This document shows positions 1-64,000 of a DNA stretch of 64,000 nucleotides, in pieces. The position numbers were made by a program, and so were the translations under genes. How positions within the stretch are numbered: position 1 is the stretch's first letter; every line of letters begins with the position of its first letter. This stretch comes from Macrostomum lignano. Taxonomy: Eukaryota. The stretch spans positions 1 to 64,000 of the forward strand of contig NIVC01001848.1 of the NCBI GenBank assembly GCA_002269645.1, in the 5' to 3' direction. The notes beneath the pieces were generated by a model that saw only the letters and a program-made list of their open reading frames with translations, was not told the origin of the DNA and did no database searches.

Positions 1-100
1 GCGAGCTGGCCAGGGCCAGGTACTGCGACACGGACTGCATATACAGCACTAGCAGGCCGTCCAAGCGATTGTCCAGCTCATCGCCAGTGCTGATTGACAT
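1..100 (-). CDS. 5' end of a probable CCDC115/Vma22-like V-ATPase assembly factor (runs off the window)
   Basis: ATG at 100 reads MSISTGDELDNRLDGLLVLYMQSVSQYLALASS, open to the edge and GC-rich. It resembles the N-terminal helix of Vma22/CCDC115 (recalled similarity, not searched). A ttttatcag acceptor lies 22 nt upstream of the ATG. Confidence 0.45.
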   Translation of the reverse strand, partial: MSISTGDELDNRLDGLLVLYMQSVSQYLALASS

Positions 101-1444
101 CTCAATGTCCGAAAAGAACAAGCTGATAAAAATAGGATAGAAAATCGAATATAATAACGGGTGTTAATTACTGTTGATTACACTTTATTCTGCAACCTAC
201 TTGGGCTTAACGCATCAAGTTTAATCATAATCAAACTAAGCAGGTGGTTTTTGGCGACATCACATCATCCCACAATCAGCGCTGAGGCACATACAAGTAC
301 AGCGGCCCTTTGACTTTCTAATCGTCTGACGTGTAAACACTCTGCGCCTTGGGGTTGGCCCCTTGGATGAACTAAAGCTTTAATTTCATTTGTCTATGGT
401 CGCAGCCTCTGCCGCTACAATCAATTTTCATTAAATTAGATCCAAAGAAGCAACTTGGCTCTATACGCGAGACTTGGCTCATCCAAATCTTGTACGTTAT
501 GTTGTCTCGTTCATCGGGTTTCAAAGCAAGGACCACTGTAGTATAACACAACAGGACGTAAAACTCAAAGATCGTGTGATTTTTAGGAGACCAATTTCCT
601 GAAAAATACACTGCGGAGATTATACGATTAATTATACATGTAAACTATAGATAATACTATATTATACTACAGTGGTCCTTGCTTCACAGCCAGCTTCTTA
701 TTGAGCTTGCTACTGCATTGTACAGCCGTAGTGGCAGTGCAGTGGCAGATTTAGCGACCATAAATTAACAAATGAAATTAAAAGCTTTGTCCCTATTGCA
801 CTTCTTGCCTAGATTAGATTCAATTTTCAAAGCTGGAAAGCTCCCAGCTTAGCTATGTTAAACTTCAACATGGCACCAGCAGCAAGCCAAAAATAACCTA
901 TATATACGATGTTCAACAGCTGAGGGACAGCGCTAGTCTCTTTATAATAATACTACTAATAATAAGGACAGTAGTGCATTCGGAGTTTGATGATAATGAT
1001 GATTAATAAAAAGTGAAGCGCGCATAATGTCTATTCATATTTGGGCACACATGAATAGTATATTAGTGAAAATTTATTTTAAATCCCTTTTTATTGTTAT
1101 GTTATAGTAAGTTTAAACAGAAAGCATTTTTATTATAACTTATATACCGTTATTAAAAAAAGTAATCAATCAACAATTTAAGGAAATGAGACGAATTTGG
1201 ATGGGAAGTCATGTGAGACTTGGGCAGGTGGGAGTGGAAAAATTGGCTAGGATATGGGGATCCGGGATGATTTGTGTGTGGATGAAATCAATGACTTAAA
1301 CATATAGAAATGAACTATAAAGAAGTTACACTGGGAGAGAAACTTTACAAATGAAATAGAGTAAGAAAATAGACACACTGAACAAAGATAAGAACATTAT
1401 ACAAAAGAAAAAAATGTCCTATTAGCTAGATTAGGTCAAAGATA

Positions 1445-1868
1445 CTAGAATAACTAGATGGGCCACTCAGCGCATTTGCGTGTTAACTACTTTCAGTTTA
1501 GTAGTAAGTTAAACCAGAAGCATTTTAATGTATTTTTAAAGCCAAGGCTTATTTATTGGCTCTTACCCTCCAGCTTAAAACCTCCAACCGCGCCTTTCCA
1601 CACTACCCCCCACGCCCCGCCCCAATTTTTATTGCCTTTCTCGGAATTCCAGCCTAAAGCTGCCATGTAAATTTCAGTGGACTGGCTAATGTACATTATT
1701 GCTGAACCAATTAGCAAGTTGTTTACGTCTGCAAGCTTGGCTTCTAAACTTATCAAAGTCATTTCAGCTGCCTTTATTCTTATAAAATATTCTTCTTTGC
1801 TACTGCACTGAAAGTAGAAAGCTGTTTTCTAAGTATTTATGCCTGAGTGGCCCATCTAGTTATTTTAG
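1445..1868. mobile_element. MITE with 26-bp TIRs; related copy at about 30375-30655
   Basis: ctagaataactagatgggccactcag (1445-1470) is inverted at 1843-1868 with 1 mismatch. The interior matches 30375-30655 in reverse complement. Confidence 0.8.
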
Positions 1869-3831
1869 AATCTGTGGATTAGCTAAAGTGATGGGGGGAA
1901 TTACAAGCTTTATTACAGCTCAAGGGAGAATTCATCATCGCTGAACTGAAAAATCATATTTATACGAGTAAACTGTGAATTTAGCTGAAATTAGGAGATC
2001 TGTAACCGTACCAGATAAAATTAATGTACGAAAACTAACCGCTATTGCACTAATAACTACAGTAATTTTTGTGTGATTAAAACTCGACAGTACAAACCAG
2101 AAATACGTATTTTGAATTTCACAATACAGAACAGAAAATAACAAAGTGAACTATGCTAAACAGATAGTAAGTAGCCTAGAGCAATTATATGTATATTATT
2201 AACAAAGTGCAGGGACAAAACAGAAAAGTACAACTAAAATTAGTACTCGGACACAGAGACAATTGAGTTGTGCAAAGCTGAATTTCTTCACTCTGATGAT
2301 TTTAAACGAACGAAACTTAAATAAATAAAATAAAAAACTGAAGCTCATCTGAAGCAATCAGATTGTTTATTGTTATTATTATTAATGTTATTAATTATTA
2401 TTTGGCTACAAAAGTCAGGATTTGTTTAAATCTTATAAGCCTCAGGTTCCACGCTCAGTTTTCATAATTTTATTGGCTAGCTAATTGAATTGGATTCAAT
2501 CTGTTTCTAACGACAGGGACAAAAAACGATAGAAAACACAATCTGTGTCACCGGCCAAGGCAATATAGGGAGGGGGTAAACTAACGCTCACTCTGCAAGA
2601 TAACTAAAGCGAGAGGTTAAAGCATTCACAACGGATGACAGCAATAATAAAATTGGCATTCATTCACCTAGCAGATCTCAACCGCTGTACAAAAATTAAC
2701 ATTATCGTTTGTAAAAATGAGAAACAGAAAAATTAATGGCCGAAAGTGACAGACATTCAGACAAACAAAAAGGGACAACTTACGATTAGCCTAAATATAA
2801 TAATAATATTAATAATAATAATAATAATAATAATAAATGGACCCCTGAGGGATTACTGCGAGCCGAAATGGGAGAAGCGATCAGCGGATCCGCAATGCCG
2901 TGAGGAAACTGATAGACGCCAATAGACGGGCAAAAGAAGCAGATTGAGAAAGAGTTTTGAATATAGCCAGCAGGAAAGATGCATCAGACAGACAGACAGC
3001 GCATCATTGGCAACAGTTCGCGGTCACAATGAGCGCATCAGAGCAAAGTTATCATGGATCTTATTTTTAACACGCATAGTTCGCAATGACAAAGCGGGTA
3101 GGGAAGGCGCGGCTTGGGGAGTACAGAGTACACAGTAAATAATAACTTAATGCTGATTTTTGCGTGCGCGAGAGTGTTCGAGTTCAACTGATTGATTTAT
3201 AGCCGATTTCAGTCACAGATGGCCAGTTGCAAGCGTGTCTCAACGCAATGAAATTTTACACAATTAATACTATCTCTTTAACTAGTAAACATAGCATCGT
3301 GTCGAACAGAAACGCGTGTTGAAAGAAAACAGCTAAAAATATATATTAACTAATATCCTATTAATCCAGAAGAAGCTGCACTGATTTTGCGAATAAGCCG
3401 GAACCGGGGGCATTGGTCGGCGCGCACAGCATCAAGTATTGGGGGCATAAAAGGGTCAGTAAAGGGAGAAATGCGGTTTTCAATCAGTTTTATAAGCTTC
3501 AGAATGGATGAATTAGCCGCATCTGTGATTGGATATCGATTGCTGCTAGAACAAGCGCAAAACGCAGTGCTGTTATTACGCATTAAAACAAAGCATCTTG
3601 ATAGAAATGCAGGGCTCACTTACCGAGCTTTCGTCGCCTGATTTTGCTTAAGAAGAAGACGGCGCACAGTTGGCAAAATGCAACAACTCTCTTTAGCATA
3701 GCAGTCGCAGTTTTTAGTCGCAATTATCGAGGAGCCAAAACGCCTCCTGTCTCAGGTCAGCCAGCAAAGATTCAGAGATCAGAGATGGAAAATGAGCAGA
3801 ATTCAGAGGCCGCCAATCTGTTAATCTGTAA

Positions 3832-4297
3832 CCCGATGAAAACGGCATCTAAGCCAAAAAGCGTCCCAGAGTCACTTGCGTCAACCCCAAGAGTCGTTGC
3901 AGACGACACAGGTAAAATAGGAAAGAAGTGACTCTAAACGACTCTAAAACGACGGGATTTCACGGTACAAGTCGCCAAACAGTTGTCAAAGAGTCGCAAA
4001 ACAGTCACTTTCTTCAAGCGTTTCACTGTCTGCGACTCTCAAACGACTCTTGGCGCGACCCTTTGGGGTCGTAGAGTCGAATTTGAGGCGTGCTAGAGAC
4101 GCTGTAGAGTCACTGAGTCGTGTTTGAAGCGCATTTTCGTCGCGACTCTGCAACTCACGTGACGCTCTTGTGACGCAACAGTCGCCTCTCCGGCGCTTTT
4201 GAGTCGTTAAAAAGTCACCAGAGTCGCCCCACAGTCACTGGATAGTTGTTTGCAATGACTCTTTAGCCCTTCTTGTTACAGTATCATTTTCAAAGGG
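3832..4297. mobile_element. MITE family rich in gagtcgc/gcgactc motifs (copy 1 of 3)
   Basis: Ends CCCGATGAAAA ... TTTTCAAAGGG, flanked by TAA on both sides. Reverse-complement homologs at about 24053-24543 and 27623-28076. Confidence 0.75.
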
Positions 4298-4841
4298 TAA
4301 CACGATGATATTAAAACAATCCTAGCAAAGCTTTGACAACAACTCAATTAGTTACTGGGGAGACTCGAAGACCCAAAAAAGAAGATAAAAAATTCAAGAA
4401 GACAGGAAAAAATACCGTGCAGTGAAATGGATGGACGAAAAAACTTAAAATGACATTTAATTTAGATTAATTATTACATAAAAAACCACACACAGAACAC
4501 ACCCGAAGGGGGCACAACAAGACAAAACGACGATATAGTGGACACTTTAGCGGAGCCGCAACAGACAGATGAAACTGCGTTAGCCGGAAAATCGATTTAT
4601 TAGATGAGGGAAATTTATTCAGATATAAAAGTTTAATCTATCATATGAAGCTCCGCTAAAAGCCGAAAAAATCAAATTTACTTTATTTACGTGCAGCGGT
4701 CGCTGATGGGGCAGTGAGACTGTCTGTCATTTGCTCACGCTGCGATTTTGGTTACTACAAACGCACACACGATGCTGTTTTCATGCGGTAGGAAAAAAGT
4801 TTTGTTCTCCATCCGTTAGTAAATGTTGCTCATTCTCTATA

Positions 4842-6627
4842 TTAGCCAGGATGCACCGAGCCAGTGGCGGAATAGCCAGCGCCAGACATTGAGGCTGGCG
4901 GCAGTGGCGCCATCCCGGCTCCTGAGGCGGCGCCGTACATGGCGCCACCATAGATAGGCTGAGCGCCGGGGTTGCCGCCACCGTAGTGCGAATAGGCCGG
5001 CGTCGCGAATGCTGTAGCGGTGCTAGTGAAGCCTGCCGCTGCCGAATACTGCGGCATCGCCTGCGGCTGCTGTTGATAAGCTGCCGATAAATCCGCACCG
5101 TTGGCGCCGTAGGAGCTCGGCGCGTAGCTGACGCCGCCATAAATAGAAGTTGGCGCCGCGGAAGCGGTCGGATTGTAGGCGCCGGCGGCCTGTCCGTATC
5201 CGTAAGCGTCGCCAGCGTAGCCGCCGTAGGCTTCCATGCCGCCGCCGGTGCCGGGGGCGCCGCCGTACATGGCAGCAGCGGAGCTGTAGTTCTGCCCCCG
5301 TAGGTAAGAAGATCCGCATAGCCGGGATAATAGGCGGCTACCTGTTGCTGCTGCTGCTGCTGCTCATAGTCAAGCCGCGGCATTTTGCCTCCATCGCCGC
5401 CGGCTTGTCCGCCACCGCCGCCGCCGCCGCCACCGCTGAGGCCGCCAAGGCCGGACGCGTCGGCCGCGAACCGTTTTTGCCGGCCGCCAGCTGACGCGTC
5501 GATGAGGCCGCCGTCGCCTCCGTTAGCAACGAAGCTGTCCATCGAGGTGCCGCCAATCATGTCGGCCGGATTGGGCGGCCGCTGAGGCAAACCGTAGGCT
5601 AGCAACGGCTGCTGCTGCTGTTGGAATCCGTAGCCTGCCAGGCCGTAGCCAGGCTGGGTCTGCTGGAAGAAGGCGGCAGCGCCGGACGGCTGGCCCCGGA
5701 AAGCGAAGTTGGACATGTAGGCCATCTGCCCGCCTCCGCCCATGCCACCGCCTCCGCCGCCGCCGCGGTAGCCGCCTCTTCTGTCGCCGCCTGTCTGTCC
5801 ACGTTCATTCCGGTTCCTGTTGAATGAAATTTGGGATTGCAATTTCTTTAAAAGATTGCTACATGTTCATCGCTATTCAGGACACGGGTGACGACGCATG
5901 CGAAGGGGCGTCAGGGTCTCTGGGCGGGTGTCAGGGCATCCGAAGGGGCGTCAGGGCATCCGAAGGGGCGTCAGGGCATCCGAAGGGGCGTCAGGGCATC
6001 CAAAGGGGCGTCAAGGCATCCGAAGGGGCGTCAGGGTCTCTGGGCGGGCGTCAGGGCATCCAAAGGGGCGTCAGGGTCTCTGGGCGGGCGTCAGATCATC
6101 CGAAGGGGCGTCAGGGTCTCTGGGCGGGCGTCACGGCATCCGAAGGGGCGTCAGTGCATCCGAAGGGGCGTCAGGGTCTCTGGGCGGGCGTCAGGGCATC
6201 CGAAGGGGCGTCAGGGTCTCTGGGCGGGCGTCACGGCATCCGAAGGGGCGTCAGGGTCTCTGGGCGGGCGTCAGGGCATCCGAAGGGGCGTCAGGGTCTC
6301 TGGGCGGGCGTCAGGGCACCCGAAGGGGCGTCAGGGTCTCTGGACTCTCATGTTTCGTGTTCTTAGCAAGACCATCTACAGTGTACAGTAAAAGTCGCAC
6401 CTATCAGGCCTGCCAAGCTCCACATTGACACGCGAATTGCCCAGCATAGTTTTGTGGAGGCCGCTAATAGCTTTACTAGCCGAGTCCTCAGATTCCATGT
6501 GCACAAATGCGTAATTAGATATTAGCCGGCAGTCGGTGACTGTGCCAAATTTTTCAAAGGCGCAGCGCAGCTGAGTCTCAAAGTCCGGCGCCGGGTCGTG
6601 AATGTTGCCGACAAAAATCTTTACCAT
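4842..6627 (-). CDS. RBM4/lark-like single-RRM RNA-binding protein with RGG and G/Q/Y/A low-complexity tail (383 aa)
   Basis: Exons 6627-6401, 5816-5342 and 5291-4842; GT-AG introns with matching phases; 1152 nt in total. RRM with KIFVGNI (RNP2) and NYAFVHM (RNP1). Confidence 0.85.
5900..6345. repeat. 20-bp two-variant minisatellite in intron 1 of the RRM gene
   Basis: Interleaved units catccgaaggggcgtcaggg and tctctgggcgggcgtcaggg. Confidence 0.95.
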
Positions 6628-6825
6628 CTTGCTGCGATTCTTGTAATGCGAGGGTTCTTAAAGCAAACTTAAAGATTGATCAAGGGGAGATTTGCGATAT
6701 AAGCTGTGCACTGAGGATAAGCGAACTTGGTGGGCTGAAATTGAGAAAAAAATACAGCGAGATTATTGAATATGATGAATATTTGGCTCGGTAAGAGCTG
6801 CCCTGTTATCTCCTGATCCTTTATT

Positions 6826-7450
6826 GAGAGCCGCTTATCCCCTTCAGTCAGTGAGAGCCGCTATCCCTTCAGTCAGTGAGAGCCGCTATCCCTTCAGTCA
6901 GTGAGAGCCGCTATCCCCTTCAGTCAGTGAGAGCCGCTATCCCCTTCAGTCAGTGAGAGCCGCTTTGCCATTCAGTCAGTGAGAGCCGCTATGCCCTTCA
7001 GTCAATAAGAGCCGCTATCCCCTTCAGTCAGTGAGAGCCGCTATCCCCTTCAGTCAGTAAGAGCCGCTATTCCCTTCAGTCAGTGAGAGCCGCTATCCCC
7101 TTCAGTCAGTAAGAGCCGCTATTCCCTTCAGTCAGTGAGAGCCGCTATCCCCTTCAGTCAGTGAGAGCCGCTATTCCCTTCAGTCAGTGAGAGCCGCTAT
7201 CCCCTTCAGTCAGTGAGAGCCGCTATGCCATTCAGTCAGTGAGAGCCGCTATGCCATTCAGTCAGTGAGAGCCGCTATTCCCTATCAGTGAGAGCCGCTA
7301 TTCCCTATCAGTGAGAGCCGCTATTCCCTATCAGTGAGAGCCGCTATTCCCTATCAGTGAGAGCCGCTATTCCCTATCAGTGAGAGCCGCTATTCCCTAT
7401 CAGTGAGAGCCGCTATTCACTATCAGTGAGAGCCGCTATTCCCTATCAAT
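6826..7450. repeat. 26/23-bp minisatellite (gagagccgctat core) between ATP synthase delta and the RRM gene
   Basis: Units ccccttcagtcagtgagagccgctat, then ctattccctatcagtgagagccg. Confidence 0.95.
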
Positions 7451-7888
7451 GAGTCCAGCTATCTCCTGGTCCTTCAGCTAACCACCATCTCATTGGTGAT
7501 TTGATTGACGCTTATTTCTCAGCACTGCGCAACAAAGCCTGTTCGATTATCTACCAAGGTGTAATTTAGTGGGGTAAAATCTAAAGAATCCTGATACAAA
7601 GCACGATAAAAAGTTAATAGCAGAAAGTAAGTCAGAGACGCAATTATTAACACACATTTCAGCGTGTTCAAAGCTATTTATTGGCTAGGGCTGTTAACTA
7701 GCTAGCTAACTGTTTATATAGTTATCCGAACGATGTTATAAGCTTCTAGTGGGTTATACGATTTCCGTTGAGTTATACAGACTTAATAGTTATGCTTAGC
7801 TTTAGGATATTTGCTAAAGGGAAAGTTAAACAGAATATTTCTAACACACTGTCAATAGATCTGTCTATTCTTGTTTAGCTACAAATAT

Positions 7889-8368
7889 CTACTTGTTCTC
7901 GTCAAGCGCCTTGATAACGGCTTCGAACGCTTCGACTTCAACGGTGGCCTCCGCCCTAGACAGTTCGTCAGTGGCGGCATTGGCCGCTTGCTGCGCCTTG
8001 GCCAGGCCGTCGCGGGCAGCCGCGGGGTCCAGCTGGGCCAGAGAGGCCAGCTCCTCCGCCAGGATCTGCACAGAGGAATCGTCATTAATAGTGACCGAGC
8101 CCGAGCTGACAAAGTACTTTTTAATACTGCCGTCCTCCTCGTGTACGGACACTACGCCCGGCTTTAGGCAGCCTAGCAGAGGCACGTGATTGGCCAGAAC
8201 GCCGATGCTGCCCGTGAGGGTTGGCACATCAACTTGGCGCACCTTAGCCGATCGGTAGAACACTTCACCTGGAGAGGCTAAGGTGAACGCCATGTCCGAC
8301 AGGCTGCGACGGAATCGGCCAGCAATGACCGATGAGTTCTGAAGCAGTCGGGCACTGTTGCGAAGCAT
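7889..8368 (-). CDS. ATP5F1D: Mitochondrial ATP synthase F1 delta subunit, intronless CDS (159 aa)
   Basis: ATG at 8368 with an Arg/Ser-rich transit peptide, then MAFTLASP, QVDVPTLTGSIGVLANHVP, KYFVSSGSVTINDDSSVQILAEE and a C-terminal helical hairpin. Confidence 0.95.
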   Translation of the reverse strand: MLRNSARLLQNSSVIAGRFRRSLSDMAFTLASPGEVFYRSAKVRQVDVPTLTGSIGVLANHVPLLGCLKPGVVSVHEEDGSIKKYFVSSGSVTINDDSSVQILAEELASLAQLDPAAARDGLAKAQQAANAATDELSRAEATVEVEAFEAVIKALDENK

Positions 8369-9096
8369 CTTTGCTGACGACGGAAATGAGGGCTGCAATT
8401 GAATTTAAATGCTTTACCTGGTTGCTAAGCGAAAGGTAAGCGAGATTTGCAATTGTACTACTTACTAAGTAGATCTGAAATACTTAGGCTTACTTTTCAT
8501 CTACCAAAAAGTTTTTTGTTTAAATACAACCATTTATTGCTCTCTAGACTACTGAAAGTAAATGGACGGGACATATTTCTTAATTATGATTTAATCAAAA
8601 ATTCATACCTCAGAAGTGCAATGTTTCTCAGACAACTTGAGCTTGCAAGGTTTTAAATGATTTAAATGAAGGAATTAAAAAATAATCAATATAAAATAAC
8701 CTTTTAATTCTGTTTTTTTATATATTTACTAAACGACAAATATGGGTGCGTTTTACAATGACAGATTTTTAGTAGCTGCTAAAGACGAATATTAGCTTTC
8801 AATAATATTTGTTTCATTTCTAATAGTCCAACTTCGGCGAGCTTTACCCAAGCACACGTGGGATAAATTTTAAACAATAAAATTAAACACTAAATTTCTC
8901 CCCACACACAAAACACCTAGCTAGCGTCTTTGTTTCTGAGAACAGAAAAGGTTGTTTAAATGAGTCAGAGGCGCAGAATAGCGGAGAGGAGGCTAAAAAT
9001 TGTCTGTTTAGACTATGTATAAGATTTCTATTCAGACAGAGGTCCGAGTTATCCTTAGATTTACCACGCAGACTTCAAAAGGCGCCACAAGAGAAA

Positions 9097-12000
9097 TCAT
9101 TCCATATTGTTAATAACAGCGTAGGTGAATTCCGAGGTGCGCGCGTGTCCGCCAAGGTCGCGAGTTCGACACTTGCCAGCCTCGAGCACGCGGAACACGG
9201 CCTGGCGTATACGTCTACCGTGCATTGGCAAATTCAAATGGTTCAGCATGTTGGCCGAGGCCAGGAACATAGCCGTGGGATTGGCGATATCCTTGCCGAC
9301 CGCCTGGGCGAACGGGTGCCTGGCGCCGGACTCGAAGATGACGCAATCGTGCGAATAAGAGGCGCCCGGGACGATGCCGGCCCCGCCAACTAAACCCGAG
9401 GCCAAGTTGTCAATGATGTTGCCATAGAGATTCGGCATAACCATAACGTCGAATTGTTCAGGCCTGGAAACTAATTGCATGCAGCAATTGTCAATAATCA
9501 TGTTCTCCAGCTCGATGCCCGGGTAGAGCTGGCTGACCTGGGCACCGGAGGAATGGCAGATGCAGATATGATTTCTGCACTGAGTTAAGCATTTGCTCTC
9601 ATCACTGATGGACACGAAGGCGATAGCGGCTCTCACTGAAGGGGATAGCGGCTCTCACTGAAGGGGATGGCGGCTCTCACTGAAGGCGATAGCGGCTCTC
9701 ACTGAAGGGGATAGCGGCTCTCACTGAAGGGGATGGCGGCTCTCACTGAAGGCGATAGCGGCTCTCACTGAAGGGGATAGCGGCTCTCACTGAAGGGGAT
9801 AGCGGCTCTCACTGAAGGGGATGGCGGCTCTCACTGAAGGGGATAGCAGCTCTAACTGAAGGGGATAGCAGCTCTCACTGAAGGGGATGGCGGCTCTCAC
9901 TGAAGGGGATGGCGGCTCTCACTGAAGGGGATAGCAGCTCTCACTGAAGGGGATAGCAGCTCTCACTGAAGGGGATAGCAGCTCTCACTGAAGGGGATAG
10001 CAGCTCTCACTGAAGGGGATAGCAGCTCTCACTAAACGGGATAGCGGCTTTCACTGAAGGGGATAGCGGCTTTCACTGAAGGGGATAGCGGCTTTCGCTG
10101 AAGGGGATAGCGGCTCTCACTGAAGGGGATAGCGGCTTTCGCTGAAGGGGATAGCGGCTCTCACTGAAGGGCATAGCGGCTCTCACTGAAGGGGATAGCG
10201 GCTCTCACTAAAGGACCACTGAAGGGCATAGCGGCTCTCACTAAAGGGGATAGCGGCTCTCACTGAAGGGCATAGCGGCTCTCACTGAAGGGGATAGCGG
10301 CTTTCGCTGAAGGGGATAGCGGCTCTCACTGAAGGGCATAGCGGCTCTCACTGAAGGGGATAGCGGCTCTCACTGAAGGGCATAGCGGCTCTCACTGAAG
10401 GGATAGCGGCTCTCACTAAAGGACCACTGAAGGGCATAGCAGCTCTCACTAAAGGGGATAGCGGCTCTCACTGAAGGGCATAGCGGCTCTCACTAAAGGG
10501 GATAGCGGCTCTCACTGAAGGGGATGGCGGCTCTCACTGAAGGGGATAGCAGCTCTCACTAAAGGACCACTGAAGGGGATAGCGGCTCTCACTAAAGGAC
10601 CACTGAAGGGGATAGCGGCTCTCACTAAAGGACCACTGAAGGGGATAGCGGCTCTCACTAAAGGACCACTGAAGGGGATAGCGGCTCTCACTAAAGGACC
10701 ACTGAAGGGGATAGCGGCTCTCACTAAAGGACCACTGAAGGGGATAGCGGCTCTCACTAAAGGACCACTGAAGGGGATAGCGGCTCTCACTAAAGGACCA
10801 CTGAAGGGGATAGCGGCTCTCACTAAAGGACCACTGAAGGGGATAGCGGCTCTCACTAAAGGACCACTGAAGGGGATAGCGGCTCTCACTAAAGGACCAC
10901 TGAAGGGGATAGCGGCTCTCACCAAAGGACCACTGAAGGGGATAGCGGCTCTCACTAAAGGGGATAGCGGCTCTCACTGAAGGGGATGGCGGCTCTCACT
11001 GAAGGGGATAGCGGCTCTCACTAAAGGACCACTGAAGGGATAGCGGCTCTCACTAAAGGACCACTGAAGGGGATAGCGGCTCTCACCAAAGGACCACTGA
11101 AGGGGATAGCGGCTCTCACTAAAGGACCACTGAAGGGGATAGCGGCTCTCACTAAAGGACCACTGAAGGGGATAGCGGCTCTCACTAAAGGACCACTGAA
11201 GGGGATAGCGGCTCTCACTAAAGGACCACTGAAGGGGATAGCGGCTCTCACCAAAGGACCACTGAAGGGGATAGCGGCTCTCACTAAAGGACCACTGAAG
11301 GGGATAGCGGCTCTCACTAAAGGACCACTGAAGGGGATAGCGGCTCTCACTAAAGGACCACTGAAGGGCATAGCAGCTCTCACTAAAGGGGATAGCGGCT
11401 CTCACTGAAGGGCATAGCGGCTCTCACTGAAGGGGATAGCAGCTCTCACTGAAGGGGATAGCAGCTCTCACTGAAGGCGATAGCAGCTCTCACTGAAGGG
11501 GATAGCGGCTCTCACTGAAGGGCATAGCGGCTCTCACTGAAGGGGATAGCGGCTCTCACTGAAGGGCATAGCGGCTCTCACTGAAGGGGATAGCGGCTCT
11601 CACTGAAGGGCATAGCGGCTCTCACTGAAGGGGATAGCGGCTCTCACTAAAGGGCATAGCGGCTCTCACTGAAGGGGATAGCGGCTCTCACTGAAGGGCA
11701 TAGCGGCTCTCACTGAAGGGGATAGCGGCTCTCACTGAAGGGCATAGCGGCTCTCACTGAAGGGGATAGCGGCTCTCACTAAAGGGCATAGCGGCTCTCA
11801 CTGAAGGGGATAGCGGCTCTCACTGAAGGGCATAGCGGCTCTCACTGAAGGGGATAGCGGCTCTCACTAAAGGGCATAGCGGCTCTCACTGAAGGGGATA
11901 GCGGCTCTCACTGAAGGGCATAGCGGCTCTCACTGAAGGGGATAGCGGCTCTCGCAGAGTATAGATAAGTTAGATGGAACTCAACAGTACTACAGAAGCC

Positions 12001-14118
12001 AATACATTACTGAAGTCAATAGGCTAAAAGAAATATAACATACCTCTTTGCACGATTCCAAGAAAAGGCCGTCACCGAGCTTCATAATATTGGCTTTGTG
12101 CACGGCGGTAACCCGTTTTCTACCATTCTTAACAGCATAGTCGAATGCAAATTTAGCAATCCGTTCGCTATTCTTTCTGGTGACAATTTTTAGTGATTCA
12201 ACCACGCCAGGCACCGTCTCGTGCTCCAGTGCGCTATACTCGCCCTCGGTCTGCTCCCGTATGATGACTAAATTGATGCTCTTGTGCCGGCTAGTGATGC
12301 CGGGCATAGAGCGGACATTCACGCAGCTGGCAAACATGTCGAGCTTGCGGCGCAGTCGCATGCTGCTGCTAGCCAGGTCTGAGCCATAGGTCGGGTGAGA
12401 CATTATACCCATTAGGGCAACCTTATTGCGTTGAATAGACTCCATTAGGGTGTCAAGCGGCTGGCTTAAACTGCGATTCACGTCGCTAACGTACACCTGC
12501 TCGTAGGCGAGCGGGGCGCCGGCTGCCTTTAGTACCTGATTAAATAGTGTGATTAATAAAATGAGTAAGGCTACACCATTACGATAAGTAGATATAATTC
12601 TGATTCGAAAAAGCAGTGATTAGTAAATGCATCAATTTCTACCGATATTTATACGACTTCTAAGAAAGAATGCAAAACTATACTTTTTGAAATATTTACA
12701 TAGATTTTATAAAATATATATAGTGTTTAACTAGGGGGGCCGTAGCCCAGCGGTAGCGCAGCTGCTCTGGTGTGCCAGCGACCCAGGCTCGATTCCAAGT
12801 GCAGCCACATTAATTTGGGGCTGAATTGGAATTTCGGCTTGGCTCGCTTGTGCAATTAACGGCCTTGAGAGCCAACCCTCCAAGGCGCAGTGAAGTGTAC
12901 ATGCCTAACGATAATATAAAGTTAGGGCCGCTGTACACTCCTGTGTGAGTGTGTGCCTGCGTAACGTATCCGCGCGCTTGTATGCCTGCTCAGGGGAGTC
13001 GGCGGAATGGGCAGCAATGCCTCTCGCCGGTTGTGTGCAAATGACGCTTAAATTGCGCCAGGGTGCACACAACCCCACTGCCTCTAATAAAAAAAAAAGT
13101 ATTTAACTCGTAAAATGGTGTTTACATTTTACATCTGTGTATTTGTTATCTTATTTTACACGCTTTATTTGTAGCTTAATAATTTGGGCTTTACCTTGCT
13201 TTGCTTTACATAAACTTCTTTATTTTTAATGCTAACTATACTAAAAAATTAAGACAGTAAAAACGGAATGAAGCTACAATTTTATTCGACGGCATCGAGT
13301 GACATAGAGAGCCACTTAGGACCAATAATAACAATAATAATTTATTACACCTGCCTCAATTGGGCCATATGTGCAACCGACAGCTCAGCCGCAGCTATTG
13401 CGCGGCGCATCTGAAGGCTGCGTACGGCTGTTCAGTCCAAGGACTGGGGGGTCGCCACACAGCCTCAATTACCCCAGCTAATGCTGGCACCCATTTTACA
13501 GCTGGGTGAACTGAAGCAATGCAGAGTTAAGTGTCTTGCTCAAGGACACAAATTGTTCCAGTGGGAACGGAATCGAACCCCGACCTTCAAGTCGTAAGTC
13601 CGACGCTCTTAGCACTAGGCTACAACCCCTAAAGGACCAAACACAATCTCTGAACTTATTTAATCAATTCAAAAGTGCAATAAAGAAAAAAAAATTTAAA
13701 ACATATTCACCCCACCCTTTACAACTTCCGAGGCTCACTAAATCTGACCCATAAACATGCACAAGTCTGCAGATTCCATGTTAACAGATTACTCAAATTT
13801 GACAATTGATAGAAGTCTTAAAATCCAAAGAATCCAGATAATTACAAAACTATTAAAACCTCAAATAAAGAAGTGGATTTATAAATTATAGAAAGTTATG
13901 GAACTTAAGGAACAAAAATTAAATGACATCCAGTTGGAAAAAAACTTGCTAATGCTAACCTGCTTTGTAGCGTCCAACAGTTCAGGGAAGACGCCATCTC
14001 CGGGCACCACTGTCACAGTTTGTTGCAATGGCGTACTGTTTGGCACTGCAGCAGCAGACTGGGAAGAGAGGCCACGATAGGCCAATGGTGCTAAGCGTCT
14101 CAACTGAGGCAATAGCAT
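9097..14118 (-). CDS. IDH3B: NAD-dependent isocitrate dehydrogenase 3 beta subunit (363 aa)
   Basis: Exons 14118-13960, 12535-12044 and 9537-9097, all phase 0. Motifs [54 protein letters not shown] and RHPFAQAVG (beta-type). Confidence 0.93.
9622..11952. repeat. 2.3-kb 22/33-bp minisatellite filling IDH3B intron 2
   Basis: Units ctcactgaaggggatagcggct (22 bp) and ctcactaaaggaccactgaaggggatagcggct (33 bp), arranged in blocks. Confidence 0.97.
12733..13098 (+). mobile_element. tRNA-derived SINE with poly(A) tail (family also at about 240-370, 23800-23980, 29830-29915)
   Basis: A-box-like TAGCCCAGCGG and B-box-like GGCTCGATTCC; aataaaaaaaaaa tail; candidate TSD agtgtttaact/agtatttaact; shared gggccgctgtacac body in the other copies. 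Confidence 0.7.
13325..13628 (-). mobile_element. CORE-type tRNA-derived SINE
   Basis: Minus-strand head GTAGCCTAGTGCTAAGAGCG...GGGTTCGATTCC, then GTGTCCTTGAGCAAGACACTTAAC...CACCCAGCTGTAAAATGGGT (MIR/CORE-like) and a TTA-rich tail. Confidence 0.75.
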
Positions 14119-16164
14119 GCTTTTGCAGAGAGCTGTGGACAAGCAAATTTACAGTTTTAGATACTTTAGAAATAAATCAGTATCTTAATATTGAGACCAG
14201 TCCTAGTAAATACTGAAAACATAATTAGGAATAGGTCTAAAACACTTTCATATTAAATCAAAGTCATATTAAACAACAAACATGCACAATTTGAACAAGT
14301 GCCTGGTAAAGGCACTACTAAGATTTTGAAATTGCAAACTTGTATTGCAAAATGTGCTTTGCTTATCCATATTGCAACAATTGCTTTAGTATGCCAAGAT
14401 ACTTACATTACCTATACCCCAATAGACTAGGAAAGATATCATTTGGCTATTACTAGGCTTGATTTATACCAAGTGCTGTTTACCAATTTGACACAGTGCT
14501 GACACAGTGAGAAGGCATGGATACCTATTCCACTAATCCTTGAACAGTTGGCACATTGCTATAGACAAAGGGTTGGCACTACCCAGGGAGGTACCCCAGT
14601 ATTGCCAATAGCTATTATCTATAGTCAGCTAAACTGCTATGTTTAAGGCTTTTAGGCTATCCTTAAAAAGGCATAGTAACGATAATGATTTGTTCACTAC
14701 CTGACTGGGCAATAGACCAAAAGAACCCTCAAGGCTGGCCTAACACTAGGAAAGGGATTGCTAGCAACTGGACTACTCCCTAGCCTTCTTACTTTCTAGC
14801 CCATTGGTGCATAGTTAAACAGCTCAGGTATAAAAGGGTACATTAAGTAGTACCATAGCCTATAGATTGGTAAACTAGACTAGCATATCTAAGTTTGACA
14901 AAAGCCACTAGATAAATAGCCAGCATTGGAGGCTAGAGCCTAGTCTGTCTAATAGCCCTAGGGTCTGCCACTTTGCCTTGAACACTTGCAAGGATGAGTA
15001 TAATTAAAGATAAGGCAAATAAGGGGTATAAACTTTTTATTGGCCTTAACTTGCTCAAGATATAGGCAAGCATGAAACATTGCAGATGTTAGCCTATAGG
15101 CCTAGTTTATCTTATATTTCACTACCATGCCAAATACCCCCTTGCAAGCATTGTTTTCTAAGACCAAAATATTTACATGTTTTAATTAGGTTGCTTATTT
15201 ATTTAAGAAATATTTTGTATAATTATATAAATTTATATCTAACACATTTCTATGCCAAAATATATTCTTTAGCTTTTTATATCTTGTTTTAGATAAAAAT
15301 AAGTCTAATAATATAACTAGAATAGATGATATATTTAAAATAATGCTTGCAAAAGTCAACCTTAGGCTTAGGCTTAAATGCATATAAGACTAAAAAGACT
15401 AGAGAAAAATAGTTATTCTAATTTCTTTTTTTCTTATATTAAGCATAAGTTACTATGATAGAATTTTTATGCAAAATCCTAGATACATTCTTGGGCATAC
15501 AAATTGTTGATAAACTTATGCAGTTATCTAGATATTTTGTGAAAATCTTATGCAGTGCAACAAGAAAACTAGAAGTAGCATTTGAAAAAGTTTATAATCT
15601 ACTTGTGATACATAAAATAACATTCTTGGTTATAAGAGGCTATTGGCTCCCAAAAAGGTATTTGGCCACATATTGGCCAAGGTATCAAAACCACATAAAA
15701 AGGTTGGCTATCATATAGAATTGTTCATTAAATTATTTTTTGCTTGAATTCAATTCCCTTCTATTTTTCAAGTACAAAAACATAAAACAAATAAATTAAT
15801 TAATAGCTTAATATATACTAGCAACAAAATTGTTTGTTATAGTCAATTGCCACATTACAACACAAAGGTACTATTTTAATGTTAGATAATAGTATGACTA
15901 GGTAATTTTATTTAGCATAAGTCTATATAAGATTTAAATTTACACATTGATATGTCAGGAATTATTAAAATAGTATGTTTTGTATGCACAAAGCATGAAA
16001 ATATGCCTATGGTCAAAAGGCTAAGATATTATAAAGGGACCTTTAAAGGGAGACGCATTTGAAATTGAAAAATCAGCTATTAAGCTATCAATACTAGAAT
16101 TCAAGTTCAGCTATTGCTTTAATTTTCTGAATTTGGACTACTATTCTCTAAATAGACGCATAAC

Positions 16165-16899
16165 TAGGGTGCGGACCAATTTGGCAACAAACAAATTTAG
16201 CAACAAACAAATTTGCCAATAGAAATTCACAATGGACCAATTTAGTAAAAGCAAATTTAGTGACAATTAAGAAAGGAAAAAATTGTTTATAATTTAGATA
16301 ATTCTTTTAGTACAAAAGATGGTGTTTTTCAATGCATATTAGTTCTCCCTTTTAATAGTTTGTTTTACCTATCATTTATCCTTGTGAGTTTTAAAAGTCC
16401 TTTCCAAGAAATGTTTTGAGCAGCTTCATAATAAGCAAAAACCTTTGAGACTAGGAAAAAATAAGAAAAATGATTTTCTTGTATGCCTAATAAGGTCCTT
16501 CCATTGGTTATAATGTTAGGAAAAGGGATTCACAAAGTTATGCCATGCAAAGAAAAATGACAAAATTAAAAAATGTCAAGTGGTCTCTATATATCACCAT
16601 ATTCTTAAATATACGGGATGTCCAATTTAACATACTTTTTGGTTATTTTAACAGGCTTATATGGCTAATATTTTATATTTATAAACTTTTTCAAGCATTT
16701 TAAGAAAGCCTTTATTATATGTAATTTGCTTTAACTTGTCTTTAGCTATAAAAAGATACATAGTTAAATTTGCCAAGATTGTTGCTGAATTTGCTTTTGC
16801 CAAATTTGTCTGTGCTAAATTTCTATTGCCAAATTTGTTTGTTGCTGAATTTGCATACATCTGGAGAACCAATGGCCTCCAATTGGATTGTGCCACCTA
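16165..16899. mobile_element. Decayed foldback-like element with inverted aaatttg(c/g)caa repeat arms
   Basis: The caaatttagcaacaaacaaatttgcc block near 16180-16270 is mirrored at 16765-16860. No TSD seen. Confidence 0.5.
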
Positions 16900-17216
16900 T
16901 AAAGATAGATATAGTCAGCTTTAGTGGCAATTGACTACATAAGAGGCAATTTTGCTGCCAGTACTATGTTAAACTGTTATTTTATTTATTTGTTTTATAT
17001 TTTGGACTCTAAAAATAAAAAGAAGAAGAAAAGAAAAGAAGAAAAAGAAGAAAAGAAAAGAAGAAAAAGAAGAAAAGGTCAAGAAAAAATAATTTAACAA
17101 TCATTCAATCAATATTATAATAGGATAGCCAAAAGATCTTTCAATGTTGAAACCACACATAAAAAATTGCCATGCAGAGATTTTTTCTAGATAAGTTAAA
17201 ATAACAGCTTATTAAG

Positions 17217-17603
17217 TAGGGGTCGGACGAGATCCCAATCCTGATCCCAAAAACTTGGGATCCCAAAGAAAATCAAGATCCCGATCCCGACAACTTTAAT
17301 TTCGGGAATAGGGATAGGCTAATGTCTTTTTGTTTTTTTCTGCAAAGTAGAAGTTTTTGCCATAGTCATTTTACTAGAGATATTTAAGTGAAACAAATTG
17401 TTTAAACTATTGTTTCATATATAACAATATACAATATACATGTATTTATGATATGGATGGACTTTGGGTATGGTATTTGTATCCATATGGAGTTCATTTG
17501 CCCCTATCCCGAATCCTGATTCCTGATCCCAATCCCAATCCCAATTTTTTTTTCAATCCCAATCCCAACCGATCTCGAAAATTTTGATCCCGTCCGACCC
17601 CTA
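17217..17603. mobile_element. hAT-type MITE
   Basis: TIR taggggtcggacg(a/g)gatc; exact 8-bp TSD ttattaag (17209-17216 and 17604-17611); internal atcccaatcc repeats. Confidence 0.85.
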
Positions 17604-18599
17604 TTATTAAGCTATTAGCTAAAAAATTGACAATGAGAATTTTCTCAAAATTTTAAATTTATCAACATAAATTAAAAGTAAAAAGATTGGTAAAAAATTA
17701 AAAACTTGCTATTTTGCCATTAGCTTTATATTTTACAATGACTTTTTATGTTATTGTTACCATTTTTGTCAATTTTATAGTTTAAAAAAACTTTTTTAAT
17801 AAGGTTTATATAGTAATATAGTTTGCTATGATCTATTAGAAAAAACTGGCCCACTATACTATTCTACTTTTATTCCAATTTGCCTTATACATGTGCATAT
17901 ATTGGCATACAAGCATATTACAAAAGTCAAGACCTTTTCTAAAGTAAAAAATTAGGATTAGGGATTGGTAAACTAGAGTATTAAAATTATTTTTTTTAAG
18001 ATTTTAATCTCAACTTTTAAAAAGATTTTGAAATTAATACAACAAGTATTATTACTATTATATTATAGTAATAATAATATAATAATATAATAATATAATA
18101 ATATAATGTATAATTTATATGCATTTTTTAACATTTTAAAAATTAGTAGCCGATTTTTAACTAAGAAATAAGATAAATTTCTGAAGTTTGGTTAATTTTC
18201 TAAGACTAAGTTATTGATTTAAAAGCCTACTTTAAATAAAGATCTCTTAAAGTCAAAATTCTGAAATCTTTTGATGTCAACAAATAAGGTCTATGTCAGC
18301 ACATTCAGTCAACACAAGTAAAAATTCAGAACTAGATCCAAGAGAACAAAGGTGAGGAGTGAGGACGACTTGAAGTCAAGTAGGCCTATCGTTTATTAAG
18401 TGGTAATGCTAAGACTGCTAGTGCCTGCCCTCGCCTCGCCTAAATTAGGTGCAGTACTCAAGTAGTTTTAAGAAAAAAGCATTACACAAGAGATCACACA
18501 AACGTTATCCTTCTCGAAAATAAAAAAGTAGAAGATTTAAACCTAGGCCTAGCTAGTACGTTACTTGAAGAAATTTCCACTAATATTAACTTGCCAGAT

Positions 18600-19346
18600 T
18601 GCTGTTCTTCACAATTATCAATTACAGAACCAGAATCAGTTCGGATCTTCCAAGAAAAACAGCAGTATAACTATTTAACTCTGTTAATATTTGACTGCCT
18701 TAACAGCCTCACTTCGCAAAATTTTCACTTTCTTCTTGGCGATTTTTATTCAATAATTAAGAGTTTATAGCAAGCATATCCCTCTAGTTAAGGAGACAAA
18801 AAGTTATACTTTATTCTAGAACCAGAAAAATTGCAATATGAAGAGCCATGTAGGGGCACCAGCATTGAGAAATTATTAATTTAAACCGAAAACTCTTATA
18901 CTTTTAAAAACAATTTATTCAGCAATTTTTACTTTTTAACAACTTTTAATCTGAAAAACTATTATTCCTTATCTTCTGAATATTACTCAGTAAACAAATT
19001 GGAGAGCGTTGTTATAGTTTAGGCTTAATTGAAGGTCAAAAAATCAAAATTTAAAATTATCACCTCGCGAAGTCTAATTAAATGAGGCTCTTCACGGCAA
19101 TCGATTCCAGAACCAGAATCGGTTCGGATTTCCAAGAAAAAAAGCAGTATAACTTTTTAACTTTGTTGAATGTTTGACTGCCTTAACAGCCTCACTCTGC
19201 ACAATTTTTCACTTTCTTCTTGGCTATTGCCATCCAATAATCACAATTTTAAAGCACTAAAATCCCTCTAGTTTAGGAGACAAAAAGTTATACTTTACAA
19301 ATTGGTTCTGGTTCTAGAACCAGAACAAGCAATATGAAGAGCCTCA
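18600..19346. repeat. Two related copies of an approximately 260-bp element
   Basis: 18600-18850 resembles 19082-19346. The second copy is bounded by gaggctcttca ... tgaagagcctc. Confidence 0.65.
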
Positions 19347-20053
19347 ATCTCGCGACATTTAAACTTTTTTCCTAATGTCAAAATCTACGTTTTATAAAAT
19401 ATCATTGGGATGTTCAGATGCAAAGTTTGACACTTGAGCAAAAAAGGTACAAATTGCAACCAGGTGGCTTGGCCTTACAAATAGATTTACAGTAGGCCCT
19501 ATCACTTGGCCTAGCCGCCCTAGCGCCTAGCTAGCTTCTAGCTATAAGTATATTTCATGAGTTTAAACATTTTCAAGTATAAATTGGCAAGTTGGTTTGT
19601 CCAAATTTTCTCAGAAGTATTTTCTAATTAAGTAATTTATCTAAGTAAGTTTTTATTATATAGAATAAAAATATACCTAGATAGATATCTCTAGGTATCA
19701 TATGTCTCTAAGTATTAAAACAGAAACCATTTTTAGTATACTAGGGCCTAGTAGGCCTAATAGGGCATTCATTCATTTTACAATCCCTGAGCAGGTCAAG
19801 TTTCGTCTTACAATCCCCATTAAAAAAGAGTCAAAAAGACACTCTAGTTTATCAAAAAAATATGTTTCACATTTTTTCCAAGAATAAAATCATTGCAACT
19901 CACTTTCCAATCAACCTAATTCATCACTGCAACTCACTTTTCAGTCAACTTGAGGATGGTGGGCATAGCATTAGTTATAAAAACATGTAGCTTATATTCA
20001 CTTTCATCATATGGTCATTTAAATGGTAAAGTTATATAGATAATTGTAAGACA

Positions 20054-20508
20054 GAACCAAAAGAGCTTGTAGGTTTTGAATTACAATCACCGCATTGGTG
20101 ATTGATACAAATTGCTATATCAATCTCCATCAATGATCTATAGGGTTGGGTTCAAGAATGAAATTGTATTCATCATTATAAGATTTACAAGTGCTACCCC
20201 CTTCCCCCCCTCACTTTTGTCATACCTTTCAATCCCCCTCAGTTCATTGGACCTGTGTTATACCAAGGAGTGATTGTATAACGAAAGTGATGGGGGTATG
20301 GGGCAGTGGCGGCACCCGAAAAGGCATGCAAAAAGAGCCAAGTCGGGGTGGCTTTTGGTTCGTGGACATATTCGAGGCTGCAATCAATTGTTTGGTTGAA
20401 ACATCTATTATAGCAACAATTTCCTATCATTTTGTCATACAATCCCTCCAATACAATTTTACAATTGGTATTATCGTAAGTCAAAATCTACAAGCTCTTT
20501 TGGTTTCA
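20054..20508. mobile_element. MITE-like element with about 30-bp imperfect inverted ends
   Basis: gaaccaaaagagcttgtaggttttgaattac versus gtaagtcaaaatctacaagctcttttggtttc. Confidence 0.55.
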
Positions 20509-20809
20509 TCTTGCGATCATCTACATATAAATTCACCATTTAAGTGATTGCATAACAAAAGTGAATATAAGGACAGGCTTCTAACTTCTATAAGACACAA
20601 GATTTTATGTTAAAATGACATACTTAGAAGTGGTCCCATTTTGAAATTCGATTTTAAGAGTAATTTTCTGTTCTCTGTGGGGGGATCATATAATGAAAGT
20701 CCCAATTCCCATAGGGATAGTGCTAGGTCTAGCATAAATAGGCTTTTTTTCATAGTACACTTAGCATATTCAATGCAAAAGAAAAAATGAAAGCCTGCAA
20801 CTGGCATAT

Positions 20810-21892
20810 GGGTCATTCCACAAGAGGGTCCCATCATAATTTTGAACTTTAAGCACTTATAACTTTTGAACCATAATAAATAGAACAAATCTGCAAAAAG
20901 CAATGTGTCAAACTTTTAGTTTTACATTTTTCATATAGCTGCTTGTGAATTCTAAAACAACTAAACATATAGCAGAGCATAAACTATGCTAACAGTTGTT
21001 TGGTAATAAAAAACCAAGTAGTAATAAATAAAGGAAGTGCTTATCCCCATGGTCCCATACCAATAATTCCAATTATTCATATAGATCCATGTCAATAATT
21101 TCCAGCTTATCCCCATAGCAGCTTATTGAAATAGCTACCACCATTTAAGTCTATAGGCCATGTCAATAATTCCAATTTTATCCACATTGATCTGTGTCGA
21201 TAATTTCCAGCTTATCCCCATGGTAGCTTATTATAATAGCTGCCATTGCACCATTTAAGTCTTTAAGCTGTATCAATAATTCCAATTTTATCTACATAGA
21301 TCCATGTCAATAATTTTCAGCTTATCTCCATGGCTAGGATTGTGCAGTTGTTTGTGTTTAGTTTTGTGTATTGATGTTAAATCAATATTGTCTTTATTAT
21401 TAGTATTATTAATCATTATTATTACATTTTGAATTTTGAATTTTGCAAGTCTCATTCACCTCAATCTTAGGGTCATTTGGTCATTCTAAGTAAAGCCAGC
21501 AGCAAAGCAAATATTTAAAATTAACCCTTTTAATGGTGAAAAAGTTTTAACAAAGTTACTCAATACTATTTAGTATTCAATAGTTTATTTGAAATAGAAG
21601 ATTTGTGAAACAATGAAAAAAGACAGATTTTAACAGATTCATTTTAAGATTCTCTATTCCAATCTGCTGTGGGGATAAGCTGAAAATTATCAACATGGAT
21701 CTGTTGAATAAAATTAAAATTATCTGTATGGGACTGTGGGGATAAGCACTTCCATAAATCAAAGTAATAAATAAATATAGAACCAAAAGTTTCACATATA
21801 TTGCTTTTTGCAGAGTTGTTCTATCTATATGTTTTAAAAGTTACAAGTGCTTAAATTTCAAAAACATGATAGACACTCTTGTGGAATGACCC
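20810..21892. mobile_element. Non-autonomous TIR element with long (over 100 bp) imperfect TIRs and internal tandem repeats
   Basis: GGGTCATTCCACAAGAG ... CTCTTGTGGAATGACCC, flanked by TAT on both sides; internal tgtcaataattccaattttatc repeats. Confidence 0.75.
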
Positions 21893-22384
21893 TATGCATT
21901 AATATATATATAATTATTCATATTTGAAATTTTTCAATGAAAAGATTATGCTATTATTAATTTTATGCAAATTTTTGTCATTGCCTAAGCTAAAGATCAA
22001 GTGAAAAATATAAATTTTTGATGCAATTATATTCAAAATGCATAAATGTCAAAAAGCCTAATTGTTTTAGCCTACAAAAGTACTCAAATTAGGCCTACAC
22101 CTATTTAAAATATTAAAGACTTAAACCTTTAGCCCAGAATCTAATTAATAAGACTAAACCTCAGTGGCAATAGCTTGACCTTCTAGCTTCATTATCACTA
22201 TAGTATAAATATGATACCTTATATAAGTCAATGATGGCAAATATCTACTTGCTCTACTGCTCTAGGAATATGACTACTTTGCTTTTAGTGGTCATTTCTT
22301 GCCTTTAAATATCCACTTGGTTACTCTTTTTTTACTTGATACTAGCATAATTTTTTTTCAAGACCAAGAACAAGAAGGCGTTCT

Positions 22385-25300
22385 ATGAAGAAAGTAAAGT
22401 CTATTGAACTATGCCGAGTTTGCAATGACATGTAAGTCTCCAGCAATCAATAGTTTTAACTTAATTGTTTAGAGTAGTTACTGCTACTGAAGATATTTTT
22501 ACATAATTAAAATCTTTTGACTCTGTAGTTCAAGTGGCATTCACTATGGCATTGAGGCCTGCGAAGGCTGCAAAGGATTCTTTAAGCGCAGTATACAGAC
22601 ACCACGTGACTACAAATGCGCGAGGGAGGGCACCTGCGAGATCAACAAGACCAGTAGAAATGTCTGTCAGTATTGTCGACTGACAAAGTGCTTGAATGCC
22701 GGCATGGACAGGGACTGTAAGCAGATATTTTTGTAATTTTAAGTCTACTCATTTAGTTTAACACTAGATTTGTCAATCAGAGGTTGCACTGATGGGAGTG
22801 TTTCAACCAACGGGTGCACTGGATGGGGTGTTTCAACCAAAGGGTGCACTGGATGGGGTGTGTTTCAACCAAAGGGTGCACTGGATGGGGTGTGTTTCAA
22901 CCAAAGGGTGCACTGGATGGGGTGTGTTTCAACCAAAGGGTGCACTGGATGGGGGGTGTTTCAACCAACGGGTGCACTGAATGGGGTGTTTCAACCAAAG
23001 GGTGCACTGGATGGGGTGTGTTTCAACCAACGGGTGCACTGGATTGGGTGTGTTTCAACCAACGGGTGCACTGGATGGGGTGTGTTTCAACCAACGGGTG
23101 CACTGGATTGGGTGTGTTTCAACCAACGGGTGCACTGGATGGGGTGTGTTTCAACCAACGGGTGCACTGGATGGGGTGTGTTTCAACCAACGGGTGCACT
23201 GAATGGGGTGTGTTTCAACCAACGGGTGCACTGAATGGGGTGTGTTTCGACCAACGGGTGCCCTGGATTGGGTGTGTTTCAACCAACGGGTGCCCTGGAT
23301 TGGGTGTGTTTCAATTGTGTGATACAGATCCGCACAGAAACCAAGCCACTCCCCCGCAATCCCTAACCCAGTGGTCCGGCCCGATCGCACCCCCGGCAAT
23401 CGCCGGAAGCGGCCAAAGACGCCTCCAACGGACGGCGCCTGCCATTTCTCTGCTCCGCCGCCTTCGCAACGTCAGCGCCAGTCAGCTATGAACATCCCGC
23501 TGCCGCCTCAGCCGTTCAACTCTTCGCTCGCAGTTCCCGCTGGCAAAATGCAACTCCCCAAACTGACACATCATAAGCCGCCAATCGGCAATCATCAGTT
23601 GCAGCACCGGCGGCAGCACCAGCTTCCTCGCCATCAGCTTGGCGGCCGCGGCAATCAGCAGCAGCAGATGCCGCCGGATTTGGACATCAGCCAGTTGCCA
23701 TCATTTTCTGTTAGCGTAGCCGGATTTCATTCGCTAATACCTTCGTCGAAAAATACGCTGCAGTCGTGCAGTGGTGTGAGTACACAATGTACCAAAGTCT
23801 TGAAGCAAATCCCGTTATGTAAATGGTTTGCAGCAGGGCTGGCCATAGGCTATCGCTGGCTCTGTGATCCCTCTGTGTTTTGCAATTCACCCCCCCCCCC
23901 CCCCCCAGACACAAAGTGTATAAGCCTGACGATTAGAAAGTCACAAGCGCCGCTGTACACCCTGCGTGAGCGTGTTTGAATACAGTAGTGTACACTGGTA
24001 CGAGTATACGGACTAAGTCAACCAGCTTGTCAGCAAACAGACCTATCTCTAAGGTCTTAAAAGTCATTGCAAGCAACTATCTAGCGACTGTGGGGCGGCT
24101 CTTTTGACTTTTTAACGACCCAAAAGCGGTCACAAGAGCGTCACGTGAGTTACAGACTCGCGAAAGAGTCGTCCAAGAATTGTTGTGTTGGCGCTTAACT
24201 TTCGCAAGAGCTGCGACTCGAATTCATCAAGCGACGCAAGTGCGCTTCAAACACGACTCAGTGACTCTACAGCATCTCTAGCACGCCTCAAATTCGACTA
24301 TACGACCCCAAAGGGTCGCGCCCAGAGTCGTTTGAGAGTCGCAGACAGTGAAACGCTTGAAGAAAGTGACTGTTTTGCGTCTCTTTGACAACTGTTTGGC
24401 GACTTGTACCGCGAAATCCCGTCGTTTTAAAGTCGTTTCAAGAGTCTCTTTCCTATTTTACCTGTGTCGTCTGCAACGACTCTGGGGGTTGACGCAAGTG
24501 ACTCTGGGACGCTTCTCTTGGCCTAGATGCCGTTTTCATCGAGTCTGATGGCTATTCTGTGGTCAGCAATGCCCGGCTAGAAAGTCTGTAGAGCTGTGAC
24601 TCTTCAGACTGGCCTATCTATCTAGGAGAACTTGGCGAGTCAATGCTTCCAGGTTCCCACAACAAGCAAAAATTCGTCCATGCAGCAGCTTCTTCATCTT
24701 TGGAAAGATGGAAAAGTCAGCTGGTGACAAATCCAGAGAGGGCGTGGGTGTCAGAGCAGCTCAAAATTTGCCTGCTTGATCGTCTCCTCCGTTTTCTTGG
24801 CCGTGTGGGACGTAGATTGTGGGTTGTCATGGCGCAGAAGGTGTGGAGCCGCGGTACCCAGCGGGCCGAGATCTTTGACAGTTCCAACTCTGCAGTCACC
24901 GTGCGGTGTGGAACAGTGAACTTTGGACTGCCGAGCATGTCAGTCTGATCAATCTCACAAACTGTCAGTCTGGCATCGGTGTCAAGCAATTCCTGAATTT
25001 GTCGATGCCATTGCTGATGCCCTTGCTGATGCCATAAGTGTCAGAAGTGTGCAGCGCAGTGGTGACTATGTGGATAAGCCTCAGGACAATGTTAATGATT
25101 AACTTTTAACTGTTCTTTCCTCAGCTTTCATGCTGCGGATGTTTTATTGATTCGTTGAATGTTTCGTTGTTTCGTACATCAGGTACAAAGCTTCGGTCTA
25201 TGGCAATTTGTAAAAGTAGCACAGGGGGTGGGGCATAAAAATGCTCATATCTCAAGAATGCCAGCAGATACAGAAATAAACAGAAAGTAATTTTAACGGG

Positions 25301-28300
25301 CAGATAATTCTCTTGTTAACTGATACAAAATAAATATTTCTGATCGGTCAGAAAAGGCTGTAGTGAAGAAAGTGCACCGACTTTTGGGACACCCCTCGTA
25401 ATAAATCTTCCCTCTTTGATACCGCCGCTGCAGCCGTTGCTTGGGCAGCAAAAGCAGAAGCAGCACGAGTTGCAGCAGCAGCAGCAATCTAGCTACCACA
25501 GCTGCGACCTGGACGAGCTGTATCCCCCGATCGAAGCCGGGACTACAGACGCTCGCATCGGCTCGCCTTTTAATGGAGTCGGTCGCGGCGCCTATTTAGA
25601 GATGCTTAGCAGTCTGGAGGCCAAAAAGTTTGTCAGCGATCTGCTGGCGCTGGAACCGAATAAGATACCGAAAATTGCTGAGCAGGGTGAGTAGCTTTTC
25701 AGTATTGTGATGATAGCTGCAGTCCAAATTTATGTAGCTAAAGATGCAACCGCGGTAGGTGCAACCTAGATCAGCTATTAATGCAACCGCGGTAGGTGCA
25801 ACCTAGATCAGCTATTAATGCAACCGCGGTAGGTGCAACCTAGATCAGCTAATAATGCAACCGCGTTAGGTGCAACCTAGATCAGCTATTAATGCAACCG
25901 CGGTAGGTGCAACCTAGATCAGCTATTAATGCAACCACGGTAGGTGCAAGTGCAACCTAGATCAGCTATAGATGCAACCTAGATCATCGGTAGGTGCAAC
26001 CTAGATCAGCTATTAATGCAACCGCGGTAGGTGCAACCTAGATCAGCTATTAATGCAACCACGGTAGGTGCAAGTGCAACCTAGATCAGCTATAGATGCA
26101 ACCTAGATCATCGGTAGGTGCAACCTAGATCAGCTATTGATGCAACCTAGATCAGCTATAGATGCAACCTAGATCATCGGTAGGTGCAACCTAGATCAGC
26201 TATAGATGCAACCTAGATCATCGGTAGGTGCAACCTAGATCAGCTATTGATGCAACCTAGATCAGCTATTAATGCAACCTAGATCATCGGTAGGTGCAAC
26301 CTAGATCAGCTATTGATGCAACCTAGATCAGCTATTAATGCAACCTAGATCATCGGTAGGTGCAACCTAGATCAGCTATTGATGCAACCTAGATCAGCTA
26401 TTAATGCAACCTAGATCATCGGTAGGTGCAACCTAGATCAGCTATTGATGCAACCTAGATCAGCTATTAATGCAACCTAGATCAGCTATTGATGCAACCT
26501 AGATCAGCTATTGATGCAACCTAGATCAGCTATTGATGCAACCTAGATCAGCTATTGATGCAACCTAGATCAGCTATTGATGCAACCTAGATCAGCTATT
26601 GATGCAACCTAGATCAGCTATTGATGCAACCTAGATCAGCTATTGATGCAACCTAGATCAGCTATTGATGCAACCTAGATCAGCTATTGATGCAACCTAG
26701 ATCAGCTATTGATGCAACCTAGATCAGCTATTGATGCAACCTAGATCAGCTATAGATGCAACCGAGATCAGCTATAGATGCAACCGAGATCAGCTATAGA
26801 TGCAACCGAGATCAGTGGTAGATGCAGCCTGCAGTTTCAAAGCCACCTTTGGATCGACAGCAGATGCAGCCCATTGTTTAAAAAAATGGAGGCTGCTACC
26901 CACCTTTAAACAGTGGAAATATTTCACTCGCCTGCATCTGTCATTTTATTATTTTGTCGCGTTTTAAAGGCCTGGGTTGAGTGGAAAAATATTGAACTAA
27001 TAATCCTACAAAATCCCATTGAATTGGCCTGAGCTTATATTAACTGAAGGGCAGTCGACAATGAATCAGCAGAGGATGAAATTGTTAAAATTCCAGTCAG
27101 ATAGAAGAGGCGGCAGCTGTTTCCACTAATTTAATTGCTTGCACCATCGGCAAATTGGATAGCACAGTTGGGCCAAATAGATAGATTAAACCCTAAAGTT
27201 TGTTTATAATTCGTTTATTTGCTACCATTTTTGGCCTGAGTTTTTTTGCTCAATAATAAGTTTGTCTCGTTGACTCACGAGTGTTAAGTACAAGGTGAAC
27301 TTTATTAGGTTATTAATTGAGTACAAGAAGCATAATAAAAGCCATCTTTGCACTAAAGCAAGGAGAGCAGAGAGTCTCTTGCTGCGGATTAGCTATTCAG
27401 CTCCTTTTTGCATGAATACTCAAGGTTTTGCCTCACCAACTCTCTCCCAAGCAGTGTTGCTAGGGAAGAGAAGGGCGGGGATAAAATGGATTGGGATTTG
27501 GCTGCTCCCCCTTCCCCACTTTTGGCGACGCGGCAAGGTGAAAGATGGGCGCTAGTCGTAGTCTTGTATCCCCTATGTTTTGCTGATCAGCTATTTTAGC
27601 TGCTTTACAGGAGAGGGGAGGGACTCAGTGAAAAACGTTACTGTGACAGGAATCGCTAAAAGGCTCTTGTGACTTTTTAACAATTCTAACCGACTGTTAT
27701 GCGTCTGTTAAGTCACGAATGCATCTCGTGAGGTGTAGAATTGTATTGGGTCGCGAAAGAGTCGTTCTGTTAGCGCTTAACTTTCTACTAACTCAAGCCA
27801 GACTCAATAGAGTTGTGTTATTAATGCAAAATGCGATTATTATTCTTTATAAAGTAACGCAGATGCGCTTTAGAGACAACTCAGTGATTCTACAGCGACT
27901 CCGGAGGTCCCAGACGGCCCCAGATTCGTTTCAGAGTTCTAAACGAAAAAAACGCCTCAAATTGGGTCTTAGGCGACGCTTTGACGACTTTTTGGCGACT
28001 TTTACCGTGACATCTCGTCGTTTTAGAGTCGTCTAGAGTCACTTCTTTCCTGTTCTTGGTCTGGGTTTTCATCGGGAGAATTAAGGAAAAGCATCCAATT
28101 GATGAAGCGAACTCGATGCACTTTTCAATCAATGCAGGCTACTTTTGCTGCACAAGACTGAAGTGCGGTCAAGCCTTTATGAACACAGCCTATTTGGAGG
28201 TTGAAAACATCATTCGCTTCTGCAAGGAGGTGCCCAACTTCTCGGAATTGGCAATGTCAGATAGGAAGCTGCTTATTCAGAGCGCTTTTCTGGACATTCA

Positions 28301-31300
28301 GATGATTCGCTTGGCATTCAGGTGCGTGTTTTCTATTGATCTGAGAGAATTGGGTGTTTGCTAAGGTCCTTTCCCAAAATCAACTGTCCTACTATTCCCC
28401 TATTTTTATCTGAATTCCCATTGTCCCAATCCTCAAGCCGAATTCCCATTGTCCCAATCCTCAAGCCGAATTCCCATTGTCCCAATCCTCAAGCCGAATT
28501 CCCATTGTCCCAATCCTCAAGCCGAATTCCCATTGTCCCAATCCTCAAGCCGAATTCCCATTGTCCCAATCCTCAAGCCGAATTCCCATTGTCCCAATCC
28601 TCAAGCCGAATTCCCATTGTCCCAATCCTCAAGCCGAATTCCCATTGTCCCAATCCTCAAGCTGAATTCCCATTGTCCCAATCCTCAAGCTGAATTCCCA
28701 TTGCCCCAATCCTCTAGCTGAATTCCCATTGCCCCAATCCTCTAACTGAATTCCCATCGCCCCAATCCTCTAACTGAATTCCCATTGCCCCAATCCTCTA
28801 ACTGAATTCCCATTGCCCCAATCCTCTAACTGAATTCCCATCGCCCCAATCCTCTGACTGAATTCCCATCGCCCCAATCCTCTGACTGAATTCCCATCGC
28901 CCTAATCTTCTAACTGAATTCCCATCGCCCCAATCCTCTAACTGAATTCCCATCGCCCCAATCCTCTAACTGAATTCCCATTGTCCCAATCCTCTAACTG
29001 AATTCCCATTGCCCCAATCCTCTAACTGAATTCCCATTGTCCCAATCCTCTAACTGAATTCCCATTGCCCCAATCCTCTAACTGAATTCCCATTGTCCCA
29101 ATCCTCTAACTGAATTCCCATTGCCCCAATCCTCTAACTGAATTCCCATTGTCCCAATCCTCTAACTGAATTCCCATTGTCCCAATCCTCTAACTGAATT
29201 CCCATTGTCCCAATCCTCTAGCTGAATTCCCATTGCCCCAATCCTCTAGCTGAATTCCCATTGTCCCAATCTTCTAACTGAATTTCCATTGCCCCAATGC
29301 AGAGTTTTTAATCCTGCAGTCGAAATCCTAATTGCAGCAAGATCCTAATTCAATAATATTTATGTTCATTCTCTCGTCTATTACAGGACAGTTTAAACTT
29401 AAATCCCTATTTCAAAATATTGATATTGTTTGATCCCTACTCACCCAGAGTATTATTTTGTACTGGGAGAGTTTACGGTATGAATAATACGCTAACTAGG
29501 TGAGCCCCACTGGGTTGCCGCACTCGGCAATACCCCCTCCCGCCGCCGCCCGGCCCTTGCAGAACAATGGAGCTGGCCCAGCCCAAGAAGGTAATGTTCA
29601 GCGAAGGCATGGAGTTCGATATTCACCAGACTCGCTACTATACTGGCTATCCGGACAGCTTATTCCATCTAGTGCAAGAGATTGTCCACTGCATGCAGTA
29701 TTTCAATGTGGACATTGTTGACTGCGCCCTGCTGCAGCTGCTCACGCTCTACAGTGACAGTGAGTTTTCAACTATTCTTCTATTGATTACTGTTTAAGCT
29801 AAAGGTCTTCTGAGTCATTGGCCGGGAGGATGCTGTGCAATTAACACCTATGAGGGCCAGCCCCCAAGACACAGAGTGAACATACCTTACGATAAGTCAG
29901 GGCCCGCTGTACACCCAAAAAATAGGTGGGGCTTTTATTGGGCAATCCAGTATGAATCAGCCTAAGCCATGTTACACTGGGCTCCCGCTTTGCGCTTTTG
30001 CAATTTTGTGTCAGCGTGACAACAAAGTTTGTGTGCTACTCATGTTGCAATGCCCCGGCTTGAGCTTTGAATTGGCTCTCTTGAACTCTAGTAGGAAGGA
30101 AGGAAGTTTCTCTCTCCTCTGGCTTCTCAATTGAGTAAATATTCTTTACATTTGTATATGCGAGAGCATTCTGAGAATTGCGTATTGCCCCACTTTATAA
30201 GTATTATATTCTGAATTGTTAATATGCAGTACGCTCTTTTGCGCAGTGTAGCGTTTGTTCTCTAAGAGCCAAAGCATGTTTTGGTGGGGTGGCACGCTCA
30301 AGATACAGCTTTATACTTCCAGTTCAGTAGCAAAATAATACATAAGCTGTTTTATAGGGCTCAATAAAGCCAGCTCAAATTTAGAAGCCCAAGCTTACAG
30401 GCGTAAACAGCTTGCTAATTGGTTCAGCCATAATGTACATTAGCCAGTCCACTGAAATGTACATGGCAGCTTTAGGCTTGAACAGTGGGAGAAGGCGATA
30501 AAAATTGGGCGGTGGGGTGGGGTAGAGGTTTTGTGTGAAAAGGCGCGATTGGAGCCAATAAATAAGCCTTGACTTTAAAAATACACTAATATGCTTCTGT
30601 TTAACCTACTACTGAACTGAAAGTAGCTTACAGACGCTAATGTACTGAGTGGCCTTTCTTGTACGTTGGGTAAACATTTTTTGGGAAGTGGGAAGTACCT
30701 TCTGTAGACAGTTTTAATAATTAAACTTAATGATGATAAAAGATTATGAATAAAATCACAAAAATGAGATTTAATTATTCTAAATTTTCTATTTACTTCT
30801 TTTTCTTGTCAGCAGGTGGTGACAGTTTAGGCTGCATCTTTCGTGAGATGCAAAATTTTCTTGCCATTTTTATTCTGTAGATTTGATCCTTACGATTACT
30901 GTTGCCATCATTTCCATTGAATAGCTATTTGTAGCCGTTCGCATCATTATGATTAATATGCAGTGTATTTTCTTTAAAAACCTTCTCAAAGTACTTTTCC
31001 TGCGCGTGCAGTGAGCGAAGCGATTCTATCGTTAGCAAATGGCTTTTATCCTCTCTATATTGCTCCCAGCCATTATTTATCAAAGCGATGCTACTTCCCA
31101 CCGCGTCAAGACTGCTTAATATAGAATTTCTGGAGCAGAATGCGGTTTCAGTTTGTCTATGTACTCGTATGTCCATTTATCTGATCCGTTAGTAATCCGT
31201 TCGGATGCTTTGCCTTAATCCTCTGCAAGTGAGTGAGTGAATTATTCCTGTCTATCAGAACTGAGCTTTGGGAGCGCTTATCGGAATAGAAAAGCTCCTA

Positions 31301-31589
31301 TCCTCTCCTCACTAATCCCCCTGCCCAACCCCGCCCAGACGTGCAGGGCCTGTGCGATCCCCAGCTGGTGACGCGGCAGCAGAACCGGGTGCTGGAGTTC
31401 CTGCGCCAGTGCAGCTCGGCCAGATTCCCGGAGGCGCCATCGCGCGTAGCCGGCCTCCTGTTGCGCCTGCCCCTGGTCAGGCAGCTGTCGCTTATGGCCG
31501 CCCAAGAGTTTCAGGCTATGCTCGCTTCGGGCATGTACGAGGCCAGCCCTCTGGTGCTGGAGATTCTCACCAAGCAGGATCCGGCCTGA
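22385..31589 (+). CDS. Nuclear hormone receptor (C4 zinc-finger DBD plus LBD), about 507 aa; subfamily unresolved
   Basis: Exons 22385-22431, 22529-22716, 23372-23775, 25434-25686, 28138-28321, 29563-29759 and 31339-31589 (1524 nt, phases consistent). [31 protein letters not shown]...[14 protein letters not shown]; [32 protein letters not shown] and AF-2-like PLVLEIL. Confidence 0.93.
22785..23315. repeat. 32-bp intronic minisatellite
   Basis: Unit gggtgcactggatggggtgtgtttcaaccaac. Confidence 0.95.
24053..24543. mobile_element. MITE copy 2 (gagtcgc family)
   Basis: Reverse-complement match to 3832-4297. Confidence 0.75.
24550..25398 (-). mobile_element. Decayed, internally deleted mariner in a nuclear receptor intron
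   Basis: One TIR (cttttgggacacccctcg followed by TA at 25399-25400). Minus-strand remnants [16 protein letters not shown] and [14 protein letters not shown], with frameshifts and a stop. Confidence 0.8.
25740..26820. repeat. 22-bp-based intronic minisatellite
   Basis: Core gatgcaacctagatcagctatt, with longer variants containing gcggtaggt or catcggtaggt. Confidence 0.95.
27623..28076. mobile_element. MITE copy 3 (gagtcgc family, diverged)
   Basis: Homologous to 24053-24543; ends ttttcatcggg. Confidence 0.6.
28410..29300. repeat. 28-bp intronic minisatellite with a sequence gradient
   Basis: ccgaattcccattgtcccaatcctcaag grades into ctgaattcccattgccccaatcctctaa. Confidence 0.95.
30375..30655. 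mobile_element. Second copy of the 1445-1868 MITE
   Basis: Reverse-complement similarity, e.g. ttagccagtccactgaaat and ggcagctttaggct. Confidence 0.7.
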
Positions 31590-31647
31590 TTGACAGCTCT
31601 TCATCCTGCTCTTTGCCTGCTGGCCAATCTGTTGTGACAGTTTGTGT

Positions 31648-31740
31648 ACTTGTCTGTCTGTCTGTCTGTCTTAGTGTCTGTCTGTCTGTCTGATCTGTCT
31701 GTCTGTCTGATCTGTCTGTCTGTCTGTCTGTCTGTCTTAG

Positions 31741-31825
<85 letters not shown>

Positions 31826-31888
31826 TGTCTGTTCGTCTGTCTGTCTGTCGTCTGTCTGTCTATCTGTCTGTCTGTCTGTCTGTCTTAG

Positions 31889-31941
<53 letters not shown>

Positions 31942-31959
31942 TGTCTGTCTTGTCTGTTC

Positions 31960-31999
<40 letters not shown>

Positions 32000-32046
32000 T
32001 AGTGTCTGTCTGTCTGTCTATCTGTCTGTCTGTCTGTCTGTCTTAG

Positions 32047-32124
<78 letters not shown>

Positions 32125-32148
32125 TGTCTGTTCGTCTGTCTGTCTGTC

Positions 32149-32228
<80 letters not shown>

Positions 32229-32231
32229 TAG

Positions 32232-32272
<41 letters not shown>

Positions 32273-32336
32273 TGTCTGTCTTGTCTGTTCGTCTGTCTGT
32301 CTGTCGTCTGTCTGTCTGTCGTCTGTCTGTCTGTCT
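31648..32336. repeat. (GTCT)n microsatellite, about 690 bp, just after the receptor stop codon
   Basis: Imperfect gtct runs interrupted by ttagt, tgttc and tatc. Confidence 0.97.
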
Positions 32337-32589
32337 TTTTGTTATTACAGCTCGCTTTAACTTTTTACTCACTTTAGATCTAAACAGATTTTGCTTTTTG
32401 TTGTACGCCTATTTGCTGGTAGAAGGAGGGCACAAGCCTAACAGTGTAGCATAGGCTCTATAAGCCTGCTGACACCAGGAGTATCAATACAATTAAGTTC
32501 ACAAGCCTTAGAGTTTACAACTATTGTATAAAAAAATTCTAGACTTAGTTTGGGCGTTGTAAAGTTTACAGTCTCTGTTGAAGCTTAGG

Positions 32590-32840
32590 GCTTGTGAAGT
32601 TCAGGGTCTGTGAAGCTCATCGTCTCTGAAGTTCAGGGTCTGTGAAGCTTAGCGTCTCTGAAATTCAGGGTCTGTGAAGCTTAGCGTCTCTGAAGTTCAG
32701 GGTCTGAAAAGTTCAGGGTCTGTGAAGCTCATCGTCTCTGAAGTTCAGGGTCTGTGAAGCTTAGCGTCTCTGAAGTTCAGGGTCTGTGAAGCTCAGCGTC
32801 TCTGAAGTTCAGGGTCTCTGAAGCTCAGGGTCTCGGAAGT
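32590..32840. repeat. Approximately 32-bp minisatellite
   Basis: ctgtgaagcttagcgtctctgaagttcagggt. Confidence 0.85.
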
Positions 32841-33975
32841 TTAGGTACTTTTAAAAGCGAAATCTAATTAAATTTCTGGCATTAGGAAATTTAGTATTTG
32901 TGACAAAACTTACAGTAGCACGAGATGCTTTTTCGTCTGGTTTCCCTTGATCCCGATCAGCAGATTGCTGTCCTTACTCGCAAGTTAATCTGGTATTTCA
33001 GTGAATTATTTTAATTGTTTTGTTTAGTATTTTTTTTAGTTTTTATAATATGCTACGCTTTTCTATGGAAATACGAATTATTAAATCGAAACCAGTGTTT
33101 AATGGTCTTAGCTAATATGTTTATCAACTATTGTCTATTTTTATGCTATCTGTTGCCATGGCTACACTGTTCTTGCCTGTGGTGAATAAATTTAGACTTG
33201 CCAACTACAGGGCAGCGGTTATTAATGTTGCCAAAATAATCAGGAGACAATGTCTATCGGATTACCGGCTTATTTTTGCCCAAGTTGCAACTGTTTTCTA
33301 GAAGTTATAAATATAACCCAGCTCATTTTCATGACGAATCTCCCTCTTGCATGCTCAACTTTGAGAGTTTGGCTTCAACAACGGCCTTCGGACATTCTCA
33401 AACTAAATTGTTGCTGTTTTGTACTTTTTTGTTTCTTTAGGACAAAGTAGTTGCTTTTAAAGATTGGATGCTTTAACTCGGCAGATTTTATTCTTAATAA
33501 AATTTACGCGTCTAACCGCTTTCTTGCTGTTATATTGCATTAGAAGTGTTATTGATATGCGTATATTTCCGCGTCTGTTCGTCTGTCTGCTTTTAGTATT
33601 TTGTAGACGTTGCGCTCTTTTGGGACCCAATCTTTGCAATGGGGAACCTTGGAATATTCATATACCGATATAGAACTGCTTGCTGTCTGATAGAACTGCT
33701 AATTCAAAATGCCGCCAGACTTTTAAATGTTTTTTTTTTCAATTTTTGTGCGTCTGTTTGAATGTATTAATGTTTATTTATCCTAAATTACCTGACATAG
33801 AGTAACTAATTGTCTGTACTTTATTGTAAGCGCGTTATTAAATCAATATATCACTAAACGACCACTGCCATTTTCTGTCAATATATGTAACTGTGCGCCT
33901 TGCCATCAGATTTCTGCGCAGATGTCGCTGCTTATTTATTGTTTATTCATTTCATCATTTTGAGGAAAAGAACTA

Positions 33976-35280
33976 CCCCGATAGGAAAGGGCAGCCTCTA
34001 ATTTTTACCCTAGCCTCAAACGCAGCCTCGAATGAACCTCAAAGCGGATTTTTCGAGGTTGGTTTGATGTTAGCCTCAAAAATAATATTCAGCATTGAAA
34101 GAGATTGTATTTGATGCTGGATTCGAGGCTGGAGTAGAGGTTCAAATTAGAGTCTGAAGTAGAGGCTGGATTAGAGGCTTTATTTGAGCCTGGATTTGAT
34201 GTTTAGTTTAGAGGCTAAATCGAGGCTAGATTAGAGGTTGAATTCGAGGCTGGAATAGAGGTTGAATTCGAGGCTGGAATAGAGGCTGGATTCGATGTTC
34301 AAGTTAGAGACTGGATTCGATGTTCAAGTTAGAGGCTGGATTCGATGTTCAAGTTAGAGGCTGGATTCGATGTTCAAGTTAGCGGCTGGATTCGATGTTC
34401 AAGTTAGCGGCTGGATTCGATGTTCAAGTTAGCGGCTGGATTCGATGTTCAAGTTAGAGGCTGGATTCGATGTTCAAGTTAGCGGCTGGATTCGATGTTC
34501 AAGTTAGCGGCTGGATTCGATGTTCAAGTTAGCGGCTGGATTCGATGTTCAAGTTAGAGGCTGGATTCGATGTTCAAGTTAGCGGCTGGATTCGATGTTC
34601 AAGTTAGCGGCTGGATTCGATGTTCAAGTTAGCGGCTGGATTCGATGTTCAAGTTAGCGGCTGGATTCGATGTTCAAGTTAGCGGCTGGATTCGATGTTC
34701 AAGTTAGCGGCTGGATTCGATGTTCAAGTTAGAGGCTGGATTAGAGGTCGGATTAGAGGCTGGATTAGAGGCTGGAAGAGAAGCTCAAGTTGGAGGCTTA
34801 ATGTTGTGTGTCTGCAGCTCTTTTGCAAATAGAGGAGCAAATATCCCTCCCACAAAAATGTGAACTCTGTATATACTCGCCTGTGCCCAGTAAGACACCC
34901 GTCTCTGTATAAGCGAATACGTTTATGGCCGATTATATGGCCTTTTAAAATCTTTTTGAACAGATATTGTCTAACTGTTTAGTATTGCCTTTGAAAAAAC
35001 TACGCCAGTCTCGAATCCATCCTCTAATTGAGCCTTAAATTCAGCATCGAATCGCCAGCCTCTAATCCAGCCTCCAATACGAGCCTCAAATAGCGAGCAT
35101 CAAATCGGGGTCATTTTTAGAGGCTGCCACACCCAAGAGTCGAGCCTCTAACCTAGCCTTTAGCCTCCCATTGGTTTAGTGTAACCAAATAAAAAAATCA
35201 TTAGACTCTAATGTGCCCTAAGACTCTAAGGCGAGCGCCAAAAAGTGAGCCTCCAACACCCCTCCAGATTTCCCATCGGG
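33976..35280. mobile_element. TA-flanked TIR element carrying 12-bp and 25-bp tandem arrays
   Basis: TA|CCCCGATAGGAAA ... TTTCCCATCGGG|TA; internal agcggctggattcgatgttcaagtt array at about 34310-34735; agcctc/gaggct repeats in opposite orientations. Confidence 0.7.
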
Positions 35281-35766
35281 TACACGCAGCGTTTCCTGTC
35301 GAATTCGTTCGTGATCACAGATGGGATTAATTAGTGGCCGGGCGTGCAGGTGCAGCAGAGCCGATGTAAATCCGATGCTGCCTTTGCTTTAATCTGCTTA
35401 TTAATCTACTCTAATCCATATCAGTTCTCAAAAGCACAAAGCGAAAGCAGGAGGTGGAGGGGGTAATTACAGTAAAACCAGCTGCCTACGCGTGATAGTG
35501 TCGATAATTAATCCGTTTTTCGTAAACAATCTAAATATACTAAATCTCTAAGGTTTGTATGCTTGCTTGAATGTCCATTTAATTTCTAAATTTGCCTGTC
35601 TCTGGACGCAGTTATAATTAGTTTTACATAAAACTAAATTGTCCAATCCCTAATCGGAGTAATGGGACTTCCTAGCGAGAGTAAACTGTTCCAAACATAT
35701 GGGATGCGCTCTCTTTTTGAAGCGCGTTTAGACCTCACGGCTTCACGGTTTTACTTTAAACGGTAA

Positions 35767-36528
35767 TATAGCTCTTTGCAGCCCATTTGGGCTTACGCGC
35801 ATTTAATTCAATCCAAGATACGTTTGCCAATGTAACGAAGCTTTTGTCTATGGTAGCAAGGCTGGCACAGCGGCACTTAATTTGGTCCAACAAGCATCAA
35901 TTTGGTCCATAGCTTCATTTGCAACTGTTGCGGAGGAGCAAGATCAGCCCCAGAATTGTGAACCATGCTAGGTTGTCGAACGTATGCCACTGGCTTGTGA
36001 TCAAAGCACTCAACAGAGGTGAACACCCAAAGGACATTGCAAGGTTGCTGAATATAGAAGAAAGATGGTTTACAGCATCCATCAGCGTGTTGAAACCACT
36101 TCTGGCATAGGTCGCCTGTGAAAGGTGGCAATCGCCAAGGCAAGTTGTTAGAGACTCAGGTCCAACTGCTACTTAATGCAATTGAGACGAACCCTTTTTT
36201 GACGTTGCAGAAAATGCAGCAGCAGTTGAAGGAACAGTTCCAGTTGGTTATCAGATTTGGACCAGCAGCAGAGCTCTGGAAAAGCGACTGAAAATTGCTG
36301 GTGCAGACGCTGACATTCCAGCGGTGCACAACAACCCTTAGGCGGTTGCGAGAAGGCAAGAGTTTGCCATTGGCTCACAAGAATTTGGACCAAATTGATG
36401 TTTGTTGGACCAAATCAAATGCCACTGCGCCAGCCTTGCTACCATAGACAAAAGCTCCGTTACATTGGCAAACGTATCTTGGATTAAATTAAATGCGCGT
36501 AGGCCCAAATAAGCTGCAAAAAGCTATA
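35767..36528 (+). mobile_element. Decayed Tc1/IS630-like element with about 143-bp imperfect TIRs and an HTH remnant
   Basis: Arms 35767-35909 and 36386-36528 are inverted. The interior reads VIKALNRGEHPKDIARLLNI / RKMVYSIHQRVETT / GGNRQG across frameshifts and a stop. Confidence 0.65.
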
Positions 36529-37252
36529 TATAAATATATTGTAACATGACCTTTTTGCCCGGCGGGCACTTAATCAATCCATTTAATACCATAGACTATG
36601 TTTAGTGCCCGCAAATTGGCGGGAAGTTTAACAACACTTTCACATGTATTTGCGAAAGAGTGCATGATTTATACAGCGTGTATAACTTGGAAAGTGTCTA
36701 TGGTTACACCTCAGCGGGGGCTAGCCCCCGCACCCAGTCGCCTCGCTCTCTCATTCTTTCTCTCGCTGCCTTTGTGAGACAAAAATGTCTATGGCACAAT
36801 AACACTATAACAGTAATATATCGATCGATGCTTTAAGGGTGTGACTGGCAAATCCTATGGGGTGTAGTTGGGTATTACGAGAAGTCTCTCCTCTCCTCTA
36901 ATCTCATCTCATCTTCTATCTCCACTATCCCCTCTCCTGGCCGGCAGGCACGAGCTAGATTCTTCATCTGGCCCTTGAAGTAAAGAAGTTTGTCATTGCC
37001 CGAAATATTTGTTCATGGCAATGACCTCCGGACAATGACCGGCCATTTTCTGGAGGTAAAATAACAAGACTGGACAACAATACCATAGGCGAAAAAAGTA
37101 ACACGAAGCGTGAAATTCTTATATTTATTGAAGTCCAACAAAAAATGTTCCAACAATAACACTGCTTAGTCAATTGAGTGCAAGTCTAACCTATGGTCAT
37201 GTTCTCATCACGACAGCAGGAGAAAGTCCAGAAAATACGACGGTTGAGTCCA

Positions 37253-38709
37253 TTACTCAAATTTGCAACCATTGAATGAACAGTTGTGGAAACTGTACCT
37301 GACCGACGGATTGTCATGACTGATGCCGGTGATCTGCACGGAAGACGACACAGGTACTGGCACCGGTGAACTCTCACGCAATGGAGTCGCAACAGCTTGT
37401 GAAGAACCATTCAAATCAAGTGCCATAGAAACAGCCTCACTGGTAGACTGCAGCGAGCGATCACGGCGCTTGGACAGGTAACGGCGAGTTGTCCTCTCAG
37501 AAACCTGACCGGTTATCGACATGATGTCAGCCAGGTTGTACCCAGCAGCCTCTAGATCAGCAATCCTGCTCACTCTACAACAGAAATAAAGTATTGCATA
37601 GAAAATATGCAACTGGTTTAAAGCAATATGAAGAAAAAGGCTTACCGAATGCAATGATTCGTGTACATCTTGGACAAACCGGCCTTCTCGCTCAAGTTTC
37701 GCATGAAACGCAGGAAGTAGTTCTCCCCACGATTCTGCTTTGTTGAGAACATAGGCTGTCCATTGGAATCCGTGTTGGATAGTGGACGCGGGAACAGATG
37801 GTTGTCCTTGGTTGTTGGAGGTAGCAGTTGTAGATATCTCCTCACTTTGGCCGTGTCGTAGATCCGAGCTTGTTTGTTGTCCGGCCTGGCCTTCGCCTTC
37901 ACAGGATCGGCTGACTTATTCTTCGTTGGCAGAGCAGGAAGACAGTAGTACTCCTTGCCGTCAGAATCCGTGTGCAATTCAAGCGAGTCCCTTTGTCTCA
38001 GGAACTTCAGATGCTCCTGGCCACGCTCTCCAAAGGAGTAAAGAACATAGAACAGAAATTTAGCCTGCTCGATTTCAGCCGTAGTCCCTTCAAAGTAGCA
38101 CCGCAACTTCTGCATGTCGCCTTCTTCAATTGGTTCATACTGCCTGGTGCAGTAACCATCTCGATGGAAATCACGAACCTTGACACGCAGCATCTCGTTG
38201 CAGGAATTGAATTCCTCACCACCGATTATATCGACAGGCAGCTTCAGAACCATGCGTAGGAAACGCTGAATTCCAGCCCGGATACAGATGAGAGAGGCCG
38301 GCGAGTAGAACGAGCCATCCTGTTTCTTCAGCTTGAAGTAGAAGTACCGAAGATATTGGTTCAATGTAGGATTGTTGACATGCTGAATGTTGCGCAGATT
38401 CTCCCCTTCCAGGAAGTCTCGAAAACGTTGGCCATGCTGGTACATCTGCTTCCGAGTATCCTCAGGCAGACTCTCGATCTCGATTCTGTCCATCTCGGAA
38501 ACGTCTATCTTTTCATCTCCATCGATCATTGGCAGCCCAGTATCAGCTGGACCATTTTGGACATACTTCAGGAACGCATCGAAATCTTCGTCGTGCCGAT
38601 CAACGGCAGAGGATTCCGAGAGGAAGTTCAGTTTATCCTGCGTGATGTTGCCGAGGTCCTCACACGGGAGGTTACCCCAATTAATATAATGTATTATCGG
38701 GTCGCTCAT
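37253..38709 (-). CDS. Crypton-type (DUF3504-like) tyrosine recombinase, two exons, 461 aa
   Basis: Exon 1 38709-37646, 71-bp GT-AG intron 37645-37575, exon 2 37574-37253 (1386 nt, no stops). Core-binding segment LNQYLRYFYFKLKKQDGSFYSPASLICIRAGIQRFL; catalytic R (FGERGQE), K (TKNK), HxxR (TNHCIR), TGQ in place of TGH, and Y (TTRRY). Confidence 0.88.
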
Positions 38710-38950
38710 GATGGACAGAAAACTCTTGAATCAACAGGTTTGGACAGACTACTTACTGCCTGGGAATCCCTCACACAAACCCCTTCACCCCCACTGAAAG
38801 TTTTGCCATAGACATTTCAACCCTCCATTCAATCAATAGGATTGTCATTGCCATGAACTCTCCACGCCTTTTGGCTTTCGTGCCATAGACGTTTGTGCCT
38901 CCTCCTTCTGGGCCACTTCGATTCGTGCCATAGATATTTCCTGCAATGAA

Positions 38951-39052
38951 GTTAACTGGAAGAGAGAACTCCAGGCAACGGCCAAATTTCCACTCGCGGC
39001 TAGCGCCGCTCGTGGCTTTGGCCGTTGCCTGGAGTTCTCTCTTCCAGTTAAC
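38951..39052. other. Perfect 36-bp inverted repeat / cruciform-capable hairpin upstream of the recombinase
   Basis: gttaactggaagagagaactccaggcaacggccaaa (38951-38986) is exactly inverted at 39017-39052. The 30-nt loop has additional pairing. Confidence 0.95.
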
Positions 39053-39936
39053 CCCCCAATGCACCCCAACCAAAGTTCGAAAAATCCAAGTTTAATATGA
39101 TACACTACCAAACCTCGTAGTGTTTCATATGCTGCAAAAAATAAAGCCAAGCTACTATGTACATTATTAGTACGATTTTCAGTCCCACGCTCAGGTTTGG
39201 ACTTTGACTCAGCTGTCTGCTTAACAAAGACGGTTTTGCTCAATTTTAGTATGCAGTTTCGTATTGTAAAGCATACTGCGATATATTATTAGTCATAGAG
39301 TCGGAACCTTAAACGCTATATAGCGCCAAATTGTTCTTACAATATTTGATAAAAAATAGGAAACCTACATTTTTACATCTACTAAACGGAACTCAGGTTT
39401 ACGAGTATTAGCGTAGGTTTATAACTAGCAGCACAATAACACAGCTCGGGAATTTAGTGCGACAGCTCAGCAGTATCGAAAACAATGAAGACTGGATGCG
39501 GGTGGAACGAACAATTTGTTAAAATGAAATGAAAAAAACTATTTTTTTATCGATCGCTTAAATCTAGCCTGAAATACTACTGGTGCCAGCACCAGGCTGT
39601 GTTGGGAATTTTGGGAGAAAAGCACTGAGGAAATATCTACATAAGATGCGTGCTCGCTGGTTTTTTAATAGTATGATGCACAAGTGTTGCCTATATAGAG
39701 TTAAGAGTAAACAATAGCCCGAATCAGCACCGCTGTCCAGCATACTGCAATAAATATAATAACAACTTTAAAAATTAAATAGAGCAAAACCTGGCTAGCA
39801 AATTTTCTTATTTACACGCAGAGCTTCGAATGATTGGGAAGAAATTGCTGCGTTTATAAAGTATGCAGCGAGATTGTTAATTATATAGGAAGACAAAGTA
39901 CATTGCAGTAGTACATGTGTACTTATGTACTTACTA

Positions 39937-41149
39937 TGCACGGCAGCCACTGCCACGGAACTGCACTCGGCACCCTAGCCAATCCAATTGATAATTGCAT
40001 TAAAAATCGGAACTAAGTTTGGAAATAAAGTTCTCTACTTAATTATCTTTTAACCAGAGAGCAGAGCCTTAAAACAGCTGACTTGGCTTGCAGCCTGCGG
40101 GAGAGTGCAGCTTGGAATTGCGAGCTGTCCGCTTGATTGGCTATGGCCGAGTGCGGTTCTGTGGCAGTGGCTTTGATTGGCTCTATTGTCTATGGCCGAG
40201 TGCGGTTCTGTGGCAGTGGCTTTGATTGGCTCTATTGTCTATGGCCTAGTGCGGTTCTGTGGCAGTGGCTTTGATTGGCTCTATTGTCTATGGCCGAGTG
40301 CGGTTCTGTGGCAGTGGCTTTGATTGGCTCTATTGTCTATGGCCGAGTGCGGTTCTGTGGCAGTGGCTTTGATTGGCTCTATTGTCTATGGCCGAGTGCG
40401 GTTCTGTGGCAGTGGCTTTGATTGGCTCTATTGTCTATGGCCGAGTGCGGTTCTGTGGCAGTGGCTTTGATTGGCTCTATTGTCTATGGCCGAGTGCGGT
40501 TCTGTGGCAGTGGCTTTGATTGGCTCTATTGTCTATGGTCGAGTGCGGTTCTGTGGCAGTGGCTTTGATTGGCTGTATTGTCTGTCTATGGTCGAGTGCA
40601 GTTCTGTGGCAGTGGCTTTGATTGGCTCTATTGTCTATGGCCGAGTGCGGTTCTGTGGCAGTGGCTTTGATTGGCTGTATTGTCTGTCTATGGTCGAGTG
40701 CGGTTCTGTGGCAGTGGCTTTGATTGGCTGTATTGTCTGTCTATGGTCGAGTGCAGTTCTGTGGCAGTGGCTTTGATTGGCTGTATTGTCTGTCTATGGT
40801 CGAGTGCAGTTCTGTGGCAGTGGCTTTGATTGGCTGTATTGTCTGTCTATGGTCGAGTGCAGTTCTGTGGCAGTGGCTTTGATTGGCTGTATTGTCTGTC
40901 TATGGTCGAGTGCAGTTCTGTGGCAGTGGCTTTGATTGGCTGTATTGTCTGTCTATGGTCGAGTGCAGTTCTGTGGCAGTGGCTTTGATTGGCTGTATTG
41001 TCTGTCTATGGTCGAGTGCAGTTCTGTGGCAGTGGCTTTGATTGGCTGTATTGTCTGTCTATGGTCGAGTGCAGTTCTGTGGCAGTGGCTTTGATTGGCT
41101 GTATTGTCTGTCTATGGTCGAGTGCAGTTGTGGCAGTGGCTGCCTTGCA
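39937..41149. mobile_element. TIR element whose right arm is expanded into a 49/53-bp minisatellite (about 40135-41140)
   Basis: The left end tgcacggcagccactgccacggaactgcactcgg is the inverse of the array unit and of the right end ggcagtggctgccttgca. Each unit contains ctatgg. Confidence 0.7.
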
Positions 41150-42119
41150 GCGAACGGGGATTCTTCACTTGATCGGGCTAAGAAGCGATGTTAAGATGAA
41201 ACTGTAGACAGTAGGTGCTAAAATCCTTTATCCTACTTAAGGCCCTAGTGGAGTGGAATTAGGCGACTGACGATATGTTGAGTAAATAACTTTCCAGCTA
41301 AGACTAGAGAGAGAAATTCAACTGTGTTTGTGACAGAATAAAAAAATCCCAATTGACAAATAAGTCAGAACATAACTCTCCATTTTGAGTCACTTTTAAA
41401 TCAGTAAAATCGTGAGTTGGTCAACAAAAATATTGAAAAATGAGCAAAAAAGCTTAACGCACAGATCTAACTACGAGCGTAACGCAAAATCACCCGTATT
41501 GAGCAGGACACAATGTAAAAAATATAGAATGGAAAACAAGTCTACAGACTGGAACCAAATGAAAGGCAGGTATATAGCTATGTCCTATGTGAAATAAATA
41601 ATAAATAACCAAAGGCTTAGCGAGCAATAGTAAAACACCTAACAAACAAAAGGATAAAGTGGACAAAAAATAAACTTACTAAAGAGAGTTACAAAGGCCG
41701 CTGGTTCTTATTATCGCAGATTAATATTTCCGTGCTCTATTTAGTAGGCAGAAGACGAAGGAAGTTGGTAGAAAATCAAACAAACCAAAAAATAGAACTC
41801 AAGTCCGAGTATTGAAAATCAGGTGAGGCACTGAGAGTATAGAAAGGAATTCCGAGGCTAGCTGAACAAACTTTGTAAAAACGGACAGCTAAATGGAATT
41901 GTACGAGTAGTATGTGTGAAATCAATGTGCCGTAGAATCTGTCAGTGCCCAAGAGGGCGGGTAGACAAAATTGTGTCTAAGATCAACTAAAAGTACAAAA
42001 TCAAATATTAATCGAAGGCTTTAGGAACGAAGGCAACACAAGTCTACAGAGTATGCTGAGATGCGAGGCATAAACTTTAAACTAACATGGAAACTGATTT
42101 TACCTATACCTGGTTGAGT

Positions 42120-43570
42120 TCCAATTTTGTCCAGGGTCAGAGCCCCGATAACCCAGCCTGATAATTGGTGGCAGGGGAGGCCAGGCCCAACCACCCCATT
42201 TCGTCCAGGGTCGGAGCCCCGATAACCCCGCCTGATAATTGGGGGCAGGGGAGGCCAGGCCCAACCACCCCATTTCGTCCAGGGTCGGAGCCCCGATAAC
42301 CCCGCCTGTAATTGGGGGCAGGGGAGGCCAGGCCCAACCACCCCGTTTTGTCCAGGGCCGGAGCCCCAAAATTCCCAGGCTGATAATTGGGGGCAGGGGA
42401 GGCCAGGCCCAACCGCCCCGTTTTGTCCAGGGTCGAAGCCCCGATAACCCCGCCTAATGGGGCGGCAGGGGTGACCAGACACGACAGACCAATTCATATG
42501 CAGTTTTTAATTTCAAAAAAAGATAGCTCTCAGCTTCTCTAGTCCTTACTGTGGGGCCTTTTTGGTTTAATAGTACAGCCTGTAAGCCTGTTTGCTTCAC
42601 ACTGAACATTTCATTTATTTATAAAAACCAAACACGTAGCATGTAGCAAGGGTATTGTCTATCCATCAGAATACCCATCCATCAAGGCGGAATTTAATTT
42701 GTGCATTTTGAATAAAAAATGTCAACCAAGCATTCCCAACTGAGCAGAGAGACAAAAAGACAAAGAGTGACTGTGGAAGCTGGGGGCAGATAGCTTGTAG
42801 CAGGAAGAAAAAGCAAAATGATGCAGTAAGTGAACACAGCTGCCGCACAAATCTAACTGCCAATGCCAATTTGCTCTTTTCTAAAATCTTTTAACAAAAA
42901 ATACTGCAAGCACAGAATATAAATTTAGAAAGTCTACATATCTTTCAACACTGAGGTAAGCGAATGCTAAAATAATAAATATAATTATGAATACAGCATC
43001 AGTTAATGGTCCGTCTATAAATATCTAAGCATTGCGTACAACTTTTTAATTAAGACCTCGCATAAACCGGCGGTCCGAGAGCGTGAGCGAGACTCTGAAA
43101 AAGATTAATTTAAAATACGCAATCGAATTTGCCTACTTACAGTAGAACAACATTGATGATTTGTCAATTAAAGCTATATCTCAAGCAGGGTTTTCGAGCC
43201 TCTGGCCCTGGACAAAATGGGGTGGTTGGGCCTGGCCTCCCCTGCCCCCAATTATCAGGCTGGGAATTTTAGGGCTCCGGCCCTGGACAAAATAGGGTAG
43301 TTGGGCCTGGCCTCCCCTGCCCTCAATTATCAGGCTGGGAATTTTAGGGCTCCGGCCCTGGACAAAATGGGGTAGTTGGGCCTAGTCCCCCTGCCCCAAT
43401 TATCAGACGGGGTTATCGGGGCTCCGGCCCTGGACAAAATGGGGTGGTTGGGCATAGTCCCCCTGCCCCAATTATCAGACGGGGTTATCGGGGCTCCGGC
43501 CCTGGACAAAATGGGGTGGTTGGGCATAGTCCCCCTGCTCCCAGTTATCAGACGGAGTTATCGGGGCTCC
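42120..43570. repeat. Inverted pair of approximately 74-bp tandem arrays (foldback-like)
   Basis: 42120-42470 (ggggaggccaggcccaaccacccc...) is the reverse complement of the units at 43190-43570. Confidence 0.85.
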
Positions 43571-43686
43571 GATCTGATCGATGAAATGGGACCCAAAAAA
43601 AACCCAGTATCTCATGACGATAAAATCACGTTTCTTGTAGTTGGCTAAAAACTATTTAGGCGCAAAATCCTGAGAATTCTTACACA

Positions 43687-46600
43687 TCAACTGTTGGCAT
43701 TGGCAGTCCTAGCCGAAGATGCCGATGGCCTCAGCAAGAACCGGTCCTGCAGCACCACGGCGTCAATAGCCGGCGATAAATGGCTAGTAGAGCGAATCTC
43801 GGTGAACCTCTTGCCACCGGAATTGTATTTATAAAATGACGCCACCATGTCGTGTCGAATCTCGGCGGGGCCTCGGCCAGCCAGTGAGAGCAGCCGGTCG
43901 CCCTCCTGGTCGTAGCTGTACAGGCCCAGGTAGTGGCACTTGGCGTCGCGGAACAGCAGCATGAAGTGCAGCGACTGGGAGGCGGCCAGCTCGGCTATAA
44001 CAGCTGTTTTCGCCGGCGCGTTCACGGGACCGGCCAGGCAACAGTGGCTGATGGCATTGTGAATGACCGCTCGGTTTGACTTCTCCTTGGGCTGGACGAA
44101 CAGCCGCACGGATGGCTGCTGCGGCTGCTGCTGCTGCTCAGACGAGTCGGCCAGGTGAGCGGCCGAGACCGAGCGGCGAGCAGACGACGCCGACAGTTTT
44201 CTACCGCTGCTGAAAACGGCCGGACGGCGGGGCGACGGCGACGGAGGCGGCTGCTGCGGACTGGCCTGAATGAGGCTGAGCGGCCGCTGCCGGCCCGTCG
44301 GCTTCGACTCATCGTCATTCGCTGCCGGGGTCACGGTGGACGAAGTCGACGCCGTGTCGATGCGGCGACGCGGCTGCAGTTGCTGCTGCTTGTGAGTGGC
44401 GGCGGCCCGGGACTTGGCGAGCTCCTGGCAGCGCTTCTGGCGCTCCTCGGCCCGCCGACGTTCGGCGGCCTCGCGTTCGGCCACGTCCGAGCGGCGCTTT
44501 TCCTCGCGCTGGCGTGCCATCTCGGCGCGTCGCTCGGCGCCGCGTTGCTAAAAACCGACGGTCGGTAGAGGCGGTGGCGACATTTAAGTTAAATTTAAAT
44601 AAGATTTCTTTTTTTTTACAAAAAAGCTTTGCAAAAAGTCAATGGATTCATAAAACATAAATAACCAATCTGCCAGCCGCTATTTTTTCCACTGAAAAAC
44701 ATGTTCTAAGAAAACTAAGAAATTTACCTACTAACAGTAGAGCATTAGCGATTTTATAAATAAAGCAAACTTTTCCTGGAAATCCGGCCTTCAATTAAGT
44801 TAATCAATCTCGGAGTCGCACACCCTGTACTAAGTACTAACCGCTGCTAGCCCTGCTTAACTTATAGATGATAATTTTCAAATCGGCTTTGCTTACTACT
44901 AATTATTTTTTTGTACTTTGAAAGCACCCACGATTTTTCGATTAGGGCTGTCGCGTCTTAGGAAGGGGGGCGCCAGCACCAAGGGGCGCCAGCACCAAGG
45001 GGCGCCAGCACCAAGGGGCGCCAGCACCAAGGGGCGCCAGCACCAAGGGGCGCCAGCACCAAGGGGCGCCAGCACCAAGGGGCGCCAGCACCAAGGGGCG
45101 CCAGCACCAAGGGGCGCCAGCACCAAGGGGCGCCAGCACCAAGGGGCGCCAGCACCAAGGGGCGCCAGCACCAAGGGGCGCCAGCACCAAGGGGCGCCAG
45201 CACCAAGGGGCGCCAGCACCAAGGGGCGCCAGCACCAAGGGGCGCCAGCACCAAGGGGCGCCAGCACCAAGGGGCGCCAGCACCAAGGGGCGCCAGCACC
45301 AAGGGGCGCCAGCACCAAGGGGCGCCAGCACCAAGGGGCGCCAGCACCAAGGGGCGCCAGCACCAAGGGGCGCCAGCACCAAGGGGCGCCAGCACCAAGG
45401 GGCGCCAGCACGAAGGGGCGCCAGCACCAAGGGGCGCCAGCACCAAGGGGCGCCAGCACCAAGGGGCGCCAGCACCAAGGGGCGCCAGCACCAAGGGGCT
45501 CCAGCACCAAGGGGCGCCAGCACCAAGGGGCGCATGTCTGCCAGCCTATTGGGGGGCGCGGCCCTCCATGCCCCTGGCCATGCCCCTGGCCATGCCCCTG
45601 GCCATGCCCCTGGCCATGCCCCTGGTTAATGGCAGTCATATGCAGTCGAATTCTAATGGACCGGCGGCTCACCTGCAATCGCAGTTTGACCTTGTCGGCC
45701 TGGCTGGGCTCCAGCTGCGGCTCATCCATCACCACTTCAAAAGCGGTGCCAGCGGCTCCAGCCTGACCGTTGCCAGCTTCCGGTTGCTCCGCTTCCAATC
45801 CCGATTCTTCTGCATCGGCAGCATCAGCGTCTTCGTTTTCCAATTTCGATTCCGCTTCCGCTTCCTCAATTGGTTCCACTTCCGGTTCCAGGGTGGAAGA
45901 GTTGGTGCGGCGTCGAACCCGCTGACGCACTGCCGGTTGATCCAGCGGCACAAAGAAGCTGCTGCCACCGGGAGACACTGGCGATGGCTGCTGCTGCTGC
46001 TGCTGCTGCTGGTTGGCCAGGTAAAACGAATTTTCCCCAGGAGTTGCCGGGGGACCCGGATGCAAGACCTGAGCAGCGGCTGCGGCAGTTGGAGCAGCGG
46101 CTGGAGCGGCGACGTCGCCGAAGCTGAAGCGAAACTGCGGCGACGCCGCTGCGGCGCCGTCATTGGCGGTCTCTGTCGTCGGGGGCTGCGCCACCTGGGA
46201 TTCGAGTTTGGTGGGATGCGGGAGTTAAACGCAAGTTTTGGGATAATTGGGACTGCTTTGGGATAATTGGGACTGTTTTGGGATACTTGGGACTGTTTTG
46301 AGATAATTGGGACTGTCTGGGGATAATTGGGACTGTTTGGGGACAATTGGGACTGCTTGGGGATAATTGGGACTGTTGGGGATAATTGGGACTGTTTGAG
46401 GATAATTGGGACTGTTTTGGGATAATTGGGACTGTTTGAGGATAATTGGGACTGTTTGAGGATAATTGGGACTGTTTTGGGATAATTGGGACTGTTTGAG
46501 GATAATTGGGACTGTTTTGGGATAATTGGGACTGTTTGAGGATAATTGGGACTGTTTGAGGATAATTGGGACTGTTTGAGGATAATTGGGACAGTTTGGG

Positions 46601-49600
46601 GATAATTGGGACTGTTTGGGGACGATTGGGGTATATAGATAATATACTGTAAGCCCTTCGTGCTGGGACATTTGGGATTAGGGATAATTGAGACAGTTCC
46701 GAGGTGTCCAAAAGTGCAATTGGAACTCGCGACATACCAGCTTTGCTATTAAAGCGAAATACATTGGAATAAAATTACTACACTTGGTTAATAGAAGCAA
46801 TTGGCAACTTAAAAATAAATAAATAAAATAACTGAGATCTATGTTGAAGCATACGCCATTGCTTGTGCTTTGCTATTGCTTATTTATGCATAAATGTTTT
46901 CTGTTAAGAAGCCGCCAGTGCAACGACAGTAAATCTGAGCTACCTAGATAAATTATTAAATAAACAAAACGCTGCCATTGTTTATTCCAAGCATCTTCTC
47001 ACTTCTAAAACTTGAAGCGAACTGGGCACAGAAGCCGATGTCAGCGTCAAGATGAAGACGCGCTGCTTGCAATTGTTATTAATTAAAAGAAACACAGAAT
47101 GTATTGTACTAGTAAGATTGTTGAATAACCAGATAAGTTTGCGATATTTCATTACCAAAATGATGTTCCACAAGAGCAACAGCCTCACTGACCCCTTAAT
47201 TTCATAAATCATAAATCAATCTCACAAATATAATCAAACTGCTCTCACCTGAGCGCCAGTCTGTGAAGAAGAGGCCACCTCAGGCTGGTGGAAGCGAAAC
47301 TTGCCCACAACCAGCGGCTGCTGCGAGCCGCCACCGTCGCCAGAGACTTCAAAGCCGCCGCCGCCACCGCCGTCTCCCCGCGCCGACGCGGCAGCCGAAG
47401 CAGCGGCTGCCATGGCCGCGAAGGAGCTGCGCCGGGACGCGGATGACGAGCCGGACGACTCTCTCGCCGACCGGGGCGACGTCGCGGCGAATTTGAGGCT
47501 CGCTGAGTCCTGGGACTGCGTCAGAGGGGCAGCGGCGGCAGCTGCGCCATCCAAGCTCTCTGGCTGCTGCTCGTCAAGTTGACCAGGGCTGTGAGGCGCA
47601 TGTGATGCTGACTGCTGCGGAATCTGCTGCTGTGGAATCTGCTGCTGTGGAATCTGCTGCTGTGGAATCTGCTGCTGTGGAATCTGCTGCTGCGGAATCT
47701 GCTGCTGCGGAATCTGCTGCTGTGGAATCTGCTGCTGCGGAATCTGCTGCTGTGGAATCTGCTGCTGCGGAATCTGCTGCTGCGGAACCTGCTGCTGCGG
47801 AATCTGCTGTTGTGGAATCTGCTGCTGTGGAATCTGCTGCTGCGGAACCTGCTGCTGCGGAATCTGCTGCTGCGGAGTCTGCTGCTGCGGAGTCTGCTGC
47901 TGCGGAATCTGCTGCTGCGGAACCTGCTGCTGCGGAATCTGCTGTTGTGGAGTCTGCTGCTGTGGAATCTGCTGCTGCGGAACCTGCTGCTGTGGAGTCT
48001 GCTGCTGCGGAATCTGCTGCTGCGGAACCTGCTGCTGTGGAATCTGCTGTTGTGGAGTCTGCTGCTGCGGAACCTGCTGCTGCGGAACCTGCTGCTGCGG
48101 AATCTGCTGTTTCGGAATCTGCTGCGAATTTTCCTGAGTTTCAAAAGAATTTTTAGGTAACTTTTTTTTCGGAGCCGCCTTCTTTAACGGCCTCGCAACA
48201 CTGGCAGCCCCGTCGTTGGCCCCGTCCGGTTTGTTGGCCTGCGGAGAAGGGAAAATTAATTCCGACGTGGGTCGAACTCGCGACTGTCTGGTCGGAGTCG
48301 GCCGTTTGCTGTGAAGCGTCTCCACGCTTGGCGGCGGCTTGAAAATGCTGCTTCCGCTTCCGCCTCCGCCTCCTCCAACCCCGCTACGCCTGACAGCGGG
48401 CTGCTGCTTTTGCTGGTCCTGCTGGTGATTCGCAGACCGTCTTGAAGCGGCCGTCGTGGCCGAGGCCGAAAGCACTCGATTTTTCGTAACGGGACCGCCT
48501 GGGCCGCTTTTAGCCGAAGGAGTTTTCGGCGACTGCGGCAGCTGTACCTGCGTCTCCGCCGGGTCCTCGGCGCGCCACTCGGCGAAGAGCTCCGGCCGGA
48601 AGCGCGGCTTGGCCACCCGCTTAGTTGACGAGTCCAGCACCGACAGGCTGGCCGACAACTGCCGGCTGTTGCGCAGCAGGTTCCGCTGCACCGTGCCGCT
48701 GACGGCGTCCTGCTGTCGCTGCAGCCGCCGGATGTCGGCCTGCAGGCCCGCCAGCCCGCTGTCCAGCTGGTCCAGCTGCTGCTGGCTGCCCCGGTCGGCG
48801 CCGCGCGCCAGGCGCTGCTGTTGGCGGCGCTGTCGGCTGGCTTCAATTTGGCGCCGTCTCAGCTCCATCTGAGCGCGAAGATCCGCGCCTGCGATGCCGC
48901 CCCCGACGCTGTCGTCGCCTTCGTTGTTGTTCGCTGGCGCCGTAGTTGCGGCCGCTGCCAAAGCGGATTTGCGCGCAAAATCCAGCCAAGTTGTCGTTGA
49001 GCCGCCGCCACCGCCGCCGCGCCCATCAGATGGTGCGTCGACATTGTCGACTGCCTCAGGCTCTGCGACTGCAATGCTCAGAGTCGGCACGGCCAGTCGG
49101 GCGAACATTTCGGCCAACAGGCAGCTGACGTTGCTGGCCAGTCGGGGCGTCGCCGGCGCCGTCAGGTGCTCCGGCCGCGGGATCGGCGTCGACAAGCCGG
49201 CGTCGGCGCAGATCCGGGCCAGCCTACGGTAATTATCTGGCGCCGATTGTTGCCAGGGCTTCGACGCCGAGTTGTCAGTCAGGTCGCCAGGTTGATAGTA
49301 GAAGTCAGCCAGCAGCAGCAGCCTGGCGGAGTCGTCCAGCTGAGCTGCCTCGGCCGTGTCGGCGCCGGTCGCTTTGCAATAGGCGGCGTCGCTGATCCGA
49401 CGCAGCCAGATCGCTAGCGCGTCCGGCGTCGAGGCCGCCCGGGCTGTCGCGGCCGCCTCTGATTGGTCAGCGGGGCCCAGAGCGGCAGACAGCGCCTGGC
49501 CAATCAGAGACGGGCTGGCACAGTGCCTGCTGTGCGCGGCCATCAGGGCGTCAATTAAAGCAACATGAGCGGCCTGCAATGAGAATTAGCATAATTATTA

Positions 49601-52600
49601 TAGTACAGTATTTATTTGGCTTCTAAAGTTCTGGCTTGTCTAGCGCATTCGGCGCTACTATCTGCAAGTTAAGCAGTGTTGACTGCGGTTGAGTACGCAA
49701 CTAAGCTCCTGGTTCATTCCGCTGTGATAAGACGCGCTTTGTCTGTCCAAGTACAAAGCGTTGCAGCTTACCAATAAATTCTACGAGGGGCATTCAAAAA
49801 GTTTTGGCAACTGCATATGCAGATATACTTTGGCTCAAGCAAAATGCACTAAATTTTAGGAATGTCTTTAGTAACATGCCTGATACCAACGTATAAACTT
49901 TCCGCTCAATAGCTTCACCCGTTATTGCACAATTCACAGCTAACCATAACTAAGTTTCAGCTTCTGACAAATTATGGAAAATATCAGCTCAGAAAACACG
50001 CGCTTCTACATCTTCATGCGCGTACAACTTGGAGAAAACGCCACCAAAATTCATGCCGACTTAGCACAGGTGATAGGGGATCAAGCTCCATCTTATAGAA
50101 CTGTTGCGCGATGGATTGAGGCTTTTGGCGCCGGCAGGAGCAGCCTCAGTGACAACCCTCGATCTGGGAGGCCGAGCACAGCCGTGACCAAGAGCAACAT
50201 TGACGCTGTGCAATCGCTGGTGGCTGAGGACCCAAACATTTCTGTTGCCATACTGAGCCAGACACTTGGCATATCTGATAGCAGCGTTTTCACCATCCTG
50301 CATGATCAGCTGGGTCTCAGAAAAATCACAGCTCGTTGGGTGCCGCATCAGCTCACTGAGGAGCAGCGCCAGGAGCGGGTTCGCTGCAGTCAGGAGTTCT
50401 TGCGCTGCTTTGGTTCTGGCGGCACCAAGCGCCTCTCTGACATCGTCACATCGGACTTAGCTCCGTGCGACTTCTGGGCCTTCCCGAAATTGACGGAGAG
50501 GCTGGCTGGGCGCCGATTTCAGAGGCCGCAAGACCTGGCCCGCGCTATCAATTCAGAGTTGAGGGCATTCACTGAATCGGAGTACCGTGGCGCCTTTGAT
50601 TCGTGGATACGGAGGCATCAGAAGTGCATAGAGCGCGGCGGAGACTACATAGAAGGACTGTAAACCCTTACTTTTAGAATAATAAGCTTCCACTAGATTT
50701 TAGTCGCCTGTTGCCAAAACTTTTTGAATGCCCCTCGTAGCACCCGGCTCAATATGCTATAAATCAAAGGTAAAATTTTACGAAGAAATTAACCCCCATA
50801 ACCATGCGGAGAGGGAAGGGTACAGGGTATTAATCCCCTGTGCGCAATCTTATTGAAGCTCAAGAGGAAACGAAGGCAGGGCTGAAACCGGAGGAGTGCA
50901 AAAGCCCGAGAGAACCAGCTGCTGTCTTGTCTCATGTTGAGGAGCTACTAGCTTAATAATATACACTATACATAGGAGTTTATATGCATATACTTAATTG
51001 GAATAGTACAGACGCGAAATTGAAATATACGAATATTTCGTTAGTTGTACGATATATATATATATATATATATTATTTGGGCGAAGGGTGTGAGAGATAA
51101 CAGTGTAACAAAATAATTGCATTGACTTTGATAACTATGTTTGTTAATAACTGTATGTAATTTTGTAAGTCAACCAAATATTCGCTAAACACTGCCATAT
51201 TTGTTCAAAGCTGGCTTGATAGATAATTACATGTACATGACACAGAAACCGCCCACACTTTGCTTGCGCACTCGCACACTCACACTTGCTGCACCCAAAA
51301 TGGATCATAAAAAAGTATTAGATAGACTTGATTTCCTTTGACAGTCTCTGCACACGAACAATTCCCCTTTGACAGTCTCTACACACGAACAATTCCCCTT
51401 TGACAGTCTCTACACACGAACAATTCCCCTTTGACAGTCTCTGCACACGAACAATTCCCCTTTGACAGTGTCTGCACACCCAACGATTCCCCTTTGACAG
51501 TCTCTACACACGAACAATTCCCCTTTGACAGTCTCTGAACACCCAACGATTCCCCTTTGACAGTCTCTGCACACACAAACAATTCCCCTTTGACAGTCTT
51601 TGCACACGAACAATTCCCCTTTGACAGTCTCTGCACACGAACAATTCCCCTTTGACAGTGTCTGCACACCCAACGATTCCCCTTTGACAGTCTCTACACA
51701 CGAACAATTCCCCTTTGACAGTCTCTGAACACCCAACGATTCCCCTTTGACAGTCTCTGCACACACAAACAATTCCCCTTTGACAGTCTCTGCACACGAA
51801 CAATTCCCCTTTGACAGTCTCGGCAAACAAACAATTCCCCTTTGACAGTCTCTACATACCCAAGAATTCCCCTTTGACAGTCTCTGCACACCCAACAATT
51901 CCCCTTTGACAGTCTCTGCACACACGAACAATTCCCCTTTGACAGAATCTGCACACGAACAGTTCCCCTTTGACAGTCTCTGCACACAAACAATTCCCCT
52001 TTGACAGTCTCTGCACACGAACAGTTCCCCTTTGACAGTCTTTGCACACGAACAATTCCCCCTTGACAGTCTCTACACACCCAAGAATTCCCTTTTGACA
52101 GTGTCTGCACACCCAACGATTCCCCTTTGACAGTCTCTACACACGAACAATTCCCCTTTGACAGTCTTTGCACACGAACAATTCCCCTTTGACAGTCTCG
52201 GCAAACGAACAATTCCCCTTTGACAGTCTCGGCAAACGAAAAATTCCCCTTTACAACAGTAATTCTGCTCAGCCCGGGCATCTGAGTAACAGTCAATCAT
52301 TACCTCATGCTCAGCGTCCCATTCGTGCGTCAGATCATCAGGCTCCACCGGTCGCCGCCGACAGTCGCCCTTCTCGTTGGCGTTGCTTTCGTCAACGTCG
52401 ACATGAAGCAGTTCGGCGAATCCGCGCACCCGAAGGCAGGCGAGGACGCCGGCGTGATCGGCACAAGCGACGCCCGGCAGCAGGCGGCGACAGGCGGCCA
52501 CGTACAGCCGGCCGCTGGTCAGGCCGGCGGCCACGGCAGCCGACGGGCCCTGGGCGGCCGAGTCCCACGCTGAAGTGTCGGCTGATGAGGCGAACTCTGG

Positions 52601-52645
52601 CGACGCCTTGGAGACCAGCCAGATGACTGACTCGAATAGCTTTGC
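43687..52645 (-). CDS. CAMSAP: CAMSAP/Patronin microtubule minus-end binding protein (5' end unresolved)
   Basis: Exons 52645-52304, 49573-47249, 46194-45673 and 44547-43687, all phase 0. N-terminal AKLFESVIWLVSKA and AHVALIDALMAAH; coiled coil LRAQMELRRRQIE; C-terminal CKK domain KSNRAVIHNAISHCCLAGPVN...FMLLFRD...FYKYNS. Confidence 0.9.
44966..45625. repeat. 16-bp intronic minisatellite plus a short 12-bp array
   Basis: aaggggcgccagcacc repeated about 35 times; catgcccctggc repeats at 45566-45625. Confidence 0.97.
46244..46700. repeat. 20-bp intronic minisatellite
   Basis: gggataattgggactgtttg and variants. Confidence 0.95.
47604..48130 (-). repeat. 15-bp in-frame repeat encoding about 35 x QQ(I/V/T)PQ inside the CAMSAP ORF
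   Basis: Plus-strand units ggaatctgctgctgt, ggaacctgctgctgc and ggagtctgctgttgt. Confidence 0.95.
49784..50737 (+). mobile_element. Mariner element, 954 bp, internally deleted, in a CAMSAP intron (antisense)
   Basis: Perfect 28-bp TIRs CGAGGGGCATTCAAAAAGTTTTGGCAAC (49784-49811 and 50710-50737) with a TA TSD. Confidence 0.97.
49974..50663 (+). CDS. Mariner transposase lacking most of the DD34D core (229 aa, open frame)
   Basis: HTH region, RSGRP and WVPHQL present; IVT is joined directly to SDLAPCDF, so the GDE and DNA motifs are missing; C-terminal GGDY retained. Confidence 0.9.
   Translation: MENISSENTRFYIFMRVQLGENATKIHADLAQVIGDQAPSYRTVARWIEAFGAGRSSLSDNPRSGRPSTAVTKSNIDAVQSLVAEDPNISVAILSQTLGISDSSVFTILHDQLGLRKITARWVPHQLTEEQRQERVRCSQEFLRCFGSGGTKRLSDIVTSDLAPCDFWAFPKLTERLAGRRFQRPQDLARAINSELRAFTESEYRGAFDSWIRRHQKCIERGGDYIEGL
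51335..52255. repeat. 31/33-bp intronic minisatellite
   Basis: ttcccctttgacagtctctgcacacgaacaa and variants. Confidence 0.97.
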
Positions 52646-52674
52646 CTGGGATGGGCGAAGGCATGGGCATGGGA

Positions 52675-52830
52675 GATTCTATTAGTAGCTTCTGGGAGAT
52701 TCTAATACCAGCTTCAAGGAGATTCTAATAGCAGCTTCTGGGAAATTCTAATACCAGCTTCAAGGATATTCTAATACCAGCTTTAAGGAGAGTCTAATAG
52801 CAGCTTCGAAGAGACTTTGTTGGTAGCTTC
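52675..52830. repeat. Short approximately 23-bp tandem repeat next to a CAMSAP acceptor
   Basis: ctaataccagcttcaaggagatt variants. Confidence 0.75.
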
Positions 52831-53712
52831 AAGGCAATTCTCAGGTGAAAAAACAAGCGATAAGAAAAAAGAAATAGGTGTAAATTTAATTTATTAATGC
52901 ATTGCGTGTGCATAATTTTTTGGAAGTATGAGCATGTCTTTCATCCACTATACTAAAAATAGTACCCTAAAAATGTCAGAATTAAACCCAAATCTATGAA
53001 AAAATCTTCAGACAAGGGCAATGGTAAACAATAGGAAAAAGTTTCTGTTTTGCAATGGTCAGATTGAAAAACTAGGTAAATGTCTATAGCCCAATAAGTA
53101 TGAAGTTTACTTTTTAAAGAAATCAATTGTTTGAAGGAATTGCATATAATATATGTAAGAGACACAGTAAACTCCCAAAGTATTTATAGTTTCCAATTCA
53201 TCTAAGCACATAGATTGTCAATTACCTTCTCAGGGTTGACTTCTATCTTAGCAGGCATTGCAGTCAGTTTAAGTAGCCAAATAAATTAGTTATTATTCAC
53301 TGGGTTGAGAGTCCATAGCTGGTTGTTCCTGAAAAATTGTGACTAGAATTGATAAATCTGTATATATATATTTAATTTATATAAATTAAACCAATGATGA
53401 ATGTTATAAATTAGCAAGCAAAAATAGACTTGATATACAATTACTAAGCCAATGAGGCCCAGATTGCTACCTTTGAAAAAAATATTGTCTTATAAAAACA
53501 AAATTTTTATATAGCTCATATATATTGTGAGTATCTATTTGCTTTTAGCTATCAATTAGCATATATACATTTCATTTTTTAAGGTTGGAAAGCATAGGAT
53601 TACACTACAAACATGTCTACAATTTTTTATAATAAAGGCTAGGCCTATCCTTTGCAAAATGGTGTAATTGTTTGTATAGGCTATTGTAAACCCTATATAT
53701 ACTCATGTTTGG

Positions 53713-53868
53713 GCGCAACCTTGGGATTCACTCGGCCGTTTCTATTGGCAACACACACATGTATGTCGCTATTGGACAGAAAAGTAGTCACGTGACTGCT
53801 CTCAGCCAATAGCGACTTACATGTGTGTGTTGCCAATAGAAACGGCCGGGTGATTCCCAAGGTTGCGC
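53713..53868. mobile_element. Palindromic MITE-like element (63-bp arms, 3 mismatches)
   Basis: Arms 53713-53775 and 53806-53868; the loop contains agtcacgtgact. Confidence 0.85.
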
Positions 53869-55443
53869 ACGTATGTATATACTTTCTTTTTTCAAACATG
53901 CATATAATTTGCTTTGGGAGCTAGTGCTCATGTAGGGACTCTATTAAGATTTAGAAAATATTGAATTCTTTTGTTAGCAGGCACTAGCTTAGTCTGGTCT
54001 AAGACAGTGTGGTCATATATGTAGTCAATAGTACATCTTGCTAGTTATATAATAATGTCATTTAAAGTGTGCTAGTATGCACATAGCCTTTGTCTATGAT
54101 GAAAAAAAATATTTTTGCTTTTAGTAGATATATTTTTAGCATATAAAACATTTCTACTTTAACTCAGGCCTATCGAAAAAAATTTAAAAAGTATTTTACA
54201 TAAGCAATCAAATATATTTGGGAATTTTATAGATTTCTACAAATTGTTGTAGGCCTAAAAGTTAAAAAGGTAAATACCCTGGTATAAAGAGAAAAATAAA
54301 TATTTTTTCAACTTAAAATGCATTAGGCCCCCCAGGCCTAATTTTGTGTTCTAAATCAGAAATCTTTGAACTTTTCCTTTATTCCTTTTGTCACCTATTT
54401 GGCTATTAGTATTAAGTAGGTAGTTTTTGCGAAAAATCTTTAAATATAATATTTATAAAAACTATTTGCTGTTTTATGGGCCTAATCATGCTGCAATTTG
54501 ATTTCGAGTTATGTCATTGTCATATATCACAATCGGTAAGCTAAAGCAGGTCTATAATAATGTTATGGCTAGCAAAACCAAAGGTTATAAGATTTTTGAA
54601 TATTTTTTACTTCTTAACTTTTACTAGTACTTAACAATCACAGTTAAAAGTCAGGCACAAATTTTACAAGCATTGACCAAATGCATCGATAGAACTAGGC
54701 CTAAAGGCCTAGGACTATGCCTAGTTTTATTATAAAAGCAAATACAAAGCAACTATATAATGAATTAAACATAGTAAATTTAGTAAGTAAAGTTAAGATT
54801 TATCTCTAAAAAATGCAGTCATTTAACATCAGAAATACATATTGCTTGTACAATATAATAGACAGACAGGCGGGCTGCGAGTTCTATTCGTATTCAGCGA
54901 GTTTAGTAGGCCTACACTGATTCTGGAAGGAAGACCGCTTTTACCTTAGTTATTACGCCTAATTCAAAATATTTCTGTTGGTTCTACCTAGAACTCGAGT
55001 TTTGTCACACTCAGTCCTAGAAAAATATTCAAATTCCACGGCAATTTAATTTTTCTATCATTGAGAAGAGAACACCAACAAGCTATATATTACGCTCGTA
55101 CACACACGCACTACTAAAAAAATTAGTCACGACAAAAATGTTGAATTTCTTATGTGACTCGAAAGTTATCCCGGATAACAAATTTTTAGCATCTGAGTTT
55201 AGCTGCTAAGCTTTTAATATTTTATAATCAAGATATGCATTTCAAAAATGGGTTACTACAGTAACTTTTAATGTAAATATGGGATTTATTTCACTTGAGA
55301 GATTTACATACAAGGCTTTCACCAATTATTTTTTGTGAATCAGGTCCAGTGTGTCCTCACGACAACCGGTACATCTTGCAAAAAATTTCGGGTTGATTAA
55401 TGGGCTTTCAAATAAGGGTACGTACCATAACTTCAAGTTTTAC

Positions 55444-55494
55444 GTATGTCATTTCTTTAAAATCAGATCGAGGTTCAATTGTTTCAGAGACTAA
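55444..55494 (-). CDS. Tentative upstream CAMSAP exon (LVSETIEPRSDFKEMTY)
   Basis: tacag acceptor and gtaaaa donor, phase 0. Joined to AKLFESVIWL it resembles the CAMSAP N-terminus. No start exon identified. Confidence 0.4.
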
Positions 55495-55502
55495 CTGTAC
55501 AT

Positions 55503-55535
<33 letters not shown>

Positions 55536-56974
55536 TACAAAGTGAGCAATTAATTAATAAGTCAGCCAGTCGCGTGAGTTTTGAGTGGCAAAAGACAACG
55601 TCACATGGCCTGGCAACGAACGTAGGCCGCACCGCTGGCAGTGCTCTAGGGCAGTCGACGAAACCGAGTATACGATCTAACGCAGAACAGGCGAGCGTTC
55701 GGCCGGCCGCGAAGCTGCGCGGTCGTCGACTTGAAGCAGTCAGTTAGACAGGGAGATGCAGCGAAAACTCTGCTGCATAATCGGTCCGATAGACTCTGCA
55801 ACGGCCAGTGAGCCTCACGATCTCCAGCTCCACCCGGAAGATCCGATTGGCCAAGGATAGCAGCAGCTCGATGGGCAATTACCTCGTTGCATGCCGTCGA
55901 GGTACAAGTAGAATAAGTCAAGCATACACTAACAGTGCATATTGAAACTACACGTAGATGTACGAGTATATAATACTATTGTACGTTTAAAGAATTACTG
56001 TTACTGGCACATGATCGCTGCTCTGCTGCTGCCGATCCATACACCCAAACCAATTTAATATTGCTGACCCGGACATGTAAACTCTCAGCCGATTTTCGCG
56101 CACAAGCCCCAAATGAATGTGGCCGCTCGCTCGGAATCGAAGCACGGGGTAGCGTTGCGAGAGTTAAACGCGTTTACCCCTAACTCTGCTATAAGCCTAG
56201 CATTGCGGCTTTTTTTCCTAACATGTCATCATGGGATACAAATGTTTTTAAGGTTCAAATTGAGCTTTGACTGCACCTGCAAATTCCAACTCGAGCCAAA
56301 AAGAATACCATTAGAGGGATGCTGCCTTTGGGAGGGGCAGTCAGGTGAGGTAATTTTTTTTGCCGGAAAAGATGACGTCTGCATATGCTACTGATCATAT
56401 GACTATAAGTAGCTAGTAAGTACAATATGCTTTTAATTTAGACTCGTGTACATCTTAGCCAGATAAAATGGGCTTCCGGATGCTAAAAATAGAATTGAAG
56501 CCTCAGAGTGGAGAGATCCCATCATCGAGTAGGTGGGTCCGGGGTGGGCAGAACTGAGGTGTTATATTGCGCTCGTTTTCACCATAAAGCTCTCTCGGAG
56601 AGTGTTCGACACTTGGCATCAATAAATCGATTCTTTGGCGGGAAGGGCAAGAGAGGGGAGTGCCCTCCCACAGCTTTGCGCTCTCCCACAGCGCTGACCC
56701 GTTTTCCCCAAGCCTGCTTGGCTGTAGATTGGCAGAGCGGCTTTGGCTCCTCCCTCGACGCTTGCCGAGTCTGTAGAAGCCGAATATGGAGCTTGAAGCG
56801 GAAGCTGCTGGGCCGTGGACGCCTCCAACTAGACATCTGGATAGGAAACAGCTGCAGATACGAGCTATGGTATGCATGGAAGTAGATATGGTAGGTCTGG
56901 GAAGTAGGTATGGTTACAGGCAAGAAACGAACCCTTAGATTCAGTCCTAAATTATTTAGATACTATTTGCTATC

Positions 56975-57437
56975 CTGTGTCTGTTTCCTGCGTCCTGTCT
57001 GTGTCCTGCGTTCTGTGTCTGTGTCCTGCGTCCTGTGTCTGTGTCCTGCGTCCTGTGTCTGTGTCCTGTGTCTGTGTCTGTTTCCTGTGTCTGTGTCTGT
57101 GTCCTGTGTCTGTGTCTGTGTCCTGCGTCCTGTCTGTGTCCTGCCTCCTGTGTCTGTGTCCTGTGTCTGTGTCTGTGTCCTGCGTCCTGTCTGTGTCCTG
57201 TGTCTGTGTCTGTGTCCTGCGTCATGTGTCTGTGTCCTGCGTCCTGTCTGTGTCCTGTGTCTGTGTCTGTGTCCTGCGTCCTGTCTGTGTCCTGTGTCTG
57301 TGTCTGTGTCCTGCGTCCTGTCTGTGTCCTGTGTCTGTGTCTGTGTCCTGCGTCCTGTCTGTGTCCTGTGTCTGTGTCTGTGTCCTGTGTCTGTGTCTGT
57401 GTCCTGTGTCTGTGTCTGTGTCCTGCGTCCTGTGTCT
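56975..57437. repeat. (TG/TC)-rich hexamer-based microsatellite
   Basis: tgtgtc, tgcgtc and cctgtc units. Confidence 0.95.
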
Positions 57438-58077
57438 CACTGCGCCAGATTCTGTCTTCAGATTTAGAAACTCCCTGGCAACAGGCACAAGCGGCAGAAG
57501 AAAATGCTAATGAAAGGCTACTGAGAGGGCGGGTAAATCTCCCTCCCCTCCCCTCTCCGACCTCACGCCAGGGGGCAGGGGAGGAGAGCCACAGTAATTA
57601 ATGCAGCTCTGTGTCCGGGACTCCGGTTTGATGATGTCGAAAAAGAGAGGCTGACTCCCCTACTATAAGCCAGACTGCGAGCTCGCCTGGGAAGAAACTT
57701 CTTTGGTTTTTTGCGGGGGGGGGTTGGATTAGAGATTTTTCGATTTTATTAAATAGGAGCAGCTAGCTGTAGACCCGAGCACTGTACTGCTGCCCGGGGC
57801 AGTGTTGTGTTCTAGCAGATGTCGCTCAGCATAGCAACTAACTGGCTAACTTGGCGAATCCCGATCTCGGTAAAAACAGCTGAGCCCTGCACTCAGCTGC
57901 TGCTCAATATGCTGGCTTTTAACTCTGTAAACTGCGCCATTGATTCTTAAGCGTAAATTGCCTGGTATATAATGAACTGCATTGTAAGATTGCATTTTGC
58001 TTGGTTCTAAAATAATTCAAATTCTGTTTGAGTCAAATTGGTTGTAAAATGGTTTTAAATACCTTCAAAGTGTCTCA

Positions 58078-58410
58078 AAGTGTCCACTCCTATCTTAAAA
58101 TGTCCACTCCTATCTTAAAATGTCCACTCCTATCTCAAAATGTCCACTCCTATCTCAAAATTTCCACTCCTATCTCAAAATGTCCACTCCTGTCTTAAAA
58201 TGTCCACTCCTATCTTAAAATTTCCACTCATATCTCAAACTGTCCATCCACTATTGTCTCAGATGGTTTCAAAATGTCTCATTGTATCCGCTTCTGACTC
58301 AATCTGTCCACTCCTGTCTCAAAATGTCCACTCCTATCTCAAAGTGTCCACTCCTGTCTCAAAATGTCTTATCCTGTCTCAAAATGTCCACTCTTGTCTC
58401 AAAATGTCCA
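58078..58410. repeat. 20-bp minisatellite, decaying to the right
   Basis: aaaatgtccactcctatctc. Confidence 0.9.
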
Positions 58411-59387
58411 AAATATCCACTGCCGTTCACACTTGCTCGAACACAATTGCGCGTGGTTCTAATTATCTATATAGTTGATCAGCCAGTAGTGCAATAGTCA
58501 TAATTATACCTGACAACGAGAGGCCAGCAGCCATCATCATCAACATGAGCTGCCTCATCTGTCAGCGTCCAGTCAAAGTCACTAGCGCGGCTGACTAACT
58601 ACGACCGTGCGAGAGTACTTCGCGTTGTAAACCCAGCCCCTACCGCGTGCAGCTGGTTGCAGGTCGGGAATGACCTCTGCAGGACTGAGACAGGCCACCG
58701 ATCAGGCCTGCAAAACACGGAAACGGTTTGGTCTAACCTGCACCACTGATGGGATTATTCATACAATCAATAGTTATTCTAATCCTACCTCCCTCTGACC
58801 CGGCTGAATTCTCATTGGTTTATTACACTCAGCAGTGTGCTTTTAAGGGGAGAGGGGCAGCGGGAGAATTGGACTCAGAATTGTCTGGTTCCGCAGGCAA
58901 CCCAGAACTGCGGCTACGGGGGGGGGGACTGGGGAGGAGGGCAAATGGGAAAAGCGTGTCTGTCTCTCTTGCTTTCTGCTTGCTGCACATTCTCTACCCC
59001 TCTCCCTCTCCCCCTTTCTCTCCCCGTCTCATCGCCCGCGCAACTTGCATGGAAAGGAGGAAACGGGCCAACAACAGGGCCAAGCAAAGACGGCTTTGAA
59101 AAAGCGAGAGTGTCCTAGATGGGATTTGGGAATTAAACAATCAGTAAAATAGAGAGAGTGTGTGTCTGTGAGCATCAATTTTTATTAGTCGAAGTTTACT
59201 GGCTTCAAATCGCAATTTAATCTCTGACGGTTCATTTTCCGTGCCTTCATACAGGGGTAAGACTTCTGCTGCCATTTTTTGACTGACATTATTTATTAAT
59301 CTACCTGGGCTTTTACCCTATAGATTCAGAAATCATCATGATTACAGTCAGAATCATCAATATTACAGTAAGAATCATCATTATAAC

Positions 59388-59938
59388 GGAGGGGGGTTTC
59401 ACAAACTCGAAATTTCACAACGTCGAAATTTCATAACATCGAAAACTCAAATAGCACCCACTTTCACAAGGTCGAAACTTCACAAGGTCGAAATTTCACA
59501 ACATCGAAAACTTTAGTAAGGGACTTCATAAGGTCGAAATTTCACAACATCGAAAACTTTAGCAAGAGACTTCATAAGGTCGAAATTTCACAAGGTCGAA
59601 ACTTCACAAGGTCGAAATTTCACAACATCGAAAACTTTAGTAAGGGAGTTCACAAGGTCGAAATTTCACAAGGTCGAAATTTCATAAGGTCGAAATTTCA
59701 CAAGGTCGAAATTTCACAACGTAAAAAACTACTGTATAGTTCTTGTTATATTAAATTTTCGACGTTGTGAAACTTCGAGCTTATGAAGTTTCGACCTTGT
59801 GAAAGTGGATGCTATCTGAGTTTTCTACGTTGTGAAATTTCGACCTTATGAAGTCCTTTGCTAAAGTTTTCGATGTTGTGAAATTTCGACCTTGTGAAAT
59901 TTCGACCTTGTGAAGTTTCGACCTTGTGAAAGCACCCC
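59388..59938. mobile_element. Foldback/Mutator-like element with tandem-repeat arms inserted in an agaatcatcat repeat
   Basis: Left arm of tttcacaaggtcgaaa repeats, right arm inverted; flanking direct repeat attataac (59380-59387 and 59939-59946). Confidence 0.75.
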
Positions 59939-60809
59939 ATTATAACAGTATAACAGAATCATCATGATAACAGTCAGAATCATCATTATTACAGTCAGAA
60001 TCATCATTATTACAGGCATAATTCGTCATGATTACAGGTATAACCATCATAGTTAAAGCCACAATCATCATAACTGATAGAAGATATACGATGACGTCAT
60101 CAGATGAAAAATAAAGTTTTCTTGGTCAGTTCTGCTTTTGAAAGAAAAGTGTAGCAGCCTCAGTGAATAGCTAGCAGCCATGGCCACACTGCAGCTATTT
60201 ATTGATGCTCGCGTATAACAGATGGAAGACGGAATACATTGACAGAGAAAAAAAGGAAAACAGAACTGCAACTTTCCTTCTTTTGCCGACAGAATTGCTT
60301 TGCCAACCCTTTCCACCTCTAATCTCCCTTTCTTCCTTCCTTATTCCCCTCCCTCCCTTTCTCCACCCTCGGGGGAGATGGTGGTGTCCGGAATCTGTGC
60401 TCCCGTGGCCAGACTAACTAGCTCTGGACTCTGTCGAGTTTGTCGATACAAAACTGAGAGACAGTCGGACAAGTCGAGATGAAGAGGAGAGAGACTTTTT
60501 TAGGGGGCGGGGGCCGAGCATATTCGAAAAAAGAAGGCATTTTTAGTTGCTAAGCGCCCCCCTGGCTCTCAACGTCGGCATCAGCAAGCAAATTCGTGGA
60601 TGGAATCGCTGATGGGAACAGGGTTGGGATGAGTTGGGGGCGGCGCGGTTAATGCGGCTGAGCACGCCAGTGAAGGGCGAATCTGCGTGAGCAATAGCGT
60701 GACTTATTGCAGCACACTGCTGGCCAGCGCATTCGCTTGTGTTTACCTGCAGTGTAATTAGCTGTCCGACTTTGTAAAGCGAATCCACAGCTACTTATGG
60801 CACTTCTAT

Positions 60810-61255
60810 GCTTCTAAATGGGCGTCCTCTATTCTTCTAATGGCACCCTCATGCTCCTAATGGCACCCACTATGATTCTAATGGCGCTTCTATGCTTCTA
60901 ATGGGGGCCACTATGCTTCTAATGGCACCCTCTATGTTTCTAATGTCACCCTCTATGTTTCTAATGGCGCCCTCTATGCTTCTAATCGCACCCTCTTTGC
61001 TTCTGATGGCGTCCTCTATGTTTCTAATGACGCCCTCTATGTTTCTAATGACGCCCTCTCTAATGGCGCCCTCTATGCTTCTAATCGCGTCCTCTATGCT
61101 TCTAATAGCGCCCTCTATGCTTCTAATGGGGGCCGCTATGCTTCTAATGGGGGGCGCTATGCTTCTAATGGCACCCTCTATGCTTCTAATGGCACCCTCT
61201 ATGCTTCTAATGGCACCCTCTATGGGGGCCGCTATGCTTCTAATGGCGCCCTCTT
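60810..61255. repeat. 21-bp minisatellite
   Basis: atggcaccctctatgcttcta variants. Confidence 0.9.
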
Positions 61256-61959
61256 TGCTTCTTCTCGACGCCGCTTTGAAGCATAACTGCTCAGCGTCGT
61301 CTCTTAAATCCAACTCAAGAGGGACTCACACAGCATTATGAGTAGCACTATAATTTCTTGTTTCTTGCTTGCTTCTATGCAAGCAGGGAAAGCCGCAGCG
61401 TCACGAACTTTCTGCTGCTGCTCCCAGTTTGGGGGGGGGGATAATCCTAATCGGGGAAAAGCTTAATTTAGCGTGAAAATAACCAAGTGCGGTGAGCACA
61501 TCTCGAAGAGCCCATATGCTCGTAAGCTACTTACGCACGAGTATACAAGCATGTTAAAAGCTATGCAGGGCTCTAAGCGTCAATCAAAACTAAAAAAAGC
61601 AATATCGATCTTACTCATGTTCTTCTTTAGCAAATAAGCTTGTCGAATAAGTTTAACCACGAGTTTCTGTCTGCTGACACGCCGACTAGCGGATTAACAG
61701 ATATCATGACGGCTGCTTATCTATGAGCTCAATTGGAGATACTATTGACCAAATCCGCTGTGTCAACAATGCCCACTGCATAGCGATCACCAGTGATCGA
61801 TCGATAGTTCCCTTCTGCGATTTCAGGGAAGCTTAATCCCGGGATCACTAGCTGCCTGTCATTCACCTTTGCTTCTTCTCTTCCTCGATTTCTCATCCCT
61901 TCTCAGTCTCTAAGCCTCCAGTCCTGTCATTTTTCGCTCACTGCTAGACTCAACCCAGC

Positions 61960-64000
61960 CTGTCTGTTATCTCTCACAATGTCTCAGCCCCCTGTGTGTG
62001 TTATCTCTCTCAATGTCTCAGCCCCCCTGTGTGTGTTATCTCTCTCAATGTCTCAGCCCCCCTGTGTGTGTTATCTCTCTCAATGTCTCAGCCCCCTGTG
62101 TGTGTTATCTCTCTCAATGTCTCAACCCCCCCCCCTGTGTGTGTTATCTCTCTCAATGTCTCAACCCCCCCTGTGTGTGTTATCTCTCTCAATGTCTCAA
62201 CCCCCCCTGTGTGTGTTATCTCTCTCAATGTCTCAACCCCCCCTGTGTGTGTTATCTCTCTCAATGTCTCAACCCCCCCTGTGTGTGTTATCTCTCACAA
62301 TATCTCAGCTCCCTGTGTGTGTTATCTCTCACAATGTCTCAGCCCCCTGTGTGTGTTATCTCTCACAATGTATCATCCCCCCCGTGTGTGTGTTATCCTT
62401 CACAATGTCTCAACCCCCCCTGTGTGTGTTATCTCTCTCAATGTATCATCCCCCCGTGTGTGTTATCTCTCACAATGTATTATCCCCCCGTGTGTGTGTT
62501 ATCTCTCACAATGTCTCAGCCCCCTGTGTGTGTTATCTCTCACAATGTCTCAGCCCCTGTGTGTGTTATCTCTCACAATGTATCATCCCCCCGTGTGTGT
62601 TATCTCTCACAATGTCTCAACCCCCCCTGTGTGTGTTATCTCTCTCAATGTATCATCCCCCCGTGTGTGTTATCTCTCACAATGTATCATCCCCCTGTGT
62701 GTGTTATCTCTCACAATGTCTCAGCCCCCTGTGTGTGTTATCTCTCACAATGTATCATCCCCCTGTGTGTGTTATCTCTCACAATGTCTCAGCCCCCCTG
62801 TGTGTGTTATCTCTCACAATGTCTCATCCCCCCGTGTGTGTTATCTCTCACAATGTCTCAACCCCCCCCTGTGTGTGTTATCTCTCTCAATGTATCATCC
62901 CCCCGTGTGTGTTATCTCTCACAATGTATCATCCCCCTGTGTGTGTTATCTCTCTCAATGTCTCAGCCCCCTGTGTGTGTTATCTCTCACAATGTATCAT
63001 CCCCCTGTGTGTGTTATCTCTCACAATGTCTCAGCCCCCTGTGTGTGTTATCTCTCACAATGTCTCAGCCCCCCTGTGTGTGTTATCTCTCACAATGTCT
63101 CATCCCCCCGTGTGTGTGTTATCTCTCTCAATGTCTCAACCCCCCCTGTGTGTGTTATTTCTCACAATGTATCATCCCCCTGTGTGTGTTATCTCTCACA
63201 ATGTCTCAGCCCCCTGTGTGTGTTATCTCTCACAATGTGTCATCCCCCTGTGTGTGTTATCTCTCACAATGTCTCAGCCCCCTGTGTGTGTTATCTCTCA
63301 CAATGTCTCAACCCCTGTATGTGTTATCTCTCACAATGTCTCAGCCCCTGTGTTTGTTATCCTTCACAATGTCTTAACCCCCCTTTGTGTTATCTCTCAC
63401 AATGTCTCAACCCCCTGTCTGTTATCTTTCACAATGTCTCAACCCCCTGTCTGTTATCCTTCACAATGTCTCAACCCCCCTGTGTGTGTTATCTTTCACA
63501 ATGTCTCAACCCCCTGTCTGTTATCCTTCACAATGTATTATCCCCCCGTGTGTGTGTTATCTGTCACAATGTCTCAACCCCCTGTCTGTTATCCTTCACA
63601 ATGTCTCATCCCCTGTGTGTGTTATCTGTCACAATGTCTCAACCCCCCTGTCTGTTATCTTTCACAATGTCTCAACCCCCTGTCTGTTATCTTTCACAAT
63701 GTCTCAACCCCCTGTCTGTTATCTTTCACAATGTCTCAACCCCCTGTCTGTTATCTTTCACAATGTCTCAACCCCCTGTCTGTTATCTGTCACAATGTCT
63801 CTTCCCTTGTGTGTGTTATCTGTCACAATGTCTCAACCCCCCTGTCTGTTATCTTTCACAATGTCTCAACCCCCTGTCTGTTATCTGTCACAATGTCTCA
63901 TCCCCTGTGTGTGTTATCTGTCACAATGTCTCAACCCCCCTGTCTGTTATCTTTCACAATGTCTCAACCCCCTGTCTGTTATCTGTCACAATGTCTCATC
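61960..64000. repeat. Over 2-kb 31-33-bp minisatellite running off the window
   Basis: tgtgtgttatctctcacaatgtctcagccccc variants. Confidence 0.97.

Follow-up and report, generated by a model that had tools for sequence, protein, structure and literature searches.

Of the classes of eukaryotic DNA transposons, Cryptons are understood least. To our knowledge, the only Crypton seen to be active is a CryptonF element of Chlamydomonas, and we know of no animal Crypton with defined ends or a tested recombinase. The Chlamydomonas element, CryptonF-1_cRei, inserts and excises, and its terminal core matches the target (PMC9977147). According to the model of Goodwin and Kojima, a Crypton is excised as a circle that re-integrates (PMC3212892). 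The animal elements closest to the locus described here are those of CryptonA, the DUF3504-type group, and the 2011 survey of Kojima and Jurka reported no terminal repeats in animal Cryptons (PMC3212892). Inverted motifs and palindromes in the flanks lie outside this classical description of Crypton termini.

We analyzed a 64-kb stretch of Macrostomum lignano DNA (here referred to as the window) that contains an intron-bearing tyrosine recombinase (YR) gene. A segment of about 2.5 kb around this gene, roughly 36556-39052 on the minus strand, is probably one copy of a Crypton-type DNA transposon that is autonomous and belongs to the animal CryptonA/DUF3504 lineage. The family itself is known, and the only unusual features of the copy are the long palindromes and the repeated short motifs at its ends. 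The gene consists of the following parts.

37646..38709, minus strand: exon 1 (aa 1-355), which encodes the N-terminal region, then the core-binding domain and the catalytic domain as far as the R355 codon.
37575..37645, minus strand: intron of 71 nt in phase 2, GTAAGC...TTTCTGTTGTAG (that is, GTAAGC...TTGTAG), with GT..AG borders.
37253..37574, minus strand: exon 2 (aa 355-461 and the TGA stop).
37124..37129, minus strand: AATAAA polyadenylation-type signal read from the sequence, about 125 nt past the stop codon.

Conceptual splicing gives a predicted coding sequence of 1386 nt and 461 aa without internal stops. Exon 1 encodes a QRICH1-like, SAM-like core-binding domain together with R229, K263 and H352, and ends within the R355 codon, the Arg codon of the HCIR box, which the intron splits between CG and A. 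Exon 2 encodes Q378 and the nucleophile Y387, and in addition a low-complexity linker and, at the C terminus, the conserved motif FHNCSFNGCKFE. The mechanical ORF list cuts the gene into ORFs of 355 aa and 133 aa. A preliminary description of this DNA had proposed an uninterrupted two-exon ORF of 461 aa, split in the ORF track by a 71-bp intron in the HCIR Arg codon, and on both points our gene model agrees. With the intron retained, the frame would meet an immediate stop (CGG TAA) and the product would be without Q378 and Y387. Judged from the reading frame, removal of the 71-nt intron is required to join the HxxR box to the segment of the nucleophilic Tyr.

The intron is found at the identical codon and phase in three related loci, L001 (where it has 98 nt), L013 and L014, whose proteins are 39-70% identical to the window protein and group with it in one clade of the tree; it is absent in L002 and L003. 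These alignments show its predicted position to be ancestral to a clade of such elements. The closest relative, L001, also has an AATAAA in the equivalent region. Comparison of the window with L001 gave a pS of 0.80 (saturated) and a pN of 0.19, and for exon 2 alone 0.73 and 0.25, respectively. Purifying selection thus acts on the predicted coding sequence, with pN/pS far below 1 in each of the two exons. We regard the gene as more than a chance reading frame because of these ratios, because homologues have the reading frame, the intron position and a C-terminal F-x-N-C-x-F in common, and because the predicted fold is Cre-like.

Alignment with relatives identifies the catalytic set as R229, K263, H352, R355, Q378 and Y387. 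The residues R, K, R and Y are invariant across 42 sequences, and H352 is a His in 41 of 42 relatives. At the His/Trp position the window protein has Gln378, and the alignment gives Gln throughout the near clade; we know of no assay of a tyrosine recombinase that has Gln there. The AlphaFold2 model (pLDDT 86.3, pTM 0.72) has Cre-loxP complexes, with Cre in full length, as its top Foldseek matches in the PDB (E=6e-9; TM 0.64-0.70, normalised by target; 340-360 columns), and it has the two domains, helical core-binding and catalytic, of the tyrosine recombinase superfamily. Alignment and predicted model together show a Cre-like tyrosine recombinase of two domains that has every residue of R-K-H-R-Y and Gln for the second His/Trp, which bears out the core-binding domain and the R-K-HxxR-(Q)-Y residues listed in the preliminary description.

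The family assignment takes a longer route. Against PF00589 (Phage_integrase), the window protein reaches 19.2 bits (E=1.1e-3), short of the gathering score of 27.1, and the Pfam search gave no direct match to PF12012 (DUF3504) even at E<=1. The same search gave a weak QRICH1-domain match in the core-binding region (E=3e-3) and detected no zinc-finger, BTB or other fused domain, as had been claimed before. Among the 42 aligned relatives, 33 match DUF3504 and 36 match Phage_integrase, and proteins with a PF12012 domain are homologues of the window protein at E=1e-42 to 1e-45. The family profile matches XerA at E=4e-7 (4.3e-7), and the 13 word-index homologues include a Macrostomum lignano 'Tyr recombinase domain-containing protein' and DUF3504+Phage_integrase proteins. 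The DUF3504 membership of the window protein is only transitive, because its own scores are under the Pfam thresholds and it has no DUF3504 match of its own. We read it as a probable, divergent member of the CryptonA/DUF3504 family of tyrosine recombinases, in which 15,843 cluster representatives match at E<=1e-3. The earlier naming of a Crypton-type YR element therefore stands by way of the family profile, the relatives, the Cre-like model and the lack of a reverse transcriptase or fused host domain, while the profile search suggested for Phage_integrase and DUF3504 succeeds for most relatives and falls short for the window protein itself.

Upstream of the gene, we found one long palindrome and a series of short motifs.

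38951..39052, minus strand: 5' palindrome of 36/30/36 nt with arms 100% complementary, 241 nt upstream of the ATG.
38925..38939, plus strand: upstream motif copy 1, GTGCCATAGATATTT (gene strand ATCTATGGCAC).
38880..38894, plus strand: upstream motif copy 2, GTGCCATAGACGTTT.
38844..38858, no strand assigned: GTCATTGCCATGAAC (plus-strand reading), the upstream member of a perfect inverted pair of 15 nt whose partner is at 37011-37025.
38803..38817, plus strand: upstream motif copy 3, TTGCCATAGACATTT, in which the gene-strand core TCTATGG starts 103 nt before the ATG.

The palindrome is the probable 5' extremity of the element. Its 30-nt centre is partly self-pairing, with the apex GCGGC-GCTA-GCCGC, and its DNA fold reaches -55.5 kcal/mol (z = -16). 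Palindromes of 85-123 nt with a G+C-rich apex also stand upstream of the YR gene in the distant relatives L006, L007, L008 and L015, with fold z from -10 to -13.5 there and from -10 to -22 over the palindromes of these four loci and the window together. The beginning of contig L001 can be aligned with the arm that lies nearer the gene. A long palindrome was not seen in the sequence available for L013 and L014. As Rfam gave no match in 35.5-41.5 kb, the palindrome is not a known structured RNA. GCCATAGAC occurs 12 times in the window versus 0.38 expected.

Four loci (the window, L001, L003 and L007) have a sense-oriented TCTATGG at a distance of 91-103 nt before the ATG (P = 3e-6 for this placement, computed from the relatives alone). 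The motif is missing in 6 of 12 related loci in one count, and in L002, L005, L006, L008 and L012-L014 as listed. Such a fixed upstream motif, at about 100 nt, could alternatively be a promoter element instead of a recombination core. The ATG-proximal GTCTATGGCA (38805-38814) was considered as the 5' end of the element and set aside, since the arm of the inverted pair and the blocks conserved in L001 lie further upstream.

The downstream flank mirrors part of this arrangement.

37011..37058, minus strand: conserved downstream block, including the second arm (37011-37025) of the perfect 15-nt inverted pair.
36783..36797, minus strand: downstream motif copy in mirror orientation, AAATGTCTATGGCAC on the plus strand (inverted matches).
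36714..36731, no strand assigned: perfect 18-bp palindrome, GCGGGGGCTAGCCCCCGC (opposite-strand self-match; fold z = -2.6).
36693..36707, minus strand: second downstream motif copy in mirror orientation, gtgTCTATGGttac.
36556..36625, minus strand: weak 3' hairpin, GCGGGCACT (36562-36570), 33 nt, AGTGCCCGC (36604-36612), z = -2.1.

Copies of the GTGCCATAGAC-type motif thus stand in opposite orientation on the two sides of the gene. Flank blocks are conserved with L001 despite saturated dS; one of them, 37011..37058, lies beyond the poly(A) signal and aligns with L001 1915-1960 at about 75%. L001 carries its own matching inverted pair, TTCATGTTAATG, at 101-116 and 1948-1963, which differs from that of the window; therefore the two arms co-vary within each element. 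The region 36556..36625 is the probable 3' extremity. Its hairpin encloses TACCATAGACTATG (36587-36600) and carries TGCCCGCAAATT (36606-36617), and the terminal CATAGTCTATGGTA recurs without change at the 3' end of L003, a relative with 43% protein identity; L003 also has GTCTATGGTA at both of its ends. Elsewhere, AATTTGCGGGCA recurs inside the palindromes of L006 and L007, and L015 has TGCCCGCAAA-type repeats. A candidate core, GTCTATGG(C/T)A, is present in direct orientation at 38805-38814 and 36587-36596, as read from one copy with approximate ends.

By analogy with the Crypton model, which the CryptonF activity seen in Chlamydomonas supports, the recombinase would bind the flanking repeats and pair the two ends, the element would be excised as a circle, and the circle would re-integrate through conservative site-specific recombination. 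The short core used for this would most likely be (G)TCTATGG. We tentatively suggest, as a possibility that we would not yet favor, that the clade has complex structured ends undescribed for Cryptons, with palindromes of about 100 nt and G+C-rich apex at or near each extremity, mirror arrays of an 11-15-nt putative recombinase-binding motif, and a 7-10-bp core (G)TCTATGG(TA). If so, recombination at palindromes or cores would explain the tandem arrays separated by palindromes in L006 and L007. As a corollary, intron retention would give a protein that binds DNA but has no catalytic Tyr, and such a protein could act as a repressor of transposition; retention of intron 3 in the P element is an analogue.

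Three other explanations of the locus were weighed. In the first, which we consider unlikely, the gene is a domesticated host recombinase, an ex-Crypton YR kept for a cellular function, whose intron and Gln are signs of exaptation and whose flank motifs are promoter or regulatory sequences. DUF3504 recombinases have indeed been domesticated repeatedly (PMC3212892, PMC13465315), and the strong purifying selection, the intron position kept over the whole range of protein identity and the Gln in place of His-II across the clade are in line with such a history; however, R, K, H, R and Y are all kept here, whereas domesticated DUF3504 genes typically lose them (PMC3212892), and no host domain is fused. 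The distance of the TCTATGG motif from the ATG is as fixed as that of a promoter element would be. Against domestication, one conserved block and the inverted-pair partner lie 3' of the poly(A) signal, and in L006 and L007 genes in tandem have palindromes on both sides. Copy number was searched with 157 family proteins (tblastn), and no second or decayed YR copy was found in the 64-kb window, as expected of a host gene; the other matches were two short ones at about 55.7-55.9 kb to a non-YR part of the long chimeric protein P0071. The exon-1 ORF had no exact match in the assembly collection, and the metagenome scan with the narrow alignment A2 gave 4 distant loci only. On the other side, M. 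lignano has several near-identical gene models of the family (at least 8 UniProt entries in two 90% clusters), and three diverged paralogues come from one JGI metagenome sample. The locus is intergenic and repeat-rich, adjoining a Tc1-like TIR element and satellites. The evidence leans to a mobile element because the palindrome and motif architecture of the flanks is conserved in relatives, because the elements of L006 and L007 are in tandem with palindromes between them, and because of these several M. lignano copies and metagenome paralogues.

The second explanation, to which we likewise give a small chance, is that of a stranded copy, in which the recombinase gene is intact, one end has decayed, and the immobile copy persists as a recombinase source or fossil. 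The 3' end may be decayed because its hairpin is weak: it is short and has a 33-nt centre, against an apex of 3-4 nt in relatives and a perfect palindrome at the 5' end, and the Tc1-like element lies only about 30-60 bp away. However, the terminal CATAGTCTATGGTA is intact and the same as in L003, neither the mirrored motif copies nor the 15-nt pair is damaged, and the ORF is without lesion.

The third, that 38951-39052 is an unrelated TTAA-bounded foldback or MITE insertion and the YR gene a remnant of a larger, decayed DIRS/Ngaro-like retroelement, is very improbable: the palindrome does start and finish with GTTAAC in a region full of other repeats, but its proximal arm and the adjoining TTCATTG...TCTATGGC block are conserved in L001, similar palindromes precede the YR gene in L006, L007, L008 and L015, the ORFs of at least 130 aa in 32.2-42.0 kb are only the two YR exons and two antisense or overlapping ones, and DIRS/Ngaro YRs do not match DUF3504 (PMC3212892). 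A DIRS, Ngaro or VIPER identity was rejected, as the ORF list for 32.2-42.0 kb and tblastn gave no reverse transcriptase or RNase H ORF near the YR and the relatives match DUF3504, unlike DIRS/Ngaro YRs.

As a genome feature, the probable Crypton copy is unremarkable, one among the about 16,000 cluster representatives of a very large, known family. An apparently intact animal copy whose gene is compact and for which cis-sites can be proposed supplies concrete substrates on which a CryptonA recombinase could first be tested biochemically; these sites (palindrome, TCTATGG core and mirrored motifs) are common to relatives with proteins only 28-45% identical. Such a test would bear on the origin of the ZMYM, QRICH1 and KCTD1 DUF3504 domains, and the enzyme, if it works, would be a eukaryote-derived site-specific recombinase.

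Compared with known systems, the locus is most similar to CryptonA. Both are single-gene DNA elements of animal hosts that encode only a YR with an N-terminal core-binding domain, without RT or a C-terminal DNA-binding domain, and the relatives of the window protein match DUF3504 and Phage_integrase. For the host, the best named matches of a mitochondrial ATP synthase delta subunit are about 60% identical and come from molluscs, annelids and flatworms, which indicates a spiralian. Unlike CryptonA, the window protein is too divergent for its own DUF3504 match and has Gln for His-II, and the element and its relatives have the palindrome of about 100 nt, the mirrored motif arrays and the short inverted pair. 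We found no description of palindromic CryptonA termini or of flatworm Cryptons in the literature searched, subscription journals and Repbase entries being outside the search. Glomhoppers, a fungal CryptonA subfamily (PMC13465315), also have DUF3504-type recombinases with intact catalytic residues, introns in many copies and a repeat-rich compartment, and mobility versus domestication is debated there as it is here. Their intron positions are inconsistent across copies (PMC13465315), whereas the window clade has one conserved position, and the host kingdom is different.

CryptonS and CryptonF of stramenopiles, fungi and Chlamydomonas (PMC3212892, PMC9977147) resemble the window element in the proposed mechanism, in which a short core at the terminus recombines with a target of almost the same sequence, and the termini of CryptonS are mostly TATGG, which is contained in the proposed TCTATGG core. 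They belong to other protein groups, CryptonF with a GCR1_C domain and CryptonS with a conserved C-terminal region, and are described with terminal direct repeats of 4-6 bp only and no long palindromes. The domesticated DUF3504 genes (ZMYM2/3/4, QRICH1, KCTD1 and KIAA1958) share the homologous catalytic-domain fold, and the weak QRICH1-domain match lies in the core-binding region. Those genes lost catalytic residues and were fused to MYM zinc fingers, BTB or Q-rich regions; the window protein, in contrast, shows neither the catalytic loss nor the host-domain fusion, keeping its catalytic set with nothing fused. From Cre/loxP and the Xer-type systems it differs in an identity of only 13-17%, in about 100 additional aa at the N terminus and a C-terminal tail bearing F-x-N-C-x-F, in being encoded by a eukaryotic gene with a predicted spliceosomal intron, and in the Gln at the position of Cre Trp315 or the Xer/Int His. 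What it has in common with them is the two-domain fold (Foldseek E=6e-9 to Cre; XerA profile match) and the R-K-H-R-Y residues of the predicted chemistry.

The preliminary description had placed an intact, intron-containing Crypton-type element at 36589-39052, and this location proved correct, with the gene on the minus strand. As it had also stated, the gene is split in two by the ORF track: the ORF list holds a 355-aa ORF (38709..37642, minus strand), closing in ...TNHCIR before its stop, and a separate 133-aa ORF holding ...RVSRIADLEAAGY...ITGQVSERTTRRYL... We assembled the CDS by joining 38709..37646 to 37574..37253 (minus strand), leaving out a 71-nt intron that runs GTAAGC...polypyrimidine...TTGTAG. 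The spliced CDS of 1386 nt encodes 461 aa with no internal stop, so the two-exon ORF described beforehand could be reconstructed, with its splice point after base 2 of the Arg codon in HCIR. If the intron is retained, the frame reads CGG TAA and the product stops at ...HCIR, without the Tyr nucleophile. It is conceivable, but speculative, that retention would yield a DNA-binding protein lacking the nucleophile and hence P-element-like regulation; the immediate stop is automatic with a phase-2 GTRAG donor and so is not evidence for a regulatory role.

L001, a 1963-bp contig encoding the closest relative, carries an intron at the identical site and phase (CATTCG/GTGAGT...TTCTAG/T), which measures 98 nt and shows no sequence relationship to that of the window. 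The same intron (AG/GTAAGT) is found in the related loci L013 and L014, whose proteins share 43% and 39% identity with that of the window, and it is absent in both L002 and L003 (45% and 43% identical). In a neighbour-joining tree the window protein, these five relatives and the M. lignano proteins form one clade; since intron-bearing and intronless sequences stand together there, the HCIR intron was already present in the ancestor of the clade, with a single later loss. Between window and L001, the synonymous difference (pS) is 0.80 (saturated) and the nonsynonymous difference (pN) 0.19, with values of 0.73 and 0.25 for exon 2 alone. Purifying selection acts on both exons, and the predicted two-exon gene structure has the support of evolution.

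In Pfam, the window protein matched Phage_integrase (E=1.1e-3, 19.2 bits vs a cut-off of 27.1) and the QRICH1 domain (E=3e-3, aa 107-173) below threshold, and no DUF3504 match was found. The expected Phage_integrase and DUF3504 profile hits were thus obtained for the aligned relatives (36/42 and 33/42, with the QRICH1 domain in 19/42) but not for the window protein itself. The claim of a Crypton-type tyrosine recombinase (YR) is nevertheless supported by homologues carrying both DUF3504 and Phage_integrase, which match at E=1e-42 to 1e-45, by a match of the family profile to archaeal XerA that spans the HxxR, GH and Y boxes (E=4e-7), and by a Cre-like model. This AlphaFold2 model (built with the alignment; mean pLDDT 86, pTM 0.72) has Cre-loxP complexes as its best PDB matches (E=6e-9, TM 0.64-0.70), over about 350 columns, so that both domains match. 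The homology search, whose outcome was unambiguous, also returned a related protein, P0001, with 70% identity and M. lignano "Tyr recombinase domain-containing" proteins with about 50%. An exhaustive profile search matched 15,843 cluster representatives with a cut-off of E<=1e-3 and 1,344 with one of E<=1e-30.

The catalytic columns are R229, K263, H352, R355, Q378 and Y387, with R, K, R and Y unchanged in 42/42 sequences. Gln occupies the His/Trp position both in the window protein and throughout its near clade, and two further relatives have it independently. This residue is unusual, but selection has conserved it in a clade with multiple copies, which suggests that it is functional; in type IB topoisomerases, Gln can partly stand in for the equivalent His, which offers a lead. 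A C-terminal motif, F-x-N-C-x-F (FHNCSFNGCKFE before the stop in the window protein), is kept family-wide, confirming that the reading of exon 2 runs through to the natural stop. The motif (window 37253-37300, aa 446-461) forms the extreme end of nearly all family members, is often duplicated (e.g. FSNCSFSNCSFSF), and comes after a variable low-complexity linker, with two short beta-strands predicted. In L002 (1410-1580; encoding P0003) the called ORF ends inside a different intron near the C-terminus and the motif is encoded by the next exon; as this locus has no HCIR intron, intron positions vary among family members.

Within the element, no other ORF of any size and no reverse transcriptase (RT)-like sequence was seen in the ORF list or by tblastn, and the absence of RT rules out a DIRS/Ngaro element. 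The non-coding flanks of the gene are highly structured, as follows.

38951-39052: perfect palindrome, 36-nt arms, 30-nt centre also pairing
38925, 38880, 38803, plus strand: three copies of the motif GTGCCATAGA(C/T)nTTT, between palindrome and ATG
38844-38858 and 37011-37025: perfect 15-nt inverted pair, either side of the gene
36783, 36693, opposite orientation: two copies of the same GTGCCATAGA motif, downstream of the gene
36714-36731: perfect 18-bp palindrome
36587-36600: terminal TACCATAGACTATG
36562-36612: weak hairpin surrounding the terminal motif and carrying TGCCCGCAAATT

Folded as DNA, the palindrome at 38951-39052 reaches -55.5 kcal/mol (z = -16). The 9-mer GCCATAGAC occurs 12 times in the window vs 0.38 expected, and the 7-mer is at about the chance rate outside the element, the adjacent satellite and the terminal inverted repeats (TIRs) of the neighbouring Tc1-like element.

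Despite saturated synonymous sites, alignable flank blocks persist between window and L001. Upstream these are the proximal palindrome arm, TTCATTG and TCTATGGC; downstream it is 46 nt at 37011-37058, which lie past the AATAAA signal, making a role in mRNA unlikely. The short inverted pair exists in L001 in a variant form (TTCATGTTAATG, 101-116 and 1948-1963), so the arms co-vary within each element. Both ends of the L001 contig lie inside inverted repeats, presumably owing to the tendency of short-read assembly to break off at palindromes. In the window, L001, L003 and L007, sense TCTATGG starts 103, 100, 102 and 91 nt upstream of the ATG, respectively; the relatives' upstream flanks contain 5 copies vs 0.2 expected (P=3e-6), and L015 has a further one about 66 nt upstream. 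Lying about 100 nt upstream of the ATG, the motif may belong to a promoter. In L003, GTCTATGGTA is present close to either end, and the 3' copy, CCATAGTCTATGGTA, equals the window 3' terminus in 14/14 bases, although the proteins are only 43% identical.

In L006, L007, L008 and L015, whose proteins have 28-38% identity, the YR gene is preceded by a palindrome of 85-123 nt that has a G+C-rich apex and a centre of 3-4 nt (z = -12, -13.5, -10.8 and -10.4, respectively). A further palindrome stands downstream of the gene in L006 and L007 (L007 z = -21.6), and the 12-mer AATTTGCGGGCA of the window 3' hairpin reappears in the palindromes of both. L015 has a TGCCCG(C/G)AAA repeat, four copies upstream and one downstream of the gene. 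In L006, 1-4050 holds two diverged YR genes in tandem, with a palindrome of about 100 nt before, between and after them and 116-nt direct repeats (57-172 and 2149-2264, 92% identical); the 3' end of L007 (1900-2074) runs into the start of an L006-type palindrome. This arrangement suggests that one element integrated beside another's palindrome.

The feature is most economically read as one copy of an autonomous Crypton-type DNA transposon, about 2.5 kb long and with a single gene. That gene would supply a Cre-like recombinase, and the ends would carry palindromes and putative binding-site arrays. The recombinase may bind the repeated motifs, synapse both ends and excise a circle, which would re-integrate by conservative recombination at a short core. 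The other possibility raised beforehand, a domesticated recombinase gene retained by the host, we consider improbable: M. lignano has at least 8 gene models in two 90%-identity clusters, one metagenome sample contains three paralogues that share 39-61% identity with the window protein, tandem arrays of elements occur among the relatives, and the locus is repeat-rich and intergenic, beside a Tc1-like element and several satellites. Such population-type evidence favours mobility over a host gene; moreover, with its catalytic residues retained and no fused domain, the YR gene is not a domesticated one of the ZMYM/QRICH1/KCTD1 type. The 64-kb window contains one copy only. It is doubtful that this is a stranded copy whose 3' end has decayed.

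Repeats of other kinds surround the Crypton copy. A non-autonomous Tc1/mariner-like element (35766-36529; 144-nt TIRs, 92% complementary, 476 nt between) has a weak interior HTH_32 match (E=0.006) and ends about 30-60 bp from the Crypton 3' end; both TIRs contain TACCATAGAC (35845-35854, 36440-36449), a 10-mer of the Crypton terminus. The satellite at 40141-41141 (and 39945-39971) has about 20 copies of a 49/53-bp unit, each with the Crypton core motif as (T)GTCTATGG(C/T)C; its TTGTCTATGGCCGA recurs unchanged as a 14-mer upstream of the L001 gene, and the array is preceded, at a distance of 174 nt, by a partial unit in inverted orientation. The satellite may be a derivative of a Crypton end, or a target array. 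Minisatellite density is exceptional throughout the window (52 TRF rows at score >=100; e.g. 9616-11953, 22785-23314, 28410-29298, 44967-45533, 61961-63998), with a 2.3-kb array of 22/33-bp units between the isocitrate dehydrogenase exons 9097-9636 and 11990-12496, and others inside long ORFs of the CAMSAP-like gene region. The neighbouring genes and remnants are as follows.

7889-8398, minus strand: mitochondrial ATP synthase delta subunit; best named matches about 60% (molluscs, annelids, flatworms), placing the host among the spiralian animals
9097-12496, minus strand: NAD-isocitrate dehydrogenase (Iso_dh)
43687-44520, minus strand: CAMSAP CKK-domain exon (E=1e-42)
49974-50663, plus strand: mariner-type transposase N-terminal remnant (HTH_48, HTH_Tnp_Tc3_2)

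Among known systems, Cre/Xer-type recombinases are predicted to be alike to the window protein in fold and chemistry, and homology groups it with CryptonA/DUF3504 elements, DUF3504 being the recombinase domain of animal CryptonA and derived host genes (Kojima & Jurka, PMC3212892). CryptonS termini are mostly TATGG (PMC3212892), which is contained in TCTATGG of this element; Chlamydomonas CryptonF-1 ends in CACCG and has the target CAYCG, with insertion and excision seen (PMC9977147); and fungi are known to have CryptonA copies that contain introns while their catalytic residues are intact (PMC13465315). The proposed excision and re-integration of a circle would fit all three. In the searchable literature we found no description of a palindrome-plus-mirrored-motif end architecture for Cryptons, and if comparisons of copies bear it out, the clade would be a structural variant of Cryptons. 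The very large Crypton/DUF3504 family and introns in CryptonA are already known; the present copy is of value as an animal Crypton that is both intact and compact, and whose explicit candidate sites for recombination are open to direct testing.
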